Shown: piece after piece, positions 1-64,000 of the stretch
Layout of the letters: the number at the start of each line of letters is the position of its first letter
Position numbering within the stretch: position 1 is the stretch's first letter
Source of the DNA: a virus
Lineage: Duplodnaviria > Heunggongvirae > Uroviricota > Caudoviricetes
Reading direction: 5' to 3' (one strand)
IMG/VR virus record: IMGVR_UViG_3300020451_002055
DNA length: 64,000 nt
The notes under the pieces: generated by a model
What the model was told of the DNA's origin: nothing
The model's database searches: none
What the model saw: the letters and a program-made list of their open reading frames with translations, nothing else
Position numbers and translations under genes: made by a program

Positions 1-350
1 CGCGACCCCTCGAATGCTTCTCCGCCAAGACCCGCTTGCGGGTCTCCTCGTCCTCCCAAAGCTGGCGACGACATCCGTTGCGATGAATAGTTCTGCCCTT
101 GCGAAGATACTCTTTGCCTGCTTCAAGAGGTTGAGTTCCACTGCTCTCGATGACCTGAAGGGTGAACGTATGCTGCTGCTTGCCCAAGCCGTAGCTGTCC
201 TTCAAGATCTCGGCATGAACCAAACGAGTTCCGATCGGTTCGCCTTTTCCGGCAAGACTGCCTTCCGGATAGACGTTCTCCTCGAAGACGATCTTGTCGC
301 CAACGCAGACATCTCCGGCAGCATCGATGTATGAATCAGTGTCAGGCATG
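1..350 (-). CDS. hypothetical protein, N-terminal part (gene continues past window start)
   Basis: Minus-strand ATG at 350-348 preceded by GAAGGAAG RBS. The translation MPDTDSYIDAAGDVCVGDKIVFEENVYPEGSLAGKGEPIG... is protein-like. The plus-strand ORF 14..334 is its shadow. Confidence 0.5.
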
Positions 351-414
351 CAGTATTCTACTTCCTTCAACGATTCGGTGCAAGGCTCCGATCTCTCGAT
401 CAGAGAGCAAGGTC

Positions 415-1059
415 TCAGTCGAGAGTGCCCGCGATGACAACCTCATTCCTCTCGACGCAGCGGAACCATGTCCCCTTGAACCGCATGGCCCAATCCATAT
501 GCCAATGACCGAAATACCAGAACTTCGGCTGATGGATGTCTAGCATCTGATTCAGAGCGATCGCAGTCCTGTTCGACTCTGCCTCGCTTGAACCGTCAGG
601 GTTGATGGAACGAGCGGCCCCAATCAGTGCGCGATACAAGTAAAACGGAGCGTCATGGGTAACGACGATCTCGGGCTTGACCTGCTCGTAGAGCGTCAGC
701 ATGTCGCAGAGGTCTTGATAGCTCAACTGCTCGTCCTCCCACCACATGGGATGACAGTTGCGCTTCGCTGCAAGAGCCATACGACGCTTGATGTCGAAGT
801 CGGGCGTCTTGGCTCCGCTGACGTAGAAGATGCCCTTGTCGGTTACGCCATAGTCGCCGAGGTATGACGGATGGGCTCGGGCGACCTCGGGATCATCATG
901 ATTCCCGCGGATTGCCTTTCCGTTGTCAGGGAACTCGGGGATGGCTTGATGCGTCATCCCCCAACCCAGATCCCCGACCTGGATCCACCCATCTAACCCG
1001 TCGCCCAGGTCAAAGAGCAGATCAATATCGCCATGTACATCGCCGATGATTGCTGTCAT
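415..1059 (-). CDS. calcineurin-like metallophosphoesterase (lambda-phosphatase-type Ser/Thr phosphatase)
   Basis: GDVHGD, GDLxDRG-like (GDLGW) and GNHD motifs in order. The probable ATG start is MTAIIGDVHGD at 1059; the track start at 1110 is a TTG. Confidence 0.8.
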   Translation of the reverse strand: MTAIIGDVHGDIDLLFDLGDGLDGWIQVGDLGWGMTHQAIPEFPDNGKAIRGNHDDPEVARAHPSYLGDYGVTDKGIFYVSGAKTPDFDIKRRMALAAKRNCHPMWWEDEQLSYQDLCDMLTLYEQVKPEIVVTHDAPFYLYRALIGAARSINPDGSSEAESNRTAIALNQMLDIHQPKFWYFGHWHMDWAMRFKGTWFRCVERNEVVIAGTLD

Positions 1060-1313
1060 GCTGACCAACCTATCGGCGAGAGCTTCCACTCGATCGCAGG
1101 CGGTCACCAAATGACTTCAGCAGCCTGATGCGTCGAATCATCTCGGGCGAGAAAGTGGCAAAGACGCCGCTGCTCGATCTGCAGAGCAGCCTGTCGCCAA
1201 ACTCTCGGACCGGAGTCCAATCGGTGAGATCGCCTCGAAGAGGGAACGGAAAGCTTGATGTGTCGAACGTACTCATGACCGACAGTTGGCCGCAAGCGCT
1301 GTCGGTGTCAGGA

Positions 1314-1880
1314 CTAATACGTTCCAAGCGGTTCTTCGCAGCCGACCTCAACTTGTCCAGGGCGGTGGTAGTAGCCCGTGCTGTCCTCGACAACCCTCAA
1401 GGCATCCATGCTGTCTGCCTGCCTCAACAGGTCGCAAGCCATGCGATGACTCTCTGAGCAATCGTCAGGTCTGTCGGTGAAGCGAGGATCGAGAGTGACG
1501 ACAGTCGAATGCCAAAAGGCAAGCCCGTCCCATGGCGTTACAAAGTCCTGTCCGCCGGGCGCTGTAACCACAGTGGGATATTGAGCGAACCCGACGAACA
1601 TCAAACGCTTATTGGGAAGCTGACATCCGAAACCAGAGAATCGTTCAGGTAGGAAGCTCAGAAGCCTGCCATTTGCCAGCGCGATGCCCTGTGCCTGTCT
1701 CTTGAGGGCTGCCATCGGATCTTTCGGACCTACCTGACAGTCCTTTCCCTCAAATGTCAGAATCTTGCTCACTCCTCTGAACATCTGTTCTCGGGCGAAG
1801 AGGTGAAGTTGATGAAGAACGCTAGTCTGCCTCCCCAAAGGAACGCAGAGCGAGAAGCGAAGAATGTTGTCGTTGCTCAT
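1314..1880 (-). CDS. hypothetical protein
   Basis: 188-aa ORF, protein-like composition, no motif recognised. Confidence 0.4.
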   Translation of the reverse strand: MSNDNILRFSLCVPLGRQTSVLHQLHLFAREQMFRGVSKILTFEGKDCQVGPKDPMAALKRQAQGIALANGRLLSFLPERFSGFGCQLPNKRLMFVGFAQYPTVVTAPGGQDFVTPWDGLAFWHSTVVTLDPRFTDRPDDCSESHRMACDLLRQADSMDALRVVEDSTGYYHRPGQVEVGCEEPLGTY

Positions 1881-2052
1881 GGCTGGTATCCCAGATTAGA
1901 CTGATTCAACGGGTTTCTGCATTCTACACTCAATGTGTTGCACCCGCTAGCGATCTGTCTGTCCCCGGAACTTTCGCTCCAAATAGGCTCGTGGATGCTT
2001 CAAACGATCCAAACGAGCGTGATTATAGCAGAATCAGCTTCTACTCAAGCGG

Positions 2053-2637
2053 TTAAGCGGACATTTTCTCAATGTCGCGAAGATAATCGGCGACTTTGGC
2101 CCTTCCAAGCTGCTCAGCGAGTTCCAGGGGCGTAGAACCTCCGCAAAGAGCAACAGGTGACGCTCCCTCCTCCTCGATCAAACGACGAACTTCTTCGATG
2201 TCGTCCGATAGCATGATTGCTTGACCGACCTGCGTCATGCCATTCGGTAGAGGCTTGTCGATGTCAGGCGTGACCTCAATCGGATCGAACCCGAACTGAC
2301 ATGCGAAGTCCCGCTCCATGTCCAAGATGCGCTCGAAGTGATCGTTGTCGTAGGGAGTCGCGCTGGGCTTGTAGAGGTTGAAATACTCCATGATCAACGC
2401 ATCCGGGTCATGAGCCATCGAGATCGAGATGTCGAAGTTGATGTTACGCTCATGCGCAACCTTGCGAGCATCAGAGGCATTCGCCGGAAGCTCCCGAAAC
2501 TTCTTCGCAGCGATCGACCGCGCCATCGAGATGAACTTGTTGACGTTGATCCTCGAATCCAGCCCTTTCAGGTGATCAGCGAACTCCTGAGAGGTCGGGT
2601 CGATTAGGCGCTCTTCCGTGCCGCGTTTACTTCCCAT
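2053..2637 (-). CDS. hypothetical protein with one ankyrin-like repeat at the C-terminus
   Basis: C-terminal GASPVALCGGSTPLELAEQLGRAKVADYL resembles the ANK consensus; otherwise unknown. Confidence 0.4.
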   Translation of the reverse strand: MGSKRGTEERLIDPTSQEFADHLKGLDSRINVNKFISMARSIAAKKFRELPANASDARKVAHERNINFDISISMAHDPDALIMEYFNLYKPSATPYDNDHFERILDMERDFACQFGFDPIEVTPDIDKPLPNGMTQVGQAIMLSDDIEEVRRLIEEEGASPVALCGGSTPLELAEQLGRAKVADYLRDIEKMSA

Positions 2638-2833
2638 GATTATTGCCCCAATGATGTGTCACCCCTAGTCCTTGGGGCAATCGTTATGGAGACCACTATA
2701 GCAGATTGCTCGACCGCATGAACTCCCTTTCAGACGGGTGTCATGATTTTTCATCTTTCTCGCGGCGGTAGCGTCACCCGATGTATCAACCGACATCTAT
2801 CCGACAAAGGCAACAGAGTTATCCACATCGGGT

Positions 2834-4426
2834 TCAAACATCCAGAGCGGCAAGCTCAGACTTGATCCGACGCAGAACCGCCTGAGTATCGTACTGCTTG
2901 TCGATCTCGGTCAGCGTATTGCCCCATGTCTCGTTATGAGCATCGACCCGAGCATGAGCAGCTTCGTGCTTGGCGATCGCCAACAGAGCCAACAGGTCGC
3001 CCTTGTTTGTCAAACGATACCTGGTCTTGGTTCCATCGACCGGGTTGAGACAGAAGACATGGCAGCCGCCCGTATCGAGATGGCAGCCCTCCTGCCAGCC
3101 GAAGACCCAACCAACCGACCAGGAAATGTCGCGGTAGTTGAACTCATCAACCAAGACCCGAAGAGCCTCTTCGATGGCGATCTTCCATGCGATCAGCAGA
3201 CGGTAAGCCTCGCGTCCGCGCTTGTAGGGGATGTACTCGTCGCCGCTCGTCTTGACCTCATGAGTCCAGTTCTCCGGGTTGAAACGATCGACAACCTTGT
3301 CCATCGCAGGATCGCCGGTCTCGTTGATGATCATGACATCGAAGAGATCAGGAGCAAACCGGTCGCCCGGCATCGGCTCGGAGCGAACCTCGATGACGCG
3401 AGCCGTAGGAGAGATCGGAGCTAAGGCAGCAGAGCGAGGAGTAACGACATCGCCTCCGCTGATCGTAGCGATCGGAGAGAACTCGCCCTCAGTCTCGATC
3501 GGAGCAGTCGATCCGGCCTTGCCTTGACGATGCTCGTCATCAAGCTGACGCTGCTCATCGGTCCGCTTGCCAAGCATCATCATACGACCGGAGCCGCTGA
3601 TGATACGACGAGTCTCGCGGTTGCGATCGCGGAGAGCGCTCCGGTCATCGACCGTAAGCTCGTCGATCCAACGATTGACCTCAGAGCGGAAATCGCCAAC
3701 GAACTCGTTGCGGTTGGCAGCCAAAACCTCTCGGGCACGATCGGGATCAATCTCAACAACGACCTGCTTCTTGCAGTTGACATGACGCCAGAACATCATG
3801 AGACCGCCGACCCGAAAGATGACGCGGTTGGCAAACGTGCCCGAACGATTGACATGGATGCCAGCGAACGAAAGCTCGCGGACGCGACGACCTCGGTCGA
3901 TGTAGTCGGAGAAGACCTCGCCGTTGATGCGAACCATGACGCCAGAGCGATCCAAAGAGCAGCAGCGGAGATACTCATTGAGATGACGACGCATCTCGTC
4001 GATGGTGGTATCCGACATCCAAACTCGAATGATGCAGCCGTCCTGACGCTCGATGTCGTCGATCATGTACTCGCCGCCCGTGCCGCGGACATGATTGGTC
4101 AGGGTCTCGATTTCGTACTTGTCATGACCGAAGCATGTCATGATGCGGGCTCGACCGAAGCCTCCGATGGAACCTCCGCCAGTCTTGGTCGTCTCGCCAA
4201 GAGCGAAGTAAACTCGGTCGAGGACATCGCGCGTCATGCCGCAGCCATTGTCTGCGACAGAGATGCGAATCTGTCCGCCTCCGCAATCGGTCAGGCTGAC
4301 CTCGATGCGGTTGGCTCCGGCATCGACAGAGTTCTGCAGAAGCTCTCGCCAGAAATCCGGCTTCCAGTTGTAGAGCTTCTTCCGCTCGTCGATGAAGAAC
4401 TGATGGGGAACTGTAATCGTCGGCAT
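2834..4426 (-). CDS. GHKL-superfamily ATPase (MutL/MORC/Hsp90-like Bergerat fold) with C-terminal HExxH
   Basis: N-box ELLQNSVDAGA, G1 box DNGCGM and G2 box GGGSIGGFGRA within the first ~100 aa. The C-terminus has HEAAHARVDAH (HExxH). AAAGGAG RBS lies upstream of the ATG at 4426. Confidence 0.7.
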   Translation of the reverse strand: MPTITVPHQFFIDERKKLYNWKPDFWRELLQNSVDAGANRIEVSLTDCGGGQIRISVADNGCGMTRDVLDRVYFALGETTKTGGGSIGGFGRARIMTCFGHDKYEIETLTNHVRGTGGEYMIDDIERQDGCIIRVWMSDTTIDEMRRHLNEYLRCCSLDRSGVMVRINGEVFSDYIDRGRRVRELSFAGIHVNRSGTFANRVIFRVGGLMMFWRHVNCKKQVVVEIDPDRAREVLAANRNEFVGDFRSEVNRWIDELTVDDRSALRDRNRETRRIISGSGRMMMLGKRTDEQRQLDDEHRQGKAGSTAPIETEGEFSPIATISGGDVVTPRSAALAPISPTARVIEVRSEPMPGDRFAPDLFDVMIINETGDPAMDKVVDRFNPENWTHEVKTSGDEYIPYKRGREAYRLLIAWKIAIEEALRVLVDEFNYRDISWSVGWVFGWQEGCHLDTGGCHVFCLNPVDGTKTRYRLTNKGDLLALLAIAKHEAAHARVDAHNETWGNTLTEIDKQYDTQAVLRRIKSELAALDV

Positions 4427-4481
4427 CCTCGACTCCTTTCGGGATACGCTGCAATCCTAGCATATTCGGTGATGGGCTGCC

Positions 4482-4495
4482 CACCCATCTTTCTC
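4482..4495 (+). promoter_or_regulatory. conserved intergenic 14-mer CACCCATCTTTCTC (copy 1 of 4), candidate promoter element
   Basis: Exact 14-mer located 55 nt upstream of the minus-strand start at 4426 and downstream of two terminators. Confidence 0.35.
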
Positions 4496-4502
4496 TCCGG
4501 GC

Positions 4503-4525
4503 GCAAATAAAAGGGGCAGAGCCCC
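4503..4525 (-). terminator. putative rho-independent terminator
   Basis: Minus strand GGGGC-TCT-GCCCC followed by TTTTATTT. Confidence 0.4.
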
Positions 4526-4610
4526 TTGGAGAAGTCAACGCACCATCCAGCAACAAGCAAGGAGAGGTGGTCTGAATGCTTCTTTTGAGTGCCCGCAGGT
4601 TGGTAGAGAG

Positions 4611-4642
4611 AAAAGGGGCGGGCCTTGCGGTAGACCCGCCCC
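4611..4642 (-). terminator. rho-independent terminator downstream of 4670..5257 gene
   Basis: Minus strand GGGGCGGG-12 nt loop-CCCGCCCC followed by TTTT, 28 nt after the stop. Confidence 0.6.
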
Positions 4643-4669
4643 CTTGGGGATTCTGTCAGCCGTCAGGCG

Positions 4670-5257
4670 TTAGCCGATGGCCTTGAGAGCGGCCTTGGCC
4701 TCCCTCGAACCGGCAGCGGTCAGGGCGTAGACGCCGCGGCTGACGCGCTTGAGGTGGCCGTCGTTGACGAGGTTGCCGAGGGCCTGGTTGACGACCGTCC
4801 GCTGGCCCTTCTCGTCGCCGGTGAAGACGTAGTTGCAGGGCTTCGTCTGGACAGCGGCATGGACCTCGGAGATGTTGAACTCGGTCCCGCGCTCGCTCTG
4901 ATCCATCGAAATCAGGATGCAGTTGGAGAGGGTAGCCGCGCCGCCGCCGCGCTTCTCGCTCGCGCCGTTGCTGGTCCTCGTCGAACGCCGACGCGCCTTG
5001 GGAGCGGGCTCGGGATCCTCGTAGAGGTAGTCGATGGCCGAGAGATCGGGAGCCTCGAACTCCTCGACGCCGAACTCAGCGAGGCCGTCGTCGATCTGGC
5101 CCAACTGACCGGCGAGAGCCGTCATCTGCTCCATGACCGAAGCGCGAGCCTCGTTCAGATCGTTCATCGCCGCCTCGCGACGCTCGTTCGCGCCGGTGAT
5201 GGTCGCCGAAATGTCCAGGGTCGCCGCCGACCCACCGTTCTGGTTCTTGCCCGCCAT
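4670..5257 (-). CDS. hypothetical coiled-coil / basic protein, possible winged-helix DNA-binding C-terminus
   Basis: ATG at 5257 (MAGKNQ) with AAGGAG RBS. Coiled-coil N-terminus, Arg/Lys-rich linker and C-terminal globular domain. The track's longer N-terminal extension is unlikely. Confidence 0.5.
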   Translation of the reverse strand: MAGKNQNGGSAATLDISATITGANERREAAMNDLNEARASVMEQMTALAGQLGQIDDGLAEFGVEEFEAPDLSAIDYLYEDPEPAPKARRRSTRTSNGASEKRGGGAATLSNCILISMDQSERGTEFNISEVHAAVQTKPCNYVFTGDEKGQRTVVNQALGNLVNDGHLKRVSRGVYALTAAGSREAKAALKAIG

Positions 5258-5512
5258 GGTTTGTCTCCTTGTTGACTTGCGGACTCTGATGCTGCGTTGG
5301 ACGACGTTGCCCAACGCTGTTGACGAGATACATTTGATCTCGCCAGTATTCGGTGAACATCTCAATCTAGAACAGCCCTTCTGAGAAGTCAAGAAAATCT
5401 TTCTGAGAATCCTCAACTTAGCCGTTAGGGTTCCGTCCAGTCAGCCTAGATAAGAAAAGCCCCTCCAACCTTAGATCAGAGGGGCTTGAGAGTTTAGAAG
5501 ATGCGTGCCTGC

Positions 5513-6805
5513 TTAGTTGAGCAAAGTCAGGTCGCGCTCGGTCTGACGATGAGGCAGGACGAACTCATTGACCCGAGCCGCCATGCTGGTCTCGAACGCC
5601 GTCCGGTTGAACCCGTGATCGGCAACGCCGGTGATACCGCCGTCATACATGGCGAACGTCAGAGCCTTGTCCTCGGCGTTGCGGCGAGCCGCCATCGAAC
5701 CGAGGCCCTTGGCGGCATCGGTCATCAGGTTAAAGACATCCCATTCGGTTGCCAACTCGTCATCGCCGTAGGCGTTCTTGCCGAGGTCGTGGCAACGCTC
5801 GTAGAACTCCTCGTTGATGTCGCCGCGGTCGCGGATGATGCCGAGGACATCGAACGCCGACTTCTCGCCGTCGCCGATCTGACGATGCTGCAACGCCTGA
5901 AGCGAAGTAGCGATCAGACCCGCAAACGGGAATGCGATCGAAGCCATCGAATCGAGCGATGCCTTGACATCCTCGAACGTCGTGGAACGCCGCATCTGGA
6001 ACGAACCGAACGCGAAGTCCTGATCCGTGCAGCCGTTGGCGCACCACATTCGCCAGACGCCGATGGATGCCCGAGGCATGAACGCCCGGACATCGGACGT
6101 AGAGAGGTTGAGCATCGTGTAGAGCCGCTTGGTCGGCTCTCGCTCAGACTCGATCATGATGGGGTTGCCGAAGAGGATTCGGAACTCCATGCCGCCCTGA
6201 CTGTTGGACTCGAACATCTCAACGCCGCGGATGATATCTCCGAAGCGCTCCATGATCGCCCGCATCGCGTTCGCGACGAAGATGTTGGAATCGGTACGGT
6301 CGATGTCGTCGCGCATAACGCCCTCGACGATCCGGCCCGTCCCGCTGTCGTTCGTGCGGAACATCAGGTTGAAGTCATCCGAACGGCGTGCCCGGAAGAA
6401 CGACGCGAAGTCGGCGAGGAAGTGGCGAGGGCCATGCTCGCCCATCTTCTGATAGCGGCTGTAGCCGCCCTTGGCATCCATCAAGCCCGCAAGCTGATTG
6501 ACAGCCCGGTTGGACATGGGAATCGGGCCATGCTCTCGAACATGGAGCCCGAGCCCGGCATCGATGTCGGGCGCGATGCTGAAGAGGGAATCGGAAGAGG
6601 GATCGATCTGGAGCCCAAGATGCTCGCCGCCCTCGACAAGCAAGTCCTGGCGACCATTGGCGATGCGGTTGAGCCGATTGAGACAATCGGTCGGGTGCAT
6701 CATACGGCGGGTCACGTTGTCCGTGACATCGACAGGGCGATCGTCCGTGACGAAGCGCTCCTGATCCCCTTCCATGATGGTCGGGATTTCTGCATACGTC
6801 GGCAT
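5513..6805 (-). CDS. hypothetical protein (430 aa)
   Basis: ATG at 6805 with AGAAAGGAAACC RBS. Protein-like; no motif recognised, and a capsid assignment cannot be supported. Confidence 0.5.
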   Translation of the reverse strand: MPTYAEIPTIMEGDQERFVTDDRPVDVTDNVTRRMMHPTDCLNRLNRIANGRQDLLVEGGEHLGLQIDPSSDSLFSIAPDIDAGLGLHVREHGPIPMSNRAVNQLAGLMDAKGGYSRYQKMGEHGPRHFLADFASFFRARRSDDFNLMFRTNDSGTGRIVEGVMRDDIDRTDSNIFVANAMRAIMERFGDIIRGVEMFESNSQGGMEFRILFGNPIMIESEREPTKRLYTMLNLSTSDVRAFMPRASIGVWRMWCANGCTDQDFAFGSFQMRRSTTFEDVKASLDSMASIAFPFAGLIATSLQALQHRQIGDGEKSAFDVLGIIRDRGDINEEFYERCHDLGKNAYGDDELATEWDVFNLMTDAAKGLGSMAARRNAEDKALTFAMYDGGITGVADHGFNRTAFETSMAARVNEFVLPHRQTERDLTLLN

Positions 6806-6997
6806 TAGGTTTCCTTTCTGAGAGTGGGTCCGTCTTAGCCGAACTGATTGCCGGACAACGCTGCCCGGCTGACAGCATACAGTATAGCAGACTTGGATTC
6901 GGTGAGCAAGCCACCCGTCAAATAGACAACGCCCGGGCATAGTGCCCGAGCGTTGCGCCCAAAGGATGCTTGTCTGAGGCAGCCTAGGGTCTGGTCT

Positions 6998-8368
6998 TTA
7001 CTCGGCCTCAGCCTCAGCCTCAGGCTGGCGAACAGCCGGGCGACCGCTGGCTCCCTCGATCGCGGCGAGGATGCTCGCAGCCGTCGAGCCGGACGAATGG
7101 CCGCCCGTCCGAGATGAGAGACGGGTCAGGTCGGGCTTGTCAGGGGCGGTCATCACCTTGCCCTCGTCAAGCTCGATCGTCTTGGGGCCATGCTTCCAAC
7201 GGACAGGCTTCAACTTCTCGCCGCCGCGATTCTTGTCGAAGATCAGGTTGACCCGAGCGTCGTTATGCTCATCGGGAGACCCGAGAATGATTGCATCGAC
7301 CGAGTGCCCGAACATCGACGAACCCTTCAACTCGCCCGAGGACTTCGAGATATGCGAGATGATGAACGCCGTGCACCCGGTTTCAACCAGCATCTCGTTG
7401 AAGCGGAGCATGCCATCGCGAACTCGACCATCCGGACCCTGGAACTCATGGATCATGTCCTTCGAGTCGATGACCAAGAAATCAGGTTCATCTCGGCGGA
7501 CAAGGAACTCGACCTCATCGAGCAAACCGACCTGTGCGAAGTCAACGGCGACCTGACCGGGCTTCCAAACGCCTCGCAGGAACATCGAGCGGAAGCGGGC
7601 CATCTGGGGAACCTCAGACTGGATGTAGAGGCCGGTATGTCCGCCGAACTCAACGCCGTCCTCGCGGGTCTGACGCGGGCCGCACATGTCGCGGAGCAAA
7701 CGAACCATCAAGCGGGTCTTGCCCGTTCCCTTCTTCGCGCCGAAAGCATACGAGAAGCCGCGAGCGATGCCATGAGACTCGACCTCGACAGGCTTGCGCT
7801 TGCCCTTGGGAACGATCTCATCGACAGTCGTGCCGAACCATTGATCGAGAACCGGATGGAAGGTCGGGATACGCTCGATCGGCACATCCTCGCCCTCTTC
7901 CCAACTGACAGTCTCGGCTCCGCCGGTTCGGGCAACAGCCGAACTCCGGGCCTCAGCCGCCCGCCAACCGTCCTCGACCTTCTTTCGGGTCTGGCGAACC
8001 TGCTCGCGGAGACGCTGGTTGCGGAGCTTATGGTACGCATCCGCATCGGTCAGCGTATCGCCGTCGAGCAGAGCGGCCCAAGCCTTGCGGCCCTTCTCGC
8101 TCGTGCTGCGCTTGATCTGATCGTTGATGTAAGCGACCCGATCGCCAGTCGTGGGGATATCCCAACCATACTGGTCGGCGATCGCGTTCCGCTCGCCATC
8201 GTCGAGGATCGCGTCGAGATTGTCGCGCTGACGAAGCAGATGCTCCATGATCTCGGCGTTGGCATTCGCGCCGACCATATTGTGCATCGTGATCAGATTC
8301 TCGATGAGTGCCTGATTGCTCAGAGATGCGGTTCGAAGGGCGGGCTTGGGCTTTGACTGACGGGCCAT
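6998..8368 (-). CDS. DnaB-like / RecA-fold replicative helicase ATPase
   Basis: Walker A FGAKKGTGKT, Walker B FLVIDS, SQL-like IISHISKS and H4-like DKNRGG. ~200-aa N-terminal domain. ATG at 8368 with AAAGGAG RBS. Confidence 0.55.
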   Translation of the reverse strand: MARQSKPKPALRTASLSNQALIENLITMHNMVGANANAEIMEHLLRQRDNLDAILDDGERNAIADQYGWDIPTTGDRVAYINDQIKRSTSEKGRKAWAALLDGDTLTDADAYHKLRNQRLREQVRQTRKKVEDGWRAAEARSSAVARTGGAETVSWEEGEDVPIERIPTFHPVLDQWFGTTVDEIVPKGKRKPVEVESHGIARGFSYAFGAKKGTGKTRLMVRLLRDMCGPRQTREDGVEFGGHTGLYIQSEVPQMARFRSMFLRGVWKPGQVAVDFAQVGLLDEVEFLVRRDEPDFLVIDSKDMIHEFQGPDGRVRDGMLRFNEMLVETGCTAFIISHISKSSGELKGSSMFGHSVDAIILGSPDEHNDARVNLIFDKNRGGEKLKPVRWKHGPKTIELDEGKVMTAPDKPDLTRLSSRTGGHSSGSTAASILAAIEGASGRPAVRQPEAEAEAE

Positions 8369-8442
8369 GGGAAACTCCTTTGGGTTTGGGTTGCGTGCCT
8401 CAGACGACCTACAGCCCTTGCCTCTCGGTTTCGGTGAACCCA

Positions 8443-9165
8443 TCAGCCCTCCGCCTCTGCTTTGACCTTCTCTCCTGTACTGGTAGTAGAGGCCTTGCCG
8501 ACAGCCCTCTCAACCGCAACAGCCATGCTCTCCGAGCCGCCAGTACCCTCCGTCACCGAATATCCCGCCCGAATCTTGACTGACGGAACATACGACCTGC
8601 GACGAATTTCGCGGATGGGAAGAACTTCCTCCCCAGTCGGAATCCCCGTCCGCAAACGGAGACGCATCTCCTGCTGAGTCCCAAGGACATCAATGCAGGC
8701 ATTCAACTGAGCGAGCTTCAGCCCATAAGGGTTGGCTCCGCCCAATCGCTGAAGAACACGGATGTTCTGATGAACCTTCTCAATGACGTTCTTCCCAGTC
8801 ACTTGCGACCGGAGAGGACGCCCCGTGAACGACTCCCATGGCGTCTTGCCGTCCTTCCCAACCAAGGAAGGATCAGTCATGACCTCCATGAACTTCGCCC
8901 AAAACGCAGCAAACGAATGCTCCTCGTTCTCGCCCAACAGAGAGAGCGTCTCAACGATGCCCCAGTAACCGCCTCCTCTGCGGTAAGGAGCAACGAAGCG
9001 CCCCGCCTCGTCTGCTTGGCCTCGGAACTTCGCCTGATCATCCATGCTCATGTGGTGGCGACGAACTCTGCCCATCTCTCCGGTCCTTGTAGGTACTGTC
9101 TCAGCACGCTGACTAATAGGCAATGCCGCTTCAGCAGCGTGATCCGAGTAAACTGTCTTGCTCAT
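8443..9165 (-). CDS. hypothetical protein, paralog of 58338..58889
   Basis: Shares KDGK...L(Q/T)R(L/S)GG(A/S)NPYG(L/K)(K/R)L and YW.I blocks with the 58338 ORF. Probable ATG at 9165. Confidence 0.45.
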   Translation of the reverse strand: MSKTVYSDHAAEAALPISQRAETVPTRTGEMGRVRRHHMSMDDQAKFRGQADEAGRFVAPYRRGGGYWGIVETLSLLGENEEHSFAAFWAKFMEVMTDPSLVGKDGKTPWESFTGRPLRSQVTGKNVIEKVHQNIRVLQRLGGANPYGLKLAQLNACIDVLGTQQEMRLRLRTGIPTGEEVLPIREIRRRSYVPSVKIRAGYSVTEGTGGSESMAVAVERAVGKASTTSTGEKVKAEAEG

Positions 9166-9273
9166 TGTTGATGCGTCCCGTAATCGGTGTCCGACCAGGC
9201 TCCAAGTCCTGCTAACGCCAGACGCATTCAACACCCATCTTACTTGATCGCTATTACACCAGCGAGCCTCCTT

Positions 9274-9287
9274 CACCCATCTTTCTC
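9274..9287 (+). promoter_or_regulatory. conserved intergenic 14-mer CACCCATCTTTCTC (copy 2)
   Basis: Exact repeat in the divergent intergenic region between the minus gene ending at 9165 and the plus Fic gene. Confidence 0.3.
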
Positions 9288-9324
9288 TACCCGCGAATTC
9301 CCGCACTCATCTTACCCGAAGCCG

Positions 9325-9338
9325 CACCCATCTTTCTC
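9325..9338 (+). promoter_or_regulatory. conserved intergenic 14-mer CACCCATCTTTCTC (copy 3)
   Basis: Exact repeat 103 nt upstream of the plus-strand start at 9441. Confidence 0.3.
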
Positions 9339-9440
9339 CACTGTCAACCAATAGAGACAAACCGGTCCGAATAGCCCTTGGGCATCGACTTCGCGGAACA
9401 AATGCGGAGAGATTGGGGCGGCTGACTTCCATTATACCAA

Positions 9441-10250
9441 ATGTCGGACCATGCGTGTCCGGACCATGAAAAAATCGTCACTCGGTCTGCAGATTTTTGT
9501 CGATACACAGGTATGACTGAACTCGATCCGACAACCATGCGCGTATTCCCAGAGCCGTCCCAGGACACGCTCATCGCATTCATCTACCATACCAACCGAA
9601 TCGAACGTATCCCGATGAATAAGCGCGACATCGAGGACGCCATCGCCCAAAGAGAACCAAACCCCTACGTCGAAGGACATCTCCGCGCCATCACCCTCGT
9701 ACAACAACTCGCTCCCGATCCAAAACTACTGCCCGAACGGGTAAACACAATCTTCGAGTTCGATGAGAAGTTCCCATGGCTCAAAAGACTCCACCGCAAC
9801 CTCATGAGACCGGTCGCCGAGTTCGGAGTCATGACCCTCGACCCCTCAATCATCCATCCAACCGATGTCGGCTCCTACCGACAAACAGCCAAGTCCATCA
9901 GAACCGAACGAGACAACATGATCATCGATGTCGAAATGCCAGGACCATTGACCATCAGAGAACATCTCCGAGATTGGGCCAACGACCTCTGCTCCTTCCA
10001 TAATGACATGCGACGAACCATCGAGTACGGTCGCTACTCAGACAGCGATACCGAAGCCCTCGTAGATAAGGCCTACGAAGCAAACCTCAAGCTGTCCTGC
10101 ATCAAACCATTCACGGATGGCAGCAACAGAACAGGACGACTCGTTGAGAATCTGCTCAGACTCAACTGGGGACTGCCTTGGAAAATCATCAGCCTCGATG
10201 ACAAAGATCAACTACTCGATGACCTACGCAATATGCAATCGAGATTTTAG
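9441..10250 (+). CDS. Fic/Doc (Fido) family protein with degenerate active-site motif
   Basis: CIKPFTDGSNRTGRLVENL aligns to HPFx(D/E)GNGRxxR with H->K, N->S and G->N substitutions. It is the only plus-strand gene in this 10-kb stretch. Confidence 0.5.
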   Translation: MSDHACPDHEKIVTRSADFCRYTGMTELDPTTMRVFPEPSQDTLIAFIYHTNRIERIPMNKRDIEDAIAQREPNPYVEGHLRAITLVQQLAPDPKLLPERVNTIFEFDEKFPWLKRLHRNLMRPVAEFGVMTLDPSIIHPTDVGSYRQTAKSIRTERDNMIIDVEMPGPLTIREHLRDWANDLCSFHNDMRRTIEYGRYSDSDTEALVDKAYEANLKLSCIKPFTDGSNRTGRLVENLLRLNWGLPWKIISLDDKDQLLDDLRNMQSRF

Positions 10251-10337
10251 CAACTACATCTGACTGTTAGTAAGGCGTTATTGAACAACTGCCTTACAAA
10301 TTGGGCACTTGCTAGAAATCCTTGCCAAAAGTCTGTC

Positions 10338-10351
10338 CACCCATCTTTCTC
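10338..10351 (+). promoter_or_regulatory. conserved intergenic 14-mer CACCCATCTTTCTC (copy 4)
   Basis: Exact repeat immediately 5' of the direct-repeat array. Confidence 0.3.
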
Positions 10352-10375
10352 CGTCACCGAAATGGATGTCAGGAG

Positions 10376-10740
10376 TTCGTCGTACAGTGGAACATTCCCG
10401 TACAGTGGCAGGATATTACCCGATCATCCCATTCGGTGCTAGAACCTGATGTCATTCGGTGCTACCTCGTACAGTGGCCCGATTCGGTGTTAGACTATAC
10501 ACGAAAGCAAAACCCTTCGAATCCCGAAGGGGAGCCTGAGGGGATGAGGGATCACAGAGGTTCCTCTGCTCTCCCATTCGGTGCTAAGAAATGAAAAATG
10601 AGGGTACGGACGATTCGATGCTTGCATCGAAGCGGCTGCTGAGTCCGAAGGACGAAGCGTACCTCATCCATTCGGTGCTACGCCTCGATTCTCTCGGCAT
10701 AGACGAGAGCTACAATTCTCTCCCATTCGGTGCTAGAAAA
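10376..10740. repeat. direct-repeat array: 6 copies of CCATTCGGTGCTA-type 13-mer plus 3 copies of CGTACAGTGG
   Basis: 13-mer copies at 10428, 10453, 10480 (degenerate), 10573, 10667 and 10722. The two outer units extend to CTCTCCCATTCGGTGCTA(A)GAAA. Spacers are irregular (about 12-80 nt). Embedded perfect hairpins TTCGATGC-TT-GCATCGAA and GGTACG...CGTACC lie near 10602-10664. Confidence 0.7.
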
Positions 10741-10776
10741 CGGAGAACCTAGCATGAGGAGACTATCGGTGATAGT

Positions 10777-11511
10777 CTACTCATCCTTAAGCAGCCTCTT
10801 CTTATCTTCCTCAAACTTCTCTACCTGAGACAGAAGACTCATAGATCTTTGGGTAGGATCAGTGCGCGAACGCAATTTCACAACGCTCTCCGAAGGTATC
10901 CATTCCGCGGGAAAAGTTGAACTAGCCAACACCAACTGATTACCCTTACCCAAAGCATGACGAGTCAAATGAGTATAGAAACTCTTACGACTCTCGTCGT
11001 CCAAACCCCTGTCCCAATCATCTACCAAGATAACAGAATCCCGCACATCCCTCATATGCAAATCGTAGACTACAGGGAAGACAGAACATACAGATTCAGA
11101 CAACTGACTGCCCCGTCGTACAGTGGAACGAGTTACGCCAGTACGCTCTGCTGAATAATAAACGATACCGTTTTTGACATGAGGTTTGTCGCCAACGCTT
11201 ACGTCCGCAGCCTTCGCCAGAGTCGCGCTCTTGTCCAAACGACCCCTACGAATATGAACTCCGCAAATCTCTCGCCCTACCTCGTAGTCAATACGAAGCA
11301 TGTCAGCTACATAAGGAAGTTCCGTACTCCCGCCAGACAAAACTGAACTGCTCCAACCACGAGCTATGCTGCTCATGATGTAAGACTTGCCGCTACCGTT
11401 CTTCCCAAAAAGCATAACGATATTCAGAATGTTACCGTCAGAGTCTTTGAACTCTAGGTTTGTGTCCTCGATATCCTTGCTTCCCCGGATATGGTAGCCT
11501 CGTAGTCTCAT
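10777..11511 (-). CDS. minimal ABC/SMC-like ATPase (AAA_21-like)
   Basis: Walker A LFGKNGSGKS and Walker B/D-loop ILVDDWDRGLDDES. 244 aa. Contains an exact copy of the 15-mer GTCGTACAGTGGAAC at 11115-11129, also found in the upstream repeat array. Confidence 0.65.
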   Translation of the reverse strand: MRLRGYHIRGSKDIEDTNLEFKDSDGNILNIVMLFGKNGSGKSYIMSSIARGWSSSVLSGGSTELPYVADMLRIDYEVGREICGVHIRRGRLDKSATLAKAADVSVGDKPHVKNGIVYYSAERTGVTRSTVRRGSQLSESVCSVFPVVYDLHMRDVRDSVILVDDWDRGLDDESRKSFYTHLTRHALGKGNQLVLASSTFPAEWIPSESVVKLRSRTDPTQRSMSLLSQVEKFEEDKKRLLKDE

Positions 11512-11514
11512 AGC

Positions 11515-11742
11515 TTATTCTCCCGTTACCTCGTAGCGACAGCCCCCGATTATGATGTAACTTTTCCCGTTGCTGTCCTTGATGATCTGCTTCCTTATAT
11601 CATCGACGTAATCGGGAATACGCTTTGGAAGCTCTGGCGGCTGTTTCGGAGCTAAGAAATCAGGCCAACGTCTTCTGATGTAGATAGCCAACATCAAAGG
11701 AACAGAAAGGATCGCTATACTCAAAACTGACCCGACTATCAT
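11515..11742 (-). CDS. small membrane protein, in operon with the ABC-like ATPase
   Basis: 75 aa with an N-terminal TM helix. Its stop abuts the ATPase start with a 3-nt gap. Confidence 0.45.
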   Translation of the reverse strand: MIVGSVLSIAILSVPLMLAIYIRRRWPDFLAPKQPPELPKRIPDYVDDIRKQIIKDSNGKSYIIIGGCRYEVTGE

Positions 11743-12103
11743 TTCGTTTTCCGCCGTTCCTCAATAAGACCTAAGAACCCGTTCCTTAGATCATAAATCC
11801 CTCGTTACTATAATCTTTTGCATTGTAAGAAGCGTGTTTCTTAGTACATCTTTTCGCAATTAAGAAGTCGGGTAAGTGAACCTGAATTAGATCCTCTAAC
11901 TTTTTCGATGTCAGGTTATGCTTCATGATGGTTCAAAATGGGGCTGTGTGGGTAGAAGTGGGGCATATTCCCATGTTCTCCCATTTCCCTATCGTACTCC
12001 AGAGCCCCCCAAACCCCATTTTCCACGCCAGCAGACCCTTTCAGCTTTGTCAGGTTCCTGTATTTTCTAACGTTTAGCAGTTTCATAGGTATTAGGAGGG
12101 GTA

Positions 12104-13402
12104 TTAGAAGCCATATCCGTCATCTGGATCGTCCTCATCTTGGTTGCTTATTGCCCATCGTCTGAGGGCCTCATCTTTGGCATCGATCTTGGGTTTGAGG
12201 TGTTGTCTGTAGAGGCTGCTATTCTTCCCTGCTTTGACGATGATTCCGTTCCTCTTGGCCTCCCTACAGAAGTCTGTCGAGGCCTTGACGAACCCTCGCC
12301 TTTCGAGGACATATCCCGCTCCCTCTTCAGCCGTCTCAAGCCTCGTAAACTCTAGTACAACTTTTGACTGTTCTATGAGTCTTTCGGGCATGTAATCATG
12401 GAAGGGCATGGTCTCATATACGGACCTCAGGATGTAGTCTGCGGCATGGGCCATGGACGCATATCCGAAGGCCACGCAGTCTAGCGATTGAGCTATCCGA
12501 CCGGAGTATAATCTTTGGCAGTTGTGGTTATCTGAGACCAAGCTCTTCTTGCTCTGGCATGCTTCGAAGAAGTTGAGGGCGTCCTCGTATCTTGAGATGG
12601 GATCGAGGGTTCCTTTGAGGGCTGCTGAGGAGGTAGCTTCGATGGCGACATGGCGGTTGCCGTCCCTGTTAAACTTTCCCGGTATGAAGGGAGTCGGGAG
12701 GGCAGCCGTTACTGTCTGCGGCGTTGCTATGTAGCCTCCGGGTCTGACCTCAAGATCATCGAGATCCGGCTGCTGAATTACTTCAACTTTTGGCAGTATC
12801 TCGTATCCTTGCATGGTCAGGATCGAGGCATACGAAGCTATGAGATTGGCGACGATGGAGAGGGCTGGTTCTCTCAGAGTTCTCTCGTTGTGTTCTCTGA
12901 GTCTGAGTAGTCCGAGGGGTATGACGTTGGGTAGTCCTGATCCTTCGTTGTTTCGTTCTTGGGTGACGAGTTCTTCTGAGATGAGGGCAACGATCCCGAT
13001 GTCTGTGGTGTTGAAGTATCCTGAGCCATCTCTTTCGATGACGGAGGCTTTGATGACTGAGGCGATCATCGGGGAGTTGATTTGGAGTATTTGTTCGAGT
13101 TCGTATGGTGAGAGGGCGTTCATGGGGGCGGGCACGACATAAGCTGCTCCCTGAGCGGACATATACTCGAAATCGCAGTTTTTGAGATACTCAGACGTAG
13201 AAACGACCCCATCCATGAACTGAGGGTCTTTCTTGGCTTGTTCTGCTCTCTCAGCTTCCATTTCAGCTATCTTCTTCTTCCTACCGTATTCTTGGGAGAT
13301 AGCCATGTTTGATCTTCTCTGATGCATCTTCTGGTTCATGTGGGTCATGTTATTGGACTTCCCGAGGCTTTGGAGTCTTTTGATGAGATCGTAGCGGGAC
13401 AT
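12104..13402 (-). CDS. hypothetical protein (432 aa)
   Basis: Long ORF with protein-like composition in the lower-GC segment; no motif recognised. Confidence 0.5.
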   Translation of the reverse strand: MSRYDLIKRLQSLGKSNNMTHMNQKMHQRRSNMAISQEYGRKKKIAEMEAERAEQAKKDPQFMDGVVSTSEYLKNCDFEYMSAQGAAYVVPAPMNALSPYELEQILQINSPMIASVIKASVIERDGSGYFNTTDIGIVALISEELVTQERNNEGSGLPNVIPLGLLRLREHNERTLREPALSIVANLIASYASILTMQGYEILPKVEVIQQPDLDDLEVRPGGYIATPQTVTAALPTPFIPGKFNRDGNRHVAIEATSSAALKGTLDPISRYEDALNFFEACQSKKSLVSDNHNCQRLYSGRIAQSLDCVAFGYASMAHAADYILRSVYETMPFHDYMPERLIEQSKVVLEFTRLETAEEGAGYVLERRGFVKASTDFCREAKRNGIIVKAGKNSSLYRQHLKPKIDAKDEALRRWAISNQDEDDPDDGYGF

Positions 13403-13517
13403 TGGGTTATTTGTTCTTCTCTCTGCTCTTTTGGATTTTGAGGGAGACGATGGGGAAGCCTGCTACGATGAGGAGACCTGCTATGACTGCTAGTGTTATG
13501 ATGAGTCCCATATTGGT

Positions 13518-14321
13518 TTACCTGTTCTCTTTCATATACTCGTGGTGGTTCTTCTTTATGTACCTCTTCTGCGTGTAGTAGTCATAGAAGTCTGGGAGGG
13601 GCATTTCGTCGTTCAGGTATGCTTCGGCGGCTTTCTTTAGGTTTTCGTTGGCGGTTTTGTTCTTTGTCCGCGGAAATTTGGCTCTTTGTAGGATTTGGTT
13701 TGTAGCGAGCCAGAGGAGGTATGGGTCTCTGGTGCCTGCTGGCGGGTCGATGATATCGATCTGGTTGGATTCTTTTTCTGGCTTATAGAGTTGGGAGACG
13801 CACAGGTCGAAGGGTTCTTCGAAGTCTCTGATGCCTCTTTTCTTTGCGATGTCGAGGCATTCTGAGTGTATGGAGGGTCCGTCATTTGCTTTTTGCAGGT
13901 TTGAGATGAGTATAGAGACATCGTGTCCGATGGCTGTAAGCTGGCACGCCACGGAGAGAGCGAGGTCTCGGGCGTGTTCTGACGTTCCGGACGAGAGGGA
14001 GTTGAGTTTGTTGTTGTATGGCGTAACGCAGATGGGGTACGAGTTATACCGTTGACCGTCGAAGCGGTCATTCTGCGGGCAGAGGACGCAGACGGCGGCT
14101 ATCGCCTTCGTTCTTCTGATGTTCTGGTTGTTATTTTGGACATCTGAGTAGACGGAACCGGCTCTGAGGGCTGCGATAACGATTTTATCGGCGTTGAGTA
14201 TGGACCTGATGTCTTCTGTTCTGTAGAGGAATCCGGGTTTGATGATAGCGAACTGGCTGAGGGCTTTATCGCTCTCGATCGGTTCCTTGATCATCTCTTT
14301 GTATGCTTCTGCCGGATTCAC
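13518..14321 (-). CDS. hypothetical protein (possible Rossmann-like fold)
   Basis: 267-aa ORF; no confident motif. Confidence 0.45.
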   Translation of the reverse strand: MNPAEAYKEMIKEPIESDKALSQFAIIKPGFLYRTEDIRSILNADKIVIAALRAGSVYSDVQNNNQNIRRTKAIAAVCVLCPQNDRFDGQRYNSYPICVTPYNNKLNSLSSGTSEHARDLALSVACQLTAIGHDVSILISNLQKANDGPSIHSECLDIAKKRGIRDFEEPFDLCVSQLYKPEKESNQIDIIDPPAGTRDPYLLWLATNQILQRAKFPRTKNKTANENLKKAAEAYLNDEMPLPDFYDYYTQKRYIKKNHHEYMKENR

Positions 14322-14457
14322 GTTCTCTCGCCTCTATTTCTTCGAGGAGCTTGCTATACGGGTTTCTGATCTGGTAGATAGCATGGTCTATGTAAGCGAT
14401 TATCTCGATTGCTCCAAAGAGAAGGATCGCTCCTGCTATGATGTAGAGGATAATCAT
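14266..14457 (-). CDS. small membrane protein
   Basis: 63 aa with one TM helix. Confidence 0.3.
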   Translation of the reverse strand: MIILYIIAGAILLFGAIEIIAYIDHAIYQIRNPYSKLLEEIEARERESGRSIQRDDQGTDRER

Positions 14458-14687
14458 TCTTCCTCGCTTTCGTCATAGTAATCGTTCTGGCCTTTCACTT
14501 TCATGACCGCGATTTCTAGGAGCATGACGGGGAGGCAGAGGATCATGAGGACAGCTTGGAAGCATTCGATAGCGACCATGAAGACGGCCATCATAAGGAG
14601 TACGAAGACCTCGATGATCATCGGGGCGACGAAGATCAGCATGATGATTGCTAGGATTGCTCCTAGTATGATGAGTAGGGGTTCCAT
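14454..14687 (-). CDS. small membrane protein (two TM helices)
   Basis: 77 aa, highly hydrophobic, acidic C-terminus. Confidence 0.4.
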   Translation of the reverse strand: MEPLLIILGAILAIIMLIFVAPMIIEVFVLLMMAVFMVAIECFQAVLMILCLPVMLLEIAVMKVKGQNDYYDESEEE

Positions 14688-15361
14688 TATGCTCTCGTAA
14701 ATTCGAGCGACAGTCTATTTTTGGTCGCTGAGAAGAAGTTTGGGCTTCTGAGTTCGATGGGGCAGGTTCCGAGGGCGAGAACTCCGACATCTCTGATATG
14801 GTGAGCGATGGCGCACCCTTGTTCGAGTCGTTCTTCGAGTTCTCTGTCTGAGACGAACAGAATATCGAGTTCGCCTTTGCGAACTTCTTCTCTGGTATAC
14901 GATCCGTATCCGCTGTCGTAGTAGTATTCGGAATGGATATCGGCGGCGAACGAGAAGTATTTGCCCTCGTTTTCTTCCGGCGAGACGCTGATGTCTTGTT
15001 TATCGAGTTCTTCTGCGTTGAAGATCAGGAGGACATCGAGGTCGTTGGGTCTTCTGCCTTTCTCGTAGATGAGATGGCGTTCTTTGGTTCTGAAGAGTCC
15101 GAAGAACCATTTGCGAGTCAGATCGTGGTATCTGGCGTTGACGGCTGATCCGAAGACGACGACTCCTGAGAGGGCCTTGAAGAGGTCGAGGTTGCCGTCT
15201 TTGACTTCGAGGGATGTGTCGAGGATAGTCCTGAGCCATTCCGCCTTGAGGGTGTAGACTCTCCCTTTCTGTCCGGGCACTCTGATAACTAGGCTTTGGT
15301 GCTGTCCTCTCTTGAGGTTATCGAGGTATGATTTGGCTTCTTCTGGTCCCAAATCAGGCAT
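14687..15361 (-). CDS. possible nucleotidyltransferase-fold (pol-beta-like) protein
   Basis: VVVFGSAVNA ... NDLDVLLIF resembles the hG[GS]...DhD NTase signature, but the spacing is unusually long, so the call is tentative. Confidence 0.35.
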   Translation of the reverse strand: MPDLGPEEAKSYLDNLKRGQHQSLVIRVPGQKGRVYTLKAEWLRTILDTSLEVKDGNLDLFKALSGVVVFGSAVNARYHDLTRKWFFGLFRTKERHLIYEKGRRPNDLDVLLIFNAEELDKQDISVSPEENEGKYFSFAADIHSEYYYDSGYGSYTREEVRKGELDILFVSDRELEERLEQGCAIAHHIRDVGVLALGTCPIELRSPNFFSATKNRLSLEFTRA

Positions 15362-15470
15362 CCTTCATGGATTGAACCGCCAGAGCAACGAGTATGACGA
15401 GCGTGATGATTCCGGAGATGACTGCGAGGATGGTGCAGGTTTCTTGCATATCATCTCATTCTGGCGGAAC

Positions 15471-15803
15471 TCATTCTTCCGCGGAAACCGAGATTCTATC
15501 GAATCCATGGTTCGCTGCGGCCTCTAGTTTATCCGAGAGGGCCATAGCCTCTTCGGGCGTCATGAACATTGTACGGTCCGTGCCCTTCACTTGTATGATG
15601 ACGGGCGAGAGGCTCTTGTCGGTTCTGAGAACGATGGGAACGTCTTGGCTCTTCGTGAGTTTGTTATCGGGGATGAAGATTGTTCCGATGGCCCATCCAA
15701 TGAAAAAGCAGACGGGCAGCATGATGATATGAAGAACGTAGGGCGGGATGCCCGGTTCTATTCTTACTGTCCGAACCTGCGTGCGATACTGATAGTCGCT
15801 CAT
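15471..15803 (-). CDS. membrane protein
   Basis: 110 aa with one TM segment. Confidence 0.4.
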   Translation of the reverse strand: MSDYQYRTQVRTVRIEPGIPPYVLHIIMLPVCFFIGWAIGTIFIPDNKLTKSQDVPIVLRTDKSLSPVIIQVKGTDRTMFMTPEEAMALSDKLEAAANHGFDRISVSAEE

Positions 15804-15924
15804 GAGGATTCTCCGTATTTCTTGAGGTCATCTTTGCGCCATGTTGATTCGATGATGCTACCGAGAATGACCGGAAGCCCCCAGATCGAGAATGATGCTG
15901 AGAAAAAGATGAGAGCGGCTTCAA

Positions 15925-16215
15925 TCAAGGGGTCTCTTCTTTTGCGGGCAGGCACGCTTCGCAGACGGACGGACAGGTTCCATGCTCGCAAGCGGCATGG
16001 TTGCAATCAACGCATTGGACGGTATGCTGAGGCGGAGAGGCTTCTTGCTCCGAGCAAGCCAGGACTCCGAACGGGATAGCGACGATTACTCCTAGGAGCG
16101 AGAGAACCAGGGTTCCCATGATTACATGGAGAACGCCCATCATCCAGTAGTCTTCATCTTTACTGCCTGCCCATCCAACGAATCTTCCGAGCGGCGTCCT
16201 CTGAAACGGTCTCAT
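15925..16215 (-). CDS. membrane protein with C-terminal Cys-rich cluster
   Basis: One TM helix followed by CVDCNHAACEHGTCPSVCEAC. Confidence 0.4.
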   Translation of the reverse strand: MRPFQRTPLGRFVGWAGSKDEDYWMMGVLHVIMGTLVLSLLGVIVAIPFGVLACSEQEASPPQHTVQCVDCNHAACEHGTCPSVCEACLPAKEETP

Positions 16216-16898
16216 GTATCTGCTCTCGCGAGCCCAAGAAGTTCTACGAACACATAGCGCTCTCTATCGTGTATGTCTTTTTCGAGGTAGTTCGCGAGTT
16301 CTTCCTCGCTTAGGCGTACCCGAATCCATACTTCATGGGTACCCGAGATATCATGATTCTGCCAGCAGGTGTTGGGCTCGATATCAACGCTGACAGTTCG
16401 TTCGTTTTCAAGGGCCTTGGCCTTGATGTCTTTCGCATTGCCGTAGTATGTAGGCCATGCATTGAGGAGGAGGTCTCTTGGTTCTACGACTCCGGCGCGT
16501 CGGACCCAATGGTCCCAACTGCTGAACTGGTAGATTCTTGATTGCTGATCTTCGCTCAGGTCGAGGACATCGATGTCCTTCTCTACCATGTCTTCAAAAT
16601 CGATGTCTCTGCAGGTCTGTCCGGAGCGGTAGTTGTCGAGGAAGTTCTGCGTATAGACATGGTGCCAGTGTCCTTTGAACTCGCTCGTCATGATGAGGAG
16701 TTCGGATAGGTTGTCTATCGCTTCATCGAGGACGCTGAGCGGGACGATCCATTGCTCTACGCCGTCTCTCTTCCTGTTGGTGTTCATGATCCAATGGCGC
16801 ACTTCCATCGGGACATCTATCTTGATGCCCGCGAAATCTTTGTATCGCCTCATCTGAATCGAGAACTCAGCGGTAACTTGCGAGGTTTCGATGGTCAT
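16212..16898 (-). CDS. hypothetical protein
   Basis: 228-aa ORF, acidic, no motif. Confidence 0.45.
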   Translation of the reverse strand: MTIETSQVTAEFSIQMRRYKDFAGIKIDVPMEVRHWIMNTNRKRDGVEQWIVPLSVLDEAIDNLSELLIMTSEFKGHWHHVYTQNFLDNYRSGQTCRDIDFEDMVEKDIDVLDLSEDQQSRIYQFSSWDHWVRRAGVVEPRDLLLNAWPTYYGNAKDIKAKALENERTVSVDIEPNTCWQNHDISGTHEVWIRVRLSEEELANYLEKDIHDRERYVFVELLGLARADT

Positions 16899-17467
16899 GC
16901 CTTTTCATCCTTGAGCATGAAGGCTGCTCCGACGCCGCTCAAGAAGCCAAACAAGTGACCTTGCCATGAGACGCCGGGTCGGGCGGCGATGCCAGTGAAC
17001 GCATCGAGAGCGACTGCTCCGTAGAGGACGAGGACAGCGATGGAGATGATTGTTGCCAGAGGATCCTTGCGGACGAAGCCGCCGACAAGAAGGAATCCAA
17101 CGAGTCCGTATACGATACCCGAAGCTCCGATGTGGTTGCTTCCGCCTTGAGCGACAAGCCATGTTCCGAATCCTCCGCCGAGAGCGATAAGGAAGATACC
17201 CGCCATTGCGATCGATCGGCTCCACGCGAGAGCGACGGTACTGAGGATCAGGAGAGGAGTCGTGTTGCTGATGATGTGTCCCCATCCGCCATGAAGGAAC
17301 GGGGCCGTCGCAATGCCGAGGAGCCCTTCGGCTGTTCTCGGTCGGATGCCGACTGAGTTCAGTTGACCTGGAATGACGAAATCGAGCAGAAAGATAGCCC
17401 ACATCGCTCCGACGAACCAGAGGGCGGGCTGAATGCTTTCAAGAAGACTATGGGCTCTGTTAGCCAT
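16895..17467 (-). CDS. rhomboid-family intramembrane serine protease
   Basis: GASGIVYGL (GxSG) and GHLFGFLSG (catalytic His in a TM segment) in a six-TM hydrophobic protein. Confidence 0.7.
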   Translation of the reverse strand: MANRAHSLLESIQPALWFVGAMWAIFLLDFVIPGQLNSVGIRPRTAEGLLGIATAPFLHGGWGHIISNTTPLLILSTVALAWSRSIAMAGIFLIALGGGFGTWLVAQGGSNHIGASGIVYGLVGFLLVGGFVRKDPLATIISIAVLVLYGAVALDAFTGIAARPGVSWQGHLFGFLSGVGAAFMLKDEKA

Positions 17468-18425
17468 CGTATACTCCTAGCTGCCGCCATCCGCGACGAC
17501 CGTATACTAAGCCGCAATCATTACACCTGCCATTGACTTCCTTGCCGCACTCCTCGCAGAACTTGCCTCTTTTGCTCCATGATTTCTTTATGTCTTCCGG
17601 GTCAACCGCTGCCGTATCCGATCGTTTTTTAGCTTCATACTGCCCAAGTATCGAATCGATGGCGTAGTCGGAGTTCTTTTCAAGAGCATCGAGCATTGAT
17701 TGTCTTGAGATAGCTCCGATTTTATGTAGCTCCGCGAGCTTCTCCAGCTTTTCAGAATGAGACTGATCAAGTCCGGGCGTCTTTTCGCTGAGCTTCTCGT
17801 AAACAGCAAGATCATCGAACGGATCAGTAAATGGTTGACCTGTTTTGTCTCGAACAACGCTAGGGTTGATAATCTCGATCCGATGAAGTCGGGTCGTCGG
17901 CGTATAGATGTGGCATGCGTAGCCGGGCAGTTTGTCCAAGTAGAGCTTCGAGCTTTGCAATCCTCGCTCGGCAAGGTCTGCGATTTCTGTATCGATGCCA
18001 ACGGGCACGAACACCTCTCGCCCCATAGCGACAAGCATCATGGCAAGGTTCTCGCAGGCGACAAGCGTTTCATGATGCTCGCCGTTCTCCTGGCAGCAAC
18101 CTTTGCCGTCTACCTGCTTCCTGTATGTCTCTCCGATGACCGGCTGAGAGAAGAACGGAATGTAATGACAACCCGTTACATGACCCATGCTTCTGCTTGT
18201 AAGCACAACGCAGGCGAGCATGCGATGAATACCCGACAGGCTCTTTCCGGTCTCGTTTGAATAGGTCTCATCGAAATCATCGGGATCAACAAACGAGTTT
18301 TCATCTCTCGCCATGATCTTGTAGCTACCTCTGACGGGAGCGACAATGATCTCGTCCTCGGCAAAGATGGCGGCGAGATCTTCGGGAGGAATCTGCGTTG
18401 CGATTCTTAGGTTATAGCTACTCAT
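17460..18425 (-). CDS. paralogous-family protein with C-terminal zinc ribbon
   Basis: Family motif CENLAMMLVAMGREVFV. C-terminal CEECGKEVNGRCNDCG. Confidence 0.5.
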   Translation of the reverse strand: MSSYNLRIATQIPPEDLAAIFAEDEIIVAPVRGSYKIMARDENSFVDPDDFDETYSNETGKSLSGIHRMLACVVLTSRSMGHVTGCHYIPFFSQPVIGETYRKQVDGKGCCQENGEHHETLVACENLAMMLVAMGREVFVPVGIDTEIADLAERGLQSSKLYLDKLPGYACHIYTPTTRLHRIEIINPSVVRDKTGQPFTDPFDDLAVYEKLSEKTPGLDQSHSEKLEKLAELHKIGAISRQSMLDALEKNSDYAIDSILGQYEAKKRSDTAAVDPEDIKKSWSKRGKFCEECGKEVNGRCNDCGLVYGRRGWRQLGVYDG

Positions 18426-19546
18426 TTGATGTTCTCTAGCTTGATGATGGGAATCTCATCAGAATGGAACGGCTTGATGGTTGTGAGCTTTTTGCCTTGA
18501 ACGGCGGTTGTTATGGGGAGCCCGCTGTTCTTAGCCATCTGCACCATCGCTTGCGTCTTGCCGGTCTGTCTCCCATACTTTATGGCTAAGATACGGTCTG
18601 CTGCCCATGCCTTCTGTCTCGACTCTTCGATTTCCTCTGCATTCAAGGGCTGATGCTTGGGCGTCTGTAGTTCTATTTCTGCGCAGGGATTTGTCATGAC
18701 GGGAGCTTCTCCCGCCTTCTTCTTGCGTTCTTCCTCTTCCGCGCGGAGTTTCTTGATAGTCTCGTTGCGTTTTTCGTCGTAAATGATCTTACGATCGGCC
18801 CATAGCTTCTGCTTGCGGTATTCATCTGCAAGGAAGCGGTCGAGGTTGTTGCAAAGTGCCTTCAGCCATTCGCACTTCATGGGCTCATTGGGGACTCGAT
18901 GTATCCAATGCTTTTTGACAGGATTCGAAGGAGAGAAGACTCGCTTCTTCTTCCATTTATCCTCTATGGGAAGATCGGGTCTAAATAGTTCAACGCAGAA
19001 GATGTCTCTACCGGCGAGGGTCAGAGACATGGCGAAGCTATTGATGATCGGATGCTCTGTATAGTCGTTGCTCTCTCTGTTCGCATCGCGAGAGAAGCGG
19101 AACAGCGGAACGCAACAGTTCTTGCCTAGCTTCGATAGTCTCTCTACCTCGTCGTCGCTGGGGGCAGCAAGTACATAGCAACAGCGGGTATCGCTTGGAG
19201 AAAAGTGAGAGGAGCCCGGACCGGGAGCCCGTTCATAAGAAGCAAGAAACTGCTTAGGAGTAACAGACTTGGGTATCTCAAGGACGATCAGATTGATCTC
19301 GCCCGCGTCCATGATCTCGAAGGCTTCCATAGGCTCCATGATGGAGCCGTAGTCGATCATCTCGGTATACGATTGATCGTTATTCAGAATACCGCAGTCT
19401 ATCTTTTTGCAATGCTTATCGACGGGCATCGGCTCTTCGAACGGAGGCGGGGCCTTCTCCATGACTGGATCAGGTCTTCTTTGGTGACCAAATGCCATAT
19501 CATATTGGCTCTCGTATAAGAACTTGTTGTTGATCTTATTTGACAA
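18422..19546 (-). CDS. paralogous-family protein
   Basis: Family motif FAMSLTLAGRDIFCV. Confidence 0.5.
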   Translation of the reverse strand: MSNKINNKFLYESQYDMAFGHQRRPDPVMEKAPPPFEEPMPVDKHCKKIDCGILNNDQSYTEMIDYGSIMEPMEAFEIMDAGEINLIVLEIPKSVTPKQFLASYERAPGPGSSHFSPSDTRCCYVLAAPSDDEVERLSKLGKNCCVPLFRFSRDANRESNDYTEHPIINSFAMSLTLAGRDIFCVELFRPDLPIEDKWKKKRVFSPSNPVKKHWIHRVPNEPMKCEWLKALCNNLDRFLADEYRKQKLWADRKIIYDEKRNETIKKLRAEEEERKKKAGEAPVMTNPCAEIELQTPKHQPLNAEEIEESRQKAWAADRILAIKYGRQTGKTQAMVQMAKNSGLPITTAVQGKKLTTIKPFHSDEIPIIKLENIK

Positions 19547-20363
19547 CGATGTCGCCCCAATCGTTAGCCGCCTCTTTGAAGCTTCTGCTCAGCGTTGAGA
19601 TTTGCTTTTCCATAGCGGCAACGGCTTTATCTCTCGTAGAGATAGCATTGATGCCGTGCCGCTTGTAGGCGGCTTCCCTGATCGATGATTCTTTCTTGGA
19701 GAACTCGGCCCAGGCTTGTTCCATGATGAAGTTGACGCCAGCCTTGAGACTGTCGTAGAAGTATCGCATCAGCGATGATGTCGGGCACGAAACCGCAACC
19801 CGGCTGATATGGTCCGTCTCGTGCCGGAAAGTAACATAGACAATGACGCTCATGGTTCTTGGGTCATGGTCGTAGCCATCTATGTATGCATCAACAACAA
19901 GACCATTGACATTCTTTGATTCGTGATATTTGACATCAGCGAGAGCCTGCAGGTATTGTTCATCGCTCTTGCCGCAATGACGGTATCGATCGTAGAGATC
20001 ATAACTACTCTTGCTGTAGTAACTGATGTAGTCGTAATCATCGTAGTAGTATTTAGAGCGACCGTTCTTAGAGTATTTGTTTCCCTTGCGAGGCTTCTTT
20101 GGCTCTTCTTCAACGCGCCATTTGCGAGTCTTGGGCCTGTAGTCCTCGACGAACGACTTTTCTCGCGGGTCGTAGATTTCTCCGATCCCCTGATGCCGAG
20201 CCGGATTCGCTCCGGCGACTGGCTTCATCTTCTTGGCTTGCGAAGCTCTGCGACGAGAGAGCCAGAACCCGATACTATCTGACTTTTCGCGAGGGACGCG
20301 GGCCGTTCTGTCGGGATCGATCTGATCGAGAAGTTCTCTCATGGTAGCTGCTGCTCGGAACAT
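19536..20363 (-). CDS. hypothetical protein (Tyr/Asp-rich segment)
   Basis: 275-aa ORF, no motif. Confidence 0.45.
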   Translation of the reverse strand: MFRAAATMRELLDQIDPDRTARVPREKSDSIGFWLSRRRASQAKKMKPVAGANPARHQGIGEIYDPREKSFVEDYRPKTRKWRVEEEPKKPRKGNKYSKNGRSKYYYDDYDYISYYSKSSYDLYDRYRHCGKSDEQYLQALADVKYHESKNVNGLVVDAYIDGYDHDPRTMSVIVYVTFRHETDHISRVAVSCPTSSLMRYFYDSLKAGVNFIMEQAWAEFSKKESSIREAAYKRHGINAISTRDKAVAAMEKQISTLSRSFKEAANDWGDIVVK

Positions 20364-21121
20364 TAGATGCCTCTGATACGGCTGCGCAGTTCGTTATACT
20401 TCTGCTGGTCTTTTTCTTTGAGATGCTCCGCAAAGCCCGGAGCCGCTTCCCCCATGATCTTCTGTCCTATATGGTCTTTGATACCGAAGGCGGTCGTCAT
20501 GATCCTGAACTTGTCGGGCGGAGTAAGAGGCGAATAGATGCGAGTCAGAACTTGCAAAGGCTTACCCGCAGGATGATCTGCTTGCGGGTAGTAAACATCT
20601 CTGCCTCCCATCGTCAGCATGTTGCAGAGGTTGTGCAGCATGGCGAAGGCGGCGACGTTGGTCTTCTCAACGATACCAGTAGCCTGATGCATCATGGCGC
20701 AGGCATGAGGGATGTAATGGGGAGCATCGACATCGGCCCAACGGTCCGGCATGTATCCGATCGCAACGACAACGCCCTTGACATGGAAGTCATCGAGGTG
20801 ACCATGAACGGCGTTGGTCTTGACGGGCATGACAAGAAGACGATCTTCCTGCATGATCCGCTCATAATCGTCGGTCTTCATAGCGAAGCGAGGGTCGATG
20901 GGATAGAGTCCGTGTTCGCCTACCAATGCAATCCTCGCTTGCGTATTCAGTTCTCTCGCCGCCCGCAGAGCGGCGAACCTTTCCAACTGATGATTCCGGG
21001 TCGCTTCTGTTTCGCCTCGATGGGACTCATTTGCCATAATCCATCGGACATCTCGCTCAGCGACCTTTTCGGCATCTTGAGCGGCCTTGATGTTCTCGCA
21101 ATGCCAGTTTACATCAGGCAC
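20363..21121 (-). CDS. paralogous-family protein
   Basis: Family motif LCNMLTMGGRDVYYP. Confidence 0.5.
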   Translation of the reverse strand: MPDVNWHCENIKAAQDAEKVAERDVRWIMANESHRGETEATRNHQLERFAALRAARELNTQARIALVGEHGLYPIDPRFAMKTDDYERIMQEDRLLVMPVKTNAVHGHLDDFHVKGVVVAIGYMPDRWADVDAPHYIPHACAMMHQATGIVEKTNVAAFAMLHNLCNMLTMGGRDVYYPQADHPAGKPLQVLTRIYSPLTPPDKFRIMTTAFGIKDHIGQKIMGEAAPGFAEHLKEKDQQKYNELRSRIRGI

Positions 21122-21130
21122 TCTTCACTC

Positions 21131-21691
21131 TCACCATGAGATATCCGGCTGTTCACCTGTCGTGCAGAACTTGAGAGCATGCTTCATATCGACGGAGACA
21201 ATCCTGTTCTCCGCGAACTTAACGTTCGGGGCGAAGCAGGTGAACTCAATGCCGCTCTTTTCTCTGCCGCCCCATGCTCTCATGCCTTGCACTTCCGTTT
21301 TGACGAGCTTGGGGTAGTAGACAACGAACCCGAGAGCAGACAAGAACGCGCCCATGCCGTAGAGCATGTCTTCGTCGTATGACTTCAGAGAGAAGACCCC
21401 CTCGGTCGCGTTGTTCGGAAGTCCCTTGGCGTTGTTTTCTGGTTTGACGGGAGCGGTTCTGGCAATCTGTATAATGGACAGTTCGTTGTTGTCGCTACCT
21501 TCTTCATAGACGCCGATGATGTTGATGTTGACATGATCGCCCTTGTAGATCGGAGCGAGCAGAACGGTATTGAAAGCATCGAGAGTTGCTCTCAAGCTCA
21601 TCATTCTGTCTGTATTCCAACGTCCTGCGTGCGATGGCATGCGTTTATCCCACTGAGCGGAAACGCTCAATCTTGCGTACAGATCCCTCAT
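21131..21691 (-). CDS. paralogous-family protein (divergent)
   Basis: GAFLSALGFVVYYP. Confidence 0.45.
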   Translation of the reverse strand: MRDLYARLSVSAQWDKRMPSHAGRWNTDRMMSLRATLDAFNTVLLAPIYKGDHVNINIIGVYEEGSDNNELSIIQIARTAPVKPENNAKGLPNNATEGVFSLKSYDEDMLYGMGAFLSALGFVVYYPKLVKTEVQGMRAWGGREKSGIEFTCFAPNVKFAENRIVSVDMKHALKFCTTGEQPDISW

Positions 21692-22642
21692 TTAGAAGGG
21701 AGCCCCAAGGTAGTGAAGGTCTTGCTCCCACCGAGCGCCGGGCATACTTGGCATACTAGCATGTTCCAGCCTCACTCGCCGATCGCCATGATCTACGAAA
21801 TCGCGGACAATCTCTGGTTCAAGAGGAGCAATGGGTTCTGCGATCCGATGGTCATACTCGTACCAATCGTACCGAGGCACGAGTTTTGTTGATGGTCTGC
21901 CTCTATTCGTTATTTCGACCTTCGGCGCAATACGCTGACAGCAACGGACGATGCACCCGTTGTAAGAAAGCGTCTGAGCCAACGCCGTGATCATGGATTG
22001 AAGGTCCGGTCTAAGGTGTGCCTGAGCAAGCCGGAACTTCATAGAAAACGGCCTAGCAATGGAGTTTTCTACATTCATGGTCCATACGGCGTCTTTGTAT
22101 GGTTCTTCCCATTTTATAGGCCAATTCTGATGGATTATGGCGGTCGTCGGGCTCTTTGTATTCTGCTGCGAGTTTGAGACGACGCAGACCCTTACTGAGA
22201 AGCCCTGCATGTTCTTGTGGGGAACAATGACCGGGGCAAGAATGATGTCCATTGTCTCGTCGAGAACATCGATGAGCGTTGTCGGAGCGGCGGTACTCTT
22301 GAACGAGAACTTGACGCCGATGCTCTCCCACATGGAGATGATGGCCTGCCGGTCGAACTCTCTCTCGCTCTCTTCGAGGCTCTGAAAGAAATCATCTGGC
22401 AGGTTGACAAGAGAACTCGGGAGATGGTGGCCCGACTTACGGAAGAGCTTGCCGAGTTCAGAGACATCGGTAAGCTTGATATGGTTAATCATGGTTCCAT
22501 CAGGCAGCCCAAGGGCATCTCTGATGTAGAAGAACATCGTCGAGCCGGTCTTTTCCTTCCGGTCGAAGCTTCCCTTGTCGGGCAGTCCCAACTGGTCCCA
22601 TTCGATCGCAAACTTTTCCGCTGAGTTACTCATATCCACCAA
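21692..22642 (-). CDS. hypothetical protein
   Basis: 316-aa ORF. Confidence 0.45.
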   Translation of the reverse strand: MVDMSNSAEKFAIEWDQLGLPDKGSFDRKEKTGSTMFFYIRDALGLPDGTMINHIKLTDVSELGKLFRKSGHHLPSSLVNLPDDFFQSLEESEREFDRQAIISMWESIGVKFSFKSTAAPTTLIDVLDETMDIILAPVIVPHKNMQGFSVRVCVVSNSQQNTKSPTTAIIHQNWPIKWEEPYKDAVWTMNVENSIARPFSMKFRLAQAHLRPDLQSMITALAQTLSYNGCIVRCCQRIAPKVEITNRGRPSTKLVPRYDWYEYDHRIAEPIAPLEPEIVRDFVDHGDRRVRLEHASMPSMPGARWEQDLHYLGAPF

Positions 22643-23415
22643 CCTGGTTTTCTTGAGATCAGACCCTTCTTAGGCTCTTTACGGTCATCAGTCGAAGCAG
22701 GAGGGAACAGAGGAGGCGGAGGAGGCAGCATGGCAGATCTGCGAATATGCTCCATTTGCAATTGCTCTTGCTTCTTTCTCCACTCTACGCTTTCTCTATA
22801 CTTCTGTCTCGCCTCTTCAGTCCTAGGCGTAACGCCTCTGTTCTCGTTTATCTGCCTGCCTATCTCATTGCCCCAATATCGATGTTCGCTGAGAGAGGAT
22901 TCCCCATCAGATATGATCTTATCTTTGTCCCACTTCATTTCCTCAACAACTTCATCATGCGAAAGCAATCCAAACTGATCGTATTCGATGTCCGGGTTGA
23001 ACTCAACCCAGTAGACGATACCGTTTTCCGCTCTCTGAGGAACATGAACAGAGCAGCCTTCAAACGTAAGCATTGAAGCAATCGTTCTAAATATCTCGCC
23101 GCACCCAAAGCCGATGGGTTGTCCGGTATTCTTATCGACCCCCATGCCAACAGCATTGGGAGCCCTTTCTCCATTCTGAAACGTCGGTTTCCCAGTCGTT
23201 ATGATATGCACAGCAGCATTTGAGACAGAGAACGAACAGAAAGCGCAGACATCGCTCTTGATCTCCGCCGGTTCAGTAATGCCGACAATAACAAGCGTCT
23301 GCTTTTCTTTCTCTCGCGCCTGCTCCTGCTCATCAAAGCTTTCGCAGAATGTCATGAAGAGATAGACGTTATCAGCGGTCATTAGCCTTTGGTAGTTGTT
23401 GTATTTCTTGATCAT
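22630..23415 (-). CDS. paralogous-family protein
   Basis: Family motif GCGEIFRTIASMLTFEGCSVHV. Confidence 0.45.
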   Translation of the reverse strand: MIKKYNNYQRLMTADNVYLFMTFCESFDEQEQAREKEKQTLVIVGITEPAEIKSDVCAFCSFSVSNAAVHIITTGKPTFQNGERAPNAVGMGVDKNTGQPIGFGCGEIFRTIASMLTFEGCSVHVPQRAENGIVYWVEFNPDIEYDQFGLLSHDEVVEEMKWDKDKIISDGESSLSEHRYWGNEIGRQINENRGVTPRTEEARQKYRESVEWRKKQEQLQMEHIRRSAMLPPPPPLFPPASTDDRKEPKKGLISRKPGWWI

Positions 23416-23912
23416 CCCCAGTTCAGGTTCCTAAACGACAGCCGCCTGTCTTTTCTTACATGACCGTCCTGAAACTTACTGACAGAGCCTTCGATCTTTT
23501 CGTTGTAGAGACAAAAGCTTTCAACGCCGCAGCGACGTTTTATTTCGCGGGCAAAGAGATAAGCTATTCTCCCTCCGTGCAACTGCCCTCGGAACCGTCG
23601 CTGAATAAAGACCTGCAGCCGAGGACTGTAACTCATATTCCTTGTTAGGCAAGTGTCGCAGAGCGACCATCCCATGATGCGATCTTCCGAATCGTACAGA
23701 ATGGCGACCAATAGCTTTTCCTGTTTGAGGTGCCAATAGCTGTTATGTCTCATCCGCCGCCGACGCTCGCGACTGATATTCTCTTTCATCAGAGAGCAAG
23801 TCATGTCTCCGCGCAACGTATGGTTGCGATACAGCCGATCAAGCGTTTCCCTGTCAAGCTCTCCGAGCGTAGAGAACTCGATATGAGTATCCTCAAAAGC
23901 AACCTGCTCCAT
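23412..23912 (-). CDS. possible GNAT-family acetyltransferase
   Basis: ATG at 23912 overlaps the upstream stop (TGATG). RRFRGQLHGGRIAYLF resembles GNAT motif A (R..G.G). Confidence 0.35.
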   Translation of the reverse strand: MEQVAFEDTHIEFSTLGELDRETLDRLYRNHTLRGDMTCSLMKENISRERRRRMRHNSYWHLKQEKLLVAILYDSEDRIMGWSLCDTCLTRNMSYSPRLQVFIQRRFRGQLHGGRIAYLFAREIKRRCGVESFCLYNEKIEGSVSKFQDGHVRKDRRLSFRNLNWG

Positions 23913-24361
23913 CAGTCTTCTCCTACCAAGCAGCAGTCTGTCATCTTGTAAAACGCTTCCTCGATATCGAAGACAGGAAGCACCGCTTCGCAGTTCTTTG
24001 GAAGAACCTGCATATCGAAACCGCCTTCTGCGTTCCTCTTGGTCACATGGACCTCGACGCCCGAAGCAACCAGGAAGCAACAGAGGCCATAGAGCAACTC
24101 GCTCGCCCCTTTTTCTGCCATCTTCAGATCGCCCATGTTCTTCTCATATCTGCGATACTCGAACTTGCCGATCTTGAGTCGCACCGATGGTCGGGACGGT
24201 TGATTGTTCCTGAACGCCGAGATCAGAGCAAAGACATCAGCATTGTTACTGCTGTTGAGTCCCTTCTCATCTTTCACGGCGAAAACAGTAACGGCGACCT
24301 CATTGCATTGAAGGATCGCCGCCGCGGACTCTATCATCGTTTTCTTGGGATAAGCGTTCAC
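23912..24361 (-). CDS. paralogous-family protein
   Basis: Family motif LCCFLVASGVEVHV. Confidence 0.45.
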   Translation of the reverse strand: MNAYPKKTMIESAAAILQCNEVAVTVFAVKDEKGLNSSNNADVFALISAFRNNQPSRPSVRLKIGKFEYRRYEKNMGDLKMAEKGASELLYGLCCFLVASGVEVHVTKRNAEGGFDMQVLPKNCEAVLPVFDIEEAFYKMTDCCLVGED

Positions 24362-24393
24362 GAAGATAGTTTACTTCGTTCGCTATTTCACTT

Positions 24394-25215
24394 TCAAAGA
24401 GGATCAAGCCGACCGGCTGCCACTCCATCCTTGACGCAGAGGAAGAGTTCCTTGCTCAGAGGATGAGGCAATGCCTCGTCGTCTTCTTGCATCCTATTGA
24501 CAACCCTCTCGATCGTCGGTCGATGCTCTGTGCTGATGGCGAGGAACATATCTCGGCTGGGGATCGCAACGTAATACTCGTTGCCCAACTCAGCCGACAG
24601 GTTGCGATACATCTGAGGTAAAAGGATGCGAGATGAGTCGTAGCCGTCTTTCGTATTGAAGATGCAGGCCTTCGCCGTCATCTCCCCGTCATCATCTTTG
24701 AGGCCTACAAGATCGTATGTCATTCCCTTTGTAACATCCCAAAGGTTCTGCAGAGCAAAGCTATAGAGTTCTTCGGGATCTTCGATACCCCAATCCTCCA
24801 TCATGTCCCGGCGTATCGACATGGTGCATTGAGGGAAGTCGATGACGAGGCTGATAACGCAATCGTTGACCCATGGGATCGTCGTGATCATATCTTCGGG
24901 CACGCTCTCCGCCTGCTCCCGAGTCAGAATTCGGGGCATGATGCGGCTCAGAACAGACAGGAAATCGCTTGTATCGACTTCGGGTTCTGAGTCTGTAAAA
25001 TCAAAGAGCGTATAGAAATAGTTCATGACGATCTCATGACCGTTCTCCGGGTCTAGGCTGACCATGCGGAACAGGTTAGAGATATCGAAAGAACTGCCGT
25101 CGATGCTCAGTCGGAGCTTTCCTCTGTATTCGACGTTGCTTTCGGGTCGGATTCCGTTGATGAGATGGGCGATCTCGTATCCGAACTCGTCTGGTTTATC
25201 GGGAAGCCGTTCCAT
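24394..25215 (-). CDS. hypothetical protein
   Basis: 273-aa acidic ORF. Confidence 0.45.
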   Translation of the reverse strand: MERLPDKPDEFGYEIAHLINGIRPESNVEYRGKLRLSIDGSSFDISNLFRMVSLDPENGHEIVMNYFYTLFDFTDSEPEVDTSDFLSVLSRIMPRILTREQAESVPEDMITTIPWVNDCVISLVIDFPQCTMSIRRDMMEDWGIEDPEELYSFALQNLWDVTKGMTYDLVGLKDDDGEMTAKACIFNTKDGYDSSRILLPQMYRNLSAELGNEYYVAIPSRDMFLAISTEHRPTIERVVNRMQEDDEALPHPLSKELFLCVKDGVAAGRLDPL

Positions 25216-25604
25216 ACAGTAGATTTCATTCCTCGTTCGTCATACTCCTTCATGATCGACCGAAGAGCGGCTTCTTCTGCAGGCCACACGACTTGTAAAT
25301 TCCATTCCGTTTTTCCGCGGATATAAGAAAGAGGATTTTCTCTTTTCTCAAAGGCCATATCGACATTGACCCCGACGCCCATGCCTCCTATAGCAAAACC
25401 GAGAATCGAAATCAAAATCAGAGGAGTGTATCGATCCTCTTTGCTCTTCTTGTTTATCGTTGCCCATCCGAAACAAGCAACAGCGACACCTATGATGCAG
25501 GCTGAGATAATGCCGAAAACATAGGCCCACATGATGTTCGCCTCTGCAGAAGCAAGAACCTGCTCATGCAGCGCATGAAAGACCTCGACAGGCATGCCTT
25601 CCAT
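25107..25604 (-). CDS. membrane protein (3 TM)
   Basis: 165 aa, hydrophobic N-terminal half. Confidence 0.4.
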   Translation of the reverse strand: MEGMPVEVFHALHEQVLASAEANIMWAYVFGIISACIIGVAVACFGWATINKKSKEDRYTPLILISILGFAIGGMGVGVNVDMAFEKRENPLSYIRGKTEWNLQVVWPAEEAALRSIMKEYDERGMKSTVWNGFPINQTSSDTRSPISSTESDPKATSNTEESSD

Positions 25605-26455
25605 CAGTCGTCCTCATGAGCAAGAACGCGGGTCTTGACGACTTGCTTGATCCGTTCATCTCGGGTCACCGTCTTGTGGCTCGTTCTGTAACCCTGAATG
25701 TCGTCCATCCAAAGAAGCGGTCCGATCTTCTTGTTGGCCTTGCTCTTGCGCTTGAGCGTGAAGTATTCGCCGCTGAACTGAATCCCGATCGCCGCAGCCG
25801 CGCATGTTAGAACAACGCCGCCGATGACAACGAACGGGCTGAACAACCATGAGCAGATGGCGGTCGCGGCGATGATACCGATGACAGCGGGTATGCCGAA
25901 GAACTTGCCTCCGTCAACGATGTTGGTCATGTAGGGGATCGTTTCGGGAGTCTTCGGGTAAAGACGGATGAACGTCCTCTCCTGATTGTCTCGCCGACCA
26001 TACTTGCTCGATGTCAGGAACTCGCCGTTTGCCTCGTAGGTCAGCAGTATGTTCTCGTTGTTCGGCGAGGTAAACGCGACCGTGACATACCATCCCTTGC
26101 GGACATACGGGATCAGAGCCCTCTTGATCTCCGCCAGAGTCGGACGGCTGTTGAGGTTGCTGGTATCGAGCAAACGAGAGTATTCGAAACTGTCCCACTT
26201 CGCTTTGATGAGGTTTTCAATCGCTCCTCTGATGTCCTTGATAACCTCTTCCCGTCTCTCGAAATCGACCTCGGAGGGAGCGGTTACGCCGTCGTCCTCA
26301 GGAGTCAGGAACTCGTTCAGAGCCGCCTCGTCGGAAAGGGGGTCGAGGGACATTCCGAGCGCCGTCGAATCGTTCTCATCAAAAGCCATCGCATCGAGGG
26401 CTTCGGTTCCGAGAGCGGTGTCATCCGGCGATACTTGCTTTTGCTTCTTGCCCAT
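25604..26455 (-). CDS. C-terminally membrane-anchored protein, paralog of 26559..27284
   Basis: Shared L.EIK.A(L/I)(I/V)PYV...WYV block followed by two TM helices. Confidence 0.5.
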   Translation of the reverse strand: MGKKQKQVSPDDTALGTEALDAMAFDENDSTALGMSLDPLSDEAALNEFLTPEDDGVTAPSEVDFERREEVIKDIRGAIENLIKAKWDSFEYSRLLDTSNLNSRPTLAEIKRALIPYVRKGWYVTVAFTSPNNENILLTYEANGEFLTSSKYGRRDNQERTFIRLYPKTPETIPYMTNIVDGGKFFGIPAVIGIIAATAICSWLFSPFVVIGGVVLTCAAAAIGIQFSGEYFTLKRKSKANKKIGPLLWMDDIQGYRTSHKTVTRDERIKQVVKTRVLAHEDD

Positions 26456-26558
26456 GGCTCTAGATTACCTCGGAGCGGTTACACTCTCTAAATTTCGCGG
26501 GAAAGGGAGTCCATCAGTAAGCGGCGGGAGGCTCCGTTGGGAGCCGAGCGCCGATGCG

Positions 26559-27284
26559 TCATTCAAGAGGGTTGGGGAACTCATGAACCAGCGTTCCGCA
26601 CCTGCCGGGTTCCGCGGACCTGATCCTGATGCGATGTCTTGTTGTCCAGAGGAGAGAGACTAGCGAGAGCAGGGTAGATATAACAGCGATGGCTATCATG
26701 CCTACGGCCTCGGGTCCGGCCATGGTTCCTGCGATTGCGGCCACTGTCAGGAGTACTATGGAGATCGGCCAGGAAATTATAGATCGAGAGATATAACCTT
26801 GGTTCGGGTCTACTCTGTTGAAGTAGACTTGTACTTTGCCTTTGTACTGGTCGTTTGTACTGTCATCTAAAAAATCGCGCGTGGCGTGATACCTTCTGTT
26901 GTTTGGCCAGCTTAGCTTGGGCTTGCATCTGTATTGAATCTCTACATACCAATCGTTCTCAACGTATGGACGAACGATCTCTTTGATCTCTCGAAGATTC
27001 AAGTCCTCGTCTGATCCATTGAGCGAACGACTTCGAGAATACGATCCATCGCCATTGAAGGTATAGCCTCGATACTCTTCATCTCTTTGCCATTCTTGAT
27101 CAAGAGAGGAAGCGATCTTATCAGCGCACTTCTTGATGACCTTCTTGGGCGATTTGACCTTAACAGATATTGGGGACGGAAGATCGGGATTCGCAATGGT
27201 CCGGATTTCTTCTTCGCTATCAGCAAAGTCGGAAGTATGACCATCTACTTCAAGAAGCTCTTCATCTTTGGTTCGCATACGCAT
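26559..27284 (-). CDS. C-terminally membrane-anchored protein, paralog of 25604..26455
   Basis: REIKEIVRPYVENDWYVEI block followed by two TM helices. Confidence 0.5.
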   Translation of the reverse strand: MRMRTKDEELLEVDGHTSDFADSEEEIRTIANPDLPSPISVKVKSPKKVIKKCADKIASSLDQEWQRDEEYRGYTFNGDGSYSRSRSLNGSDEDLNLREIKEIVRPYVENDWYVEIQYRCKPKLSWPNNRRYHATRDFLDDSTNDQYKGKVQVYFNRVDPNQGYISRSIISWPISIVLLTVAAIAGTMAGPEAVGMIAIAVISTLLSLVSLLWTTRHRIRIRSAEPGRCGTLVHEFPNPLE

Positions 27285-27287
27285 TGA

Positions 27288-27827
27288 TCAGAGAACCTCT
27301 TGAATGGCTAGAGCGGCGGATGAGCCAACGAAGCAACATATTTGCAATCCATAAAGCAGAGGGTAAACACCATACTGCTTGGACTCCATAAATGATTCTT
27401 CTTTATGAACATTCGATTTGTGCTTTAGCAAATACCATCCATCTGCGATGAGAGATATGCCTCCGGTAGCAAGGAACATCGCAAAAACAACCAACAGTCC
27501 TCCAAGAAGAATTGTTCCGACTGGGGCAATGCTCATGGCGGAAAGAATGATGGCTGTTGTGATTATCAAAGCAGCAAACGGAGCCCCTGAAAGCAGGTAG
27601 CCATTAACCCATCGTTGACGATTCTTTTGGTCATCTGGCGTTCTGCCATAACGTTGTCTTTCGTTAGCTTGAATGATAGAAAAAATAGAGAAAACAAGAG
27701 CAGCAATGCCACCAATGCTGGCGGCTAAAACGCTAACTAACCCGTTGGGGTGCATAGGGAGTATGCAAATGCCGCAGAACAGAAGAGCTAGCGATCCGAA
27801 TCCTAAGTTATGAGCCAGGTTTTTCAT
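27288..27827 (-). CDS. polytopic membrane protein (5-6 TM)
   Basis: Hydrophobic throughout. Confidence 0.5.
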   Translation of the reverse strand: MKNLAHNLGFGSLALLFCGICILPMHPNGLVSVLAASIGGIAALVFSIFSIIQANERQRYGRTPDDQKNRQRWVNGYLLSGAPFAALIITTAIILSAMSIAPVGTILLGGLLVVFAMFLATGGISLIADGWYLLKHKSNVHKEESFMESKQYGVYPLLYGLQICCFVGSSAALAIQEVL

Positions 27828-27834
27828 ATTTGCC

Positions 27835-28260
27835 TCAGAATGGTACTTCTATTTCTTGCCCCTCATGCTTGCCGCTGACATCTCGCATGCAAAATCCAAG
27901 GGGCGTATCTGCGTCAGTTGAAGGCTCAACCACCATGAGCCTCTTCTTTGCTTGCTTTTCAGCTTCGTCGTAATACTCTTTGCAAAGCTCTTCGTCGGTC
28001 TGAACGAACTTATCAGCCGAGAAGACAAGATGAACGATAGACAATATGGTCCAAATGAAGGGTACTACGAAAGAACCAGTTAGACTTCGGGCAGAAGCAT
28101 CGACCGCCAAGAAGTAGATCAACAGATATGTAATAACGCCGAAAATGCTCAGCGTAGAAGCTACAAAGGCTCCGGCAGCTATAGCTCTTCGGCGCACTAG
28201 GAGACGATTGTCAAACTTATGTTCGTCTATCTTGGGCTGAAATATGTCTGTGCTTGCCAT
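27835..28260 (-). CDS. membrane protein (2 TM)
   Basis: 141 aa. Confidence 0.45.
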   Translation of the reverse strand: MASTDIFQPKIDEHKFDNRLLVRRRAIAAGAFVASTLSIFGVITYLLIYFLAVDASARSLTGSFVVPFIWTILSIVHLVFSADKFVQTDEELCKEYYDEAEKQAKKRLMVVEPSTDADTPLGFCMRDVSGKHEGQEIEVPF

Positions 28261-28312
28261 TTCTGATGCTCGTTGAGTTGATAACTCATCTTACATCAGG
28301 CAAACTACACTT

Positions 28313-28663
28313 TCAGTCAGATGCGTTTCTGATTTCAAGAACAGATTGAGGCGTAACCTTCTCGCCTCGTTCACGCAACTCTTCAACGACCTCAGAACAG
28401 AGAGGGCAAACGGGATTGAAGAATCCTTCGCCTTTCTCGTCGGGAATGACAGAGTTCAGATCGTTGTCGATTTCATGACCGCCGTAAGGAGTCCTGCAGA
28501 CAATACACGGACCCCATTCGTAGCCATGGCTCTGAGCATATACGCGATGACGCCAGCGAGGTTCATAGTTGTCAGGTTCGCTCCTGATGAACCCAATACC
28601 TGGGATAGCAGCAGCCATAAAAAGGATCAAGACAACCAAGATGACCTGTAGCGTTCGTCTCAT
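28313..28663 (-). CDS. small exported Cys-rich protein
   Basis: N-terminal signal/TM segment; CIVCRTPYGGHE ... CPLCSEVV. Confidence 0.45.
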   Translation of the reverse strand: MRRTLQVILVVLILFMAAAIPGIGFIRSEPDNYEPRWRHRVYAQSHGYEWGPCIVCRTPYGGHEIDNDLNSVIPDEKGEGFFNPVCPLCSEVVEELRERGEKVTPQSVLEIRNASD

Positions 28664-37645: not shown

Positions 37646-38272
37646 CTAGGCAAGACCGATCTTGATCAGACCCATGAGGGTTTTGCCATCCACGATCTTA
37701 TGGATGTTGCCCTCATCATCTTTCACGCCTTGAACGAGCTTTCTGATCTCATCGTAGGTCAACCAGTCAGAGACAATGGCTTCGCTCTCGTCGTCGAGGC
37801 CTCCGTCTTGACTGGTTTCGCCCGTCTTGTCAACGGTTGCTGTGAAGATGAAATGCTGCTCATTCACGAAGCCCGGAGAGACATAGTAGCTGGTCTCGAA
37901 CTTCGTGTTTCCTTCCTCGATCTCGACGCCAGCCTCTTCTTCAACCTCGCGGATGAAAGTAGACATGGGCGTCTCGCCGTCGTCGATCAAGCCAGCGACG
38001 GTCTCGTAGATCCAGGCGAGATGAGCATCTCCGGTTTCGTGATAGATCGGATACCTGAACTGACGGAGCATCAAGACCTTCTCTTCGGAAGGGCAATGGA
38101 CGATGCCAGCGACAGCGCTCCGGCTGATAATAAACTCCCTCGTAGCGGTAGGGATCATGCCGGGCGAGCGAGGCTTGGAGATGTCAAACCGAGCGCATCG
38201 CAATCTCAGATAGCGCGGGTCTTTGAGCCTCTCGTCTTTCAGTACCGAAATATCGGGAGTTAGTTTGATCAT
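37646..38272 (-). CDS. Nudix hydrolase
   Basis: Nudix box GLIDDGETPMSTFIREVEEEAGVEI (Gx5Ex7REUxEExGU). Confidence 0.8.
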   Translation of the reverse strand: MIKLTPDISVLKDERLKDPRYLRLRCARFDISKPRSPGMIPTATREFIISRSAVAGIVHCPSEEKVLMLRQFRYPIYHETGDAHLAWIYETVAGLIDDGETPMSTFIREVEEEAGVEIEEGNTKFETSYYVSPGFVNEQHFIFTATVDKTGETSQDGGLDDESEAIVSDWLTYDEIRKLVQGVKDDEGNIHKIVDGKTLMGLIKIGLA

Positions 38273-38511
38273 GCGGAGAAATGCTCGATTGCGTTCAGGA
38301 TAATGGAAAGGATGAGAGCAATACCGCTAACCGATCCGATAAGACCAAAGATAGCAGCAAGGCCGAAACGCTTAAAGATGCCGCCATCTTCGATGCCGTC
38401 GCCGTCCATGAGCATCTTCATATTGAGCAGTTGGGTGCCAACCGCAAGGACGATGCCTGCTGCTGCGACGATGAGGAATAGTAGCCAGTTGGCGATGAGG
38501 AACTCGATCAT
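38269..38511 (-). CDS. small membrane protein
   Basis: 80 aa, two TM helices. Confidence 0.4.
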   Translation of the reverse strand: MIEFLIANWLLFLIVAAAGIVLAVGTQLLNMKMLMDGDGIEDGGIFKRFGLAAIFGLIGSVSGIALILSIILNAIEHFSA

Positions 38512-38523
38512 GGGTAAATCCTT

Positions 38524-38745
38524 TCAGTTGGCCGCTATGATACTGCCATCCGGGTTGCACCTGTAGCGCTCAGATGTATCAACACCAGTAGGAGATCCAT
38601 CGCAGTTATGGAGCCGGTAAAGATTCGACTGGTTTCCATTCTTCAGAATGACTATCCAGATATTTGGAGCGGCCTCTACTATGTTTGCAATCGACTTGTC
38701 AGTCGTCATGATTTCTCCTGTTGTCTTAGCCCTTGAGAACAGCAA
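38524..38745 (-). CDS. small hypothetical protein
   Basis: 73 aa. Confidence 0.3.
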   Translation of the reverse strand: MLFSRAKTTGEIMTTDKSIANIVEAAPNIWIVILKNGNQSNLYRLHNCDGSPTGVDTSERYRCNPDGSIIAAN

Positions 38746-40006
38746 TAGGCTTGAGTTCGGTTTCGATATCTACAAGGTCTGCCTGATTCTCCATGACAGC
38801 ACCTACGTCTTTGTATGCAGTACCTAGCTCGTCATGAGCATTTCTGGTTCCGTATAGCTCAACATTTGCCTTGCCAAGCTGCGACTCTTGCGACGGGTCA
38901 ACACCCTCCTTGACTCGCCTCTTTGCCTCGGTCCTGCTGAAGTTACGACCCGAGCCATGAGAGCAACTGTTCATGCTGTCCTTGTTGCCCTTGCCCTTTA
39001 CGATGTATGACTTCGTAGTCATCGAGCCGGGTATGATGCCGATGGTCTGCGGGCGAGCAAGAGTCGCGCCCTTGCGATGGACCCATACATTCTCGCCGCC
39101 GTGATTCTCTTGAGCAGCGTAGTTGTGATGGATGTTGATGAAGTCGGCAAGAGGATTGGTCTGATGAACCTGATCTCTCAAGGCAGACTGAGCCGCTCTC
39201 ATCATGGCTGCTCTGTTCTGATACGCAAAGTCTTGAGCGATCTGCATCGCCTCGATGTAGTATTGCCCTTCCGCGCAGTCGATTGGAAGGTAAGCAAGGT
39301 CTTGGGTCTCAAGCTTACTGAAGTACCTTGAACAAATGGCCTTGGCAGCGTTATGGTGCTGCTTAGCGGTCTGAGCCCCATAGCCTCTCGAACCGCTATG
39401 GATCATGATCCATGCGATACCGCTGCTATCCTTCTGTAGCTCAACGAAGTGATTGCCGCCGCCGAGCGTACCTAGCTGACATCTGAATCGCTCAAAGTCA
39501 GGCGGAGCCTCGAACTTACCATGCTCGTCAGCCATGACAGCATGACGCTGAGCTAGTTCATCAGCAGCCTTCTTGAACTTGGGTTCGGAAAGAACATCTG
39601 CTTTGCCGCTATGCGACTTTCCTTCTCCATGAGGGATGAGTTCTTTCCACTCAACCATGAGCTTGCGAACATCTAGGTCGTTTGCTAGAACGCCCGAGTT
39701 CCACGCGCACATGCCGCATCCAATATCAACGCCAACAGCATTGGGGATGATCGCTCCCTTAGTCGGAAGAACGCAGCCAATGGGTACGCCCTTGCCGTAA
39801 TGAGCATCCGGCATAAGAGCAATATGACCATGAGCGCAAGGCAATCGAGCTACCATGCCTACTTGTAGTCGAGTGTTCTCGCCTATAGCAGGTATGTAAC
39901 GTCCTAGTTCATCGGAATACTCTACCGCCCATATCTTGACCGGTCTTCCTCCCGTTTCCTCCGGAGGTAGAACTGCCATTCTGCTCTTTGGGTTCTTCTT
40001 GCTCAT
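38726..40006 (-). CDS. rtcB: RtcB-family RNA 3'-phosphate/2',3'-cyclic-phosphate ligase
   Basis: GGGNHF, HSGSRG and SCSHGSGR signature blocks with conserved metal-binding Cys/His. Confidence 0.9.
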   Translation of the reverse strand: MSKKNPKSRMAVLPPEETGGRPVKIWAVEYSDELGRYIPAIGENTRLQVGMVARLPCAHGHIALMPDAHYGKGVPIGCVLPTKGAIIPNAVGVDIGCGMCAWNSGVLANDLDVRKLMVEWKELIPHGEGKSHSGKADVLSEPKFKKAADELAQRHAVMADEHGKFEAPPDFERFRCQLGTLGGGNHFVELQKDSSGIAWIMIHSGSRGYGAQTAKQHHNAAKAICSRYFSKLETQDLAYLPIDCAEGQYYIEAMQIAQDFAYQNRAAMMRAAQSALRDQVHQTNPLADFINIHHNYAAQENHGGENVWVHRKGATLARPQTIGIIPGSMTTKSYIVKGKGNKDSMNSCSHGSGRNFSRTEAKRRVKEGVDPSQESQLGKANVELYGTRNAHDELGTAYKDVGAVMENQADLVDIETELKPIAVLKG

Positions 40007-40221
40007 TTATCGATCTTCTTCTTTCTTCTTTCCCTCATGGTTCTGGTAAGGTTTTCTGCTAGGGCAATAGTGCCCAGCACCGGCCAGAACAGAACAACAG
40101 GAGCAACCTCATCGGCATCTTCTGAGTCGATTTCATCAAGACCTGCAGCAATACCTGCAAAAATCATTCCAATGAAAGCGTAGATAGCTACCGCTATCCC
40201 TACCCAGGCAAGTGGATGCAT
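40003..40221 (-). CDS. small membrane protein
   Basis: 72 aa. Confidence 0.4.
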   Translation of the reverse strand: MHPLAWVGIAVAIYAFIGMIFAGIAAGLDEIDSEDADEVAPVVLFWPVLGTIALAENLTRTMRERRKKKIDK

Positions 40222-40412
40222 TATTTACCTCTCAGGTGTTCATGGAGCATACGGAGTATCGAGCCCAAAAGAGCGACTCCAACAAACGGCCACAAAAACA
40301 TCATGTAAGACAGAAATGCAAATTGCACGTTACCGTCTTTAGAGCAGATGCCTGTTATGAATGAGCCGATGGCAAGGTAGATGCCGACTACTATCAGAAT
40401 CGTTTCCAGCAT
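40221..40412 (-). CDS. small membrane protein
   Basis: 63 aa. Confidence 0.4.
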   Translation of the reverse strand: MLETILIVVGIYLAIGSFITGICSKDGNVQFAFLSYMMFLWPFVGVALLGSILRMLHEHLRGK

Positions 40413-40424
40413 GTTGCCATGCTA

Positions 40425-41441
40425 TTAGTTTTTGATTCCACTTGCAGAGGTAAAGCTAACGGTGCCGATCGTCGTTTCCACCTTCATCCGAGGCCAATCG
40501 AAAGACTTCTTGTCCTTCTGTCGAATGGCGGTCATCAACTGATGCGTAAGCTGAGTATTGATCCGGTCCATTCTCATATTCTTGTTGAGACGCTTTGCAA
40601 CGTCTCTAAAATACGCGGCCTGAACAGAGTCGGACTCTTCTCTCAAAAACGATGCCTCGATCATGATGCCGCTGTCATAGGTTGTTTCTTTGGCTTTGAG
40701 CCATGCGACTCTAGAATCAATGATGCGAGAGATGTCCCTGAGCTTGAACGCAGCTTCGCTGGCATGAAGAGAGCATTGAGGATAAAGCTCTTTCAGAACA
40801 GGCAGAACATCATGACGCAATCTATTACGGGTAATGGTCATGTCAGAGTTCGTAACATCCTCATGCCAGGGGATGTCATTGCATTCACAAATCTCGATAC
40901 AATCAGCCTTTGAGATACGGAGCATTGGTCTAATGACCTTGCAGTTGATCTTGGTCTCGACAGGAATCCTTGATGAAGGCGGAATGGCGGCAAGACCCGT
41001 GATGCCGCTACCTCTGCAGAGACGCATGAGCAAAGTCTCAAGCTGATCGTCGGCATGATGAGCCGTAGCGATAGTGCCGTTCTCTCCGGCGCTAATAGCA
41101 AGGGACTGATAGCGGACTTCTCTTGCTTCGGCTTCCGTAGAACAGTTGGTCAGCCGGGACTTGGGCTCATACCAGGTTGCCATGTTGAACAAATCGCATC
41201 GGCGGCATGCTTCAAGGGCCGCATCATGGCTCTTGTTTTCCTCTTCTGCCGACCTGATTCCATGGTACACAAAAACAGGTTGCAAGTCCGCTTTTATTCT
41301 TGACAGGCAGAATAGCATGGCAGCGGAATCTACGCCACCGGACAATGCAACAACAACCTGCTTACGAGAGTCATGCAGTCGTCGGAAATCAGAGATAACC
41401 GTCTCAATCGCCTGTCTTGGTTGAGCCATGTTCAGGTCCAA
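40425..41441 (-). CDS. tilS: tRNA(Ile)-lysidine synthetase
   Basis: PP-loop SGGVDS near the N-terminus, and TAHHADDQLETLLMRLCRGSG. Confidence 0.85.
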   Translation of the reverse strand: MDLNMAQPRQAIETVISDFRRLHDSRKQVVVALSGGVDSAAMLFCLSRIKADLQPVFVYHGIRSAEEENKSHDAALEACRRCDLFNMATWYEPKSRLTNCSTEAEAREVRYQSLAISAGENGTIATAHHADDQLETLLMRLCRGSGITGLAAIPPSSRIPVETKINCKVIRPMLRISKADCIEICECNDIPWHEDVTNSDMTITRNRLRHDVLPVLKELYPQCSLHASEAAFKLRDISRIIDSRVAWLKAKETTYDSGIMIEASFLREESDSVQAAYFRDVAKRLNKNMRMDRINTQLTHQLMTAIRQKDKKSFDWPRMKVETTIGTVSFTSASGIKN

Positions 41442-42039
41442 TGGTCAGAGTTTTGTCAGTATCAACTATGATACCGCTGAATCTCCTCACCTGAACCCCA
41501 TGCGTCACCGCTAAAAAGTGATGCATCTCCCAAAAGCCCGGCTCGAAAACGTGCCCGACATCGCCGATGATAACTTCTCGTATCCCGCGAGAAATGATGC
41601 CCCGAAAGCATGGGTTACAAGGAACACCCGTAACGTAGATGCGGCAGCCGGTCATGTCGGCTCTTGTTGACTGATCGAGAGCATTCCGCTCGGCGTGCAT
41701 CATGTGCGGATACTTGCGACCATCGACTCTATTGTTGGGTAGCTTATCGTCGAACGACCCGGACAAAAAGCCGTTGAATCCAGTAGAGACGATATGGTTT
41801 TTCTCGTCAACAATGACGGCCCCATGCTGAGTATCAGCATCATGGGAACACTTGGAACAGATGTAGGCCATCGACATGAACGCAGAGTCCATGCTCCATC
41901 GCTCATAGTCTTCGGTTCGAGAGTTGATGCGAATGCCTAGAGCTTCTTCAAGCTCATCAACCGTGTCTTCGTTTACTTCTCTGTTCAGTCGTTTGAGAGT
42001 TTCATGAATTGCGGGAATATATCTCATGAGCCTTTCCAC
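41404..42039 (-). CDS. dCMP/cytidine deaminase (CDA fold)
   Basis: Zinc motifs HAERNAL and PCNPC. Confidence 0.8.
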   Translation of the reverse strand: MERLMRYIPAIHETLKRLNREVNEDTVDELEEALGIRINSRTEDYERWSMDSAFMSMAYICSKCSHDADTQHGAVIVDEKNHIVSTGFNGFLSGSFDDKLPNNRVDGRKYPHMMHAERNALDQSTRADMTGCRIYVTGVPCNPCFRGIISRGIREVIIGDVGHVFEPGFWEMHHFLAVTHGVQVRRFSGIIVDTDKTLTIGPEHGSTKTGD

Positions 42040-42854
42040 CTATCCGATCGAACCTTCAGCGACCCGCTTTTTAGCAGGCTGAGTCGCTTCTGTCCTTCAT
42101 CGGCATAGGGCTCATATAGTTCCATACATACACATCTTCGCTCATGTATGGCAGCAGCAACTCCTGTTGTGCATGATCCTGCAAACGGGTCAACAACCAT
42201 GTCTCCTTTGTTGGACAAAGACAGTATCAAGGTACCCGCTAGTTCGACAGGAAACTGGCAAGGATGACTCGTCTTTTCTACATGATTATGCTTGACATTA
42301 GGTATGGGCCATACATCCCCAGGATTTGCTCCGAGAGGATTACTGCTTAGCTGCCCCTTCTTCGGCCCTTTGTAGTACTTCTTGCCCGGATACTTCTGAG
42401 GGACTCGAACAGGATCAAGATTGTAGGTGAAATCGTCCGATTTGCTCCACCATAGAATAGTCTCATGGCGACCTGAGAATCGGTTAGAGCAATGAAGTCC
42501 GTGAGAGAATGTCCATACTATGCGATTGCGGAGCTTGAATCCGAGGTCTTTGAATATCGGATAGAAGATGCAATCAAGAGGAACTACCTCTGTTGAACCT
42601 TTTTCTTTCTCGATGCTATTCCCAACCTGCCAGCAAATACTGCCTGTAGGAGAAAGAACTCGATAGCATTCCCTTATGATCGATGATTGCCAATCAAGGT
42701 ACGCATCTAGAGTCTGCGTGTCTTCATACTCTTTGCCTACATTGTAGGGAGGCGATGTGAGAACAAGCTGAACCGAACTGTCTTCAAGCTCGGCCAGCCC
42801 GTCTTCGCATTTGCCTCGGTAGATTTCAGTTTGACTGGTATCAATGAACATCAA
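42024..42854 (-). CDS. DNA methyltransferase, beta class (N6-adenine or N4-cytosine)
   Basis: Motif IV LTSPPYN precedes motif I VVDPFAGSCTTG. Confidence 0.8.
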   Translation of the reverse strand: MMFIDTSQTEIYRGKCEDGLAELEDSSVQLVLTSPPYNVGKEYEDTQTLDAYLDWQSSIIRECYRVLSPTGSICWQVGNSIEKEKGSTEVVPLDCIFYPIFKDLGFKLRNRIVWTFSHGLHCSNRFSGRHETILWWSKSDDFTYNLDPVRVPQKYPGKKYYKGPKKGQLSSNPLGANPGDVWPIPNVKHNHVEKTSHPCQFPVELAGTLILSLSNKGDMVVDPFAGSCTTGVAAAIHERRCVCMELYEPYADEGQKRLSLLKSGSLKVRSDRWKGS

Positions 42855-43213
42855 GTGATACTGTTGAGCGAGACGTATATCCCGTCGAAGTCCTCAATCT
42901 CATGGATAGCGGCATCGATCATGTCTTCGACATCGCTGATTGCGTCGATGAGTTCCATCGCATTGCTGATCTGAGTCTTAGGTCGAATGCCGATCTCAAG
43001 AACCGGAAGCGATATCTCGCCGCCGACAGTAGCCGAAGCAGGATCGACTTCGAGGTCGATATTGTTCCACTTCTGCTCTGAAACAAACTCGGCAAGATCG
43101 GTAGCGATCTGTCGAGCAAGGGCGTTTGCTTGCTCTTGATTCCTATCCTTGAACGCGACAACGATCTTGTTGCCTCTCTCGTAGCAGAAAATGTCATTCA
43201 GATGCTTAGCCAT
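42851..43213 (-). CDS. hypothetical protein
   Basis: 120-aa acidic ORF. Confidence 0.45.
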   Translation of the reverse strand: MAKHLNDIFCYERGNKIVVAFKDRNQEQANALARQIATDLAEFVSEQKWNNIDLEVDPASATVGGEISLPVLEIGIRPKTQISNAMELIDAISDVEDMIDAAIHEIEDFDGIYVSLNSIT

Positions 43214-43359
43214 GCGTGCCTCGAATATACCGGAGAAATCTCTTCATAGGGCTCATCTTTGGGGCTCTCATCGGAGGCCCAACGCTGAGTGCCTGACGAC
43301 CCTCAAAAGTTAGTTCCATCTGAAAGCACCTGATAGCGCTACCCGGAGGAGAAATCTCT

Positions 43360-44025
43360 TTAACTCGCTTGATGTATCTGCTCTGCATGCTGCGGTCTCA
43401 GGTGGCTAGTCAAATCAAGACGATCAGCAACAAGCTTCACGATCCCATCCCAGTCGTCATAAGGCATAACGATGTAGCTGTCACTTCCAACGTACAGATC
43501 AAGCAGGCTGCGAATGTAGTCATCCATCCTTCGGGCCTTGTCTTCGTTTTCATATCTTCCCTTACCTACATACGGTCTGTCGCCTCGATCAAGAAAGATA
43601 TGCAAACCCGGATAGGCTTCCTCATGAAGCTCTGCAAGCGAAATGAGAGAGTTGAAGGTTTTGCTATGATACTTGCGGGCATACGCTGCTCCGAGGAATA
43701 GCGGCGAGTCGGTAAAGACATGCTGGACGCCAGCCCTTAGAGGTATCTCTTCCTTTCTCTGCTGATTTGCAAAGATGAAGACCTGATCGAATCCTTGCGG
43801 ACTGCGACCTTCCCATGCCCATTCCTTGACAAACTCTTGGATAAGCTCAAACTGAACATCAACAGAGCTATCGACACACATCCTCTTGAACTCTGCGAAC
43901 AAGTCAGATGCAGTTGTACTCTTGCCTGTTCCGGGTCCGCCATACAAGTTGATTCTTCTGATATCAGAACTCAATGCTGTACCTCTTCCTTTTACTCTTT
44001 GCGTAATCGCTTTCTTTGATGACAA
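43360..44025 (-). CDS. P-loop kinase (nucleotide or polynucleotide 5'-kinase-like)
   Basis: Walker A LYGGPGTGKSTTASD at the N-terminus; 221 aa. Confidence 0.55.
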   Translation of the reverse strand: MSSKKAITQRVKGRGTALSSDIRRINLYGGPGTGKSTTASDLFAEFKRMCVDSSVDVQFELIQEFVKEWAWEGRSPQGFDQVFIFANQQRKEEIPLRAGVQHVFTDSPLFLGAAYARKYHSKTFNSLISLAELHEEAYPGLHIFLDRGDRPYVGKGRYENEDKARRMDDYIRSLLDLYVGSDSYIVMPYDDWDGIVKLVADRLDLTSHLRPQHAEQIHQAS

Positions 44026-44803
44026 GCAGTTCTACTGCTTTGTCTTTCTTCGATGTCTGCATGTGCTTGACGACTTCTTTGACTTCAAAATGACAACCAG
44101 GATACAGGTCTCGTATCTGTTCAGAATCGTAGTAAGAAACTACAAAGCTGCCTTCAACATCGAGCATCTGTTTCGCAAGTTCCTCATGGTCAAAGCCATC
44201 TTGCTTATTGACTTGGTAGAAGTCCTTTTCTACGTCAAGATATGGAGGGTCCATATAGAACAGAGTGGAAGGGCTGTCCCATTTACGGAGTATCTCTCTA
44301 TAGTCGAGATTCTCAACGTAAACGCCTCTCATGGACTCTGCCATGGAAATGATGTCTTGCGGCAGCTTTCCCCATGTATATGCGACGTTTTCGCCCCTTC
44401 TAGCTATGCACCATGTCTCTGTCTCTTTGCCGAATATCGATTGACGGTTGTAGATGGCAAACTGACGAGCCCTTTCTACGGGATCATCTTGATCGAAGTC
44501 TCGATCTGACATGATGTAGCTGCGAGCTTTGTCGAAGTCTTCTCTGCTGTAAGGAGACAGGCTGATAGCTCTAGCGAGGTCTTCGGACTCATCTCTTAGG
44601 ACGCGAAAGAAGTTGCAAAGATGACCGTCGAGATCATTGAACACCTTGCGATACTTCGTGCCCGAAGGAATCGGCATAGTAAAACCGACTGCGAATGATC
44701 CTGAGAAACCTTCGCAGTAGACATCATGAGGAGGCAGATTACTCTTGATCCAAGAAGCGATTTTGTTCTTGCCTCCAACTCTTTTGACGATAGTGTTTGC
44801 CAT
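43964..44803 (-). CDS. Dam-family N6-adenine DNA methyltransferase
   Basis: ATG at 44803 (MANTIVKRVGGK) overlaps the upstream stop (TAATG). Motif I EGFSGSFAV, motif IV DPPY. Confidence 0.8.
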   Translation of the reverse strand: MANTIVKRVGGKNKIASWIKSNLPPHDVYCEGFSGSFAVGFTMPIPSGTKYRKVFNDLDGHLCNFFRVLRDESEDLARAISLSPYSREDFDKARSYIMSDRDFDQDDPVERARQFAIYNRQSIFGKETETWCIARRGENVAYTWGKLPQDIISMAESMRGVYVENLDYREILRKWDSPSTLFYMDPPYLDVEKDFYQVNKQDGFDHEELAKQMLDVEGSFVVSYYDSEQIRDLYPGCHFEVKEVVKHMQTSKKDKAVELLVIKESDYAKSKRKRYSIEF

Positions 44804-45552
44804 TACCAGTTGATGTATGCAACGTTCTCGGAACGCTCTACTGTTCCGCCCTTGCGTATGTTCGGAACCTTCTTCTTGACAACCTGCTTCCACTCGTACT
44901 GAGGGAACGTCTCATCTGCTCCGTCTCCGTAAGTCAGAATCACAGGACATGAGAGACGAGCTATGAGGTCTATCGTCTGCTGCGGGCTGTACGACTCTTC
45001 GATTCCACTCTTGGCTGCTTCTTTGTAGTTGCCGCGGGTTCCAACATACGGAGGGTCAAGCAATACAACATCGCCGTCTTGCTCTTGATAGTCTCCGGCA
45101 TCGCCATGAATAATCTCGATGTTTTTCAGTCGATGCAGCATCTTGCTTGTGTCTCTTGCGGGCAGTTTGTGCTGAGGATAGAGAACCCAGCTACTAAGTT
45201 GCCCGGCATAGACGCCAGAGCAGTTGACTCTTACATATGTCTCTGGTCCACGCTCAAGCTCTAGCTCTCTGACATCGGGCTTTTTCTCGGGATGAGCTTC
45301 AACCGCTTCGTTTACTCTTTTCGCGAGAGCAAAGAGCTTGGATGGAGAAGCCTCGTCTCGAAGCCATTTCCATAAGGCAACGATGTCCTCATTGGTATCA
45401 ATGCCGAGGCCTGGCTCAAAGCGGCTCAGCATAAAAGAACCGGAGCCCAAATAGGGCTCTACGACTCGCTTTGGACGAACTTCCAACGGCCTAAGAAGAG
45501 GAACAATGTTCCTCTTGTTGCCTGAGTATCTAAAGAGTAGCGGAGCTTTCAT
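44803..45552 (-). CDS. Dam-like N6-adenine DNA methyltransferase (second copy)
   Basis: YSGNKR, EPYLGSGSF (motif I) and LDPPY (motif IV). Confidence 0.75.
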   Translation of the reverse strand: MKAPLLFRYSGNKRNIVPLLRPLEVRPKRVVEPYLGSGSFMLSRFEPGLGIDTNEDIVALWKWLRDEASPSKLFALAKRVNEAVEAHPEKKPDVRELELERGPETYVRVNCSGVYAGQLSSWVLYPQHKLPARDTSKMLHRLKNIEIIHGDAGDYQEQDGDVVLLDPPYVGTRGNYKEAAKSGIEESYSPQQTIDLIARLSCPVILTYGDGADETFPQYEWKQVVKKKVPNIRKGGTVERSENVAYINW

Positions 45553-46124
45553 CAGCTATCAGCATCAGTATCAATATGCTGACCAATGAGAACCCAGCAT
45601 GAATCAAGCTCTTCAGGAGGCATAGCATCAAGCTTCTTTAGATGCTCAATACATTCGTCTACGCTGGTAAAGATGTTCTCCAAATGGAAAACGCCAAACA
45701 ACCAAGTCGGAAGTCTTTCAATGCCGTCTTCAATGATACAGAAGATAGGCTTACGCTGACGCTCGGCTAGGAATAGCTCGTCGTAGCTGCCGCACATATG
45801 AACATCTGGATCAACCTTGATGATGAGGAAGTCAACGATATCAGTGAATCTCAGGTCTTCTCTACGGAACCCCTTGACAAACTGTCGCATCTCTTCCCAT
45901 TGTCCGTTCTTGCGAAACTTGTCTACTAGGCGAACGCCATCCTCTACCTCTTGCGTGCAGCCTGCGGGCTTGTTGCAGGGATCGATGTAGCGGATACCTA
46001 GATTAGCTTCCTTGGACTTTCTGATGATCTCTTCTCGCCAGCCAACGCCAAGGTCGGGAGCGTAATCGATTGCTCCGCACAAGTAGGCGCGAGATTTGTT
46101 GAGCGTTCCCATGTTCTTCCTCAT
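45552..46124 (-). CDS. nucleoside 2-deoxyribosyltransferase-like / dNMP N-hydrolase-like protein
   Basis: YLCGAIDY near the N-terminus and DPDVHMCGSYDELFLAERQRKP resemble NDT-family motifs. Confidence 0.45.
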   Translation of the reverse strand: MRKNMGTLNKSRAYLCGAIDYAPDLGVGWREEIIRKSKEANLGIRYIDPCNKPAGCTQEVEDGVRLVDKFRKNGQWEEMRQFVKGFRREDLRFTDIVDFLIIKVDPDVHMCGSYDELFLAERQRKPIFCIIEDGIERLPTWLFGVFHLENIFTSVDECIEHLKKLDAMPPEELDSCWVLIGQHIDTDADS

Positions 46125-46723
46125 ACTACCAGGGTTCTTGTGAGCTTGACTTCGGTCTGAATCTTGGGGATACCGATGTCTGTCGCCATGCCGTACTCTT
46201 TCGCTTTCTTCGCGGAAAGATAGAGTTCAGCGTTCTCGATCTCTCTGATCTTGCTTCTCCAGAAACCTTTCTCTTGCCCGGTATTGTCGTCGAGCATGCG
46301 ATAGATCAGGTTGTTTAGTCGAGTGACTTCCTTGGCTCCATGAGCAATCTCAGATTCCTTGCCCCATTCCATAGAAGATACAGAATGAACCATGACGGTT
46401 GCGTTGTTGCCAATGTACCTCTCATCTCCCATAGACATGAGAATAGCTCCGCAACTCATCGCCTTACCTTCGCAAACCGTAATGATCTTCTTATCGCAGT
46501 TCCTCAGATAATCGCACATCGCCAGAAGGGAATATACCTCTCCTCCGTATGAGTCGATGACGATTGGCAGGAAGTCGAAACCTGCTGACATGACCTTCGT
46601 GCAGTCCTTCATGAACTCCTTATACGACTCCGTTGAGAACTTGTTGACAAGGACAAACGGGTAAGGAATCTCAGGAAGGTCTACCTCGCCGAGGATCGGA
46701 TCATGCTTGATGTGTTCAATCAT
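46121..46723 (-). CDS. ClpP-family (S14) serine protease
   Basis: GKAMSCGAILMSMG (Ser nucleophile) and MVHSV (His) in a 200-aa protein. Confidence 0.8.
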   Translation of the reverse strand: MIEHIKHDPILGEVDLPEIPYPFVLVNKFSTESYKEFMKDCTKVMSAGFDFLPIVIDSYGGEVYSLLAMCDYLRNCDKKIITVCEGKAMSCGAILMSMGDERYIGNNATVMVHSVSSMEWGKESEIAHGAKEVTRLNNLIYRMLDDNTGQEKGFWRSKIREIENAELYLSAKKAKEYGMATDIGIPKIQTEVKLTRTLVV

Positions 46724-46758
46724 TGAAGTCTATTTGCCTTATGTTCGATCTCTAAAGT

Positions 46759-47037
46759 ATGCCACGCAAAAGGAAGATCATAGACAAACAGTCGTTCAAG
46801 AAGTCTTGCGGTAAATGCCTCATATGCGGCGAAGACAACTATGACCTCCTAGATGTCCATCGGATCGTTCCCGGCTCTGAGGGAGGCAGATACACGAAGG
46901 ACAACAGCGTTACTCTCTGCTCCAACTGCCATCGTCGAGTCCATGCTGGCGAGATAGACATACACAGATACTACAACTCGACCGCCGGAACGGTCTTGCA
47001 TGTAACTCTGCAAGGCGAAGAGAAGTTTCTCAGGTAA
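46759..47037 (+). CDS. HNH endonuclease
   Basis: CGKCLICG ... H ... CSNCHRRVH zinc-finger HNH arrangement. Confidence 0.8.
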   Translation: MPRKRKIIDKQSFKKSCGKCLICGEDNYDLLDVHRIVPGSEGGRYTKDNSVTLCSNCHRRVHAGEIDIHRYYNSTAGTVLHVTLQGEEKFLR

Positions 47038-47383
47038 CGTAAGAGGCAGAGATGGGAGACCCTACTCTCTCGCTCAGATCAGCCCAGTTCTCTGTCACGA
47101 ATACCCCTTGATCGGCAAGAAACTCATCGATCGTCTCATATGTAGTTGAGTTGAGTATGTAGGCGTTCAGTCTACGAGCAGCAGGTAGCAACGAGTTCGT
47201 AGCGCCAATGCGATTAGCATCATACGTTGCTCTGAACGTGTCGAATAGTTCGATTTTGACATCCGGATCATCAATGAGGATGACGTTCAACAATCCGTCG
47301 TAGAGTCCTGCGACCATGGAATCGATGTTCGCGGCTGCGTTGCCGTAGATCGTTGAAAGTTCCGCATAGACGGATGCCTGCAC
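47030..47383 (-). CDS. ORF possibly representing the frameshifted C-terminus of the upstream structural gene
   Basis: Protein-like translation. It starts where the upstream frame becomes non-protein-like, and its frame stays open for about 10 codons upstream of the GTG. Confidence 0.35.
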   Translation of the reverse strand: MQASVYAELSTIYGNAAANIDSMVAGLYDGLLNVILIDDPDVKIELFDTFRATYDANRIGATNSLLPAARRLNAYILNSTTYETIDEFLADQGVFVTENWADLSERVGSPISASYVT

Positions 47384-49263
47384 GGAAAAGGGTTCGCCAT
47401 TGGCTGATCTCCTTCAGAGACTTCGGCATACAAGCCCTGGGCGTCTCCTTCAAATGCCCATGTATTCAGCCTTTCTACTGCCGCTGACGCAGATGTTCCC
47501 CAAATATAGACGCCTTGGAACTGGCTAAGGCCGTCCCCAACCCGAAGAGCAAGCTCCATCTGAGCATCAAAAACCTCTTGCGAGGAGTAGTTGCCAGCGG
47601 AATCAACTCGGATAGCAATCCAGAATGGTATATCTGCATATTCGGCCATATACCGAGTTATCCTTACTCGATTCTTGAAGCCGCCGAAAATAGAGTCTGT
47701 TAGAAGATGGTCAGTTCTTGATACCGCATCCGTGCCCGGATTCTCTGTAGGCTCAAGGTTGTAGTCCCAGTAGAACGGGCAAACCATGCCTCCATTCTGA
47801 GTAAAGACCGCAAGATCAGCCTTATCCTCAAGATCCTGCTTGCTGACCCAGTTGTTTTGAGGACGCTCCCAACTTGCTATCGCCTTATTGCCAAACCCTC
47901 GAAGAGGAAGCTCGATGCCTATTTCTTCTCGTTGAAAATAGGAGAAGAAACCAATGGGAGCTTCGATGTTTTCGGCTCCGCCGTCATGCGTAACGGTATG
48001 TTCAAGATCGATAACCGCAAGCGGCAAGTCTGCATCGCTTATATTGGCAACCCCATCCATGCCATTGCTATAGGTTATCGCTCTGCCAATATCCTTGAAG
48101 GCAACCCTTCTGTAGCCAAGCCTTAGTCCTGATGGATTGGCGGAACCCGTATCAGTAATGATTCTGTCATCCTCGGGTCCATTAGTCGGATTGATACCCA
48201 TCATTGGTATAAAGTCAGCGATACCCGGAGCCCCAACTTGCGACTGCTGAATCCAGTTGGCATTGATGAAGTTGGGATGTTCGTATTGAAGACCAGAAGG
48301 CAATCCTGCTCTATATGTCGGACCTCCTCCTCCTGACCCGATGTAGACCTTCGGTCCAACATCCGAGTAACGAGAAAGACCTCTGAAGCCGGTAACATCA
48401 GAGGTCAAATCCATTGCATCAAAGAGACGGAAAGGCCTGAAGCCATGAGAGGCTGCCTGCTGATAACTGATCGCTCTCGAATAGCCTAGATGAGAAAATA
48501 CCGCGGGCGAAGTAAACGCTGAACCGCTTGACTCATTCGAGTAAAGACGAGGCGTAGCAGATGTGGCTCCGCCAGTATGAGTCAGGTCTTGTTCGATCAA
48601 GGGCTCCCAAGAGACGAAGCCATCATTCGGGGCAACTCCGATCAAATGCTCTCCTAGGTTGTTGCCTGTTCTCGTTGTGGGATCGTAGTCGCCCGGATCG
48701 TAAGTGAAATCGCCGCCCTCTTCATAAACCCAAAGCCTTGCGAACGATCCATCTCTCTCAAATATGATGACGTAATCCTGACCAGGAGTAACTACCCCGG
48801 CAGAGGTAGAGGCCGAGTTCGAGTTGCTCGATCCATCTCCAAGCTCGACAGTAAGAGCATATGATGAGTCAATGGTAAGCCGGTAGTTTCTCTCAGTACC
48901 GGCAGTATTCCAGTCCTCAACAATAACTTGATCGGTAGATACCGTTGGAATGCGGCATGCTATGACATGAGTAAAATCCCCTGCGAACTGCAAAACGGTA
49001 GGGTCGCTAACTGCTAGGCCAGTTTCAGAAGATATGTTGAGTCCGTTGCCAAACGAGGCGCTTGTTGTTGGAACGGATGTTGTTGTTACTGAAAAACTAG
49101 CGCCTTCTGGTTCATAGTTATCGCCAGAGTTATACGCAGGCAATACAGCAAACTCCAGGTTTGTTGTAAAATCAAGCTCGTTGTTATTGATAGTCGTGAA
49201 CGATGGAACGGAAGGGATAGCCTTCCAGTTCATAGGGAACGTTTGAGCGGTAATAGTCGCCAT
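47287..49263 (-). CDS. structural protein with N-terminal LamG/concanavalin-like domain (putative fibre/receptor-binding or glycan-acting protein)
   Basis: 658 aa, Ser/Thr/Gly-rich and beta-rich. The last ~36 codons are low-quality, which suggests a frameshift near 47395. Confidence 0.55.
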   Translation of the reverse strand: MATITAQTFPMNWKAIPSVPSFTTINNNELDFTTNLEFAVLPAYNSGDNYEPEGASFSVTTTSVPTTSASFGNGLNISSETGLAVSDPTVLQFAGDFTHVIACRIPTVSTDQVIVEDWNTAGTERNYRLTIDSSYALTVELGDGSSNSNSASTSAGVVTPGQDYVIIFERDGSFARLWVYEEGGDFTYDPGDYDPTTRTGNNLGEHLIGVAPNDGFVSWEPLIEQDLTHTGGATSATPRLYSNESSGSAFTSPAVFSHLGYSRAISYQQAASHGFRPFRLFDAMDLTSDVTGFRGLSRYSDVGPKVYIGSGGGGPTYRAGLPSGLQYEHPNFINANWIQQSQVGAPGIADFIPMMGINPTNGPEDDRIITDTGSANPSGLRLGYRRVAFKDIGRAITYSNGMDGVANISDADLPLAVIDLEHTVTHDGGAENIEAPIGFFSYFQREEIGIELPLRGFGNKAIASWERPQNNWVSKQDLEDKADLAVFTQNGGMVCPFYWDYNLEPTENPGTDAVSRTDHLLTDSIFGGFKNRVRITRYMAEYADIPFWIAIRVDSAGNYSSQEVFDAQMELALRVGDGLSQFQGVYIWGTSASAAVERLNTWAFEGDAQGLYAEVSEGDQPMANPFPCRHPSMRNFQRSTATQPRTSIPWSQDSTTDC

Positions 49264-49304
49264 AGCAAGTCCTCCAAATGTTCCCTGACAGATCGGCTAA
49301 CGAT

Positions 49305-49715
49305 TTAGATGTCAACAGGAGGAAGAAGTACATGGCGGAACCAGAAGTCTCCAAGCCGTTGCATCTGATCTGAGAACTCATCGAAATTGCCGCTCTTCGT
49401 CAGATAAGCATTGGCTCCAAGTTCGTAAGAGAGCTTTATGTCTTCAGGATTTATCGATGTCGATATGACGATTACGGGAACCTTTTTGTACCTAGGATCC
49501 TGCTTGATACTGGTAAGAACTTGTCGTCCGTCAATCTTTGGCATGTTGAGATCCAAGAATATGATATCTGGAAGAGAGGCGGAAATAGAACTCATGGCCT
49601 CTTCTCCGTTCAATGCGCGACGATAACGGAACTCAATATCCTCAGGAAGGGTCTCTTGCATAAGTTCAACGTCGCCATCATCATCTTCTACTATCAACAG
49701 GTCAAATATCTTCAT
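49305..49715 (-). CDS. stand-alone response-regulator receiver domain protein
   Basis: LLIVEDDDGD, IIFLDLNMPKIDG and PVIVIST...K CheY-like signature; 136 aa. Confidence 0.8.
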   Translation of the reverse strand: MKIFDLLIVEDDDGDVELMQETLPEDIEFRYRRALNGEEAMSSISASLPDIIFLDLNMPKIDGRQVLTSIKQDPRYKKVPVIVISTSINPEDIKLSYELGANAYLTKSGNFDEFSDQMQRLGDFWFRHVLLPPVDI

Positions 49716-49723
49716 GCTTCTCT

Positions 49724-50155
49724 CTACATGGAGAGCAGTCGAGAAATCTTGGAGTTCAATCTCTCTACTTGCTCTCTGAACAAACTGATGGATTCGCCCG
49801 ACTTGACTACAGAGGACACATCCATATCGTCCTTTTCAATAAAGCCGTCTACTCGCAAGTTGATCAACTTACGCAAAGTGTCTTCCTTGGCCTGACCGGA
49901 CAGAATGAACACTTTGCTGTCGTTATCCTTTGCTCTGATAGATTTTGCGATTTCGACGCTCATTGACTTGCCGCCGAACATATCATCTACGAGATATATG
50001 TCATATGAGAAGTCGATTTTGGCTGAGTCAAACTTTTCAACGTGATCAATGACGAACTCAAGCTCGTGATTGGCTTCGTCAAGATACTCGGAGATCAGTT
50101 CAAGTACGTCAGCATCATCGTCGATGAGAAGTATTTTGATAGTGTTGTTAGCCAT
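49724..50155 (-). CDS. stand-alone response-regulator receiver domain protein
   Basis: ILLIDDDADV, DIYLVDDMFGG, VFILSGQ...K; 143 aa. Confidence 0.75.
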   Translation of the reverse strand: MANNTIKILLIDDDADVLELISEYLDEANHELEFVIDHVEKFDSAKIDFSYDIYLVDDMFGGKSMSVEIAKSIRAKDNDSKVFILSGQAKEDTLRKLINLRVDGFIEKDDMDVSSVVKSGESISLFREQVERLNSKISRLLSM

Positions 50156-51962
50156 AAATGGACTCCGTTGTAAACCAGAAGGTGGAACCTTCTTTTTCTT
50201 TAGACTCTGCTCCTATAACCCATCCATGACGTTCGCATACTCGGCTGCAAGTTGCAAGGCCTATGCCGTTGCCACCGTATCGCTCTCCGGTATGCAATCT
50301 TTTGAATGGTTCAAAGATTTGATCCTTGTATTGCGGGTCGAAGCCGATACCGTTATCTTTGACGAAGAGGGCTCCAATTCCTTCATGCTGACCATGCCAT
50401 ATCCGTATCTGAGGCTGCCTTGAATCATCCCTATACTTAATGGCATTGGAGACGATATTGAATACAAGGCTTCTTAGCAGAGGTTTGCAAGCCTTGATAG
50501 TGGGCAGCTTTTCTACTTTGATTCGGGCATCGGACTCCACTATGACTGTGGCGATGTCTTCAAGAGCATCGGCAACAATCTCGTTGAGATCAACTTCTTC
50601 TAGTTCTAGATTTGTAGTATTGACCCGAGAAAGAGCTAGAAGGTCGTCGATCTGCTGTTGCATCTTGCGAGCGCCTTTGATCATATGTCCCATGAAGCGC
50701 TTCTCTTTATCCGTTAGCTTATCGCCAAGGCTTTTCTCTAGCAGGTCTCCAAATGCGGTTATCTTGCGCAAAGGCTCTCGAAGGTCATGAGATGCGGCAT
50801 AGGCGAATCTGGCAAGTTCAGCATTCGCCTTTTCTAGACTGTTTCTCATGGATACTTGATTGCTTACATCCATGATGCATCCAACTATATGAACGACTTG
50901 TCCTTTGTCAATGATAGGCTGACCTATGCATCGAACCCATAGTCTTGAGTTTTTTGCGGTTACGAATGGAAGCTCAAGGTCGTATGGCTGACCTTTTTCG
51001 ATCGCATTCTCAAGAGCTTGAGATATTTGATGTCTAGCTTCTCCTGGGAAAAAGTTGAGAGCCCCTTGCTTATTGATCTGATAGTCATAAGGCACATCAT
51101 GTATGTCATAGACGGTATTCGACCATGTGATTTCATCATTCTCTACGACGTACTTCCATCCGCCAATTCTTGTAAGAGACTGAGTTTGATCTAGAAGCTC
51201 TTGACTATCTCTGAGTTTGATGCGAGCTTCATATTCACTAGTCATATCGATATTTATACCTATGAGTAGCTTCTTGTTTTCAAATTCAATGACTTTGCCT
51301 CTTGCATAGATATACTTGACTCCTGAGTTAGCTCGAATGCGGAACTCGGATTCAAATATACCTGTATCTTCTATAGCCTTCCTAACATCTTCCTCTGCCT
51401 TTTCTACATCAGAAGGATGAATAACTCTTTTCCAGTCGTCGTAAGAGTAGACTTCTTTTTCTTCTGCCTCATAGAGGCTGATCATATGCCTATCCCAGGT
51501 AAGATCATCAGCGCCGATTTCCCAAGACCATGTTCCAGTCTTAGTTGATTCAAATGCAATATCCTTGATCTTATGCAACTGAAAAAGCTCATTAGTAAGG
51601 TCTTCTATCTCTTTTCTGTCTTGAATCTGAGCAATGTATTTGAGGGTCTTTTGTCCATCATCAGATACAATGCGAGAAGCTGTCAAGATGATGGGTCTTT
51701 CGGTTCCATCTTCAGCTATGTATCTTTTTCTAAGATTGTATCTGTCTATCTCTCCGGCATTCAATTGCCTGAGAAAATTAAGATCGGCATCGAGGTCATC
51801 GGGATGAGTTATATCTTGGAATGTTCCATTGAGAAGGTTTTCTGCTGAATGACCAGATATCTCGCAGAATGCATCATTTACGCGCAGAAACTCTCCATCG
51901 AGTCCTACTATAGCTATGCCTATACCGGCATTAGAAAACGCGCTCTCAAAAAGTTTGCTCAT
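50148..51962 (-). CDS. soluble sensor histidine kinase with three PAS domains
   Basis: H-box AASHDLREPLRKI. HATPase_c N/G boxes VSNAIKY and DNGIGF ... GGNGIGLA. No TM segment. Confidence 0.85.
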   Translation of the reverse strand: MSKLFESAFSNAGIGIAIVGLDGEFLRVNDAFCEISGHSAENLLNGTFQDITHPDDLDADLNFLRQLNAGEIDRYNLRKRYIAEDGTERPIILTASRIVSDDGQKTLKYIAQIQDRKEIEDLTNELFQLHKIKDIAFESTKTGTWSWEIGADDLTWDRHMISLYEAEEKEVYSYDDWKRVIHPSDVEKAEEDVRKAIEDTGIFESEFRIRANSGVKYIYARGKVIEFENKKLLIGINIDMTSEYEARIKLRDSQELLDQTQSLTRIGGWKYVVENDEITWSNTVYDIHDVPYDYQINKQGALNFFPGEARHQISQALENAIEKGQPYDLELPFVTAKNSRLWVRCIGQPIIDKGQVVHIVGCIMDVSNQVSMRNSLEKANAELARFAYAASHDLREPLRKITAFGDLLEKSLGDKLTDKEKRFMGHMIKGARKMQQQIDDLLALSRVNTTNLELEEVDLNEIVADALEDIATVIVESDARIKVEKLPTIKACKPLLRSLVFNIVSNAIKYRDDSRQPQIRIWHGQHEGIGALFVKDNGIGFDPQYKDQIFEPFKRLHTGERYGGNGIGLATCSRVCERHGWVIGAESKEKEGSTFWFTTESIYG

Positions 51963-52468
51963 GGCTTCTGAGTATTACCTGTAACTGGCTGAGTGTTTGA
52001 AGGAGGAGTAGTGCCCGCCGGATTCTGCGGTTGAACGATACCGGCTGGCTGTTTCGTCTGCGTCCATCCAGCGACTCTGCTAAGAGTTATGAACGCTCCG
52101 GCGATCGTTGCCAAAGCGACAATCAGAGCAATGGCTCCTCTGAACCACATGCCCTTCTTACGGATATCTTTGAGAACCTCATCGATCTCTTTGGCTCTCT
52201 CTCGATGCTCTTTGATTTCATCAAACAGGTCTTCAAATTTATCGAGAAGCTTTTCATAGTCTTTGCGAGACTTGGATGTCTCATCTGACATGTGCTTCTT
52301 GATGTCATCCTTGAGGCCGTTCTTTAGTACAGTAAGAACTTCGGAGACTTCTCGCCGTTGCTCTTCTTGGAGAAACTTGACATGTGTTAGCTTCTCTGTG
52401 GCCTTGATGTTCTCATCAACGACCCGCTCTAAAAACTGGATGATTAGCTGGTTTTGTTCCATAGACAT
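51959..52468 (-). CDS. coiled-coil protein with C-terminal TM helix
   Basis: 169 aa. Confidence 0.45.
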   Translation of the reverse strand: MSMEQNQLIIQFLERVVDENIKATEKLTHVKFLQEEQRREVSEVLTVLKNGLKDDIKKHMSDETSKSRKDYEKLLDKFEDLFDEIKEHRERAKEIDEVLKDIRKKGMWFRGAIALIVALATIAGAFITLSRVAGWTQTKQPAGIVQPQNPAGTTPPSNTQPVTGNTQKP

Positions 52469-52552
52469 AAGGCATCCCCTCTCGGTATTATCACTTTCGT
52501 GAATCCGAGAGGGGATTCCTCCTGCAAGCCGGTAACAAAGGGCTCTAACAGT

Positions 52553-54163
52553 CTACTCGAAGTCCGGCAACATGAAAATGTTGCATTCCTTCGGTATATT
52601 CTGTCTGGCGTTGTCAGACAAGAACCAGTACCATTTGTCTGGAACGGCGGGCCGGATATCGGTCCCATAACCGTCCGTGATAACGAAGATAGCTTCCGGA
52701 TGGCGAGAGATTTCTCCCGTCCTCAACTGTTTCTGAACATGCTCTTCCAAGATGTGGAAGTGAGTACCTCCAAAGCCGTAAAGCTCGCCCTCTTCAAGAG
52801 AGGCCTTGTAAATCTTGGTATCGAAGCAATAAAGCTCGACATCAAACCGGTCCGTAGGCAGCGATCTTGCAGCGGCAAAGAATCGATCCCTAAAGCCGTA
52901 ACAGGAGCCAGAAGTATCCTGATAGAAGCGGACTTTGATTCGAGTCTCGGACTTGTCCTCAACTTCCTGCTCGGTCGGAAGCATCAAGGATGGGGCAATC
53001 TGCGAATAGCGACGAGCCCTACGGGTCCACTGCTCTTCGTCCTTATCCTTTTCCTTGTATTTGCGAGACCATTTCTTGATGACGGTCTCCCATTTGCGCT
53101 TCTTGGATACTCGATGATGCAGGTTGGCCTTGTAGACAATGCGACCAGCAACAGAACCAGCTTGTTTGCCGCCAGGGTTGCCGCCATCCTTGTCGCCTCC
53201 GCCTTCCTCCGCTTCCTTAGCCTTGCGTTCGGCCTCGTTCTCTTCGGCGGACTGAGCAGCATTGCCGTCCTCAGACTGATGCACTTTCTCGGCCAGGTCT
53301 CTCTTCTCGTCATCATCAAGCTGATCGTTGATAGCGTCGGAGATTTCTTCCTTCGCGCGATCATCCTCGAAGTCTTCAAGACGATTATGGTCGTCAAGGG
53401 TCTGACCGGTAACTTCCTGCCATCCATCGCTATCGCCGGAGCCATCTCCGTCGCCTTGCTGACCAGAGCCCTGTCCTTGGCCTCCCTGACCTTTCATGCC
53501 GCCCTTGCGGATCATCATTTTACCGCTTGGCATCATCTTCATGTTCTGCTCAAGCATGCGGTAGTAGTATTCGAAAGGCTTTTCCCTTTCGATGATGTTC
53601 TCAAGACCAGGATAGACAGTATCGATCCAGCAAAGGTCGATGGGTTCGCCAGCCTTTTCATGACCCTCGGGATACTGTCCAATGTCAATAGACTTGCGGT
53701 CAAAGCCAAACTTCGACACAAGCATATGGTTGACAACGACATCCAAGGCGCGGTTCGCTACCTCGGGAAGAGGACAGTCCCTTGTCCTCAATCCGTGGCT
53801 GAGCATGACATGAAGAACCTCATGGCAGATGATGAAACACTTCGTGTACCTGTCCGTTTTCTTCCAAAACAGAGGATTGAAAAGGAACTCAGTATTCCGT
53901 CCCTCGGAGTCAAACGCAACCGCCGCGGTAGGCAAGTCCCAGGTCAGTCGAGGGATGCCCATCTCCCAAAGCTGGCAGAAAACGCCATGATGCTTTTCAA
54001 GCTCTAGAGCGATAGAGTTGAACTCCGCTCTAATGTCTTGAGCTAGAAGTGCGTCTGCCTCTTCATCCGTCATTCCCTTTGGTCGAACGTTGAGAACGGT
54101 ATCCTGTACCGCCCCTCTATTCTTGGGGCCTTTGCTCTTCGGGATGTCTTTCGTTTCGCTCAT
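52553..54163 (-). CDS. VWA-domain protein with N-terminal HExxH metallopeptidase-like domain (DUF2201/CobT-like)
   Basis: HEVLHVMLSH in the N-terminal domain. Central Gly/Gln/Asp-rich linker. C-terminal MIDAS-like DTSGSC. Confidence 0.6.
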   Translation of the reverse strand: MSETKDIPKSKGPKNRGAVQDTVLNVRPKGMTDEEADALLAQDIRAEFNSIALELEKHHGVFCQLWEMGIPRLTWDLPTAAVAFDSEGRNTEFLFNPLFWKKTDRYTKCFIICHEVLHVMLSHGLRTRDCPLPEVANRALDVVVNHMLVSKFGFDRKSIDIGQYPEGHEKAGEPIDLCWIDTVYPGLENIIEREKPFEYYYRMLEQNMKMMPSGKMMIRKGGMKGQGGQGQGSGQQGDGDGSGDSDGWQEVTGQTLDDHNRLEDFEDDRAKEEISDAINDQLDDDEKRDLAEKVHQSEDGNAAQSAEENEAERKAKEAEEGGGDKDGGNPGGKQAGSVAGRIVYKANLHHRVSKKRKWETVIKKWSRKYKEKDKDEEQWTRRARRYSQIAPSLMLPTEQEVEDKSETRIKVRFYQDTSGSCYGFRDRFFAAARSLPTDRFDVELYCFDTKIYKASLEEGELYGFGGTHFHILEEHVQKQLRTGEISRHPEAIFVITDGYGTDIRPAVPDKWYWFLSDNARQNIPKECNIFMLPDFE

Positions 54164-55782
54164 TAGATCTCAATGCCTTCGAGTTCTTCATCCTTGGTTT
54201 CGATCCATTCAGCCTGAGGCTTAGGTTCGACGATCAACTCTCCGACATTGTTCGGAAGAGACTTGTTCTTCTTGCTAAAGAAGCTGAAGAAGAAATAGGG
54301 GCAGAGGTCGAACAACTCTTCAACAGTAAAATCAGGTCGCTCTTGCAAGATGCAATGAACAGCCGTGTTGAAGCAGATCGGGAACTGATCCATCTCGCTC
54401 AAAGTTTCGGCATGATGGACAGAAGCGATGAAGTTGCAGATACGGACAAGGGCAATAGCCTGATCCGCGCTCAACTGGTCAGTGGCAACTTCGGTCAAAG
54501 ACTCGTAGAGCTTGCCTCTCAACCAGTGATTTGTTGCCGACATGGTTTTGGTAGCCATGTCATGAATTGCCGCTTCAACATCGTTGCCATCGTATTCGAT
54601 GCTCGATATGGAGAAGTCATCCTTGAAGCGGAAGTTCTTCTTCATATGAGACTGCTCAGCCTTTGTGAAGTGCTTCGGCAAGCTCTTTGAGTTATCGATA
54701 ACGACGTTAGCAATACCGCCTTCCGAATCATCATTATCATCCATCTGGTCAAGAACCTTGGCAATGGCCTCGAACTCCTTCTTGAGCTTCTTGTGCTGAG
54801 CGCCCTTGGCCAGGTCTTTGATGACATTCGCATACTTGCGAGGATTGCGAACAATCTCTTCCTTGATCGCCTTGTTCTGAGTCATCAGGTTGGTAAGAAG
54901 CTCGTCGCCAAGCAACGGAAGAGCAAAGCTGCGAACCTCATCGTCCTCAACGATCAGGGTCTTGATGCCGTCGAGGTTGTTCATGTGACCAAGCCAGCGG
55001 CGAGCGGCGGCGGTGTCATCCTGTTTCATGAAACGACGGAAAGTCTCTTCAGGAGGGCCATGCTGAACTGCCTCAAGCAGCTTGGCAACCGGAGCCTTCG
55101 AGGGCAGGACATGGCGCATGTTACCGATATCATTGAAGACCTGCAAAGCATAGTCTAGACGACGAGGGGATATCATGCGCTGCATGGCTTCCGGCAACCC
55201 TTCCCACCAGTCAACCGCAGCCTTGCCGGTTTCCGTCCCGTAGCTGCGCTGGAAGTATGCGAGATCCGGCTTGTAAGGAATTTCAACCTGAATCTGAAAA
55301 CGGTCTTCCTGAGCCGGATCGAGAGGTTCAACGTCGAAGTCAAGATCGTCATCATCTTCGGGGTTGACGGCAGTCCAGATGAGTTTGAGGTTCGGGAACT
55401 CTCGACCGTTGATGGACTTGAACTGAATCAACTCCATGACGGCGTTACGAACCTTCTTCGGTGCCCGGTTGAACTCGTCGAAGAAGAAAGCCTCAACAGA
55501 GCCATCTGCCATATCCCTCGGCAGCACGAAATCAAGGAACGTCAGATCGCCCTCATTGCGTTCTTTGGGAACGCCAACGAAGTCGGTCCAAGGGTCCATG
55601 GTGGCTGCGGAAAAGTATCGCCATTTCAGGTTGTTACGCTCAAACGCTTCCTGAATGCGATGCGTCTTGCCAACTCCGTGGCGACCGACGAACATCGCGT
55701 TGTACCCCTTCTCGATCCAGAAATCGAGATCATGATCGGTAATCTTTCCAATAAAATACTCACGCTTTTCGTTCGGCGGCAT
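54163..55782 (-). CDS. MoxR/CobS-like AAA+ ATPase
   Basis: Walker A FVGRHGVGKT, Walker B FFFDEFNRA. Adjacent to the VWA partner. Confidence 0.75.
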   Translation of the reverse strand: MPPNEKREYFIGKITDHDLDFWIEKGYNAMFVGRHGVGKTHRIQEAFERNNLKWRYFSAATMDPWTDFVGVPKERNEGDLTFLDFVLPRDMADGSVEAFFFDEFNRAPKKVRNAVMELIQFKSINGREFPNLKLIWTAVNPEDDDDLDFDVEPLDPAQEDRFQIQVEIPYKPDLAYFQRSYGTETGKAAVDWWEGLPEAMQRMISPRRLDYALQVFNDIGNMRHVLPSKAPVAKLLEAVQHGPPEETFRRFMKQDDTAAARRWLGHMNNLDGIKTLIVEDDEVRSFALPLLGDELLTNLMTQNKAIKEEIVRNPRKYANVIKDLAKGAQHKKLKKEFEAIAKVLDQMDDNDDSEGGIANVVIDNSKSLPKHFTKAEQSHMKKNFRFKDDFSISSIEYDGNDVEAAIHDMATKTMSATNHWLRGKLYESLTEVATDQLSADQAIALVRICNFIASVHHAETLSEMDQFPICFNTAVHCILQERPDFTVEELFDLCPYFFFSFFSKKNKSLPNNVGELIVEPKPQAEWIETKDEELEGIEI

Positions 55783-55843
55783 TCGCTTACTCCATCAAGT
55801 AGTGCTTCGTCTTATGGTAACTGCTGCTTGCTTCACTCTTTGC

Positions 55844-56335
55844 CTACAGCAAGTTGTTGAACGTTCGGAAATGGTCTTCCTCGTCAGCGAGAAGATTTGT
55901 CACTAGGTCAGCGGTAACGGGATCTTTCTCTGCTGTCATATCGATGATCTCTTTATAGAGGGTCATGGCTTCACTCTCAGCGGCGACTACCGCTCCGATG
56001 GCATCTCGCAAGGTACTGCTATTGGTAAGCATTTCTTGACCTACGCTAATAGGCCCATCTCTGAAGTGCTTTGATGTCGGCACCTTAAAGCCCAACACCC
56101 GTATGCGGTTGGCTAGTTCTTGGGCGTGCCCGAACTCATCCTGTATTTCACCTCGTAGCAGTTCTTTTACCGGCTCAGCTTCAATACCTGTCAGGTTATT
56201 CAGCAGAGCGATGTAGTTCATCGCCGTTTCAAGCTCAGCGAAATAGGCCGCTTCAAGGTATTCAACCACTTTGTTCAAGAACTGCTGCTCTTCGGGATCA
56301 AGAAACTGATAGTTATCTCGCAAAATATGCGTCAT
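55844..56335 (-). CDS. ferritin-like di-iron protein (Dps/bacterioferritin/rubrerythrin superfamily)
   Basis: EDEFGHAQE and ADEEDHF (ExxH pairs) in a 163-aa helical protein. Confidence 0.6.
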   Translation of the reverse strand: MTHILRDNYQFLDPEEQQFLNKVVEYLEAAYFAELETAMNYIALLNNLTGIEAEPVKELLRGEIQDEFGHAQELANRIRVLGFKVPTSKHFRDGPISVGQEMLTNSSTLRDAIGAVVAAESEAMTLYKEIIDMTAEKDPVTADLVTNLLADEEDHFRTFNNLL

Positions 56336-56346
56336 TGTCGGGCTCC

Positions 56347-57585
56347 TTAGAGAAAATGTCTGCGAATAGCCTCATACGGAATCGTAAAGGTGATCCCTTC
56401 TTTGCCAAAGAATGCAGAGAAATCTTCGGAAGCAGTATACCCGTCATCTGCTGTTTCCTGTTTATCTTCTACAAACGCGCTTTGAGCTTCAGCTTTCTCT
56501 TCGGTGATTCTTGGTTTAGAACGAGGAAAGTCTTCATAGCGCTCTTTTGGTTCGATGTAGATGCCGTCGTCTAAAGCTTCAATGCTCGGCTTGAGATGCT
56601 CCTGCATGTACTTCTTGACATCTGCAACGTTCTTGTCGCTTGCAAGGCCATACCAGAGGTAGCAGCCATGGCAACTGTTCGAGTATGCTTGGTCAAGAGC
56701 AGTCTGCATGATCGGAGAGAGCAGCATCTTACCAAAATGAGGAGACTGCCTGTTTGAGAACTGCATAGGATAGAAAGGGAATATCTCTTTCTTGTTGTCT
56801 CCAATCGCAAGAGCTATTTCCCAAGTCTCCTTCAGTATTGAGTCAATAAGCTTGCGGTAATCGGATAGCAGAACGCCTTGTTCTTCATCGATGTTCCGAT
56901 CAAGCTCGAAAGGGATTCGAGGAACAAGAAGATCGACTTCCTCGTAGAGCCAATACATATCTGCATTGTCGTCTTTGTACTCAGCGTTTTCAGAGCCATC
57001 TGGCATATACGGTCCGTATATATGACCTAGGACGCCTATCTTAGCTTGAGGCCTAACTTCTCTTATGGCCCGTATTGTCTCGGTAAAGAACTCTGCAACC
57101 GTCATCTCATACGTTGTTGCCATTTTGTTGTAGAACAAGTCTTTCCCGCGAGATTTCCATTGAGAGCATTTCTCAGGATTGACTTCTTCCCAGGTTTCAA
57201 CCCAATCATCTTGGAAATCGTAGTCATTGTCATCGTAGTCGCCGCAACCGCCGAACTCGGTTCCATCGCAGTCGTTGCGGGTGTTTCTCCATAAAGGACT
57301 CCAAATATCGAAATCCAGAATAATGTTACCTTCAAACTTCTTTGGGACAGCCTTTTCAATGTCTGCTCTAAGCTTTTCTAGGTGGCTGCCAAGAAGCGAT
57401 GGATCCTTTATGAGCATATGAGGACCGGCAGTTGGATACAGTCCTACTCGATTATGCAGAAACAAGAAATCCTGCTGAGGCGGCAAGCCGGTATTTCTGA
57501 AGTCAAAAACAGAGTTGACAAGGGTAGGCCAAGGGCGATACATCGGACTGACCGTCATTAGCGGTCTGGGATTGAACTCTGACAT
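56347..57585 (-). CDS. hypothetical protein (possible TIM-barrel glycoside hydrolase)
   Basis: 412-aa ORF; no confident motif. Confidence 0.45.
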   Translation of the reverse strand: MSEFNPRPLMTVSPMYRPWPTLVNSVFDFRNTGLPPQQDFLFLHNRVGLYPTAGPHMLIKDPSLLGSHLEKLRADIEKAVPKKFEGNIILDFDIWSPLWRNTRNDCDGTEFGGCGDYDDNDYDFQDDWVETWEEVNPEKCSQWKSRGKDLFYNKMATTYEMTVAEFFTETIRAIREVRPQAKIGVLGHIYGPYMPDGSENAEYKDDNADMYWLYEEVDLLVPRIPFELDRNIDEEQGVLLSDYRKLIDSILKETWEIALAIGDNKKEIFPFYPMQFSNRQSPHFGKMLLSPIMQTALDQAYSNSCHGCYLWYGLASDKNVADVKKYMQEHLKPSIEALDDGIYIEPKERYEDFPRSKPRITEEKAEAQSAFVEDKQETADDGYTASEDFSAFFGKEGITFTIPYEAIRRHFL

Positions 57586-57699
57586 GATCTTTCTCCAAAT
57601 CTAAGCGTGTATCTTCTGATCGGCTGTTTGAGTGAATCCGATGAAACGAAGATGAATAGGATTCCTCTGCCAGTTCTCATTCGCAACAACTTCACTTCC

Positions 57700-58293
57700 A
57701 TGAGCGAAGAATACGAAGCATTCGCTCGCGAAAAAGACGGCTGTAGAACCTGTTCCCTCTACGAGCATTATCATCAAGTCGTCCAATCAGAAGGCAACGC
57801 CGAGAATCCCACGTTCATGATTATCGGAGAAGCGCCGGGAGCAGATGAGGCCGAAAAGGGAAGACCCTTTATAGGAAAGGCCGGGCAGCGACTAAGAAAA
57901 TCTCTCTACCGCCATAAAGATGTTTTCAACAAGAAGACTACGCTCATTTCAAACGTAGTCGCTTGCAGACCAGAAGCCAACAAGTTTCCTAAAACAGAAG
58001 AACCGCAAGCATGCTACGAGATGTGGCTCAAACGAGAAATTGGGATCGTACAGCCGGAGATACTCATTCTTCTCGGCAATCAATCTCTCAGTTATGTCCG
58101 AGGAGAAACGGGTATAACGAGGCTGAGAGGTCAATGGGAGTGGATAGATGAGCTGTCTGTCACCTCATTCGCCACATATCACCCGTCATACGTCATGCGA
58201 TGCGAAAATGGCATGAACAAAGAAGTAGGGACGCAGTTTGAAGCGGACATAGATACACTTGCAGAGGAGGGCAGAAAGATACTGCAAGTGTAA
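57700..58293 (+). CDS. uracil-DNA glycosylase, family 4
   Basis: CRTCSL (Fe-S), GEAPG, GRPFIGKAG and HPS motifs. The ATG at 57700 fits the family's N-terminal length; the track ORF begins at an upstream GTG. Confidence 0.75.
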   Translation: MSEEYEAFAREKDGCRTCSLYEHYHQVVQSEGNAENPTFMIIGEAPGADEAEKGRPFIGKAGQRLRKSLYRHKDVFNKKTTLISNVVACRPEANKFPKTEEPQACYEMWLKREIGIVQPEILILLGNQSLSYVRGETGITRLRGQWEWIDELSVTSFATYHPSYVMRCENGMNKEVGTQFEADIDTLAEEGRKILQV

Positions 58294-58337
58294 CCCATCC
58301 ACGATAAAGTAGTTAGCTGAAACCCAAAGAGGTAGCC

Positions 58338-58889
58338 ATGCAGAACGATACGCAAACCAGACAGAAAGCAGCGGTAGAGACTGATACCGTTGAAGTCTCT
58401 TCCAAGAAGGGGCGGAACTATTCCTTTACTCATCGAGCGGATTCAACTCTAGATGCTGTTGAAACTGATGATGATCAGGTCTATGTTATTCCTGCTCAGC
58501 CAGGTTCTACATATTGGGCGATTCTAAGAATCGTCTACGAACACGCGGATCAACCCTTGACCGCTAACCAGATCATAGATGAAGTTGCAGAGCTTCTTGA
58601 GGATCGGGATCCTGACAAATGGGAGAAGTATAAGAACAAGGGGTCGATAACGACTCATAAGGACGGCAAGCAGGTTCAAAAACCTGCGAATGACTGGCGG
58701 AAAAGGATCGAGACCAACATCAAGACCCTAACCCGGTCTGGCGGCAGCAACCCCTACGGCAAGCGGCTAATAGAGAGAGGTCACATCTTGAGATGGGAAC
58801 CGAATCTCCTTGGGGGTCAGGGGGCCTTTATCCTTCGTACCACGACGAACGAGCCTTTGCCCAAGAAGTCGAAAAAGGCTGAGGACTAA
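58338..58889 (+). CDS. hypothetical protein, paralog of 8443..9165
   Basis: Shared HKDGK ... TLTRSGGSNPYGKRL and YWAIL blocks. Confidence 0.5.
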   Translation: MQNDTQTRQKAAVETDTVEVSSKKGRNYSFTHRADSTLDAVETDDDQVYVIPAQPGSTYWAILRIVYEHADQPLTANQIIDEVAELLEDRDPDKWEKYKNKGSITTHKDGKQVQKPANDWRKRIETNIKTLTRSGGSNPYGKRLIERGHILRWEPNLLGGQGAFILRTTTNEPLPKKSKKAED

Positions 58890-58937
58890 TCCCAATATGA
58901 CCGAATATAGACTTAGGCTCTAACAAAGGAGGTAGCC

Positions 58938-59141
58938 ATGTTTCTATTCGGATTTCTAACAGGTGCAGTTGTCACGGGCGTCGTATTCATCATTTTCTAC
59001 AAGAACAACCTGAACACCCTTGCCAAGGCTCGACAGGCTCTTGTCGATGTATACGACAGGGTTGGAGATAAGGTAGGCGATATCGTTGAAGGCGTTGATA
59101 AAAAGGTTGACAAGAAGCTGCAGGAACGAAAGCAGCAGTAA
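58938..59141 (+). CDS. small membrane protein
   Basis: 67 aa with an N-terminal TM helix. Confidence 0.4.
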   Translation: MFLFGFLTGAVVTGVVFIIFYKNNLNTLAKARQALVDVYDRVGDKVGDIVEGVDKKVDKKLQERKQQ

Positions 59142-59150
59142 AGGCAGACG

Positions 59151-59459
59151 ATGATACAACTCAACGATTGGAGCCTCGATGTTTCGATACTCCATCAGAC
59201 GCAGCAAGAAGACCGTTTCGCAGTATCTTTAGTCGGAAAAGTAATAGGCCATCCATCAAGACCCGATGGACAGGTTGTTACCACTTCTCCGGTTATCGCG
59301 CTTGAAAAGCGAGTAGCGACTACGCATAGCGGTAGTCGCTATTTACTTGGTGAACCGAGTGATCGATACATTGAACTTTGTCGATCAAACGGCCTACCAA
59401 TCCCAACTGAAGAACAGCCATTCCCATTTCAAGGAGAAAACAATGAGCAGTCGCACTAA
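59151..59459 (+). CDS. hypothetical protein
   Basis: 102 aa. Confidence 0.4.
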   Translation: MIQLNDWSLDVSILHQTQQEDRFAVSLVGKVIGHPSRPDGQVVTTSPVIALEKRVATTHSGSRYLLGEPSDRYIELCRSNGLPIPTEEQPFPFQGENNEQSH

Positions 59460-60198
59460 GATTTACCATGTCATCCTACTAGATAGATCGGGCTCTATGT
59501 CGTCCATCGCAGCAGAAGCCCGTACTGGCTTCAACGAAGTCGTTCAGCAGATCAAGGAAGACGCCAAGACCTATGAAGATACGCAGGAGCATCTCGCATG
59601 TCTCGTTACCTTCAATGGCGGCGTCGAAAAGGTCTTCTGGCTAGAAGATATCGCCAACCTCGAAGAGATCAACGAGAAGACTTACCGTCCCGGCGGCGGC
59701 ACGGCCCTTCGAGACGCTATCGGTATCACTATCTCTGATATCGAGACTGATCTCAAATCGCAGATCGAAGCCGGTTCTGATATCAAGATATTCATGACTG
59801 TCATTACCGATGGTCAGGATACTGCATCTCGCGAATACAACAACGATGCCATCAAGACCGCTATCGAGGGGCTCAAGCAGGACGAGGAAAGCAGCCCATG
59901 GACGCTTAGTCTTGTTGGAGCCAACATCGACGCCGTTACGACCGGCGGAGGCTTTGGTATGCGAGCAGGTATGTCTACGAACTTCGATGCGAATGCAGTC
60001 GGAACGCAGTCGGCATTCAATACAATGAGAGCAACCCGAGGAACCTATTCTAAAGGTCTTGCCGCAGGTTACTCGAAGTTCGAGACCGATCAGCTTGTTG
60101 CTCATACGAGTTCGGTTGGTCGAGATTTGGACGATTCTGAGATGGATGAGTTTGTTAAGAATCTTCGAGATCAGGACGACAGCAAAGCAAGCGACTGA
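59443..60198 (+). CDS. von Willebrand factor A domain protein
   Basis: ATG at 59443 with AAGGAG RBS. MIDAS ILLDRSGSM. Confidence 0.6.
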   Translation: MSSRTKIYHVILLDRSGSMSSIAAEARTGFNEVVQQIKEDAKTYEDTQEHLACLVTFNGGVEKVFWLEDIANLEEINEKTYRPGGGTALRDAIGITISDIETDLKSQIEAGSDIKIFMTVITDGQDTASREYNNDAIKTAIEGLKQDEESSPWTLSLVGANIDAVTTGGGFGMRAGMSTNFDANAVGTQSAFNTMRATRGTYSKGLAAGYSKFETDQLVAHTSSVGRDLDDSEMDEFVKNLRDQDDSKASD

Positions 60199-60431
60199 TG
60201 GTAAACCGCTGCGTATGCATGGACTGCCGTTTCTCAGAAGTGCTTCGCAGGCACGACGAGGGCCAATCTCTAGACGAGATCGTCGATGAGACCGGTTGCG
60301 GGACAGTCTGCGGCATGTGTCAGCCTTATATCAAACTGTCGATTCTTACCAATCGATCAGAACTCGATCCGGGCTCTGTGGAAGCATCGAAAGATCAGAT
60401 AGCAGAGGTCGATGATCCTGACGGTTGGTAA
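60198..60431 (+). CDS. BFD-like [2Fe-2S]-binding domain protein
   Basis: CVCMDC ... CGTVCGMC cysteine pattern. Confidence 0.55.
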   Translation: MVNRCVCMDCRFSEVLRRHDEGQSLDEIVDETGCGTVCGMCQPYIKLSILTNRSELDPGSVEASKDQIAEVDDPDGW

Positions 60432-60434
60432 GTT

Positions 60435-60506
60435 GCGGGCGTAACTCAATGGTAGAGTGTCAGCCTTCCAAGCTGAATGTTGAGGGTTCGAGTCCCTTCG
60501 CCCGCT
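60435..60506 (+). tRNA. tRNA-Gly (anticodon UCC), CCA not encoded
   Basis: Hand-folded cloverleaf. Acceptor GCGGGCG/CGCCCGC, D arm ACTC/GAGT, anticodon stem TCAGC/GCTGA with loop CTTCCAA, and T arm GAGGG-TTCGAGT-CCCTT. Confidence 0.85.
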
Positions 60507-60522
60507 TTAAGGAGTATGACAA

Positions 60523-60885
60523 ATGGCAAGATCGTTGCTTGACCGAATAGGTCTCGATTCGGATTCGTTCATCTTCGTTCTCATAATCGGAGCGATGGTG
60601 TTTCCAATGCTCATCTTACCTTTCGTTGGAATCGCGGAAAGCGAGAATGAGGCAAAGGTCAAGATAGCAGAAGCCGAAGCCGCTGCTGCTCAGGCCAAAG
60701 TCATTCAATGGATCGGCATGGATGCTGTTCAATCTATCGATGCCGATAGTCTCGTTCTAACTGAAGATGAGAGCAAGGGAATACATATGCTGGTCGTTGT
60801 CAATGATGGCAACGTAACGCAGTACTATGTCAACCAATCGGAAGTCTCTCAGGTTCAGTCCTACATCGACCAGAGGGGAAACTGA
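60523..60885 (+). CDS. membrane protein
   Basis: 120 aa with an N-terminal TM helix. Confidence 0.45.
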   Translation: MARSLLDRIGLDSDSFIFVLIIGAMVFPMLILPFVGIAESENEAKVKIAEAEAAAAQAKVIQWIGMDAVQSIDADSLVLTEDESKGIHMLVVVNDGNVTQYYVNQSEVSQVQSYIDQRGN

Positions 60886-60887
60886 GT

Positions 60888-61139
60888 ATGAACTTTGAAG
60901 GTTCAAGAGAAGAGTTTGAGGAGCTAGAGAAGCTGACTGCTGATGAGGCTGTAGAAAAGCTTCTTGACTACCCGAATGTGTTTCAGAGCAGGTCCGAAGT
61001 CAAGGAAACATCGAGTGCTCCCTGCTTCTACCTGCAACGCATTCCTGCTGGAGGTATGGCGACTATGGATTTCGTCGAGCAGCGAATCAGAGTTTGGGAA
61101 AGCGAAGACGGAAACATTACCCGCATTGGGGTGGGCTGA
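60888..61139 (+). CDS. hypothetical protein
   Basis: 83 aa. Confidence 0.4.
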   Translation: MNFEGSREEFEELEKLTADEAVEKLLDYPNVFQSRSEVKETSSAPCFYLQRIPAGGMATMDFVEQRIRVWESEDGNITRIGVG

Positions 61140-61151
61140 GAGGAGAGGGAT

Positions 61152-61508
61152 TTGGGACTTGATTTTGACAGGTTGAGAGAAATGAACTGGCGGAGGGCTC
61201 AAGAGTTCTTCGGCGATACCGATGATTGGTCCATTCTCGAACGCTGCGGCGAGATGACTGGCGAAGCGGGTGAAGCCGCAAATGTCGCCAAGAAAATCAA
61301 GCGCGGGTGGAAGATGAAGAATGGTATAAAGACGCCATACGATCAGTCGGACTTGGATGCTCTGTTTGATGATTTGGCTGATGAGCTAGCAGATGTCATC
61401 ATTACCGCTGACCTCGCTGCTGCTCAGAACGACATCGACCTCGGAGCCCGCGTTGTGAAAAAGTTCAACGAGAAATCCGAAAAGTGGGGTTGCGAGCATC
61501 GGCTCTAA
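61152..61508 (+). CDS. MazG-like nucleotide pyrophosphohydrolase
   Basis: CGEMTGEAGEAANVAKKIKRG (E..GE...KK..R core) and downstream acidic LADELADV. Confidence 0.6.
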   Translation: MGLDFDRLREMNWRRAQEFFGDTDDWSILERCGEMTGEAGEAANVAKKIKRGWKMKNGIKTPYDQSDLDALFDDLADELADVIITADLAAAQNDIDLGARVVKKFNEKSEKWGCEHRL

Positions 61509-61522
61509 TAGAGAGGCATTGA

Positions 61523-61846
61523 ATGCTTGGAAAGGTCAGAACCGTGCTTGGCTTCATCAATACCGTCATCAACATCGTCCAGCTTGGTATCATGGGTAAA
61601 AAAGCCCTTGAGACCGATACTGGCAAGAAGGTCGTGAAGAAAACCGGCGATGTTGCAAAGGATGTTGCATGCGCCGGAGCGGAAGCGGGGACGACAGCCT
61701 ACCGTCATGTCTCAAAGACAGCGGGCACCGTTGTTGACGAGGTTGGCAATAGACTCAAGCGCAAGCCAAAGAAAAAGGACAGCGAGCAATCGCCCGGAGA
61801 AAGCGTTTGCGGCTGTCCTGAGGACTGCAACGAAGAAGGCCGTTAG
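61523..61846 (+). CDS. hypothetical protein
   Basis: 107 aa. Confidence 0.4.
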   Translation: MLGKVRTVLGFINTVINIVQLGIMGKKALETDTGKKVVKKTGDVAKDVACAGAEAGTTAYRHVSKTAGTVVDEVGNRLKRKPKKKDSEQSPGESVCGCPEDCNEEGR

Positions 61847-62322
61847 AAGCCTTCGGTAGCTGTAGTCGGGTACCTATTTCCATACAGATTTGATCGCCAA
61901 TCCTCTCCGTACTCCGCCTTATCGAGGGCGTAGTTGATATGAGGGATGTTGGTTTTCGCAAGAGCCTCTCGATCGATTTCGAGGGTTCTTTTTCTTAGGT
62001 AGCTAACGATCAAAACGTTCGGAGCTTGCTCATTCTCGCCTTCGGTAAACAGGTCTACAACTTCTTTGCATGCCTCAATGACCTTGCTATACATCTCTTT
62101 GCATCGAGAGACATCTTGCGCGGTTCCTCCGTAACGCCAGAACTGCTGAAATCGCATTGAACCATTGTTCCAGTTATAGACTTGCATCGAGATGGTATTC
62201 TGTCTATCCGTCTCAGTGATGAAGACCTTAACCTCATAACCATCGATCACCCATCTCTGGTAATCTCCGAAATCGTATTCCCAACGATCTTGCTTGAATG
62301 TTGCGGTCTTATACCAACTCAT
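61843..62322 (-). CDS. hypothetical protein
   Basis: 159 aa. Confidence 0.45.
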   Translation of the reverse strand: MSWYKTATFKQDRWEYDFGDYQRWVIDGYEVKVFITETDRQNTISMQVYNWNNGSMRFQQFWRYGGTAQDVSRCKEMYSKVIEACKEVVDLFTEGENEQAPNVLIVSYLRKRTLEIDREALAKTNIPHINYALDKAEYGEDWRSNLYGNRYPTTATEGF

Positions 62323-62635
62323 AGTTTGTTAGCCGTGCCTGTCTTACTCGAATCTCGCTGTTCGGATGGTTTGGGTCGCCTTCGATAATGTCTTCTGCAT
62401 TGTAGGTGTATGTCAGAAGCATGTCTTGATCGTCTGTTAATCCAGAATAGTAGTTCATGCAGAATTCTCTGGTTGTTCCAAGGAATACGCCTTGACCTTC
62501 CATTTGAGTTGTTGAACCTATGCTGATATCTATCGTCTGATTCTGATCATACAATGAGTAGGCTCTCTGACCATCCCATGCGACCATCTTGTAGCCGTTG
62601 TATTGTTGCTGTTGAGCCCTCTTATACCATCCCAT
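62309..62635 (-). CDS. hypothetical protein
   Basis: 108 aa. Confidence 0.4.
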   Translation of the reverse strand: MGWYKRAQQQQYNGYKMVAWDGQRAYSLYDQNQTIDISIGSTTQMEGQGVFLGTTREFCMNYYSGLTDDQDMLLTYTYNAEDIIEGDPNHPNSEIRVRQARLTNYELV

Positions 62636-62664
62636 GACTATTCCTCAGAACCGCGGAAAATCCT

Positions 62665-62970
62665 CTAGCAGTTCCAACGCTTGCGGGACTTGCAGATTGG
62701 CTTGTCAGGAGTCTCGCTACAGTTGATGTTGTGATCATCCATCTGTCCCTTTGATCGAGCGCAATAAGAGTCTTGCCTCTTCTTGCGTTCACCGCTTGGT
62801 TTATCCTTAGTTACCGGAGCCTTCAGATCGCTGCCCGGATTCTCTCTTTCATACGACTTGCGGCCCTTTTCGTTGAGGCCTCCCTTGTCGCTTTTGCCCT
62901 CTTCTCGTTGCCAGGCAGGACTTTCCTTCGCAATGACATTTAGATACGATTGGCTCTGTATAGACTTCAT
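62665..62970 (-). CDS. basic Cys-containing small protein
   Basis: 101 aa, Lys/Arg-rich. Confidence 0.35.
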   Translation of the reverse strand: MKSIQSQSYLNVIAKESPAWQREEGKSDKGGLNEKGRKSYERENPGSDLKAPVTKDKPSGERKKRQDSYCARSKGQMDDHNINCSETPDKPICKSRKRWNC

Positions 62971-63753
62971 AGCTTCCTCCGATGGTGTTATTTTCGGCAG
63001 TTTGCGTCGATGGACCTTCTAGTGAAATGGAGATATGCCTTTCCATTTCAGACGATGAGGAAAGCTATGAATGAGATCATGTATGAAGACCTAGAGACGC
63101 TACCGTCATTCACGCCTCAGTTTCCGACTGAAGAGATATACAACTACCGTAGCTATTTGACGCCTGAAGGCGTTTCTTATTTCGTCAAGGACCGGAGCAT
63201 CGATCCTACTCTTCCTGTTGATTCTTATGCTCATATAGACCCTCTTATGAGGTATTTCGTCTATCTGATGCATGTCAACGGCATGTTCGTAACCGCTGCA
63301 TGGCAAGGGGTTTCGGATCCAAAGGAATACTTTGACAAGCTCAAGGTTCATGAGCAGCAGATTCAAAGAGCCGGAATGCAGATGTTCGACTTCTTCTCAG
63401 GAGCAGAGTTCTTTTTTAAGGACAAGTCGTATCGAGCCCCATTCTCTACGATTGAAGATTTTACTGCCTTGGGAGACGAAGTTCGCAATGACCGCATAGG
63501 TCTTCTTGTGCCAGCGAAAAACGCCAAGGTCGTTAAGAATCTTTCTGCAGAACCATACGAGACAGGATTGACTTCTATCTCGTATGAAAGAGAGCTAGAC
63601 ATTGACGGCACTAAGTTTGCCTATTACCCCATTTCAGTACGAAGAGAAGACGACCGGTCAAGAATGGTGGAATGGCGTCAGTTATCTTCATGGATATTGT
63701 CGAACCTTGAGAAGAAGGCAGTACTTGATGAGAGTTATCTTAGCAGGCGGTAG
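62950..63753 (+). CDS. hypothetical protein
   Basis: 267 aa. Confidence 0.45.
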   Translation: MALYRLHSFLRWCYFRQFASMDLLVKWRYAFPFQTMRKAMNEIMYEDLETLPSFTPQFPTEEIYNYRSYLTPEGVSYFVKDRSIDPTLPVDSYAHIDPLMRYFVYLMHVNGMFVTAAWQGVSDPKEYFDKLKVHEQQIQRAGMQMFDFFSGAEFFFKDKSYRAPFSTIEDFTALGDEVRNDRIGLLVPAKNAKVVKNLSAEPYETGLTSISYERELDIDGTKFAYYPISVRREDDRSRMVEWRQLSSWILSNLEKKAVLDESYLSRR

Positions 63754-64000
63754 AGACTTTTCTGACTATGACGGAATGGTCCAAGGCATCGCAGACTCAG
63801 GCTTTGAAATAAGCCAAGTCGTTTCAGGAGGGGCACGAGGCGCTGATGCCCTTGGAGAGAAGTACGCTAAGAAGAACGGCATCGAACTGAATATCTTTCC
63901 CGCGGATTGGGAACAGTTCGGTAAGGCGGCGGGTCATATTCGCAACGCAGAAATGGCAGACAATGCAGATGCTCTGATTGCTTTCTGGGACGGAGAATCT
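63728..64000 (+). CDS. DprA/SLOG-like Rossmann-fold protein (partial, runs off window end)
   Basis: VVSGGARGADALGE ... GHIRNAEMADNADALIAFWDG matches the DprA/Smf-like G.A.G.D ... RN core. Confidence 0.45.
   Translation, partial: MRVILAGGRDFSDYDGMVQGIADSGFEISQVVSGGARGADALGEKYAKKNGIELNIFPADWEQFGKAAGHIRNAEMADNADALIAFWDGES

Follow-up and report, generated by a model that had tools for sequence, protein, structure and literature searches.

Wss1 and SPRTN remove proteins that are stuck on DNA and play a central part in the stability of eukaryotic genomes; both work with separate ATPases. To our knowledge, bacterial and phage equivalents of these proteases are barely known. In characterised ATPases of the MutL/MORC/Hsp90/rIIA class, the binding of ATP shuts a lid and brings the N-terminal domains together as a dimeric clamp. 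Yeast Wss1 (WLM; PF08325) and the sister type SPRTN/Spartan are DNA-dependent proteases (PMC4559962, PMC9240642). ArdC, an anti-restriction protein of plasmid R388 that acts upon entry of the DNA into a new host, couples a module that targets nucleic acid, via a disordered loop, to a zincin of the Spartan-like type; its protease activity is not needed for anti-restriction (PMC7213743). The effectors described for paraMORC proteins are nucleases and helicase partners in restriction-modification (R-M) operons, not peptidases (PMC2292703), and the rIIA proteins are phage GHKL ATPases (PMC7824862). No description of a fusion between a GHKL ATPase and a Wss1-type protease was found in the literature.

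A GHKL ATPase gene with a C-terminal zincin module

The window, which is the whole 64,000-nucleotide stretch of DNA that was analysed, encodes such a fusion protein on its minus strand, from an ATG start codon at 4426 bp (Table 1). The original prediction had given this open reading frame without naming a strand and had placed a unit of terminator, motif and ribosome binding site upstream of it. The frame exists and so does the unit, which consists of a hairpin with a T-run, a repeated 14-mer and an AGGAG. The hairpin is terminator-like and would end the upstream transcript. The 14-mer was present in four exact same-strand copies (at 4482 bp, 9274 bp, 9325 bp and 10,338 bp; 4.4–10.4 kb), and five matches were found at up to two mismatches (the four exact copies and one with two mismatches) against 0.69 expected; it is a candidate promoter or operator of the gene block that holds 2834–4426 bp. 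The strings quoted from the translation in the prediction were all located: ELLQNSVDAGA (residues 28–38), DNGCGM (59–64), GGGSIGGFG (83–91) and AIAKHEAAHARVDAH (483–497).

Table 1. Features of the GHKL-WLM fusion gene and its upstream region (positions in the window, bp)
Feature	Coordinates	Strand	Evidence
Complete gene, GHKL-WLM fusion protein	2834..4426	-	530 aa + stop codon; ORF list, sequence
Bergerat-fold GHKL ATPase domain, residues 1–170	3917..4426	-	Pfam, profile matches, hhalign, AF2
N box ELLQNSVDAGA, residues 28–38	4313..4345	-	E28, N32, D35 invariant (46/46); aligns with MutL ELVENSLDAGA
G1 box DNGCGM, residues 59–64, adenine-binding Asp59	4235..4252	-	D59, G61, G63, M64 invariant; aligns with MutL DNGCGI
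ATP-lid / G2 box GGGSIGGFGRAR, residues 83–94	4145..4180	-	G77, K81, G88, G89, G91, A93, R94 invariant
Second alpha/beta domain (transducer-like), residues 171–298	3533..3916	-	Foldseek fold alignment; invariant R239
Disordered, length-variable linker, residues 299–349	3380..3532	-	pLDDT <50 over 299–347; no conservation in alignment
Wss1/WLM-like zincin metalloprotease module, residues 350–530	2837..3379	-	
Catalytic motif HEAAHARVDAHNE, HExxHx5H(D/N)E, residues 487–499	2930..2968	-	Conservation; alignment on Wss1 HELTHNVHGEHDSSF
Shine-Dalgarno AGGAG	4433..4437	-	6 nt before ATG; read from sequence
Recurrent 14-mer GAGAAAGATGGGTG	4482..4495	-	Repeat search, alignment of copies
Intrinsic-terminator-like hairpin AAGGGGCTCTGCCCCTT then TTATTT	4511..4527	-	Hairpin + T-run

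Analysis of the first 170 residues revealed Pfam matches to HATPase_c_3 (37.2 bits, cut-off 25) and HATPase_c (34.9 bits, cut-off 26.4) and profile matches to MutL, MORC2 and HtpG. With hhalign, MutL was matched at 96.8% over 69 columns and T4 rIIA at 89% over 141 columns, the latter including a helix before the N box (...Y...RELxxNxxDA) that is in the Hsp90/rIIA style. An N box of the form ExxxNxxD, a G1 box DxGxG, a Gly-rich G2/lid and a curated profile, by which the GHKL ATPase superfamily is recognised, were all present. In the 46-member family alignment, to which the conservation figures refer, E28, N32, D35, D59, G61, G63, G88, G89 and G91 were invariant in 46/46 sequences, which puts the GHKL identity far beyond chance. 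Within the N box we take Glu28 to be the catalytic residue and Asn32 to bind Mg, as is established for GHKL proteins. The ATP lid is preceded by LGETTK (residues 76–81). The AF2 model had a pLDDT mostly >90 over this domain, with low values at residues 86–88, as expected of a mobile lid. The N-terminus of the ORF is a GHKL ATPase of the MutL/MORC/Hsp90/rIIA class; the earlier assignment to the MutL/MORC/Hsp90 type, not the GyrB type, fused to a C-terminal HExxH domain, was supported.

Foldseek (E about 1e-10) aligned MutL LN40, TRAP1/Hsp90 and MORC2/3/4 over 324–395 columns of the model. The two-domain N-terminal fragments of MutL (LN40) accounted for 324–341 columns (target TM 0.50–0.56), MORC and Hsp90 covered both domains over 340–395 columns, and about 40 phage rIIA proteins aligned over ~300 columns. 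The sequence similarity to MutL ended at 69 columns of the hhalign alignment, and the match of the second domain is a fold alignment only. R239 was invariant in this domain and R205 and R232 were conserved in at least 90% of sequences; a conserved basic segment (residues 260–298), net positive in 91% of members, closes it. From the model, residues 171–298 can be described as transducer-like. In the GHKL-S5 subgroup, to which the ATPase modules of MutL, Hsp90, MORC and topoisomerases belong, a second domain of the S5 fold provides a conserved Lys/Arg that reaches the gamma-phosphate. The original prediction had seen no topoisomerase transducer, which holds for the sequence; in the model a second alpha/beta domain (about residues 171–298) co-aligns with the two-domain ATPase modules of MutL LN40, Hsp90 and MORC. 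An equivalence of R239 with MutL K307 was not supported by the sequence, where the EIDP...(K/R)xE likeness was non-significant (score 26, shuffle mean 26.5), and is kept only as a conjecture. The linker that follows varied between 23 and 80 residues across the family.

The C-terminal module was modelled with a pLDDT of 96.4. A profile of this domain on its own had three matches in all in the PDB, every one of them to Wss1 (E 0.0085–0.13), with HEvaHx5HdedF aligned on the Wss1 motif. Pfam WLM (gathering score 26) was matched at E ≤ 0.01 by 11 of the 46 relatives and YgjP-like by nine; when six relatives were scanned singly against WLM, four scored 26.0–27.3 bits and two 25.6 and 25.9 bits. The protein itself had no match to Pfam WLM. 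H487 and E488 were invariant, H491, H497 and E499 were present in at least 90% of sequences, and HExxHx5H(D/N)E was retained in 234/242 relatives, so that the HExxH site, previously called potential, is kept family-wide. The zincin fold and a metal site in which the third His lies six residues past the second are those of WLM/Wss1-like proteins. Sequence and model identify the C-terminal domain as a zincin of the Wss1/WLM type and predict it to be a protease. It is very improbable that it has another activity, as a YbeY-like metal-dependent nuclease, or none, as a catalytically silent binding domain. The YbeY site is HxxxHx5H and lacks the general-base Glu; a YbeY-like reading is unlikely because E488 is invariant and HExxHx5HDE matches Wss1 residue for residue, and a silent domain would hardly have kept the motif in 95% of full-length relatives.

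Comparison with described families

No end-to-end alignment of the fusion protein with a type II topoisomerase or a chaperone was found. Structures of Hsp90, TRAP1, MutL and MORC aligned only to the N-terminal ~300–390 columns (query-normalised TM 0.32–0.37), and the Pfam families DNA_gyraseB, Toprim and HSP90 had no match in the protein. A type II topoisomerase subunit (GyrB, ParE, T4 gp39 or Topo VI-B) was rejected, as transducer and Toprim profiles were absent and the NCBIfam Topo VI-B model scored 13.6 bits against a cut-off of 274; topoisomerases gave only weak N-terminal fold matches. Hsp90, HtpG and TRAP1 were the top Foldseek matches for the N-terminal and middle parts and share with the protein the helix before the N box, LG.T.K and a GxFG lid. 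Membership of the Hsp90 family was nevertheless rejected: NF010683 scored 20.3 bits (cut-off 455), the fold match was limited to the N-terminal and middle parts (query TM 0.32–0.34) and did not extend end to end (query TM about 0.33), and the C-terminal dimerisation domain is missing.

MutL provided the closest sequence match in the N and G1 boxes (profile E 2e-7), besides the LN40 fold match, and has the same layout of an ATPase, a disordered linker and a C-terminal metal-dependent effector. The protein differs from MutL in lacking DNA_mis_repair and MutL_C, in its score with NCBIfam TIGR00585 (38.8 bits against 180, over residues 27–69 only), in a G2 box and pre-N-box helix that are closer to Hsp90, MORC and rIIA, and in an effector with the zincin protease fold, not an endonuclease/dimerisation domain; neither MutS nor MutH was found as a partner, and the MutL family was rejected. 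With MORC and paraMORC, whose MORC2/3/4 members were among the top fold matches, it shares a GHKL domain followed by a second domain; that group also occurs in mobile and conflict contexts with varied C-terminal effectors. The S5 signature GhXhhpXXRhl and an R-M operon are both absent here, and VRVNGxxMF (G208), the one conserved Gly-hydrophobic stretch in the family alignment, lacks a conserved Arg at +8; the MORC family was therefore rejected too.

The rIIA proteins likewise have a phage-encoded, structurally similar GHKL module followed by a different domain, which contradicts the earlier claim that stand-alone MORC-like GHKL ATPases are uncommon in phages. The fusion protein is shorter than T4 rIIA (530 compared to 725 amino acids), has no rIIB partner and ends in a conserved zincin domain. 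It missed PHROGs 612, 2979, 3661, 30832, 24904 and 38678 at E ≤ 0.1, all of which T4 rIIA (PHROG 612) matched, no rIIB-like neighbour was present in the neighbourhoods examined, and the rIIA family was rejected. A GHKL module of the Hsp90-like or rIIA-like type does not necessarily work on DNA, a point against a DNA-based reading. Comparison with the known defence systems in PADLOC gave only weak matches to the GHKL part (REase_II, 17 bits; MzaB, 13.8 bits), and these were also rejected.

The likeness to Wss1 and SPRTN/Spartan consists of the zincin fold and HExxHx5H. Identity to Wss1 was 10–12%, and the protein falls below detection by Pfam WLM. SIM, VIM, SHP and ubiquitin-like elements are absent, and the module has an additional N-terminal subdomain of ~50 residues as well as two C-terminal helices. 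Its ATPase partner lies in cis on the same chain and is of the GHKL, not the AAA+, type; the protein is viral, not eukaryotic, and its DNA dependence is putative. ArdC differs in that its N-terminal domain binds ssDNA independently of ATP and its third metal ligand is Glu (gluzincin); no sequence relationship with it was detected.

Distribution and gene neighbourhoods

A 100% identical protein (P0001) was found on a Tara Oceans marine metagenome contig. Searches revealed 134 homologues, about 100 of them full length, and a search with the C-terminal domain gave 240 clusters, nearly all of 490–560 amino acids with this domain at the C-terminal end. The domain is almost confined to the GHKL-linker-zincin architecture, and longer relatives (780–1240 amino acids) had no additional Pfam domains. 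The N box, the G1 box and HExxHx5H were kept jointly in 193/203 full-length relatives. Both domains can thus be identified with intact catalytic residues, and the two centres are retained together in one architecture. The family comes from uncultivated huge phages and is of phage origin, and the gene described here is from a marine huge phage. When the protein and two divergent members were compared by tblastn with 50,697 GenBank phages, nothing matched. The fusion is conserved in hundreds of huge-phage sequence clusters, and its identification annotates a sizeable family of 'ATP-binding protein / hypothetical' entries without a match among the genomes of cultured phages.

The gene had been described as directly downstream of a replicative helicase. 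An ATPase gene is indeed nearby, but two genes (5513–6940 bp and 4670–5416 bp) lie between, and what had been called a helicase can be identified only as a RecA-fold ATPase of the RadA/DnaB/KaiC type, so that 'replicative' was unsupported. A search for co-conserved neighbours, as the original prediction had proposed, revealed synteny with the RadA/DnaB-like ATPase within the query clade (8–9 lineages, across 34–68% identity), and the gene was present in 7/7 contigs that were fetched via a neighbour gene. The neighbours in this clade include a Fic protein and a calcineurin-like phosphoesterase, which fit host takeover as well as replication. Across lineages no universal partner gene was found, and neighbourhoods were conserved within this one clade only. 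Outside it they were heterogeneous: the gene lay between an NlpC/P60 tail lysin and Baseplate_J in a tail/baseplate module (L059), near PcfJ and an SNF2 giant protein (L060), near a photolyase (P0088), and near an integrase on Bosea plasmids. One further relative lay near a 5′-3′ exonuclease, and some lay near M15 peptidases and lytic transglycosylases. The linkage to replication is therefore not general. A SUMO-like domain in the neighbour at 5513–6940 bp, tempting because Wss1 is SUMO-linked, was rejected; its per-domain independent E-values were 0.18 and 13, the score was inflated by a di-SUMO target, and the match lay partly upstream of the probable start M46.

Possible functions of the fusion protein

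We tentatively favour a reading in which the ORF encodes a single-chain, two-engine enzyme, an ATP-controlled protease that acts on DNA-bound proteins. Module 1 (residues 1–298) would comprise the Bergerat ATPase and the transducer-like domain with its basic end. ATP-driven dimerisation would clamp it, most likely on DNA, and position or license the protease of module 2 (residues 350–530), which would cut proteins bound or cross-linked to DNA; these could be host restriction/defence complexes, nucleoid proteins or roadblocks ahead of the phage replisome. ATP hydrolysis would then reset the enzyme. The design would be the layout of MutL with the nuclease exchanged for a protease. By analogy, we infer dimerisation, DNA association and coupling of the ATPase to the protease, and we infer that DNA-bound proteins would be the substrate. 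The coupling is favoured by the near-confinement of the zincin domain to this architecture and by the joint retention of both centres. A link to DNA is hinted at by the basic segment, the fold kinship with Wss1 and Spartan, the clade synteny with the RadA/DnaB-like ATPase and the precedent of ArdC. It is possible, though doubtful, that the protein is a viral 'protease-MutL', an ATP-gated, DNA-encircling GHKL clamp with a Wss1-type protease that strips or destroys host proteins (restriction/defence proteins, nucleoid proteins, stalled enzymes) at the onset of replication; if true, this would be the first known ATP-coupled DNA-protein-crosslink or roadblock protease outside eukaryotes. In this family a Wss1-like protease and an ATPase of the MutL/MORC/Hsp90 class are permanently joined in a single chain. 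The family could offer a simple model for an ATP-driven clamp that licenses a DNA-associated protease, could be a new class of phage enzymes for host takeover or anti-defence, and could give an evolutionary link by which the GHKL-linker-effector design of MutL is able to carry non-nuclease effectors.

A conflict factor of the rIIA/Hsp90 kind that works without DNA is a conceivable but uncertain alternative. Its GHKL module would sense or bind a protein client, such as an abortive-infection/defence protein, and the WLM protease would cleave it, which would protect the infection as T4 rIIA does against Rex. Over the N-terminal ~300 residues the match to about 40 rIIA structures is as good as that to MutL, and the hhalign match to T4 rIIA includes the Hsp90/rIIA-style helix; for the stand-alone zincins of jumbo phages that are SprT-like or ArdC-like, host proteins have been proposed as targets (PMC7824862). 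The Fic and phosphoesterase neighbours also point this way, and the want of a fixed partner across lineages is as expected of autonomous takeover genes. Against this stand the misses to all six rIIA PHROGs, the lack of a rIIB-like neighbour, a C-terminal module that is constant, not variable, across the family, and nearest protease-fold kin that are DNA-dependent enzymes. Additionally, synteny is stable within the clade and the gene tracks the divergence of its neighbours, unlike fast-turnover counter-defence genes.

A narrower form of the favoured DNA-directed protease, dedicated to DNA-protein-crosslink or roadblock repair at the replisome as a strict functional analogue of Wss1-Cdc48 or SPRTN-p97 with GHKL in place of AAA+, is unlikely. 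The WLM fold and motif, the synteny with the RadA/DnaB-like ATPase, the single relatives near a photolyase and a 5′-3′ exonuclease, and the partnership of Wss1 with the ATPase Cdc48 (PMC4559962) are consistent with it, but replication genes are linked to it in a single clade, with tail modules or integrated elements elsewhere, the neighbouring 'helicase' is at most a putative replicative enzyme, and GHKL ATPases, unlike Cdc48/p97, are not unfoldases. A role in the virion, either as an assembly chaperone-protease whose Hsp90-like ATPase holds structural proteins for processing by the zincin, or as a packaged and injected protein, seems quite improbable. The tail/baseplate position in L059, the relatives near M15 peptidases and lytic transglycosylases, and TRAP1, Hsp90 and HtpG among the top fold matches would suit it. 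In the query clade, however, the gene lies in no structural module, an Hsp90 middle or C-terminal domain is absent by sequence (NCBIfam HSP90, 20 bits against 455), and the proteases known to mature proheads and tails are of other families.

Domain organisation and family of the GHKL-WLM protein

Residues 27–115 of the protein, designated GHKL-WLM, matched the Pfam profiles HATPase_c_3 (37.2 bits, cut-off 25) and HATPase_c (34.9 bits, cut-off 26.4). N-terminal fragments of MutL were the best solved relatives by sequence (E-value 7e-5 for the single sequence, 2e-7 when the family profile was used), the match being limited to residues 26–70, and were followed by MORC2/3/4, PMS2 and HtpG. An alignment of 46 family members (27–70% identity; window protein numbering) revealed every ATP-binding motif to be invariant, the invariant residues being E28, N32, D35, D59, G61, G63, M64, G77, K81, G88, G89, G91, A93 and R94. 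From established GHKL knowledge, E28, N32 and D59 are the general base, the Mg-binding residue and the adenine contact respectively. The peptides quoted in the original prediction, ELLQNSVDAGA (28–38), DNGCGM (59–64), GGGSIGGFG (83–91) and AIAKHEAAHARVDAH (483–497), were all found. A topoisomerase subunit was ruled out by Pfam and NCBIfam profile searches.

The AlphaFold2 model (mean pLDDT 86.5) contained a Bergerat domain (approximately residues 1–170) followed by a second alpha/beta domain (approximately 171–298). Foldseek against the PDB retrieved TRAP1/Hsp90, MutL LN40 and MORC2/3/4 at E-values of approximately 1e-10 over 324–395 columns, with a target-normalised TM of 0.50–0.56 against two-domain MutL fragments. 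No obvious transducer had been predicted from the sequence, whereas these two-domain alignments suggest, inferentially, that the modelled second domain is transducer-like. By hhalign, E. coli MutL aligned with the family over 69 columns only, and the alignment of the segment around MutL K307 with the invariant R239 was no better than shuffles. The same approximately 300 N-terminal residues matched around 40 phage rIIA proteins among predicted viral structures (E-values 1e-11 to 1e-8), and T4 rIIA by hhalign (89% probability, 141 columns). Although the fold is rIIA-like, GHKL-WLM matched none of the six rIIA PHROGs matched by T4 rIIA; the module is therefore a GHKL ATPase of the MutL/MORC/Hsp90/rIIA class and a member of none of those families. 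The MutL/MORC/Hsp90 type originally proposed is borne out by the Pfam matches, the MutL, MORC and HtpG sequence matches and the Foldseek relatives.

Residues 260–298 were net positive in 91% of members (mean charge +4.9). The linker that follows (299–347) had a pLDDT below 50, was unconserved and measured 23–80 residues depending on the family member. Beyond it lies a family-wide metal site, H487-E488-x-x-H491-x5-H497-(D/N)-E499, in which H487 and E488 were invariant and H491, H497 and E499 were conserved at 90% or above in the 46-member alignment; HExxHx5H(D/N)E was found in 234 of the 242 relatives retrieved. Several relatives matched Pfam WLM, the family of the yeast protease Wss1, at 25.6–27.3 bits, close to the gathering score of 26, and several matched YgjP-like metallopeptidase exactly in this region (11/46 and 9/46 respectively at E ≤ 0.01). 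A profile of the C-terminal module alone gave three matches at E ≤ 10 among 177,635 PDB sequences, all of them Wss1 (0.0085, 0.067 and 0.13), and the family HEvaHx5HdedF aligned onto Wss1 HELTHNVHGEHDSSF and HELTHNLFGPHDKKF. As sequence and structure agree, the C-terminal module is predicted to be a divergent WLM/Wss1-type zinc protease, a sharper assignment than the HExxH metal site first noted. The invariant E488 argued against a YbeY-type nuclease site.

A full-length search returned 134 relatives, approximately 100 of them end-to-end (500–560 aa), which where named were 'hypothetical' or 'ATP-binding protein'. Exhaustive phmmer searching of 1.84 billion representatives with the C-terminal module gave 240 clusters at E ≤ 1e-3, with 107 remaining at E ≤ 1e-10; almost all were 490–560 aa with the zincin at the C-terminal end, so the protease module occurs essentially only in the GHKL fusion. 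The N box, G1 and HExxHx5H were retained together in 193/203 relatives of at least 450 aa and, judged from sequence, two intact catalytic centres are co-retained across the family. Longer relatives (640–1240 aa) kept an HE(V/C/I)TH site and had no additional Pfam domains. Long variants (750–1240 aa) with the same GHKL N-terminus and an HExxH site carried large unannotated insertions and were encoded by IMG/VR contigs (L031, L033, L034), Bosea megaplasmids (L047/L048) and Rhizobium/Agrobacterium (P0105–P0117).

A Tara Oceans marine metagenome contig encoded a protein 100% identical to that of the window. Relatives were encoded by 29 viral contigs of IMG/VR, the largest 498 kb long, and by metagenome contigs of 98–467 kb rich in small ORFan genes; a few adjoined integrases in integrated elements of Rhizobiales megaplasmids. 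A search of 185,579 species genomes yielded only 4 loci, and tblastn with three family members gave no match in 50,697 GenBank phage records. GHKL-WLM is of phage origin. No description of a GHKL-zincin fusion was found in the literature, nor was one mentioned in surveys of MORC/paraMORC (PMC2292703) and jumbo phages (PMC7824862). GHKL ATPases and WLM proteases are each of a known kind; judging by the literature and libraries searched, their fusion and the concept of a MutL-like machine bearing a protease are new. For annotation, the window protein can serve as the first example of a huge-phage family, as yet uncharacterised, in which a GHKL ATPase of the MutL/MORC/Hsp90/rIIA class is fused to a predicted WLM/Wss1-type metalloprotease. 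The original observation is confirmed, and its core interpretation is supported and sharpened.

Possible modes of action

Like MutL, GHKL-WLM has an ATPase, a flexible linker and a metal-dependent effector. In MutL, MORC and Hsp90, ATP drives N-terminal dimerisation into clamps. Wss1 and SPRTN cleave DNA-bound proteins in a DNA-dependent manner, together with an ATPase (PMC4559962, PMC9240642). By analogy, ATP binding would close a GHKL-WLM clamp, probably on DNA and aided by the basic segment, and the closed clamp would position or license the protease to cut DNA-associated proteins, which may be host proteins of restriction, defence or the nucleoid, or roadblocks to the replisome. We put this reading forward tentatively, at somewhat under an even chance. 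A mobile-element precedent for the design is ArdC of conjugative plasmids, in which a DNA-binding module is joined to a Spartan-like zincin and the protease activity is dispensable for anti-restriction (PMC7213743).

A DNA-independent, rIIA/Hsp90-like protease that selects clients among host defence proteins is a possible but less probable alternative. A narrower variant of the clamp reading, a repair enzyme dedicated strictly to DNA-protein crosslinks at the replisome, is improbable. Less probable still is a chaperone-protease for assembly, or a virion protein that is ejected. No virion structural gene was recognised among 20 window ORFs (most among the larger ones) scanned against PHROGs. 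In L059, a 154-kb metagenome contig, a 32%-identical member (8001–9533) is flanked by an NlpC/P60 tail lysin of 830 aa and by Baseplate_J, the latter followed by a protein of >2000 aa; in view of this setting, some members may be associated with the virion or ejected. That the C-terminal domain is not a protease at all seems very unlikely beside the Wss1 matches. The clamp-licensed protease acting on DNA-associated proteins is the reading that we prefer.

Gene neighbourhood and other window content

Features of the window in and around the GHKL-WLM block, and other genes
Feature	Position	Strand	Remarks
AAA ATPase	10777–11511	-	first in gene order
Fic-domain gene	9441–10250	+	opposite strand; same position conserved in 9 lineages
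Conserved unknown	8443–9306	-	
RadA/DnaB/KaiC-like RecA-fold ATPase	6998–8443	-	
Unknown, no known domain	5513–6940	-	family conserved in 5 lineages
Small protein	4670–5416	-	weak C-terminal AbiEi_4 antitoxin HTH match (17.7 bits, cut-off 25)
Terminator-like hairpin and T-run	4527–4511	- (coding)	5′ of GHKL-WLM
14-mer GAGAAAGATGGGTG	4495–4482	-	between hairpin and GHKL-WLM start
Shine-Dalgarno AGGAG	6 nt before ATG	-	read from sequence
GHKL-WLM	2834–4426	-	530 codons; start ATG 4426
Two unknowns	between GHKL-WLM and 415–1110		
Calcineurin-like phosphoesterase	415–1110	-	conserved downstream of GHKL-WLM in at least 6 lineages
RtcB RNA ligase	38726–40006		
QueC/PAPS-reductase-like protein	40425–41441		
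DNA methyltransferase	43964–44893		
Large HNH endonuclease	52553–54163		
tRNA-Gly(TCC)	60435–60506		

The gene block recurred in nine non-redundant lineages, in which GHKL-WLM identity was only 34–68%. Conversely, when loci were retrieved via the conserved unknown family (8443–9306), GHKL-WLM was encoded 2–5 kb downstream in 7/7 contigs whose homologue shared at least 38% identity, and was missing from one distant pair. These results mark GHKL-WLM as a stable part of this huge-phage clade that is passed on vertically. Members from outside it had other neighbours: besides the L059 member, with its tail lysin and Baseplate_J, there were members near PcfJ and an SNF2-type giant protein, a photolyase, a 5′-3′ exonuclease, or M15 peptidases and lytic transglycosylases. 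The co-conserved neighbours sought by the original prediction thus exist within the clade, but no partner gene is common to all lineages; the protein therefore probably works autonomously, and its linkage to the replication block is clade-specific. In Bosea the gene adjoins a tyrosine integrase, and the same integrated element carries DUF882 and lytic transglycosylase genes.

The hairpin with its T-run, the recurrent GAGAAAGATGGGTG and the AGGAG show that the predicted terminator-motif-RBS unit is real. Three further exact copies of GAGAAAGATGGGTG, all on the minus strand, were present at 9274–9287, 9325–9338 and 10338–10351 (four in total), and one with 2 mismatches at 9232–9245. The five matches at ≤2 mismatches compare with 0.69 expected, and 0/100 shuffles reached five. 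Exact coding-strand copies were confined to the 4.4–10.4 kb block, and GAGAAAGATGGGTG probably serves as a phage promoter or operator through which GHKL-WLM and the RadA-like block are co-regulated.

The gene taken in the original prediction for a replicative helicase (6998–8443) can be called only a RecA-fold ATPase: RadA/Sms was the best solved relative (E-value 1.4e-5), Pfam AAA_25 was at threshold, a DnaB-like PHROG matched at 7e-6 and the N-terminal approximately 200 residues had no match. The ORF at 5513–6940 is probably annotated too long, as orthologues and gene calls of 430–439 aa imply initiation at M46; an N-terminal match to SUMO2, which was weak, was examined and rejected. In GyrB and ParE the GHKL domains are targets of AMPylation by FicT-type toxins, and a functional link of the Fic protein to GHKL-WLM, though conceivable, is wholly speculative. 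A jumbo-phage review ascribes a counter-defence role to calcineurin-like phosphodiesterases of the T5 A1 type (PMC7824862).

TCCCATTCGGTGCTAGAA is directly repeated four times (10427, 10478, 10572 and 10721) and CGTCGTACAGTGGAAC three times (10378, 10465 and 11114). All copies lie between the Fic and AAA ATPase genes (10250–10777), near the RadA/DnaB-like gene, except the third of CGTCGTACAGTGGAAC, which falls inside the AAA ATPase gene. The arrangement resembles iterons and may represent a replication origin or a regulatory array. The RtcB, QueC/PAPS-reductase-like, methyltransferase, HNH and tRNA-Gly(TCC) genes are typical huge-phage auxiliary content. A second GHKL-superfamily protein (604 aa), whose C-terminal half is histidine-kinase-like, is encoded at 50148–51962 (minus strand) and matched PHROG 857 (4e-37) and PHROG 10912 'kinase' (1e-28).

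Follow-up and report, generated by a model that had tools for sequence, protein, structure and literature searches.

The closest described counterparts of the locus reported here are the iteron-regulated replicons, i.e. P1 RepA with incC/incA, F RepE, pSC101 RepA and R6K pi. In these systems several direct repeats lie upstream of the gene of a winged-helix protein, the repeat closest to the gene contains its promoter so that binding autoregulates, further copies are found elsewhere and a replication-type ATPase is encoded nearby. The same arrangement is seen around a short repeat, box A, of a huge marine phage, the winged-helix domain being predicted and autoregulation proposed. On the other hand, box A measures 10-14 bp at irregular multiples of ~10 bp instead of 17-22 bp at ~22 bp, neither DnaA boxes nor an AT-rich element adjoin it, the replicon is a ~480-kb phage genome, and the 240-aa protein encoded next to the boxes matches neither Rep_3 nor any sequence in Pfam, NCBIfam or PDB.

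Other systems share single traits with the locus. The C1 repressor of phage P1 also has an asymmetric, non-palindromic site, single or multiple, at several promoters of one phage genome, and its operators overlap core promoter elements; here, however, the sites are clustered in one ~12-kb locus of 64 kb with up to 4-6 in tandem, and a sequence relationship to C1 was not detected. The centromeres of TubR-tubC (type III) and ParR-parC (type II) come without extra single sites at unrelated promoters, and the partner here is a RecA/DnaB-like ATPase and not a tubulin or actin homologue. Unlike the OmpR/PhoB-type winged-helix regulators of direct repeats, the 240-aa protein has no receiver domain and no sequence homology to them, and the nearest box overlaps the -10 hexamer, as repressor sites do, instead of taking the place of the -35. 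Phage-specific promoters (T7-like single-subunit RNAP, phiKZ/AR9 non-virion RNAP, N4 virion RNAP) likewise are short, conserved, oriented motifs with a G-rich start that stand upstream of genes and after terminators. Yet box A is not spread over a gene class in 64 kb, its copies are tandem and phased or inverted, the locus has a sigma70-type promoter and a polymerase gene was not found in the window. Very little has been learned so far about how huge uncultured phages regulate their genes.

Copies of box A

The window, the whole stretch of 64,000 nucleotides that was analysed, is part of a 486,833-bp TARA scaffold. A search returned the exact 14-mer CACCCATCTTTCTC on the plus strand at 4482-4495, 9274-9287, 9325-9338 and 10338-10351, the same four positions that the initial annotation had listed. 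With up to two mismatches allowed five matches were found against 0.53 expected, and 0 of 100 shuffles reached five; the 14-mer is a real repeat. The core CACYCATCTTWC is present in six perfect copies, sites at 9232 and 9304 joining the four exact 14-mers, all on the plus strand and all within 4482-10351. The only other core matches with one mismatch in the window, at 986 and 28283, are likely due to chance.

On the minus strand the core reads AAGATGGGTG and the consensus of box A RAAAGATGGGTG. Read in this direction, copy 1 (4482-4495) is GAGAAAGATGGGTG. Upstream of the 240-aa gene follow the nearest box at 9232-9245, AAGTAAGATGGGTG with TAAGAT at 9242-9237, an exact copy 42 bp from it at 9274-9287, the degenerate copy GGGTAAGATGAGTG at 9304-9317 and the farthest, again exact, at 9325-9338; spacings inside this cluster are 21, 30 and 42 bp. 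Copy 4 (10338-10351) is located between the stop codon of the Fic gene (10250) and a repeat array.

All six copies in the window are intergenic, as had been claimed for the four exact ones, once the start of the 240-aa gene is set at the ATG at 9165. This position, previously taken for the end of a minus-strand gene, is its start, and the copies at 9274 and 9325 stand upstream of it. A longer ORF from 8443 to 9306 was rejected as a real gene because alignments with 24 homologues begin at the ATG at 9165.

A further copy, CACCCATCTTTCT, is situated ~970 nt to the left of window position 1 (L121, 20139-20151), where it takes up the 14-nt spacer that separates tRNA-Leu(cag) from tRNA-Leu(taa). 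Called the eighth copy, it is inverted with respect to the others. Thus the uniform orientation reported earlier holds inside the window but not for the tRNA spacer; the bias is nevertheless strong with 7/8 copies in this genome and nearly all in relatives. Within the 64 kb box A is restricted to the one ~12-kb locus.

Conservation in relatives

Relatives were viral contigs of 370-494 kb in IMG/VR. Every relative that conserves synteny carries 1-6 direct copies of the box, or of a clade-specific variant, upstream of the 240-aa gene. The shared gene order is AAA-244aa / array / divergent gene / 240aa / ATPase / ~430aa / ~200aa / GHKL, and loci with this order have 2-5 direct AAGATG(G/A)GTG boxes upstream of the 240-aa homologue on the strand of the gene. 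The G-to-A variant AAGATGAGTG recurs in L125, L128, L144 and L185. Box A appears to be a short control sequence conserved in a lineage of uncultured ~480-kb marine phages.

Within each clade all copies of the box change together. The variants are AAGATGGGTGCAAG in L132, L188 and L203, AAGATCGGTGCA in L135, L146 and L198, (C/G)GTTATGRGTG in L137, L139-141, L143 and L197, TTTGCCAGAGTG with inverted copies in L142, and ATGTGGGTC or ACGTGRGT in L145. The -10-like AAGAT part varies between clades, while the 3' GTG is constant in all variants except that of L145. Sites bound by a dedicated factor that co-evolves with them should drift in such concert.

Tandem arrangements comprise 3-6 boxes at distances close to multiples of ~10.2 bp. 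Thirty spacings between adjacent copies from 13 loci cluster at 20-21, 29-33, 38-43 and 48 bp, with a period of 10-10.4 bp (Rayleigh R ~0.5, p ~5e-4 to 3e-3, related genomes being counted as independent). Inverted pairs of boxes were seen in L125 and L142.

The promoter of the 240-aa gene

The 240-aa gene (8443-9165, minus strand) encodes a predicted winged-helix protein. A -35-like hexamer, TCGCTG at 9260-9265 on the minus strand, was read from the sequence exactly 17 nt upstream of TAAGAT, so that the promoter reads TCGCTG-17-TAAGAT with its -10 hexamer supplied by the nearest box and a spacer within the 17 ± 1 nt of sigma70-type promoters. A generic promoter scan missed it because the -35 matches TTGACA at only 2/6 positions. 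The exact 17-nt spacer recurs in L125, L127, L128, L130, L143, L197 and L218, the hexamer at this distance being TTGCTG in L130 and TTGCGG in L127, and whole promoters reading TTGCAA-17-TATACT (L143), TTGCTG-17-TATAGT (L197) and TTGCAG-17-TACAAT (L218). In L185, where the equivalent of the 9232 box reads TATAATGGGTG, TATAAT forms the -10 and the spacer measures ~18 nt. In L125, L127, L128, L130 and L144 GTAAGATGGGTGT has been preserved at -66 to -78 relative to the ATG. The repeated boxes of distant clades stand ~55 nt upstream of the -35. These comparisons show the -35-like hexamer, the 17-nt spacer and the -10 to be kept throughout the family and indicate that the promoter is of the sigma70 type, probably used for host-type initiation.

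Directly after the last box starts a structured 5' leader (9166-9231, minus strand) with a folding dG of -26.8 and a z of -3.5, whose closing helix reaches the start codon. RNAalifold found a hairpin with compensatory and G-U pairs in six relatives.

The GHKL unit, box B and the array

The second transcription unit that carries a box encodes a GHKL (MutL-like N-terminal) ATPase (2834-4426, minus strand). Copy 1 is located 55 nt 5' of its ATG (4426) and follows two stacked intrinsic terminators of the minus strand (4511-4645) that end the upstream unit: one at 4612-4645 (dG -27.2, z -4.4), succeeded by UUUUCUCUCU, and the other at 4511-4527. The distance and the stacked terminators agree with the initial annotation, which had recognized a terminator-promoter-RBS-gene layout; the order terminator, box, RBS, gene is indeed seen, and position and orientation of the box are conserved in relatives. 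A GHKL homologue with an orthologous single box 55-90 nt upstream is present in the closest relatives, L125, L127, L128, L130 and L132; L134 is without a box there. Position and orientation are conserved at the 240-aa and GHKL genes, and all boxes of the 64 kb belong to one locus.

In the upstream region of the GHKL unit no convincing sigma70 -35/-10 was found. The ~110 nt that hold its promoter contain box A, box B and a CCGCGGA motif only. Thus the box could be part of the GHKL promoter.

Box B, CACCGAAT, is a second motif exposed by the comparative data at every promoter of the locus. On the minus strand it lies at 4464-4471, 10 nt downstream from copy 1 of box A, with further sites at 9182-9189, 6897-6904, 5348-5355 and 373-380 and six in the array. 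It is kept at orthologous promoters and changed in concert in L132 and L135. The array itself (10378-10750, minus strand) is non-coding, is located between convergent genes and is composed of TAGCACCGAATGGG units (box B) and GCCACTGTACG units (box C); it is also present in L125, L127, L128, L130 and L132. Box A copy 4, said earlier to precede the array directly, does so with a gap of 27 nt and is adjoined by an inverted B-like site, TTTCGGTG. Orthologues of copy 4 lie at the array edge at 6746 in L125, where 6768 carries an inverted partner, and at 6704 in L128.

Box A as a putative operator

With moderate confidence we favor the view that box A is a set of operator or iteron-like sites for the 240-aa protein and serves its autoregulation and the co-regulation of neighbouring units. 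The asymmetric boxes would be bound by a dedicated DNA-binding protein from the same locus, most likely the 240-aa protein (8443-9165). Upstream of its gene four boxes are spaced 2-4 helical turns apart over ~105 bp, and the nearest overlaps the -10 hexamer and the start region of the sigma70-type promoter. Because of this overlap cooperative head-to-tail binding would occlude host RNAP, which would result in negative autoregulation. Single boxes may place three further units under the same regulator, namely the GHKL ATPase (box in the promoter region), the B/C array behind Fic (box at the edge) and the tRNA-Leu cluster (box inside). This view builds on the observed conservation, placement, phasing and promoter overlap of the boxes and on the predicted winged-helix domain, and we infer which protein binds and that binding represses. 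The sites are kept at orthologous promoters and change in concert, as those of an operator set do with their factor. Orientation bias and a fixed distance to start codons would also be shown by a promoter.

The 240-aa protein is a candidate binder by its adjacency and by a correlation with the boxes that follows phylogeny. One of its helices carries substitutions that parallel the box variants: QN[IVL]R/N/T-VLQRL pairs with GATGGGTG, DSI[RK]VLQRL with GATCGGTG (3 loci) and QN[ILV]EVLQRL with GTTATGAGTG, which amounts to only ~3-4 independent changes along the phylogeny. For P0032 and P0025 the box variant was foretold correctly from the protein sequence in both cases. A neighbouring 195-aa protein with an AbiEi-like winged HTH is an alternative binder.

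The 240-aa gene is followed by, and overlaps at its end with, the gene of a 481-aa RecA-fold ATPase (AAA_25 / KaiC / RadA / DnaB-like; 6998-8443, minus strand), whose neighbouring homologue in L145 has a weak DnaB_C match. Because a RecA/DnaB-like ATPase follows the regulated gene the boxes may, like those of P1 incC/repA, double as iterons of a module for replication or segregation. In that case they would mark a replication or segregation locus in a ~480-kb phage genome; if they are operators only, the circuit is a common type of autoregulation, found in an unusual host genome. Either way the locus offers a concrete pair of regulator and site, an uncharacterised family with a predicted winged-helix domain and a 10-bp box, with the clade-specific variants as natural specificity mutants, next to a conserved module of RecA/DnaB-like ATPase, GHKL ATPase and Fic.

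Alternative explanations

The initial annotation had proposed the minus-strand reading as a sequence that a phage-specific sigma factor or RNAP might use as promoter. That this reading is meaningful, regulatory and located in promoter regions was supported, but we consider it unlikely that GAGAAAGATGGGTG itself is the promoter or core recognition element of a phage-encoded polymerase or sigma factor. Transcription would then start from within or just after GGGTG, and the tandem copies would be stacked promoters as in T7 A1-A3 or the N4 early promoters. At the two places where its position is conserved the box points the same way as the gene, follows terminators directly and keeps a distance of 55-90 nt to the start codon, which fits this proposal, as do the short GHKL promoter region without a good sigma70 -35, the structured leader that begins right behind the last box and the G-rich start (GGG), which may resemble T7-type initiation sites. 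The concerted change of copies per clade would fit a co-evolving polymerase or sigma factor equally. On the other hand, the conserved -35-like hexamer at exactly 17 nt and the better -10 of L185 point to host-type sigma70 initiation, and in distant clades the boxes are separated from the -35 of the 240-aa gene. The part of the box that varies is the -10-like one. Phage promoters should precede many units of one temporal class with one co-oriented copy each; we found instead four tandem copies at one gene, phased at ~10 bp and sometimes inverted, two of eight copies antisense (copy 4 into the Fic 3' end, the tRNA-spacer copy into tRNA genes) and a single locus in 64 kb. An RNAP or sigma gene was not among the ~40 window proteins scanned (64 kb of the 486,833-bp scaffold).

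Distinctly unlikely is a primary function of the boxes as replication-origin iterons or as a partition centromere, promoter control being secondary, with the 240-aa protein as initiator or adaptor and the RecA/DnaB-like ATPase as motor. An initiator promoter embedded in repeats is what the -10 inside the nearest copy appears to provide. Yet next to the boxes there is no AT-rich unwinding element (GC 0.51-0.56) and no DnaA-box cluster, spacing is irregular (20-48 bp) where direct repeats of 17-22 bp at a ~22-bp period would be expected, and the 240-aa protein lacks sequence signatures of Rep_3, Orc and ParB and falls outside the Rep_3 / RepA-RepE-pi family with its two winged-helix domains. Single boxes at the GHKL promoter and in the tRNA spacer suit regulation better than an origin. 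Separately, the GC skew changes locally near 12 kb, where gene composition is unusual too, and this change cannot be interpreted.

About equally improbable is a wider reading in which boxes A, B and C form one family of sites with a GGTG/CACC core, a lineage-specific control code of the ~480-kb marine phages. A winged-helix family not described before would use phased boxes at its own promoter and single boxes at every neighbouring promoter and in the tRNA cluster, and the dense ~400-bp array with its 10-13 sites would be an origin or centromere-like hub. If so, replication or segregation would be linked to the expression of the GHKL ATPase, Fic and the ATPase; alternatively, the boxes would be promoters of a new phage polymerase.

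An action of the motif as RNA, i.e. as a signal for processing, stability or antitermination within leaders and tRNA precursors that may pair with a nearby complementary CACC-containing sequence (box B), is very unlikely. One copy does fill a tRNA-tRNA spacer exactly, both the GHKL and the 240-aa leader offer a downstream CACC with which the GGGTG of box A can pair, and the latter leader is a conserved structured RNA. However, the transcribed sense differs between the tRNA precursor (CACCCAUCUUUCU) and the protein genes (GAGAAAGAUGGGUG), the three upstream tandem copies sit upstream of the promoter, and hairpins at copies 1 and 4 are no more stable than those of shuffles (z -1.6 and -0.5). Rfam covariance models gave no match at E <= 1 over 3500-13000, and no consensus structure emerged for the GHKL leader.

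That the copies are recombination sites or cassette boundaries of an acquired GC-rich block (4.5-9.3 kb) plus a variable gene is barely credible: GC is ~0.60 between 4 and 9.5 kb against ~0.50 elsewhere, the copies at 4482 and 9274 match at 19/22 positions and the gene divergent from the 240-aa gene differs among relatives (Fic as here, an unrelated 211-243 aa protein, or none), but no integrase or transposase was found near the block, none of the loci examined was a relative without the block showing a single box at the empty site, block and gene order are conserved down to ~40% protein identity and hence not a recent insertion, and the copies stand tandem and phased upstream of one gene and not paired at the block ends.

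Genes and box A copies of the window

The window covers bases 70969-134968 of a 486,833-bp TARA Oceans scaffold, TARA_SAMEA2623826_METAG-scaffold_1 of ENA ERZ2782998. Its relatives in IMG/VR are viral contigs of 370-494 kb, and its genes include RtcB, an RNA ligase, DNA methylases, an HNH-like protein and many ORFans. From the size of the relatives and this gene content the source is best described as an uncultured huge phage. The locus that carries box A, the repeated 14-mer, encodes on the minus strand a GHKL/MutL-like ATPase (2834-4426), a 195-aa protein with an AbiEi-like winged HTH (4670-5257), a 430-aa protein with no function assigned (5513-6805), a RecA-fold ATPase (AAA_25 / KaiC / RadA / DnaB-like; 6998-8443) and a 240-aa protein (8443-9165). 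These are followed by Fic on the plus strand (9441-10250), a non-coding repeat array (10378-10750) and a 244-aa P-loop ATPase on the minus strand (10777-11511).

Exact copies of box A (CACCCATCTTTCTC) were located at 4482, 9274, 9325 and 10338, all on the plus strand. Five matches with up to two mismatches were obtained versus 0.53 expected, and 0 of 100 shuffles reached five, which confirmed that the fourfold repetition reported in the initial annotation is beyond chance. The core CACYCATCTTWC had six perfect plus-strand copies, including two additional ones at 9232 and 9304, all inside 4482-10351; no convincing copy was detected in the remainder of the 64 kb. On the strand of the 240-aa gene box A reads AAGATGGGTG.

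Every copy in the window is intergenic. An ORF of 8443-9306 appears in the ORF list, yet 24 homologues of the 240-aa protein align from the ATG at 9165. Thus 9165 is the start of this gene and not its end as annotated, and with this start the claim of an exclusively intergenic location held. Copy 1 was indeed positioned 55 nt upstream of the GHKL ATPase ATG (4426) and directly after two minus-strand terminators at 4612-4645 (dG -27.2, z -4.4, followed by UUUUCUCUCU) and 4511-4527. The proposed uniform orientation applied inside the window, but an eighth copy just outside, which occupies the whole 14-nt gap separating two tRNA-Leu genes, is inverted. Boxes are co-oriented upstream of the GHKL and 240-aa genes. 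Copy 4 is oriented toward the 3' end of Fic; as promoters, this copy and the tRNA-spacer copy would both be antisense.

Box A in related loci

The 240-aa protein has 33 homologues, all of them metagenomic. Contexts were collected by exact protein look-up (12), from IMG/VR (7) and from JGI/ENA metagenomes (46). The short contigs L122-L124, considered as other contexts of the 240-aa gene, were discarded as 100% identical fragments of the same sequence. Gene order was kept down to ~40% protein identity, which argues against a recent insertion of the GC-rich block (4-9.5 kb); a recent GC-rich island or cassette was thus ruled out by conserved synteny. The GC content is ~0.60 at 4000-9500 compared to ~0.50 in the rest of the window, and the block is syntenic in all relatives.

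In eight related loci (L125, L127, L128, L130, L134, L144, L185, L186) two to six direct copies of AAGATGGGTG precede the 240-aa homologue, and wherever the distance was measured the nearest copy starts 66-78 nt before the start codon. L125, L127, L128, L130 and L132 each have a single copy 55-90 nt before the GHKL homologue, and L125 and L128 have a copy at the array edge equivalent to copy 4. In seven close loci the gene strand carried 39 matches with one mismatch at most and the opposite strand 5, and clean matches were almost all intergenic.

Distant clades retained boxes whose copies change in concert: AAGATGGGTGCAAG in L132, L188 and L203, AAGATCGGTGCA in L135, L146 and L198, (C/G)GTTATGRGTG in L137, L139-141, L143 and L197, TTTGCCAGAGTG with inverted copies in L142, and ATGTGGGTC / ACGTGRGT in L145. 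Except for the L145 variant, the 3' GTG is the only part common to all. Adjacent boxes were spaced by 20-21, 29-33, 38-43 or 48 bp. This corresponds to a period of 10-10.4 bp (Rayleigh R ~0.5, p ~5e-4 to 3e-3; n=30 from 13 loci, the spacings not being phylogenetically independent). Inverted pairs occur in L125 and L142. In a distant clade (L208, L209, L216) the region before the 240-aa homologue contains nine copies of GTCTTGGTC, and five of these form a run at a strict 11-12-bp period. This arrangement is unlike the usual phased boxes and may mean that the same family of proteins binds here in another way.

Megablast of 4000-12000 found no match in the phage and plasmid collections, scanning IMG/VR for the exact 14-mer yielded single chance matches only, and a search of IMG/VR with the 481-aa protein alone found no related loci. 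The 38 IMG/VR loci with tandem pairs AAGATGGGTG-N5-35-AAGATGGGTG were rejected as mostly in-frame Lys-Met-Gly-Gly coding repeats and a few other tandem duplications; none encoded relatives of the 240-aa, 481-aa or GHKL proteins. A literature search on the motif brought up only unrelated papers, none tied to phage regulation.

Promoter and leader of the 240-aa gene

A promoter of the sigma70 type lies before the 240-aa gene throughout the family: its -35-like hexamer is followed by GTG, and the spacer to the -10 element measures exactly 17 nt. In the window these are TCGCTG (9265-9260) and TAAGAT (9242-9237) on the minus strand, so that the -10 element coincides with the 5' half of the last box, the degenerate copy at 9232. 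The -35-like hexamer is TTGCTG in L130 and TTGCGG in L127, and the last box of L185 is TATAATGGGTG. Distant promoters are TTGCAA-17-TATACT (L143), TTGCTG-17-TATAGT (L197) and TTGCAG-17-TACAAT (L218); in these clades the repeated boxes are located ~55 nt upstream of the -35 element, outside the core promoter.

The 5' leader (9166-9231, minus strand) begins immediately after the last box and has a predicted structure with dG -26.8 and z -3.5. In six relatives its inner hairpin shows compensatory as well as G-U pairs. The conserved structured leader would place the transcription start just after the last box. The outer helix UGUUGA.UGCGUC / GACGCA.UCAACA stops 2 nt before the AUG and the leader has no Shine-Dalgarno sequence, which together suggests translational control.

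A candidate binding protein

The 240-aa family had no sequence match in Pfam, NCBIfam, PHROG functions or the PDB. A PDB profile search gave no match either, and Foldseek against the PDB returned nothing significant. The AF2 model from 24 sequences was confident (pLDDT 84.7, pTM 0.78), and a winged-helix domain is predicted for the protein. The box type tracks the helix before the invariant PYGLKLAQ helix: QN[IVL](R/N/T)VLQRL goes with GATGGGTG, DSI(R/K)VLQRL with GATCGGTG at three loci, and QN[ILV]EVLQRL with GTTATGAGTG. Boxes predicted from the protein sequences of two homologues were both found, GTTATGAGTG for P0032 and GATCGGTG for P0025, although the independent events are few because both belong to clades already sampled.

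Proposed mechanism and alternative readings

We favor the view that the boxes are operator or iteron-like sites. The predicted winged-helix protein would bind head-to-tail and helically phased over ~105 bp, would thereby cover the -10 element and start site of its own sigma70 promoter, and could so exert negative autoregulation. The same protein would be linked by single boxes to the GHKL unit, to the array edge behind Fic and to the tRNA-Leu cluster.

Since a RecA/DnaB-like ATPase is encoded next, the locus is reminiscent of iteron replicons such as P1 incC/repA. In contrast to these, the 240-aa protein did not match Rep_3, the boxes are not regularly spaced repeats of 17-22 bp, and neither DnaA boxes nor an adjacent AT-rich unwinding element turned up in a search. 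Our claim concerns the mode of action, which would be that of an iteron or operator system, and not membership of the iteron family. The locus would represent an operator or iteron array of known type in a poorly known phage group.

The initial annotation proposed a promoter for a phage sigma factor or RNAP. The data agree with this reading in part: the boxes are biased in orientation and lie at a fixed distance from start codons, and GHKL lacks a recognisable sigma70 promoter. Yet the 240-aa gene has a sigma70-type promoter throughout the family, the boxes of distant clades lie outside the core promoter, boxes are phased or inverted, two copies would be antisense, and no RNAP or sigma gene was found among ~40 proteins of the window, which is 64 kb of the 486,833-bp scaffold. 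Thus a plain promoter for a special polymerase does not account for the box, and we consider a phage-polymerase promoter unlikely.

Somewhat less probable again is a primary role as origin or centromere iterons.

We regard a signal at the RNA level as improbable. The structured leader of the 240-aa gene is in its favor, but hairpins at copies 1 and 4 were no better than shuffles, folding of the GHKL leader gave no consensus structure, and Rfam gave no match. A recombination or cassette boundary is highly improbable given the conserved synteny of the block.

Box B, box C and the array

A second motif, box B (CACCGAAT, minus strand), lies ahead of each transcription unit of the locus (373-380, 4464-4471, 5348-5355, 6897-6904, 9182-9189) and is conserved at orthologous sites in L125, L127, L128 and L130. 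In that form and strand it was not found elsewhere in the 64-kb window besides the locus units and the array. Its position relative to sigma70 hexamers varies: it is at ~+1 of TTGACT-17-TAGATT for the 195-aa gene, while in the promoter of the 430-aa gene its first base coincides with the final base of the -35 element, at the border to the spacer and exactly 17 nt before TATACT. Box B is replaced in concert by CCACATAC/GGAT in L132 and TTCACATGCGAT in L135. Its reverse complement ATTCGGTG resembles box A, especially the GATCGGTG variant; judged by this likeness, boxes A, B and C may form one site family with a GGTG core.

The array between convergent genes (10378-10750) is composed of box B and box C (CACTGTAC). 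It contains 10 densely packed units of box B (TAGCACCGAATGGG) and box C (GCCACTGTACG), some only 13-23 bp apart, interspersed with hairpin-plus-T-run segments such as a minus-strand terminator-like hairpin at 10513-10531. The gene of the 244-aa ATPase itself contains an exact 16-mer copy from the array (11114-11129). L125, L127, L128, L130 and L132 have conserved the array, whose role could be that of an origin or centromere, of a titration array or of a small-RNA locus.

Additional observations

In relatives the palindrome TTTCCGCGGAAA, often with a T-run and CCGCGGAA, recurs immediately behind terminators and immediately ahead of box A or -35 elements. Degenerate sites are at ~4496-4505 (GCGCCCGGAGAG) and ~9385-9392 of the window, and L127, L128 and L130 have several intergenic sites. 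The palindrome may be a third regulatory site. A perfect DnaA-box-like 9-mer (TTATCCACA), the sole perfect copy in 64 kb, is located at 2819-2827 just past the GHKL stop codon; L127, L128 and L130 have the same 9-mer, in either orientation, at the corresponding intergenic site.

The scaffold locus L121 encodes five tRNA-Leu genes (anticodons tag, caa, gag, cag, taa) at 19507-20235, ~350-1070 nt left of window position 1, and a tRNA-like sequence not called by ARAGORN at ~19600-19715. One spacer of the cluster has a box A copy, and box B (GCACCGAATATG) follows the last tRNA. Within the window GC and AT skew shift sharply around 12-16 kb with the coding strand unchanged. Finally, a complete PAS-PAS-HisKA-HATPase sensor histidine kinase is encoded on the minus strand (50148-51962) of this apparent phage genome, near RtcB (38726-40006), the RNA ligase (28660-29478), a hyaluronidase-like protein (56347-57585), and two D12-class and one N6/N4 DNA methylases (42024-45552).

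Follow-up and report, generated by a model that had tools for sequence, protein, structure and literature searches.

A conserved array of short repeats in an uncultured huge marine phage family is most likely a non-coding control region

Introduction

What is a 526-bp gap filled with short direct repeats doing between the stop codon of a Fic-fold gene and that of a small ABC-type ATPase gene (positions 10251-10776) in a phage genome? To our knowledge, very little has been learned about how huge uncultured phages regulate their genes, since nearly all of their proteins are without annotation. The DNA considered here, referred to as the window, is a 64-kb stretch of a ~487-kb Tara Oceans scaffold with huge-phage-like gene content. 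The initial annotation of this locus took the ATPase and its small membrane partner for a defence, abortive-infection or exclusion module, with the repeats as its operators or as a decoy. The gap is most likely a conserved non-coding control region of an uncultured huge marine phage family and, because its boxes are conserved and also present in the promoters of neighbouring genes, it most likely serves gene control rather than a defence module. The genes that flank it are as follows.

9513..10250, plus strand: Fic-fold protein (possible start at 9441), the sole plus-strand gene in the stretch
10777..11511, minus strand: minimal ABC-type ATPase of 244 aa, with Walker A GKNGSGKS, a signature-like LSESV and Walker B/D-loop ILVDDWDRGLD
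11515..11742, minus strand: single-TM protein of 75 aa, conserved in relatives, whose gene is closely coupled to that of the ATPase

Box content of the gap

The gap, first given as 525 bp and in fact one nucleotide longer, contains six copies of a 13-bp box and three of a sister box together with several hairpins, far above chance. The count of six holds: CCATTCGGTGCTA is found exactly at 10429, 10574, 10668 and 10723 and imperfectly at 10452 (1 mismatch) and 10480 (2 mismatches). At <=2 mismatches, this 13-mer has 7 matches in 64 kb against 1.3 expected, a number reached by 0/100 shuffles. Two copies had been described as extended to a 22-mer; both are indeed extended, with exact identity limited to the 18-mer CTCTCCCATTCGGTGCTA at 10569 and 10718, beyond which the copies diverge. 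The three reported copies of the second repeat, CGTACAGTGG, are exact at 10381, 10399 and 10468, and another is located at 11117 within the ATPase gene, where the 15-mer noted earlier at 11115 proves to be part of an exact 16-mer, CGTCGTACAGTGGAAC, common to 10378-10393 and 11114-11129. A third box, CACCCATCTTTCTC, had been overlooked; it is found at 10338, four times before the Fic gene (9232-9338) and once at 4482. Read along the minus strand, the array is composed of the following elements.

10723..10735, minus strand: C box copy, the first one past the ATPase stop
10668..10680, minus strand: C box copy, directly 5' of hairpin element X
10574..10586, minus strand: C box copy between hairpin elements X and Y
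10480..10492, minus strand: C box copy, TAACACCGAATCG variant
10468..10477, minus strand: third B box
10452..10464, minus strand: C box copy with 1 mismatch
10429..10441, minus strand: C box copy, reading TAGCACCGAATGG on this strand; the last direct copy, which pairs with the inverted copy at 10355-10365
10381..10408, minus strand: two B boxes, CCACTGTACG in minus-strand reading, a 13-mer sister of the C box
10355..10365, plus strand: single inverted C-like copy, CACCGAAATGG
10338..10351, minus strand: A box, GAGAAAGATGGGTG in minus-strand reading, which closes the array

The C box is asymmetric and 13 bp long, with the minus-strand consensus T-(A/T)-(G/C)-CAC-(C/T)-GAAT-(G/C)-G, built from the 56 of 59 core copies with sufficient flanking sequence; it is accompanied by the sister (B) box, ...CACTGTACGG. 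The array has 9 boxes in this genome (6 C and 3 B) and 7-13 in others, near-variants included. Spacings range from 13 to 167 nt, some of the 13-bp boxes abut at 13-14 bp, and clear 10.5-bp phasing of the boxes was not found (Rayleigh R = 0.16). Box-to-box distances of 62-63 and 93-95 recur around differing inserts in different genomes.

Coding of the array could be rejected, as the initial annotation had supposed: stop-free stretches match across genomes on both strands and in shifted frames, relatives do not preserve the open reading frame at 10322-10594, and copies of the box occur in each of its three frames.

Hairpins and terminator-like elements

The perfect internal hairpins reported for the gap are present, for example at 10611-10634, 10751-10787 and 10531-10513, and three structured elements accompany the boxes.

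10751..10787, minus strand: stable 17-bp hairpin across the ATPase stop codon (z = -4.1)
10597..10668, minus strand: element X, a three-way hairpin followed by UUUUUCAUUUCU
10503..10531, minus strand: element Y, a terminator-like hairpin (CCCTTCGGGATTCGAAGGG followed by TTTTGC; hairpin 10531-10513)

Two or three hairpins resembling intrinsic terminators are interleaved with the boxes on the same strand, which is the sense strand. Elements X and Y, which separate the repeats, are themselves conserved between genomes. The core of Y, GGG(A/T)TTCGAAGGG, is kept in 8/9 arrays (the exception is L303), and in hairpin 2 of X pairing is kept through double changes, with 95% of cells paired and a covariation score of 0.64 against 0.23 in shuffles (0/500 shuffles reach 0.64). 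Taken as one piece, the gap has a more stable fold than shuffled sequence (z = -2.7); both strands fold about equally well, so that folding energy is uninformative on the choice of strand. Against Rfam 15, a single tRNA is the only gathering-score match in the window; within 9100-12200, relaxing the cut-off to E <= 10 added no meaningful match.

Conservation among relatives

The repeats are conserved along with their flanking genes, being present in 8/8 relatives: eight divergent syntenic genomes, with ATPases 50-69% identical, retain the gap with its array. The core CAC(C/T)GAAT occurs in 4-9 copies per array and 59 times in total across nine arrays, and all 59 copies lie on the gene-sense strand, in the direction of surrounding transcription. 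The inverted copy is found in 7/9 arrays (none was detected in L133), usually just ahead of the terminal AAAGATGGGTG (A) box, the exceptions being L130, where it follows the A box, and L300, where it lies mid-array. In every genome the array coincides with a GC step of 5-14 points. One relative (L301) carries an IS200/IS605 element between the ATPase gene and the array, and the array is retained.

These relatives were reached only via contigs encoding ATPase homologues. Six contigs found with the exact ATPase sequence (L002-L007) were dropped because they are 100% identical to the window and thus give no comparative information. Comparison of 9100-12100 with phage and plasmid collections by blastn returned no match, and a search of IMG/VR for relative loci with the ATPase and Fic proteins gave nothing useful. 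Pattern scans of viral, metagenome and genome collections (CCCATTCGGTGCTA; three spaced CACCGAAT cores; CACCGAAT...GGGWTTCGAAGGG) yielded chance or coding hits only, and no match carried the other motifs.

Single boxes at neighbouring promoters

The search for repeats beyond the array, proposed with the initial annotation, detected single copies at neighbouring promoters within the 64-kb window. The core CACCGAAT occurs there 11 times against 2.1 expected, which 0/100 shuffles reach; the minus strand carries 10/11 copies, and none of the 11 falls outside 373-10732. Minus-strand copies outside the array occupy successive intergenic regions. Each of the next four transcription units has a single co-oriented copy in its promoter region, and the placement is conserved among relatives.

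9232..9338, minus strand: four A boxes, between the divergent Fic and 240-aa genes
6897..6904, minus strand: single C core upstream of the 430-aa gene, followed by N10 and TATACT
5348..5355, minus strand: single C core at the 195-aa gene, 8 nt downstream of a tool-called sigma-70-like promoter, TTGACT-17-TAGATT
4464..4495, minus strand: A box and single C core, lying past a terminator (4527-4511) and ahead of the GHKL ATPase gene (start at 4426)

Single sense-strand copies are found at conserved distances before three genes in L128, L130, L132 and L133, namely 29-70 nt before the helicase gene, 90-109 nt before the 430-aa gene and 45-49 nt before the GHKL ATPase gene. The four relatives together have 15 single sense-strand intergenic copies, and the only recurrent antisense copy is inside the 240-aa gene. 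At the 430-aa gene the core is followed, after exactly 10 nt, by TATACT or TAGAAT in 4/5 genomes. At the GHKL gene a terminator comes first, then the A box, the C core, a -10-like hexamer, the Shine-Dalgarno sequence and the ATG; the terminator-A-C part of this succession is conserved in L128 and L130. Since the boxes of the 430-aa and GHKL genes are located between an upstream terminator and the -10, they would sit in untranscribed promoter DNA.

The position of the core relative to the -10 varies by gene (4-5 nt, 10 nt, or downstream of the -10), so no single mode of action is evident. Array copies are without a -10 box at that spacing (4/59, against a 5.6% background). A box acting as a fixed -35 or sigma element was rejected on both counts. 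Resemblances to 5S rRNA loop E, the sigma-54 -24 element (TGGCAC), the SlmA site, LexA boxes and the CsrA GGA motif were also dropped, spacing or sequence being unsupportive.

A possible operator cluster at a domain boundary

The explanation that we favour, and hold tentatively, is that the array is a cluster of asymmetric, predicted DNA operators for a phage-encoded regulator of the adjacent GC-richer gene block, which together with tandem terminators would mark a domain boundary. A sequence-specific DNA-binding regulator encoded by the phage would recognize the C and B boxes. Single boxes in or beside core promoters lie downstream, at the genes for the helicase-like ATPase (in relatives), the 430-aa protein, the 195-aa protein and the GHKL ATPase, and protein bound to them may block or modulate RNA polymerase. 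The array itself would be a promoter-less box cluster placed where the ATPase-side genes give way to the GC-richer regulated block. There, as a site of titration or nucleation, it could keep a large amount of regulator close at hand, and possibly loop to the single operators. With its terminators, it might also stop transcription of the upstream operon from running antisense through the Fic gene into the regulated block. The presence, orientation, conservation and promoter placement of the boxes, the covarying hairpin and the non-coding nature of the gap are observed; we infer that the boxes bind a protein, that they do so as DNA rather than as RNA, and that the array has a sink or roadblock role. 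As for the binder, one gene of the block is a weak candidate, suggested by its sequence.

4670..5257, minus strand: 195-aa protein with a weak C-terminal winged-helix signal; candidate box-binder, low confidence

The winged-helix signal of this protein is weak (E = 0.001-0.003), its model has a pLDDT of 57, and a fold search with this low-confidence model returned no significant match. The 240-aa and 430-aa proteins had no match by phmmer against the PDB.

The nearest parallel may be found in the repressors of cluster A mycobacteriophages (L5 gp71 type), which bind asymmetric operators and "stoperators" (PMC9283540, PMC6550527). As there, the box is asymmetric and of about 13 bp, it is placed in short intergenic regions and at a promoter, and all copies point the same way with respect to transcription, as would suit a protein acting as a roadblock to RNA polymerase (PMC9283540, PMC6550527). 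However, stoperators are scattered singly genome-wide, whereas 7-13 copies are gathered here in 500 bp (PMC9283540, PMC6550527). The present locus also differs in having two sister boxes and other motifs (the A box and a palindrome), no repressor homologue was found, and binding is predicted.

Dense clusters of this kind are known elsewhere: E. coli datA (for DnaA) and the P1 incA and F incC iterons are titration or control clusters, with sites of 9 bp or 19 bp and known initiators. The array resembles them in being dense and promoter-less, with the same site found singly at regulated promoters and DNA-metabolism genes adjoining; unlike at these loci, no initiator, unwinding element or DnaA boxes were found here.

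The suggestion that the repeats are operators or a decoy came close to the best reading in kind. What they control is seemingly not the ATPase/TM pair, because the core marks the promoters of the 430-aa, 195-aa and GHKL genes, and of the helicase gene in relatives, and because the IS200/IS605 element of L301 separates the ATPase gene from the array without array loss.

Altogether, the locus presents a readable cis-regulatory code of four conserved motifs (C box, B box, A box and palindrome), each placed in a set way with respect to terminators, -10 boxes and start codons in nine lineages with up to 50% protein divergence. This code would delimit a ~10-kb co-regulated block that includes two ATPases, one of RecA/KaiC fold and one of the GHKL type, together with the winged-helix-like protein and the Fic-fold protein, whose active site is remodelled, and it points to a candidate regulator-operator pair. 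If the array is a titration site or roadblock, the stoperator principle would extend beyond mycobacteriophages.

Several points count against operators, among them the variable place of the core relative to the -10, the lack of clear phasing and the weakness of the candidate binder. The co-orientation of the boxes with the sense strand and the UUCG-type loops of hairpins would equally fit a motif acting at the RNA level, and dense promoter-less operator clusters are unusual for phage regulators.

Less likely readings: replication origin or structured RNA

It can be asked whether the array is instead, or in addition, a family-specific structured non-coding RNA of ~400 nt, or a replication or segregation site served by the minimal ABC ATPase and its membrane anchor; we regard this as rather unlikely.

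As an iteron-type origin, or a plasmid-like copy-control or partition site, the array would bind an initiator or centromere-binding protein at its direct repeats; boxes at neighbouring promoters would be autoregulatory, as for DnaA boxes and P1 RepA iterons, and the conserved hairpins would serve to signal initiation on single strands or, as terminators, to insulate. Several features are in keeping with this: the clustered direct repeats adjoin a RecA/DnaB/KaiC-fold ATPase (PF13481; DnaB-like helicase in PHROG) as well as the ABC-type ATPase, the same box is found in the promoters of adjacent genes, the hairpins could fold as single-stranded DNA as well as RNA, and the recurring spacings of ~63 and ~94 bp are near whole helical turns. 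However, the window contains no AT-rich unwinding element (in its array, even the 50-nt stretch poorest in GC reaches 0.42, the array mean being 0.51), DnaA boxes at <=1 mismatch occur in 0/9 arrays, and the partly abutting boxes are not phased at 10.5 bp. There is a local dip only in GC skew, with no genome-scale turn at the locus. The direct repeats that a Rep initiator would bind are present, and no Rep-family protein was recognised among the neighbours of the array. The helicase-like protein matches RadA/KaiC about as well as DnaB, so a replication module is not established. Concerning partition, the Walker A and N-terminal strands of the ATPase are those of a classical ABC protein, and type I partition (ParA-ParB-parS) was rejected since GKNGSGKS in an ABC fold differs from the deviant Walker A KGGxGK[ST], and since the partner is a membrane peptide and not a DNA binder. 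On balance, an origin or partition site seems doubtful.

A structured RNA has a comparably low likelihood. On this view, transcription of the minus strand, whether by extension of the TM-ATPase operon into a 3' UTR or from a dedicated promoter, would yield an RNA with many copies of a protein-binding or antisense motif. Such an RNA could soak up an RNA-binding regulator as a CsrB-like sponge; in another version, pairing would take place between the inverted copy and the direct ones. CsrB/RsmZ sponge RNAs and the P4 CI and P1 c4 immunity RNAs are structured non-coding RNAs with a short motif in multiple copies, and the array is like both in its repeated short motif, its terminator-bearing structured stretch and its one inverted copy able to pair. 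In favour of RNA are the 59/59 copies on the transcribed strand, the conserved covarying hairpins, several with UUCG loops, the U-tracts on that strand, the hairpin formed in most genomes between the one inverted copy and the last direct copy, and the folding of the gap beyond shuffled sequence. On the other hand, two or three terminator-like hairpins precede about half of the boxes, both strands fold equally, no Rfam family matches even at E <= 10, and in L301 the insertion sequence parts the array from the upstream operon. Moreover, the single boxes at the 430-aa and GHKL promoters, between terminator and -10, would be outside those transcripts, and the motif, unlike that of CsrB/RsmZ, is not GGA-based. 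If such an RNA of ~400 nt does exist, it would carry up to a dozen 13-nt protein-binding boxes, two conserved hairpin modules and one antisense copy, and could be a phage sponge or immunity RNA that times the whole gene block.

The ATPase and its membrane partner

The pair described initially is present: the gene for the 244-aa ATPase starts 3 nt downstream of the stop of the 75-aa protein, which has one hydrophobic helix, N-terminal. The defence module that was read into it, with the repeats as its operators or decoy, is very unlikely, and a defence role for the pair is unsupported. Structural comparison, proposed with that reading, gives it some colour. The ATPase model (pLDDT 75) is an ABC head fold with an N-terminal beta-hairpin, for which Foldseek returned PtuA (retron/Septu) and the OLD nuclease as closest (E = 2e-5 to 1e-4, query-normalised TM 0.49-0.60), the best matches being PtuA 9e91_A (E = 2.4e-5; query-normalised TM 0.55-0.60) and OLD (6p74). 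With target-normalised TM values of 0.26-0.42, the resemblance in the model is limited to the ATPase head. With PtuA, OLD and AriA/GajA, the protein shares an ABC/SMC-type head, N-terminal strands, GxNGSGKS, a signature-like motif and Walker B with D-loop. PADLOC models of PtuA/AriA also match its N-terminus, degenerate C-like boxes lie upstream of the operon in L300 and L303, and one B box is inside the ATPase gene itself.

11117..11126, minus strand: B box within the ATPase gene, in codons for RSTVR; present in 7/10 family members

Against this, the pair is syntenic in every relative in which the TM-gene side is present and is not a variable island, matches by PADLOC and Pfam are confined to residues 1-55 and stay under the Pfam cut-offs, and the boxes go with the promoters of the other block of genes, with none upstream of the operon in the window. 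Known relatives measure 390-600 aa (PtuA, AriA, GajA, OLD), whereas the 244-aa protein is without their inserted coiled-coil and dimerisation or oligomerisation domains. They also have fused or adjacent effectors (PtuB HNH, AriB/OLD Toprim, GajB); here, no nuclease, Toprim, HNH, helicase or other effector partner was found, the neighbours being the 75-aa TM peptide and a 432-aa protein without family match. In addition, the position of the catalytic Glu after Walker B is an Asp (DDW, invariant) and there is no H-loop His. The 16-mer in the gene encodes the conserved peptide RSTVR, and its B box has a same-codon fraction of 0.72 against a gene mean of 0.51, with other windows reaching 0.77, which hints weakly at selection at the nucleotide level. 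The analysis as a whole removes a tempting but unsupported annotation as a defence module from a small ABC ATPase. The transporter NBDs FtsE, MacB and BceA are alike in size (~230-250 aa), in ABC fold (TM ~0.4) and in coupling to a membrane protein, but their partner is a permease of 4-10 helices and the structural match is weaker than that of PtuA; with its single-TM partner, an ABC transporter was rejected.

A CRISPR-like mini-array or a type III toxin-antitoxin (ToxI-like) repeat RNA, which the short direct repeats with hairpin-containing stretches between them might recall, is already contradicted by defining features and has next to no chance of being correct. CRISPR arrays have regularly spaced repeats of ~23-55 nt, separated by unique spacers about as long, and ToxIN-like type III systems have tandem 34-40-nt repeats directly upstream of a same-strand ToxN/AbiF-type toxin gene; here, the repeat is 13 nt at spacings of 13-167 nt, the "spacers" X and Y are themselves conserved, no cas, ToxN or AbiF genes, Cas domains in neighbouring ORFs or Rfam CRISPR-DR match were found, and no same-strand gene follows the array, the next gene past it being antisense with none before it on either strand.

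The Fic-fold neighbour

The protein on the other side of the gap is recognised as a Fic domain (PF02661, 29.4 bits). The catalytic motif of Fic/Doc AMP-transferases, HxFx(D/E)GNGRxxR, differs from its degenerate KPFxDGSNRxGR, which is invariant in eight lineages.

Box composition of the array

The stop codons of the Fic-like gene (10250, plus strand) and the ATPase gene (10777, minus strand) are separated by a gap of 526 bp. In the initial annotation, this gap was said to hold six copies of CCATTCGGTGCTA (the C box), two of them extended to a 22-mer, and three copies of CGTACAGTGG (the B box), with a 15-mer recurring in the ATPase gene. The three B boxes were borne out, and one further copy lies within the ATPase gene. 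Six C boxes are also present, but only four are exact, one having one mismatch and one having two; the longer repeat exists as an exact 18-mer rather than a 22-mer, and the stretch shared exactly with the ATPase gene is a 16-mer. At up to two mismatches, CCATTCGGTGCTA occurs seven times in 64 kb against 1.3 expected, a count not reached in any shuffle. A third box that had been overlooked, CACCCATCTTTCTC (the A box), ends the array at 10338 and has four further copies at 9232-9338 and another at 4482. The B box in the ATPase gene supplies the codons for RSTVR and is found in 7/10 family members, with a same-codon fraction (0.72 vs 0.51 overall) that is raised but not exceptional.

The same gap carries the core CAC(C/T)GAAT in all nine lineages, the window and eight relatives, with 4-9 copies each and 7-13 boxes per gap once B boxes and near-variants are included. 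All 59 core copies over the nine arrays are on the sense strand (minus in the window). The C box consensus on this strand, built from the 56 copies having enough flanking sequence, is T-(A/T)-(G/C)-CAC-(C/T)-GAAT-(G/C)-G, and that of the B box, its sister 13-mer (16 copies), is T-n-(G/C)-CACTGTAC-G-G. In one relative (L300), five boxes of both kinds lie end to end, and four of these repeat every 13 nt. Two hairpin modules are interspersed with the boxes; X precedes a C box and Y follows it in every lineage except L303:

10597-10668, minus strand: element X, a three-way hairpin followed by a U-tract
10503-10531, minus strand: element Y, a hairpin followed by UUUUG

The core of element Y, GGG(A/U)UUCGAAGGG, is kept in eight of the nine arrays and is missing from L303. 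Hairpin 2 of element X varies in sequence while its pairing is maintained, with double changes in four of five pairs (RNAalifold), 95% paired cells and a covariation score of 0.64 vs 0.23 shuffled (0/500; slid controls at most 0.12). One inverted box, which could base-pair with one of the direct copies, is present in 7/9 arrays (none was found in L133), usually shortly before the terminal AAAGATG(G/A)GTG box, after that box in L130 and mid-array in L300.

Spacings between adjacent boxes in the nine lineages cluster at 13-20, about 31, about 47, 62-63 and 93-95 nt. Their periodicity is stronger at about 15.7 (Rayleigh R = 0.39) than at 10.5 (R = 0.16), and no 10.5-bp phasing was found across the nine arrays. 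Different genomes share distances of 62-63 and 93-95 bp around different inserts, the copies not being independent, and a 94-nt unit is maintained around both X and Y; these recurring distances hint at a spacing constraint on DNA. At the 3' end of the Fic gene, an inverted repeat (GATTTTAGCAA ... TTGCTAGAAATC, 10243-10325) flanks about 80 nt, its first arm overlapping the Fic stop and an inner hairpin lying at 10271-10298; the arrangement is kept in L128, L301, L303 and L304.

The region had been described as apparently non-coding, and this stands: translated similarity between genomes falls on both strands and jumps frames, and in the open reading frame at 10322-10594 the box sits in all three frames. 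The array matched no described RNA family. A CRISPR-like or ToxI-like array was rejected, as the repeat unit measures 13 nt, spacings vary from 13 to 167 nt and the 'spacers' are conserved; no cas or toxN genes were found at the locus.

Single boxes at neighbouring promoters

The decisive observation is that the C box core, CACCGAAT, also occurs outside the array. The window holds 11 copies against 2.1 expected (no shuffle is as high), ten of them on the minus strand and all within 373-10732, with none in the remaining 53 kb. Outside the array, the minus strand has four copies, in successive intergenic regions:

6897, minus strand: core before the 430-aa gene, followed after 10 nt by TATACT
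5348, minus strand: core at the 195-aa gene, 8 nt past a tool-called promoter, TTGACT-17-TAGATT
4464, minus strand: core before the GHKL gene, flanked by an A box and a TAGGAT hexamer, 45 nt before the gene start
373, minus strand: core overlapped by TTGCAC-17-TAGAAT, which starts three bases ahead of it

In relatives, single sense-strand cores lie 29-70 nt ahead of a helicase-like gene, 45-49 nt ahead of the GHKL gene and 90-109 nt ahead of the 430-aa gene, where CACCGAAT-N10-TATACT or TAGAAT is found in 4/5 genomes; they are nearly absent from the ATPase side. The GHKL-gene core in the window is downstream of a called terminator (4527-4511). Because cores between an upstream terminator and the -10 hexamer lie in untranscribed promoter DNA, recognition of the box as duplex DNA is the simplest reading. 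As the distance from core to -10 hexamer depends on the gene, the box acts like an operator, and a fixed promoter element was rejected; the array copies lack a -10 hexamer at the corresponding spacing (4/59, background 5.6%).

A boxes are located further upstream at variable distance, with three or four copies where the Fic and 240-aa genes diverge. In relatives they are often preceded by the palindrome TTCCGCGGAA, which is directly 5' of A boxes in L128 (15516-15530), L130 (2320-2334, 3553-3567, 8410-8425) and L300 (2642-2656); the single exact copy in the window (15477-15486) is distant from any A box. An antisense CACCGAAT in the 3' portion of the 240-aa gene (8554-8561, plus strand; also L128 11428, L130 4321, L133 8045) encodes (G)YSV; it may function as an inverted site, or may simply follow from conservation of the peptide. 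The leader of this gene (9166-9231, minus strand) is near-identical in four lineages (L128 10760-10830, L132 10880-10936, L300 2750-2803), its nucleotides being conserved though its reading frame is not. Within it are an ATGCGTC/GACGCAT inverted repeat, which stops a few bases short of the start codon, and a CACCGA(T/C)(T/C) box variant; the leader may be a translational operator or other protein-binding site. The long non-coding stretch 5' of the TM-ATPase operon (11743-12103, minus strand) shares GCCCCATTTTG with L300 (1-578) and L303 (1-482); degenerate C-like boxes number three or four there in L300 and L303, and none in the window.

Proposed regulation and alternatives

It is proposed that a phage regulator, presumably a protein, binds the asymmetric boxes as DNA, and that single boxes in or beside core promoters would control the block that starts with the 240-aa gene. 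The array, in which these boxes are clustered without promoters and accompanied by two or three terminators, could hold many regulator molecules at the block boundary and may keep transcription of the upstream operon from running into the regulated block and, antisense, into the Fic gene. The titration clusters datA and P1 incA are close in principle. The closest known principle is that of cluster A mycobacteriophages, whose repressors have an asymmetric 13-bp operator or stoperator (PMC9283540, PMC6550527). The present locus differs from stoperators and titration clusters in its dense array, two sister boxes and embedded conserved hairpins, and its binder is a proposed one.

The strict strand bias, covarying hairpins and inverted copy would also suit an RNA sponge or immunity RNA, which single copies embedded in promoters and terminators inside the array make unlikely. 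An iteron origin or partition site appears similarly improbable: direct repeats are clustered, a RecA-fold ATPase is nearby and boxes also occur at neighbouring promoters, but the window array lacks an AT-rich element and DnaA boxes, a genome-scale skew turn is absent, and Rep or ParA/ParB-type proteins were not found.

Proteins flanking the array

The ATPase family keeps GxNGSGK(S/T), an S-x-S signature-like motif, (V/I)DDW-x-x-(G/S)LD and N-Q; family-model matches are limited to residues 1-55. The predicted structure (pLDDT 75) best matches PtuA of Septu/retron systems and the OLD nuclease (E = 2e-5 to 1e-4; TM normalised to query 0.49-0.60), followed by the transporter domains FtsE and MacB (TM about 0.4). 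The 244-aa protein is a bare head, without inserted domain or nuclease partner. The 75-aa protein encoded upstream has a single N-terminal hydrophobic helix and is conserved, its gene overlapping or abutting the ATPase gene in relatives. The two had been read as a defence-like module; with likeness confined to the ATPase head fold, its sole support, this is very improbable. What the locus offers is a readable regulatory code for a family of putative huge phages with almost no annotated genes, and its analysis corrects a tempting 'defence' label.

The Fic-fold protein (9513-10250, plus strand) shares 55-78% identity across eight lineages, in all of which KPFxDGSNRxGR replaces HxFxDGNGRxxR, with Lys for the catalytic His and GSN for GNG. 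Invariance at this divergence indicates that selection has kept the altered site in place, and judging from the motif, a canonical AMP-transferase is unlikely. The 195-aa protein showed a weak winged-helix signal at its C-terminus (AbiEi_4, Mrr_N; E = 0.001-0.05), its model was poor with no significant fold matches, and as the box-binding factor it is no more than a candidate.

Genomic context and relatives

The exact ATPase protein was found on Tara Oceans scaffolds, the largest of 486,833 bp, and every recovered copy is 100% identical to the window. Nearly all window genes are on the minus strand, including or alongside an RNA-repair set (the first three lines) and a kinase:

28660-29478: RNA ligase
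38726-40006: RtcB
60435-60506: tRNA-Gly
50148-51962: PAS histidine kinase

Other recognisable functions are a DNA methyltransferase, an SPFH protein, a rhomboid protease and a MoxR-like ATPase with a metallopeptidase/VWA-type partner; neither a capsid nor a terminase gene was found in the window. The source is probably a huge phage, which fits the gene content and the high fraction of family-less ORFs.

Among 5.8 billion proteins searched, the ATPase family has just 13 further members (50-69% identity), and several patterns scanned over IMG/VR, JGI metagenomes and GTDB genomes gave no more. The relatives' contigs are syntenic: TM peptide, ATPase, a gap of 445-935 bp and the opposite-strand Fic-like gene, then the 240-aa gene, a RecA/KaiC/DnaB-fold ATPase, the 430-aa and 195-aa genes and the GHKL ATPase. 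In each genome GC content changes abruptly at the array, and the block that begins with the 240-aa gene is 5-14 points richer than the ATPase side (in the window, 0.579 at 1-9165 vs 0.504 at 10777-64000; relatives compared were L128, L130, L132 and L133). In L301, an IS200/IS605-type element (1309-3048; Y1 transposase and a same-strand 390-aa ORF) is inserted on the ATPase side, between the ATPase stop and the array, and the array is intact despite it.

Follow-up and report, generated by a model that had tools for sequence, protein, structure and literature searches.

A self-contained His–Asp phosphotransfer circuit, owned by the phage itself and carried by a marine huge phage of ~0.5 Mb, is the interpretation that we favour, with modest confidence, for a group of genes in the 64-kb stretch of DNA analysed here (the window). 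Our best reading of these genes is a phytochrome-type kinase core and its Rcp1-type partner plugged into a phage-specific pair made up of a receiver and a membrane protein. Of the suggestions in the preliminary description of this DNA, that of a phage sensing the state of its host through PAS domains is the one we prefer. Bacteria have in two-component systems their main sensory device, and the common assumption is that phages make use of those of their host; a complete circuit conserved in a clade of ocean phages half a megabase in size would mean that the virus itself gauges the infected cell and acts on the outcome.

Organisation and viral context of the locus

The histidine kinase gene (HK; positions 50148–51962, 604 aa) is followed on the same, minus strand by two receiver genes, RR1 (49724–50155, 143 aa) and RR2 (49305–49715, 136 aa), all three being called as open reading frames (ORFs) with Pfam matches, to Response_reg in the case of the receivers. 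RR1 starts within the kinase gene, with an overlap of 8 nt, and a gap of 8 nt separates it from RR2, in agreement with the preliminary description of three co-directional, close-packed genes in which the end of the kinase gene runs into the start of the first receiver. The pointers to phosphotransfer between the kinase and the receivers are two, the likely translational coupling provided by the 8-nt overlap and co-conservation.

Immediately upstream of the kinase is a further minus-strand ORF (51959–52468), referred to here as 'up'; its last 4 nt overlap the start of the kinase gene, and it belongs to the kinase–receiver unit as its fourth member. It encodes a tail-anchored coiled-coil membrane protein of 169 aa, modelled by AlphaFold (pLDDT 69) with a long cytoplasmic helix (aa 2–105), a transmembrane (TM) helix (aa 108–133) and a Pro/Gln-rich tail, and the KD19 maximum of 2.37 is at aa 111. 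The gene immediately precedes the kinase in L006–L009 and L120, and in relatives which have no kinase here it immediately precedes an RR1-like gene; the 'up' family comprises 34 clusters, with a Pfam annotation in one only, from contigs of up to 506 kb. Two conserved His residues made 'up' a candidate Hpt phosphotransfer protein, and this was rejected as the modelled protein has one 100-residue helix and a TM segment in place of a four-helix bundle, and as distant members of the family do not keep the His residues.

A GC-rich hairpin (52474–52516, minus strand; identified from the sequence and RNAfold) lies between the VWA gene and 'up' and marks the 5′ boundary of the unit. Its arms, CCCCTCTCGG and CCGAGAGGGG, have 19 nt between them and the Shine–Dalgarno sequence of 'up' is within the 3′ arm. 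Hairpins of different sequence followed by a T-run occur at the equivalent position in L007, L008, L040 and L120. Beyond it, on the same strand, are genes for a DUF2201/VWA protein (52553–54163) and a MoxR-like AAA+ ATPase (54163–55782), both recognised by Pfam and PHROG matches. Throughout this phage group the pair precedes 'up', with the synteny seen in L006–L009, L040–L045 and L120–L122, and has tblastn matches in the huge phage LR756511.1 and the jumbo phages phiRSL1 and BCSR5. The ATPase shares 35% identity over 88% of its length with the curated huge phage LR756511.1 and 42% with phiRSL1/BCSR5, and its matches in IMG/VR were recovered only by an alignment-based scan (the single-sequence scan was empty).

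Because no virion hallmark gene is present in the window, with capsid, portal, terminase and tail genes all missing from its ~75 ORFs, the designation of the system as phage-borne rests on comparative evidence. This lack, the origin of the sample in the 0.22–3 µm cellular size fraction and the different GC content of the first 10 kb of the window might all suggest cellular DNA, a chimeric assembly or some other giant element, and that the kinase and receivers make up a two-component system of the ordinary bacterial sort. We find this barely credible, since base-for-base the same sequence has been assembled independently from several samples by several assemblers: the exact locus is on 14 contigs of up to 487 kb assembled from marine metagenomes, those of Tara Oceans among them, and the Tara contigs are identical or differ by 1 nt in 21 kb. 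Also against it, IMG/VR viral genomes 488 and 499 kb in length are collinear with the window, and the ATPase/VWA pair is common to the three phages named above. The genes are dense, on the same strand and mostly orphans, and include RtcB, an RNA ligase, Dam methylases, an HNH endonuclease, dCMP deaminase, UDG and one tRNA, while ribosomal or other core cellular genes were not found among the scanned ORFs. Gene order and protein similarity to recognised huge phages both point to a genome of this kind, and no phage in INPHARED matched the 47–56 kb part of the window by megablast.

The sensor kinase and the two receivers

The earlier characterisation of HK as a soluble PAS–PAS–PAS–HisKA–HATPase kinase holds, as Pfam finds three PAS stretches, HisKA and HATPase_c, and the protein has no hydrophobic segment (maximum KD19 1.23) and is therefore soluble. 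Domain boundaries, all on the minus strand, are PAS1 at aa ~4–115 (51618–51953; Pfam PAS_9/PAS at 5–115), the accessory PAS_3-type PAS2 and PAS3 at aa ~130–245 and ~255–370 (50853–51575), HisKA/DHp at aa 383–448 (50619–50816) with the phospho-acceptor H392 (codon 50787–50789), and the catalytic ATP-binding HATPase_c at aa 495–598 (50169–50480). Across seven orthologues sharing 48–64% identity, the H-box SHDLREPLRK with H392, the N box, DxGxG, FxPF (the F box, F550xPF) and GxGxGL are invariant, as are residues N506, D536, G538, G540, G564, G566 and G568 of HATPase_c. HK thus has the make-up of a classical two-component HisKA kinase, with its acceptor His and all of the N, G1, F and G2 boxes in place.

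Only PAS1 is present in every orthologue in the alignment; PAS3 is missing from the L007 and L008 kinases (alignment gaps), and both PAS2 and PAS3 have gone from those of L009 and L120, which are 348 aa long with PAS1 as their sole PAS domain. PAS2/PAS3 also have the lowest GC3 of the region (0.36–0.38). The LOV-type NCRFLQ motif is not found in the PAS1 sequence, and the nearest solved PAS structure is 8px4 (E 3.8e-6), a match too weak for a guess at the ligand. The kinase core is closest to the solved chain 8f71 and to bacteriophytochrome kinases and can be assigned from these similarities to the phytochrome-associated HisKA type; Pfam finds no GAF or PHY domain and the sensor part consists of PAS only. 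The nearest full-length cellular homologues are ordinary PAS kinases from Bacteroidota and other phyla (25–32% identity), and tblastn of the kinase against phages produced only kinase-core matches of ~25–30%, many of them in records resembling host contamination. None of the kinase, RR1, RR2 or 'up' reached an NCBIfam equivalog cut-off.

RR2 scores 73.8 bits against Pfam Response_reg and has an acceptor D55, which aligns to that of RcpA, with E10/D11, S85 and K107, plus a C-terminal GDFWF extension which aligns with the EEFWL/ESFWL of the RcpA/Rcp1 extension. Its best PDB matches over residues 6–133 are RcpA (1k68, E 3.8e-27) and Rcp1 (1i3c, E 1.4e-24), compared with E values of about 1e-9 to 1e-12 for CheY/Spo0F, and the phmmer scores follow the same order (RcpA 97 bits, Rcp1 89, CheY/Spo0F 36–38). 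By these comparisons RR2 is placed as an Rcp1/RcpA-type single-domain receiver, the usual partner of phytochrome-type kinases, and it is present in all of the orthologue loci of the alignment. The resemblance to Cph1–Rcp1 and bacteriophytochrome pairs from cyanobacteria, Deinococcus and Agrobacterium extends to the kinase-core H-box (SHDLxEPLR), the type of RR2 with its FW-containing extension, the bacteriophytochrome kinase modules among the best solved matches, and an output through a single-domain receiver with no DNA-binding domain. However, the phage kinase has plain PAS domains in place of the PAS–GAF–PHY photosensory module, the pair is virus-encoded, and the operon includes a second, unrelated receiver and a membrane protein.

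RR1 is a divergent receiver from a small family (60 representatives at E ≤ 1e-10 among 1.84 billion), with a Response_reg score of 36.8 bits (cut-off 30.2). Its predicted acceptor is D57, which aligns to the acceptor Asp of ArlR, with acidic D12/D13, S86 and K108, and the acceptor Asp is kept in about half of 65 representatives of the family taken in any genomic context. The AlphaFold model (pLDDT 88) has a receiver fold and a single long C-terminal helix (residues 114–142, a 29-residue extended α5), and Foldseek matches it to solved receiver domains including those with coiled-coil linkers (DctD, NtrC1 and HupR). Both RR1 and RR2 therefore carry the acidic pair, acceptor Asp, Ser/Thr and Lys expected of working receivers, conserved in their orthologues. 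The domain search returned Response_reg alone for each, upholding the view that these are receiver-only proteins with no effector domain, and there is no room for a cryptic one because RR1 is a receiver plus one helix and RR2 aligns end to end with RcpA/Rcp1.

Comparison with Detocs and other receiver systems

The preliminary description had likened the locus to the Detocs defence system and raised the possibility that the receivers act as phosphate sinks against a host system of this sort. The likeness lies in a layout of three genes, one for a kinase and another for a receiver that stands alone, but it does not go much further: DtcA is described as 'TPRs + Histidine kinase' (Detocs supplementary table) whereas Pfam finds no TPR in the phage kinase, whose sensor is PAS; DtcC bears a PNP, hydrolase or TM effector and the phage locus has no such REC–effector protein; and Detocs sits in a bacterial defence island and not in a phage. 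Using the published DtcB and DtcC of V. alginolyticus and E. cloacae as references, RR1 and RR2 scored no more than 7.5 bits by phmmer, and neither has the Detocs-specific insertion after the acceptor Asp or the LTQ[YF] motif. Both receivers thus fall outside the DtcB/DtcC family and RR2 falls in that of Rcp1, with even its CheY/Spo0F scores well above those for the Dtc proteins, an outcome which the preliminary description had itself named as telling against a defence-clade origin. A search with PADLOC-DB 2.0.0 found no match to a Dtc model at E ≤ 10 (the inclusion of Detocs models in that set is not confirmed); just weak coiled-coil or receiver noise was seen.

An anti-defence role would have the receivers drain phosphate from a host Detocs-like kinase so that abortive infection is blocked, perhaps with the phage kinase serving as a phosphatase to recycle them. 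There is a superficial resemblance between the two sets of three genes (kinase, REC-only and second REC), receiver-only proteins are formally capable of acting as sinks, and DtcB has been proposed to be a phosphate buffer (bioRxiv 10.1101/2023.01.24.525353), with no phage DtcB homologue reported in that preprint version. Besides the sequence differences given above, a sponge has no need of its own translationally coupled kinase, and RR1-like genes persist with no adjacent kinase and no acceptor Asp, which does not fit with a phosphate-sponge role. Phage DtcB-like inhibitors may have been reported; for the locus described here we consider an anti-defence sink scarcely probable and have removed the anti-Detocs annotation as tempting but wrong. 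The idea of a 'buffer' receiver may nonetheless apply to RR2 inside the phage's own circuit.

Single-domain receivers such as CheY, DivK, CpdR and the CheY1/CheY2 of Sinorhizobium act through protein binding or as sinks in multi-receiver pathways. The phage system is similar to these in having two receiver-only proteins per kinase, so that the output must be a protein–protein contact, and one phage receiver may be a phosphate sink for the other. Unlike in these systems, no partner gene of the chemotaxis, cell-cycle or protease kind is found close by, and the conserved neighbour is instead the tail-anchored coiled-coil protein 'up'. Our literature search found no account of two-component systems encoded by phages or of histidine kinases in huge phages. 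A histidine kinase is encoded by the Clostridioides difficile phage phiCDHM1 as part of an agrD–agrB–agrC cassette (PMC3901668), but AgrC is a membrane HPK10-type quorum-sensing receptor whereas the marine phage kinase is soluble and PAS-based. As phiCDHM1 has no response regulator it must use one from its host, while the marine phage provides both receivers itself.

Relatives with and without the kinase

The order up–HK–RR1–RR2 is kept in five diverged relatives whose kinases are 48–64% identical (alignment A1) and have between one and three PAS domains; the overlaps of starts and stops are likewise conserved among relatives with the kinase. In the relatives examined, RR1-like genes are found directly after 'up' and downstream of the AAA+/VWA pair; in the window clade, the kinase gene comes after 'up' and before RR1, with RR2 as the last of the four, in frames that overlap or nearly abut. 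The 488-kb UViG L040 is collinear with the window (35–70% amino acid identity) and has an RR1-like gene directly after 'up', with HK and RR2 missing at that locus (the IMG/VR kinase scan used two peptide patterns, and the absence concerns this locus only). At the RR1 acceptor position the kinase-less L040, L041, L043 and L042 have G, A, E or K, and the window clade and the kinase-adjacent L013 have D; the acceptor Asp is kept beside the kinase and lost at kinase-less loci, a correlation drawn from about two independent kinase-adjacent lineages and about three kinase-less ones. Collinear relatives with and without the kinase are in effect a natural experiment on whether RR1 retains its phospho-acceptor, which makes the wiring of a pseudo-receiver/membrane-protein pair to a kinase testable.

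Base composition separates the same genes, with GC3 values of 0.40 for HK and 0.47 for RR2, against 0.57 for RR1, 0.51 for 'up' and 0.567 ± 0.07 for backbone genes. HK and RR2 are compositionally foreign and RR1 and 'up' are backbone genes. This atypical composition and the variable number of PAS domains among relatives might be expected of a recently captured bacterial cassette which has no role in the phage and is decaying. Such a passenger is highly improbable given that five lineages or more retain the cassette at this one locus, with kinases as diverged as those of alignment A1, and given the intact catalytic residues of the kinase and both receivers, and the conserved start/stop overlaps.

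HK and RR2 look to have been horizontally acquired from cells, and this, the ordinary PAS kinases found as nearest cellular relatives and the common occurrence of Rcp1-type receivers in bacteria would also suit a phage kinase and/or RR2 which cross-talk with PAS-kinase/Rcp1-type pairs of the host, reprogramming its physiology by phosphorylating a host regulator or draining a host kinase, with no phage-internal output. We think that hijacking of this kind is unlikely, though less so than decay. The kinase has low identity to any cellular kinase and does not reach the NCBIfam equivalog level, which implies ample time for partner specificity to diverge; it sits between two phage-specific genes with overlapping frames; and the phage-only receiver RR1 keeps its active site only beside the kinase.

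In the phage-owned circuit that we favour, PAS1 would sense an intracellular cue during infection, such as a metabolite or the redox or energy state, the kinase would autophosphorylate on H392, and RR2 (on D55) and RR1 (on D57) would receive the phosphate. Output would be through protein–protein interaction rather than transcription: phosphorylated RR1, with changes to its α4–β5–α5 face and long helix, may alter its association with the 'up' coiled coil at the inner membrane, and RR2 could be either another, diffusible output or a sink for phosphate within the circuit which sharpens the RR1 response. A more general and clearly more tentative possibility is that huge marine phages have their own signalling pathway with a membrane-tethered receiver as its endpoint, split as RR1 and 'up' in this clade and fused as REC, coiled coil and TM in other huge phages, in which the soluble PAS kinase reads the state of the cell and controls a membrane event; candidates for this would be lysis timing, superinfection exclusion, or the siting of an assembly or replication compartment. 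If true, it would make a two-component system encoded by a virus, with a class of membrane output that is new and non-transcriptional.

Other huge-phage modules in IMG/VR combine a kinase and an RR2-like receiver with a protein having REC, coiled-coil and C-terminal TM parts (REC–CC–TM), so a membrane-tethered receiver recurs in such modules. Those in L011 and L014–L017 come from the same kind of genome and have the same components (kinase, Rcp1-like receiver and a receiver with a C-terminal TM), but REC and CC/TM are fused there and provided by two adjacent genes here. A comparison by hhalign of 'up' with the C-terminal half of the fused receivers gave no support for homology (probability 1.3%), and the likeness is therefore one of architectural analogy only. 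Trios of this kind are found in other IMG/VR contigs of 380–500 kb.

Organisation and phage origin of the operon

The operon consists of four closely packed minus-strand ORFs encoding the tail-anchored coiled-coil membrane protein we refer to as 'up' (51959-52468, 169 aa), the histidine kinase HK (50148-51962, 604 aa) and the receivers RR1 (49724-50155, 143 aa) and RR2 (49305-49715, 136 aa). The 'up' and HK ORFs overlap by 4 nt and those of HK and RR1 by 8 nt, with a gap of 8 nt between RR1 and RR2 and a purine-rich stretch ahead of the RR2 ATG. Pfam places three PAS stretches, HisKA (383-448) and HATPase_c (495-598) in HK, and Response_reg alone in RR1 (36.8 bits, narrowly over the cut-off of 30.2) and RR2 (73.8 bits). 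Hydrophobicity analysis found no hydrophobic segment in HK and one clear TM helix in 'up'. The ORFs and domains agree with the preliminary description of a kinase and two receivers, which was correct, with 'up' to be added as a fourth gene.

The exact HK sequence is present on 14 contigs of marine assemblies, those of Tara Oceans among them, and the longest of these is 486,961 bp (label TARA_150_DCM_0.22-3; NCBI WGS prefix MDSV01), and the window is identical to independently assembled contigs across 21 kb. There was no DNA-level match to the window in INPHARED phages. Its genes are dense, nearly all on the same strand and mostly without any family, and those that have one are of kinds common in large phages (RtcB and an RNA ligase, three DNA methylases, an HNH endonuclease, a dCMP deaminase and UDG, a ClpP-like protease and ferritin, and a MoxR-like ATPase with a VWA partner); a single tRNA-Gly (TCC) lies at 60435-60506 on the plus strand. 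The MoxR-like ATPase is 35% identical across 88% of its length to that of the curated 595-kb huge phage LR756511.1 and has further relatives in the jumbo phages phiRSL1 and BCSR5, and two IMG/VR viral genomes (488 and 499 kb) have about 25 of the window's genes in collinear order, with 35-70% identity. Within the 64-kb window we found no gene for a capsid, portal or terminase, and the phage-borne status of the operon is therefore a comparative one, for which these relationships provide what we consider to be good support.

Relatives of the kinase and receivers

Among solved structures, RR2 residues 6-133 align with two single-domain regulators, RcpA (E 3.8e-27) and Rcp1 (E 1.4e-24), with weaker matches to CheY and Spo0F (E about 1e-9 to 1e-12), and the solved chains nearest to the kinase core are 8f71 and bacteriophytochrome kinase modules. 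From these matches, HK and RR2 are a phytochrome-type kinase and Rcp1-type receiver pair, alike in kinase core and single-domain receiver but with plain PAS domains in place of the photosensory module.

The RR1 AlphaFold model (pLDDT 88, pTM 0.83) has a receiver fold without alpha2 which ends in a single 29-residue alpha5 helix (residues 114-142). Foldseek matched this model to receiver domains and nothing else, including those of DctD, NtrC1, HupR and PorX in which alpha5 runs on as a coiled-coil linker. The RR1 family is small, with 16 clusters recovered by word-indexed search and 60 representatives at E<=1e-10 by an exhaustive HMM search of 1.84 billion proteins, and the acceptor Asp is kept in about half of the 65 members examined. 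The 'up' family (34 clusters, almost unannotated, on contigs of up to 506 kb) is represented here by a protein predicted to have a single helix of ~100 residues, then a TM helix and finally a disordered tail rich in Pro and Gln.

When IMG/VR was scanned for patterns from the kinase alignment, related kinases were found on 29 viral contigs, several of 380-640 kb, and in many of these the kinase has as neighbours an RR2-like receiver-only gene and a second receiver of ~245-285 aa in which REC is the sole Pfam domain. In five contigs the extra 130 residues of this second receiver form a helical region and then a C-terminal TM segment (L011 4803-5573, L014 4904-5701, L015 4578-5312, L016 4268-5065 and L017 4251-5108), an output architecture without a Pfam family which equals that of RR1 plus 'up' in a single chain. 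Membrane-tethered receivers recur next to kinases in huge phages. It should be noted that this is an architectural parallel only, as homology between 'up' and these tails was unsupported (profile-profile probability 1.3%). A third huge-phage receiver type, found beside a short kinase, combines REC with a soluble C-terminal region of ~140 aa without a Pfam match (L019 7160-7954, L020 7174-7989 and L021 7162-7989).

In the literature we searched, neither a complete two-component system encoded by a phage nor kinases in huge phages were described; a huge-phage survey does not mention kinases, and a comparative review of jumbo phages is confined to a 'cREC' domain that is independent of kinases. 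The closest documented precedent is phage phiCDHM1 (PMC3901668), whose agrC kinase comes without a regulator of its own, whereas the window operon supplies both receivers with the kinase. These proteins match PHROGs families of kinases and receivers listed under 'unknown function', and such genes are therefore already in databases, though uncharacterised.

Loci with and without the kinase

The gene order ATPase–VWA–'up'–HK–RR1–RR2 is kept in five diverged contigs (L006-L009 and L120). The orthologous kinases diverge down to 48-64% identity, beyond which there is a sharp fall to 25-32%, the level of ordinary cellular PAS kinases, and have three (601-604 aa), two (486-495 aa) or one PAS domain (348 aa), with PAS1 the only one common to all. 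The kinase motifs are all invariant, and both receivers retain the acidic pair, acceptor Asp, Ser/Thr and Lys. The alternative that the operon is a captured cassette carried as a decaying passenger is countered by the order kept in diverged contigs, and since the motifs and active-site residues are intact we consider it very improbable.

L040 (488 kb) and the window are collinear. In L040 the gene immediately after 'up' is RR1-like and the one after that is a homologue of the window's 658-aa gene, with HK and RR2 absent at this locus. The same 'up'–RR1-like pair is found in L041, L042 and L043. These kinase-less loci have G, A, K or E at the acceptor position, along with an eroded acidic pocket. 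The Asp is retained in the window clade and also at L013, which is another locus of the L041 genome and has an RR1 paralogue within an HK–RR2-like–RR1-like cassette. We note that when the kinase-less RR1-like proteins (L040 12826-13248, L041 12843-13277, L042 4673-5224 and L043 3492-3968) are taken with the RR1-family sequences P0127-P0133, the acceptor residues are G, A, K, E, N or S; that a Glu here could be phosphomimetic and produce a 'locked' receiver; and that one subgroup has a 13-residue insertion before the conserved Lys.

GC3 is 0.57 for RR1 and 0.51 for 'up', compared to 0.567 +/- 0.07 for backbone genes, 0.47 for RR2 and 0.40 for HK (0.35-0.38 for the PAS part). As composition agrees with the kinase-less loci, RR1 and 'up' belong to the phage backbone, and HK and RR2 seem to have been acquired.

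The operon thus encodes a soluble PAS kinase which is intact as judged by its motifs, a cognate-type receiver (RR2) recognisable as Rcp1-like, a phage-specific receiver (RR1) whose predicted active site is kept or lost in step with the presence or absence of an adjacent kinase, and a tail-anchored coiled-coil protein genetically locked to RR1. The kinase would read an intracellular cue through PAS1, in which we found no LOV-type motif and for which there was no informative solved homologue, and would phosphorylate both RR2 and RR1. Phospho-RR1 might then change its contact with 'up' at the membrane via the alpha4-beta5-alpha5 face and long helix, with RR2 serving either as a further output or as a sink inside the circuit. 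Candidate downstream processes are the timing of lysis, exclusion, or a connection of some kind to the AAA+/VWA pair. We offer this viral signalling pathway with a membrane output as a tentative reading.

The preliminary description had likened the operon to the Detocs defence system and proposed that the receivers might be sinks acting against a host Detocs. DtcA is listed as 'TPRs + Histidine kinase' in the supplementary table of the Detocs preprint (bioRxiv 10.1101/2023.01.24.525353), in which DtcB is proposed as an internal buffer and phage homologues are unmentioned. In pairwise phmmer comparisons including the Vibrio alginolyticus and Enterobacter cloacae DtcB and DtcC sequences from that supplement, RR2 scored 97 bits with RcpA, 89 with Rcp1, 38 with Spo0F, 36 with CheY and 7.5 or less with any Dtc receiver, and RR1 scored 12.8 with Spo0F and 3.4 or less with any Dtc receiver. 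The Dtc receivers share an 8-15-residue insertion past the acceptor, an LTQ[YF] strand-4 motif and the lack of a strand-5 Lys, and neither RR1 nor RR2 has any of these features. No Detocs model was listed among the PADLOC matches for HK, RR1 and RR2, the presence of such models in PADLOC-DB 2.0.0 being unconfirmed. The earlier statement that the receivers carry no effector domain held, as Pfam found Response_reg alone, the RR1 model is a receiver plus helix, and RR2 aligns with RcpA and Rcp1 over almost its whole length. Lacking an effector domain, TPRs and sequence kinship to the Dtc proteins, the operon is not a Detocs, and an anti-Detocs sponge role is unlikely because RR1-like genes persist without the acceptor Asp and the receivers have their own coupled kinase.

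Neighbouring features of the window

The AAA+ MoxR-like ATPase and DUF2201/VWA pair (52553-55782, minus) occurs on more than 80 IMG/VR contigs as well as in phiRSL1, BCSR5 and LR756511.1, and in the window's phage group 'up' is always next after it. A GC-rich hairpin (52474-52516, minus) lies directly before the 'up' start codon with the Shine-Dalgarno in its 3' arm; in L007, L008, L040 and L120 its position is kept with a different stem sequence, followed by a T-run as in intrinsic terminators, and it may couple termination of the ATPase/VWA transcript to low 'up' translation. The 658-aa gene without a family (47287-49263, minus) starts 41 nt past RR2 behind a strong GGAGG, and its place in relatives is taken by proteins of 745 to >2,451 aa with Big_5 or SWM_repeat matches (L007 12280-14994, L009 11902-17385, L120 8355 onwards and L040 13268-15505); this large protein is highly variable in size and is possibly a fibre or adhesin.

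A 92-aa HNH endonuclease (46759-47037, plus) is on the strand opposite to all its neighbours and is found in the same place in L040-L045, L121 and L122. Positions 1-10000 have a GC content of 55-61% compared to ~49% elsewhere in the window, and this region, which encodes a metallophosphoesterase (415-1110), a 530-aa HATPase_c_3 (MORC/GHKL-like) protein (2834-4426) and a weakly matched DnaB-like helicase (6998-8443), could represent a module or island of distinct composition. Finally, the window encodes a 623-aa SPFH/Band 7 protein (31058-32929, minus), a membrane-microdomain scaffold domain which is odd cargo for a phage.
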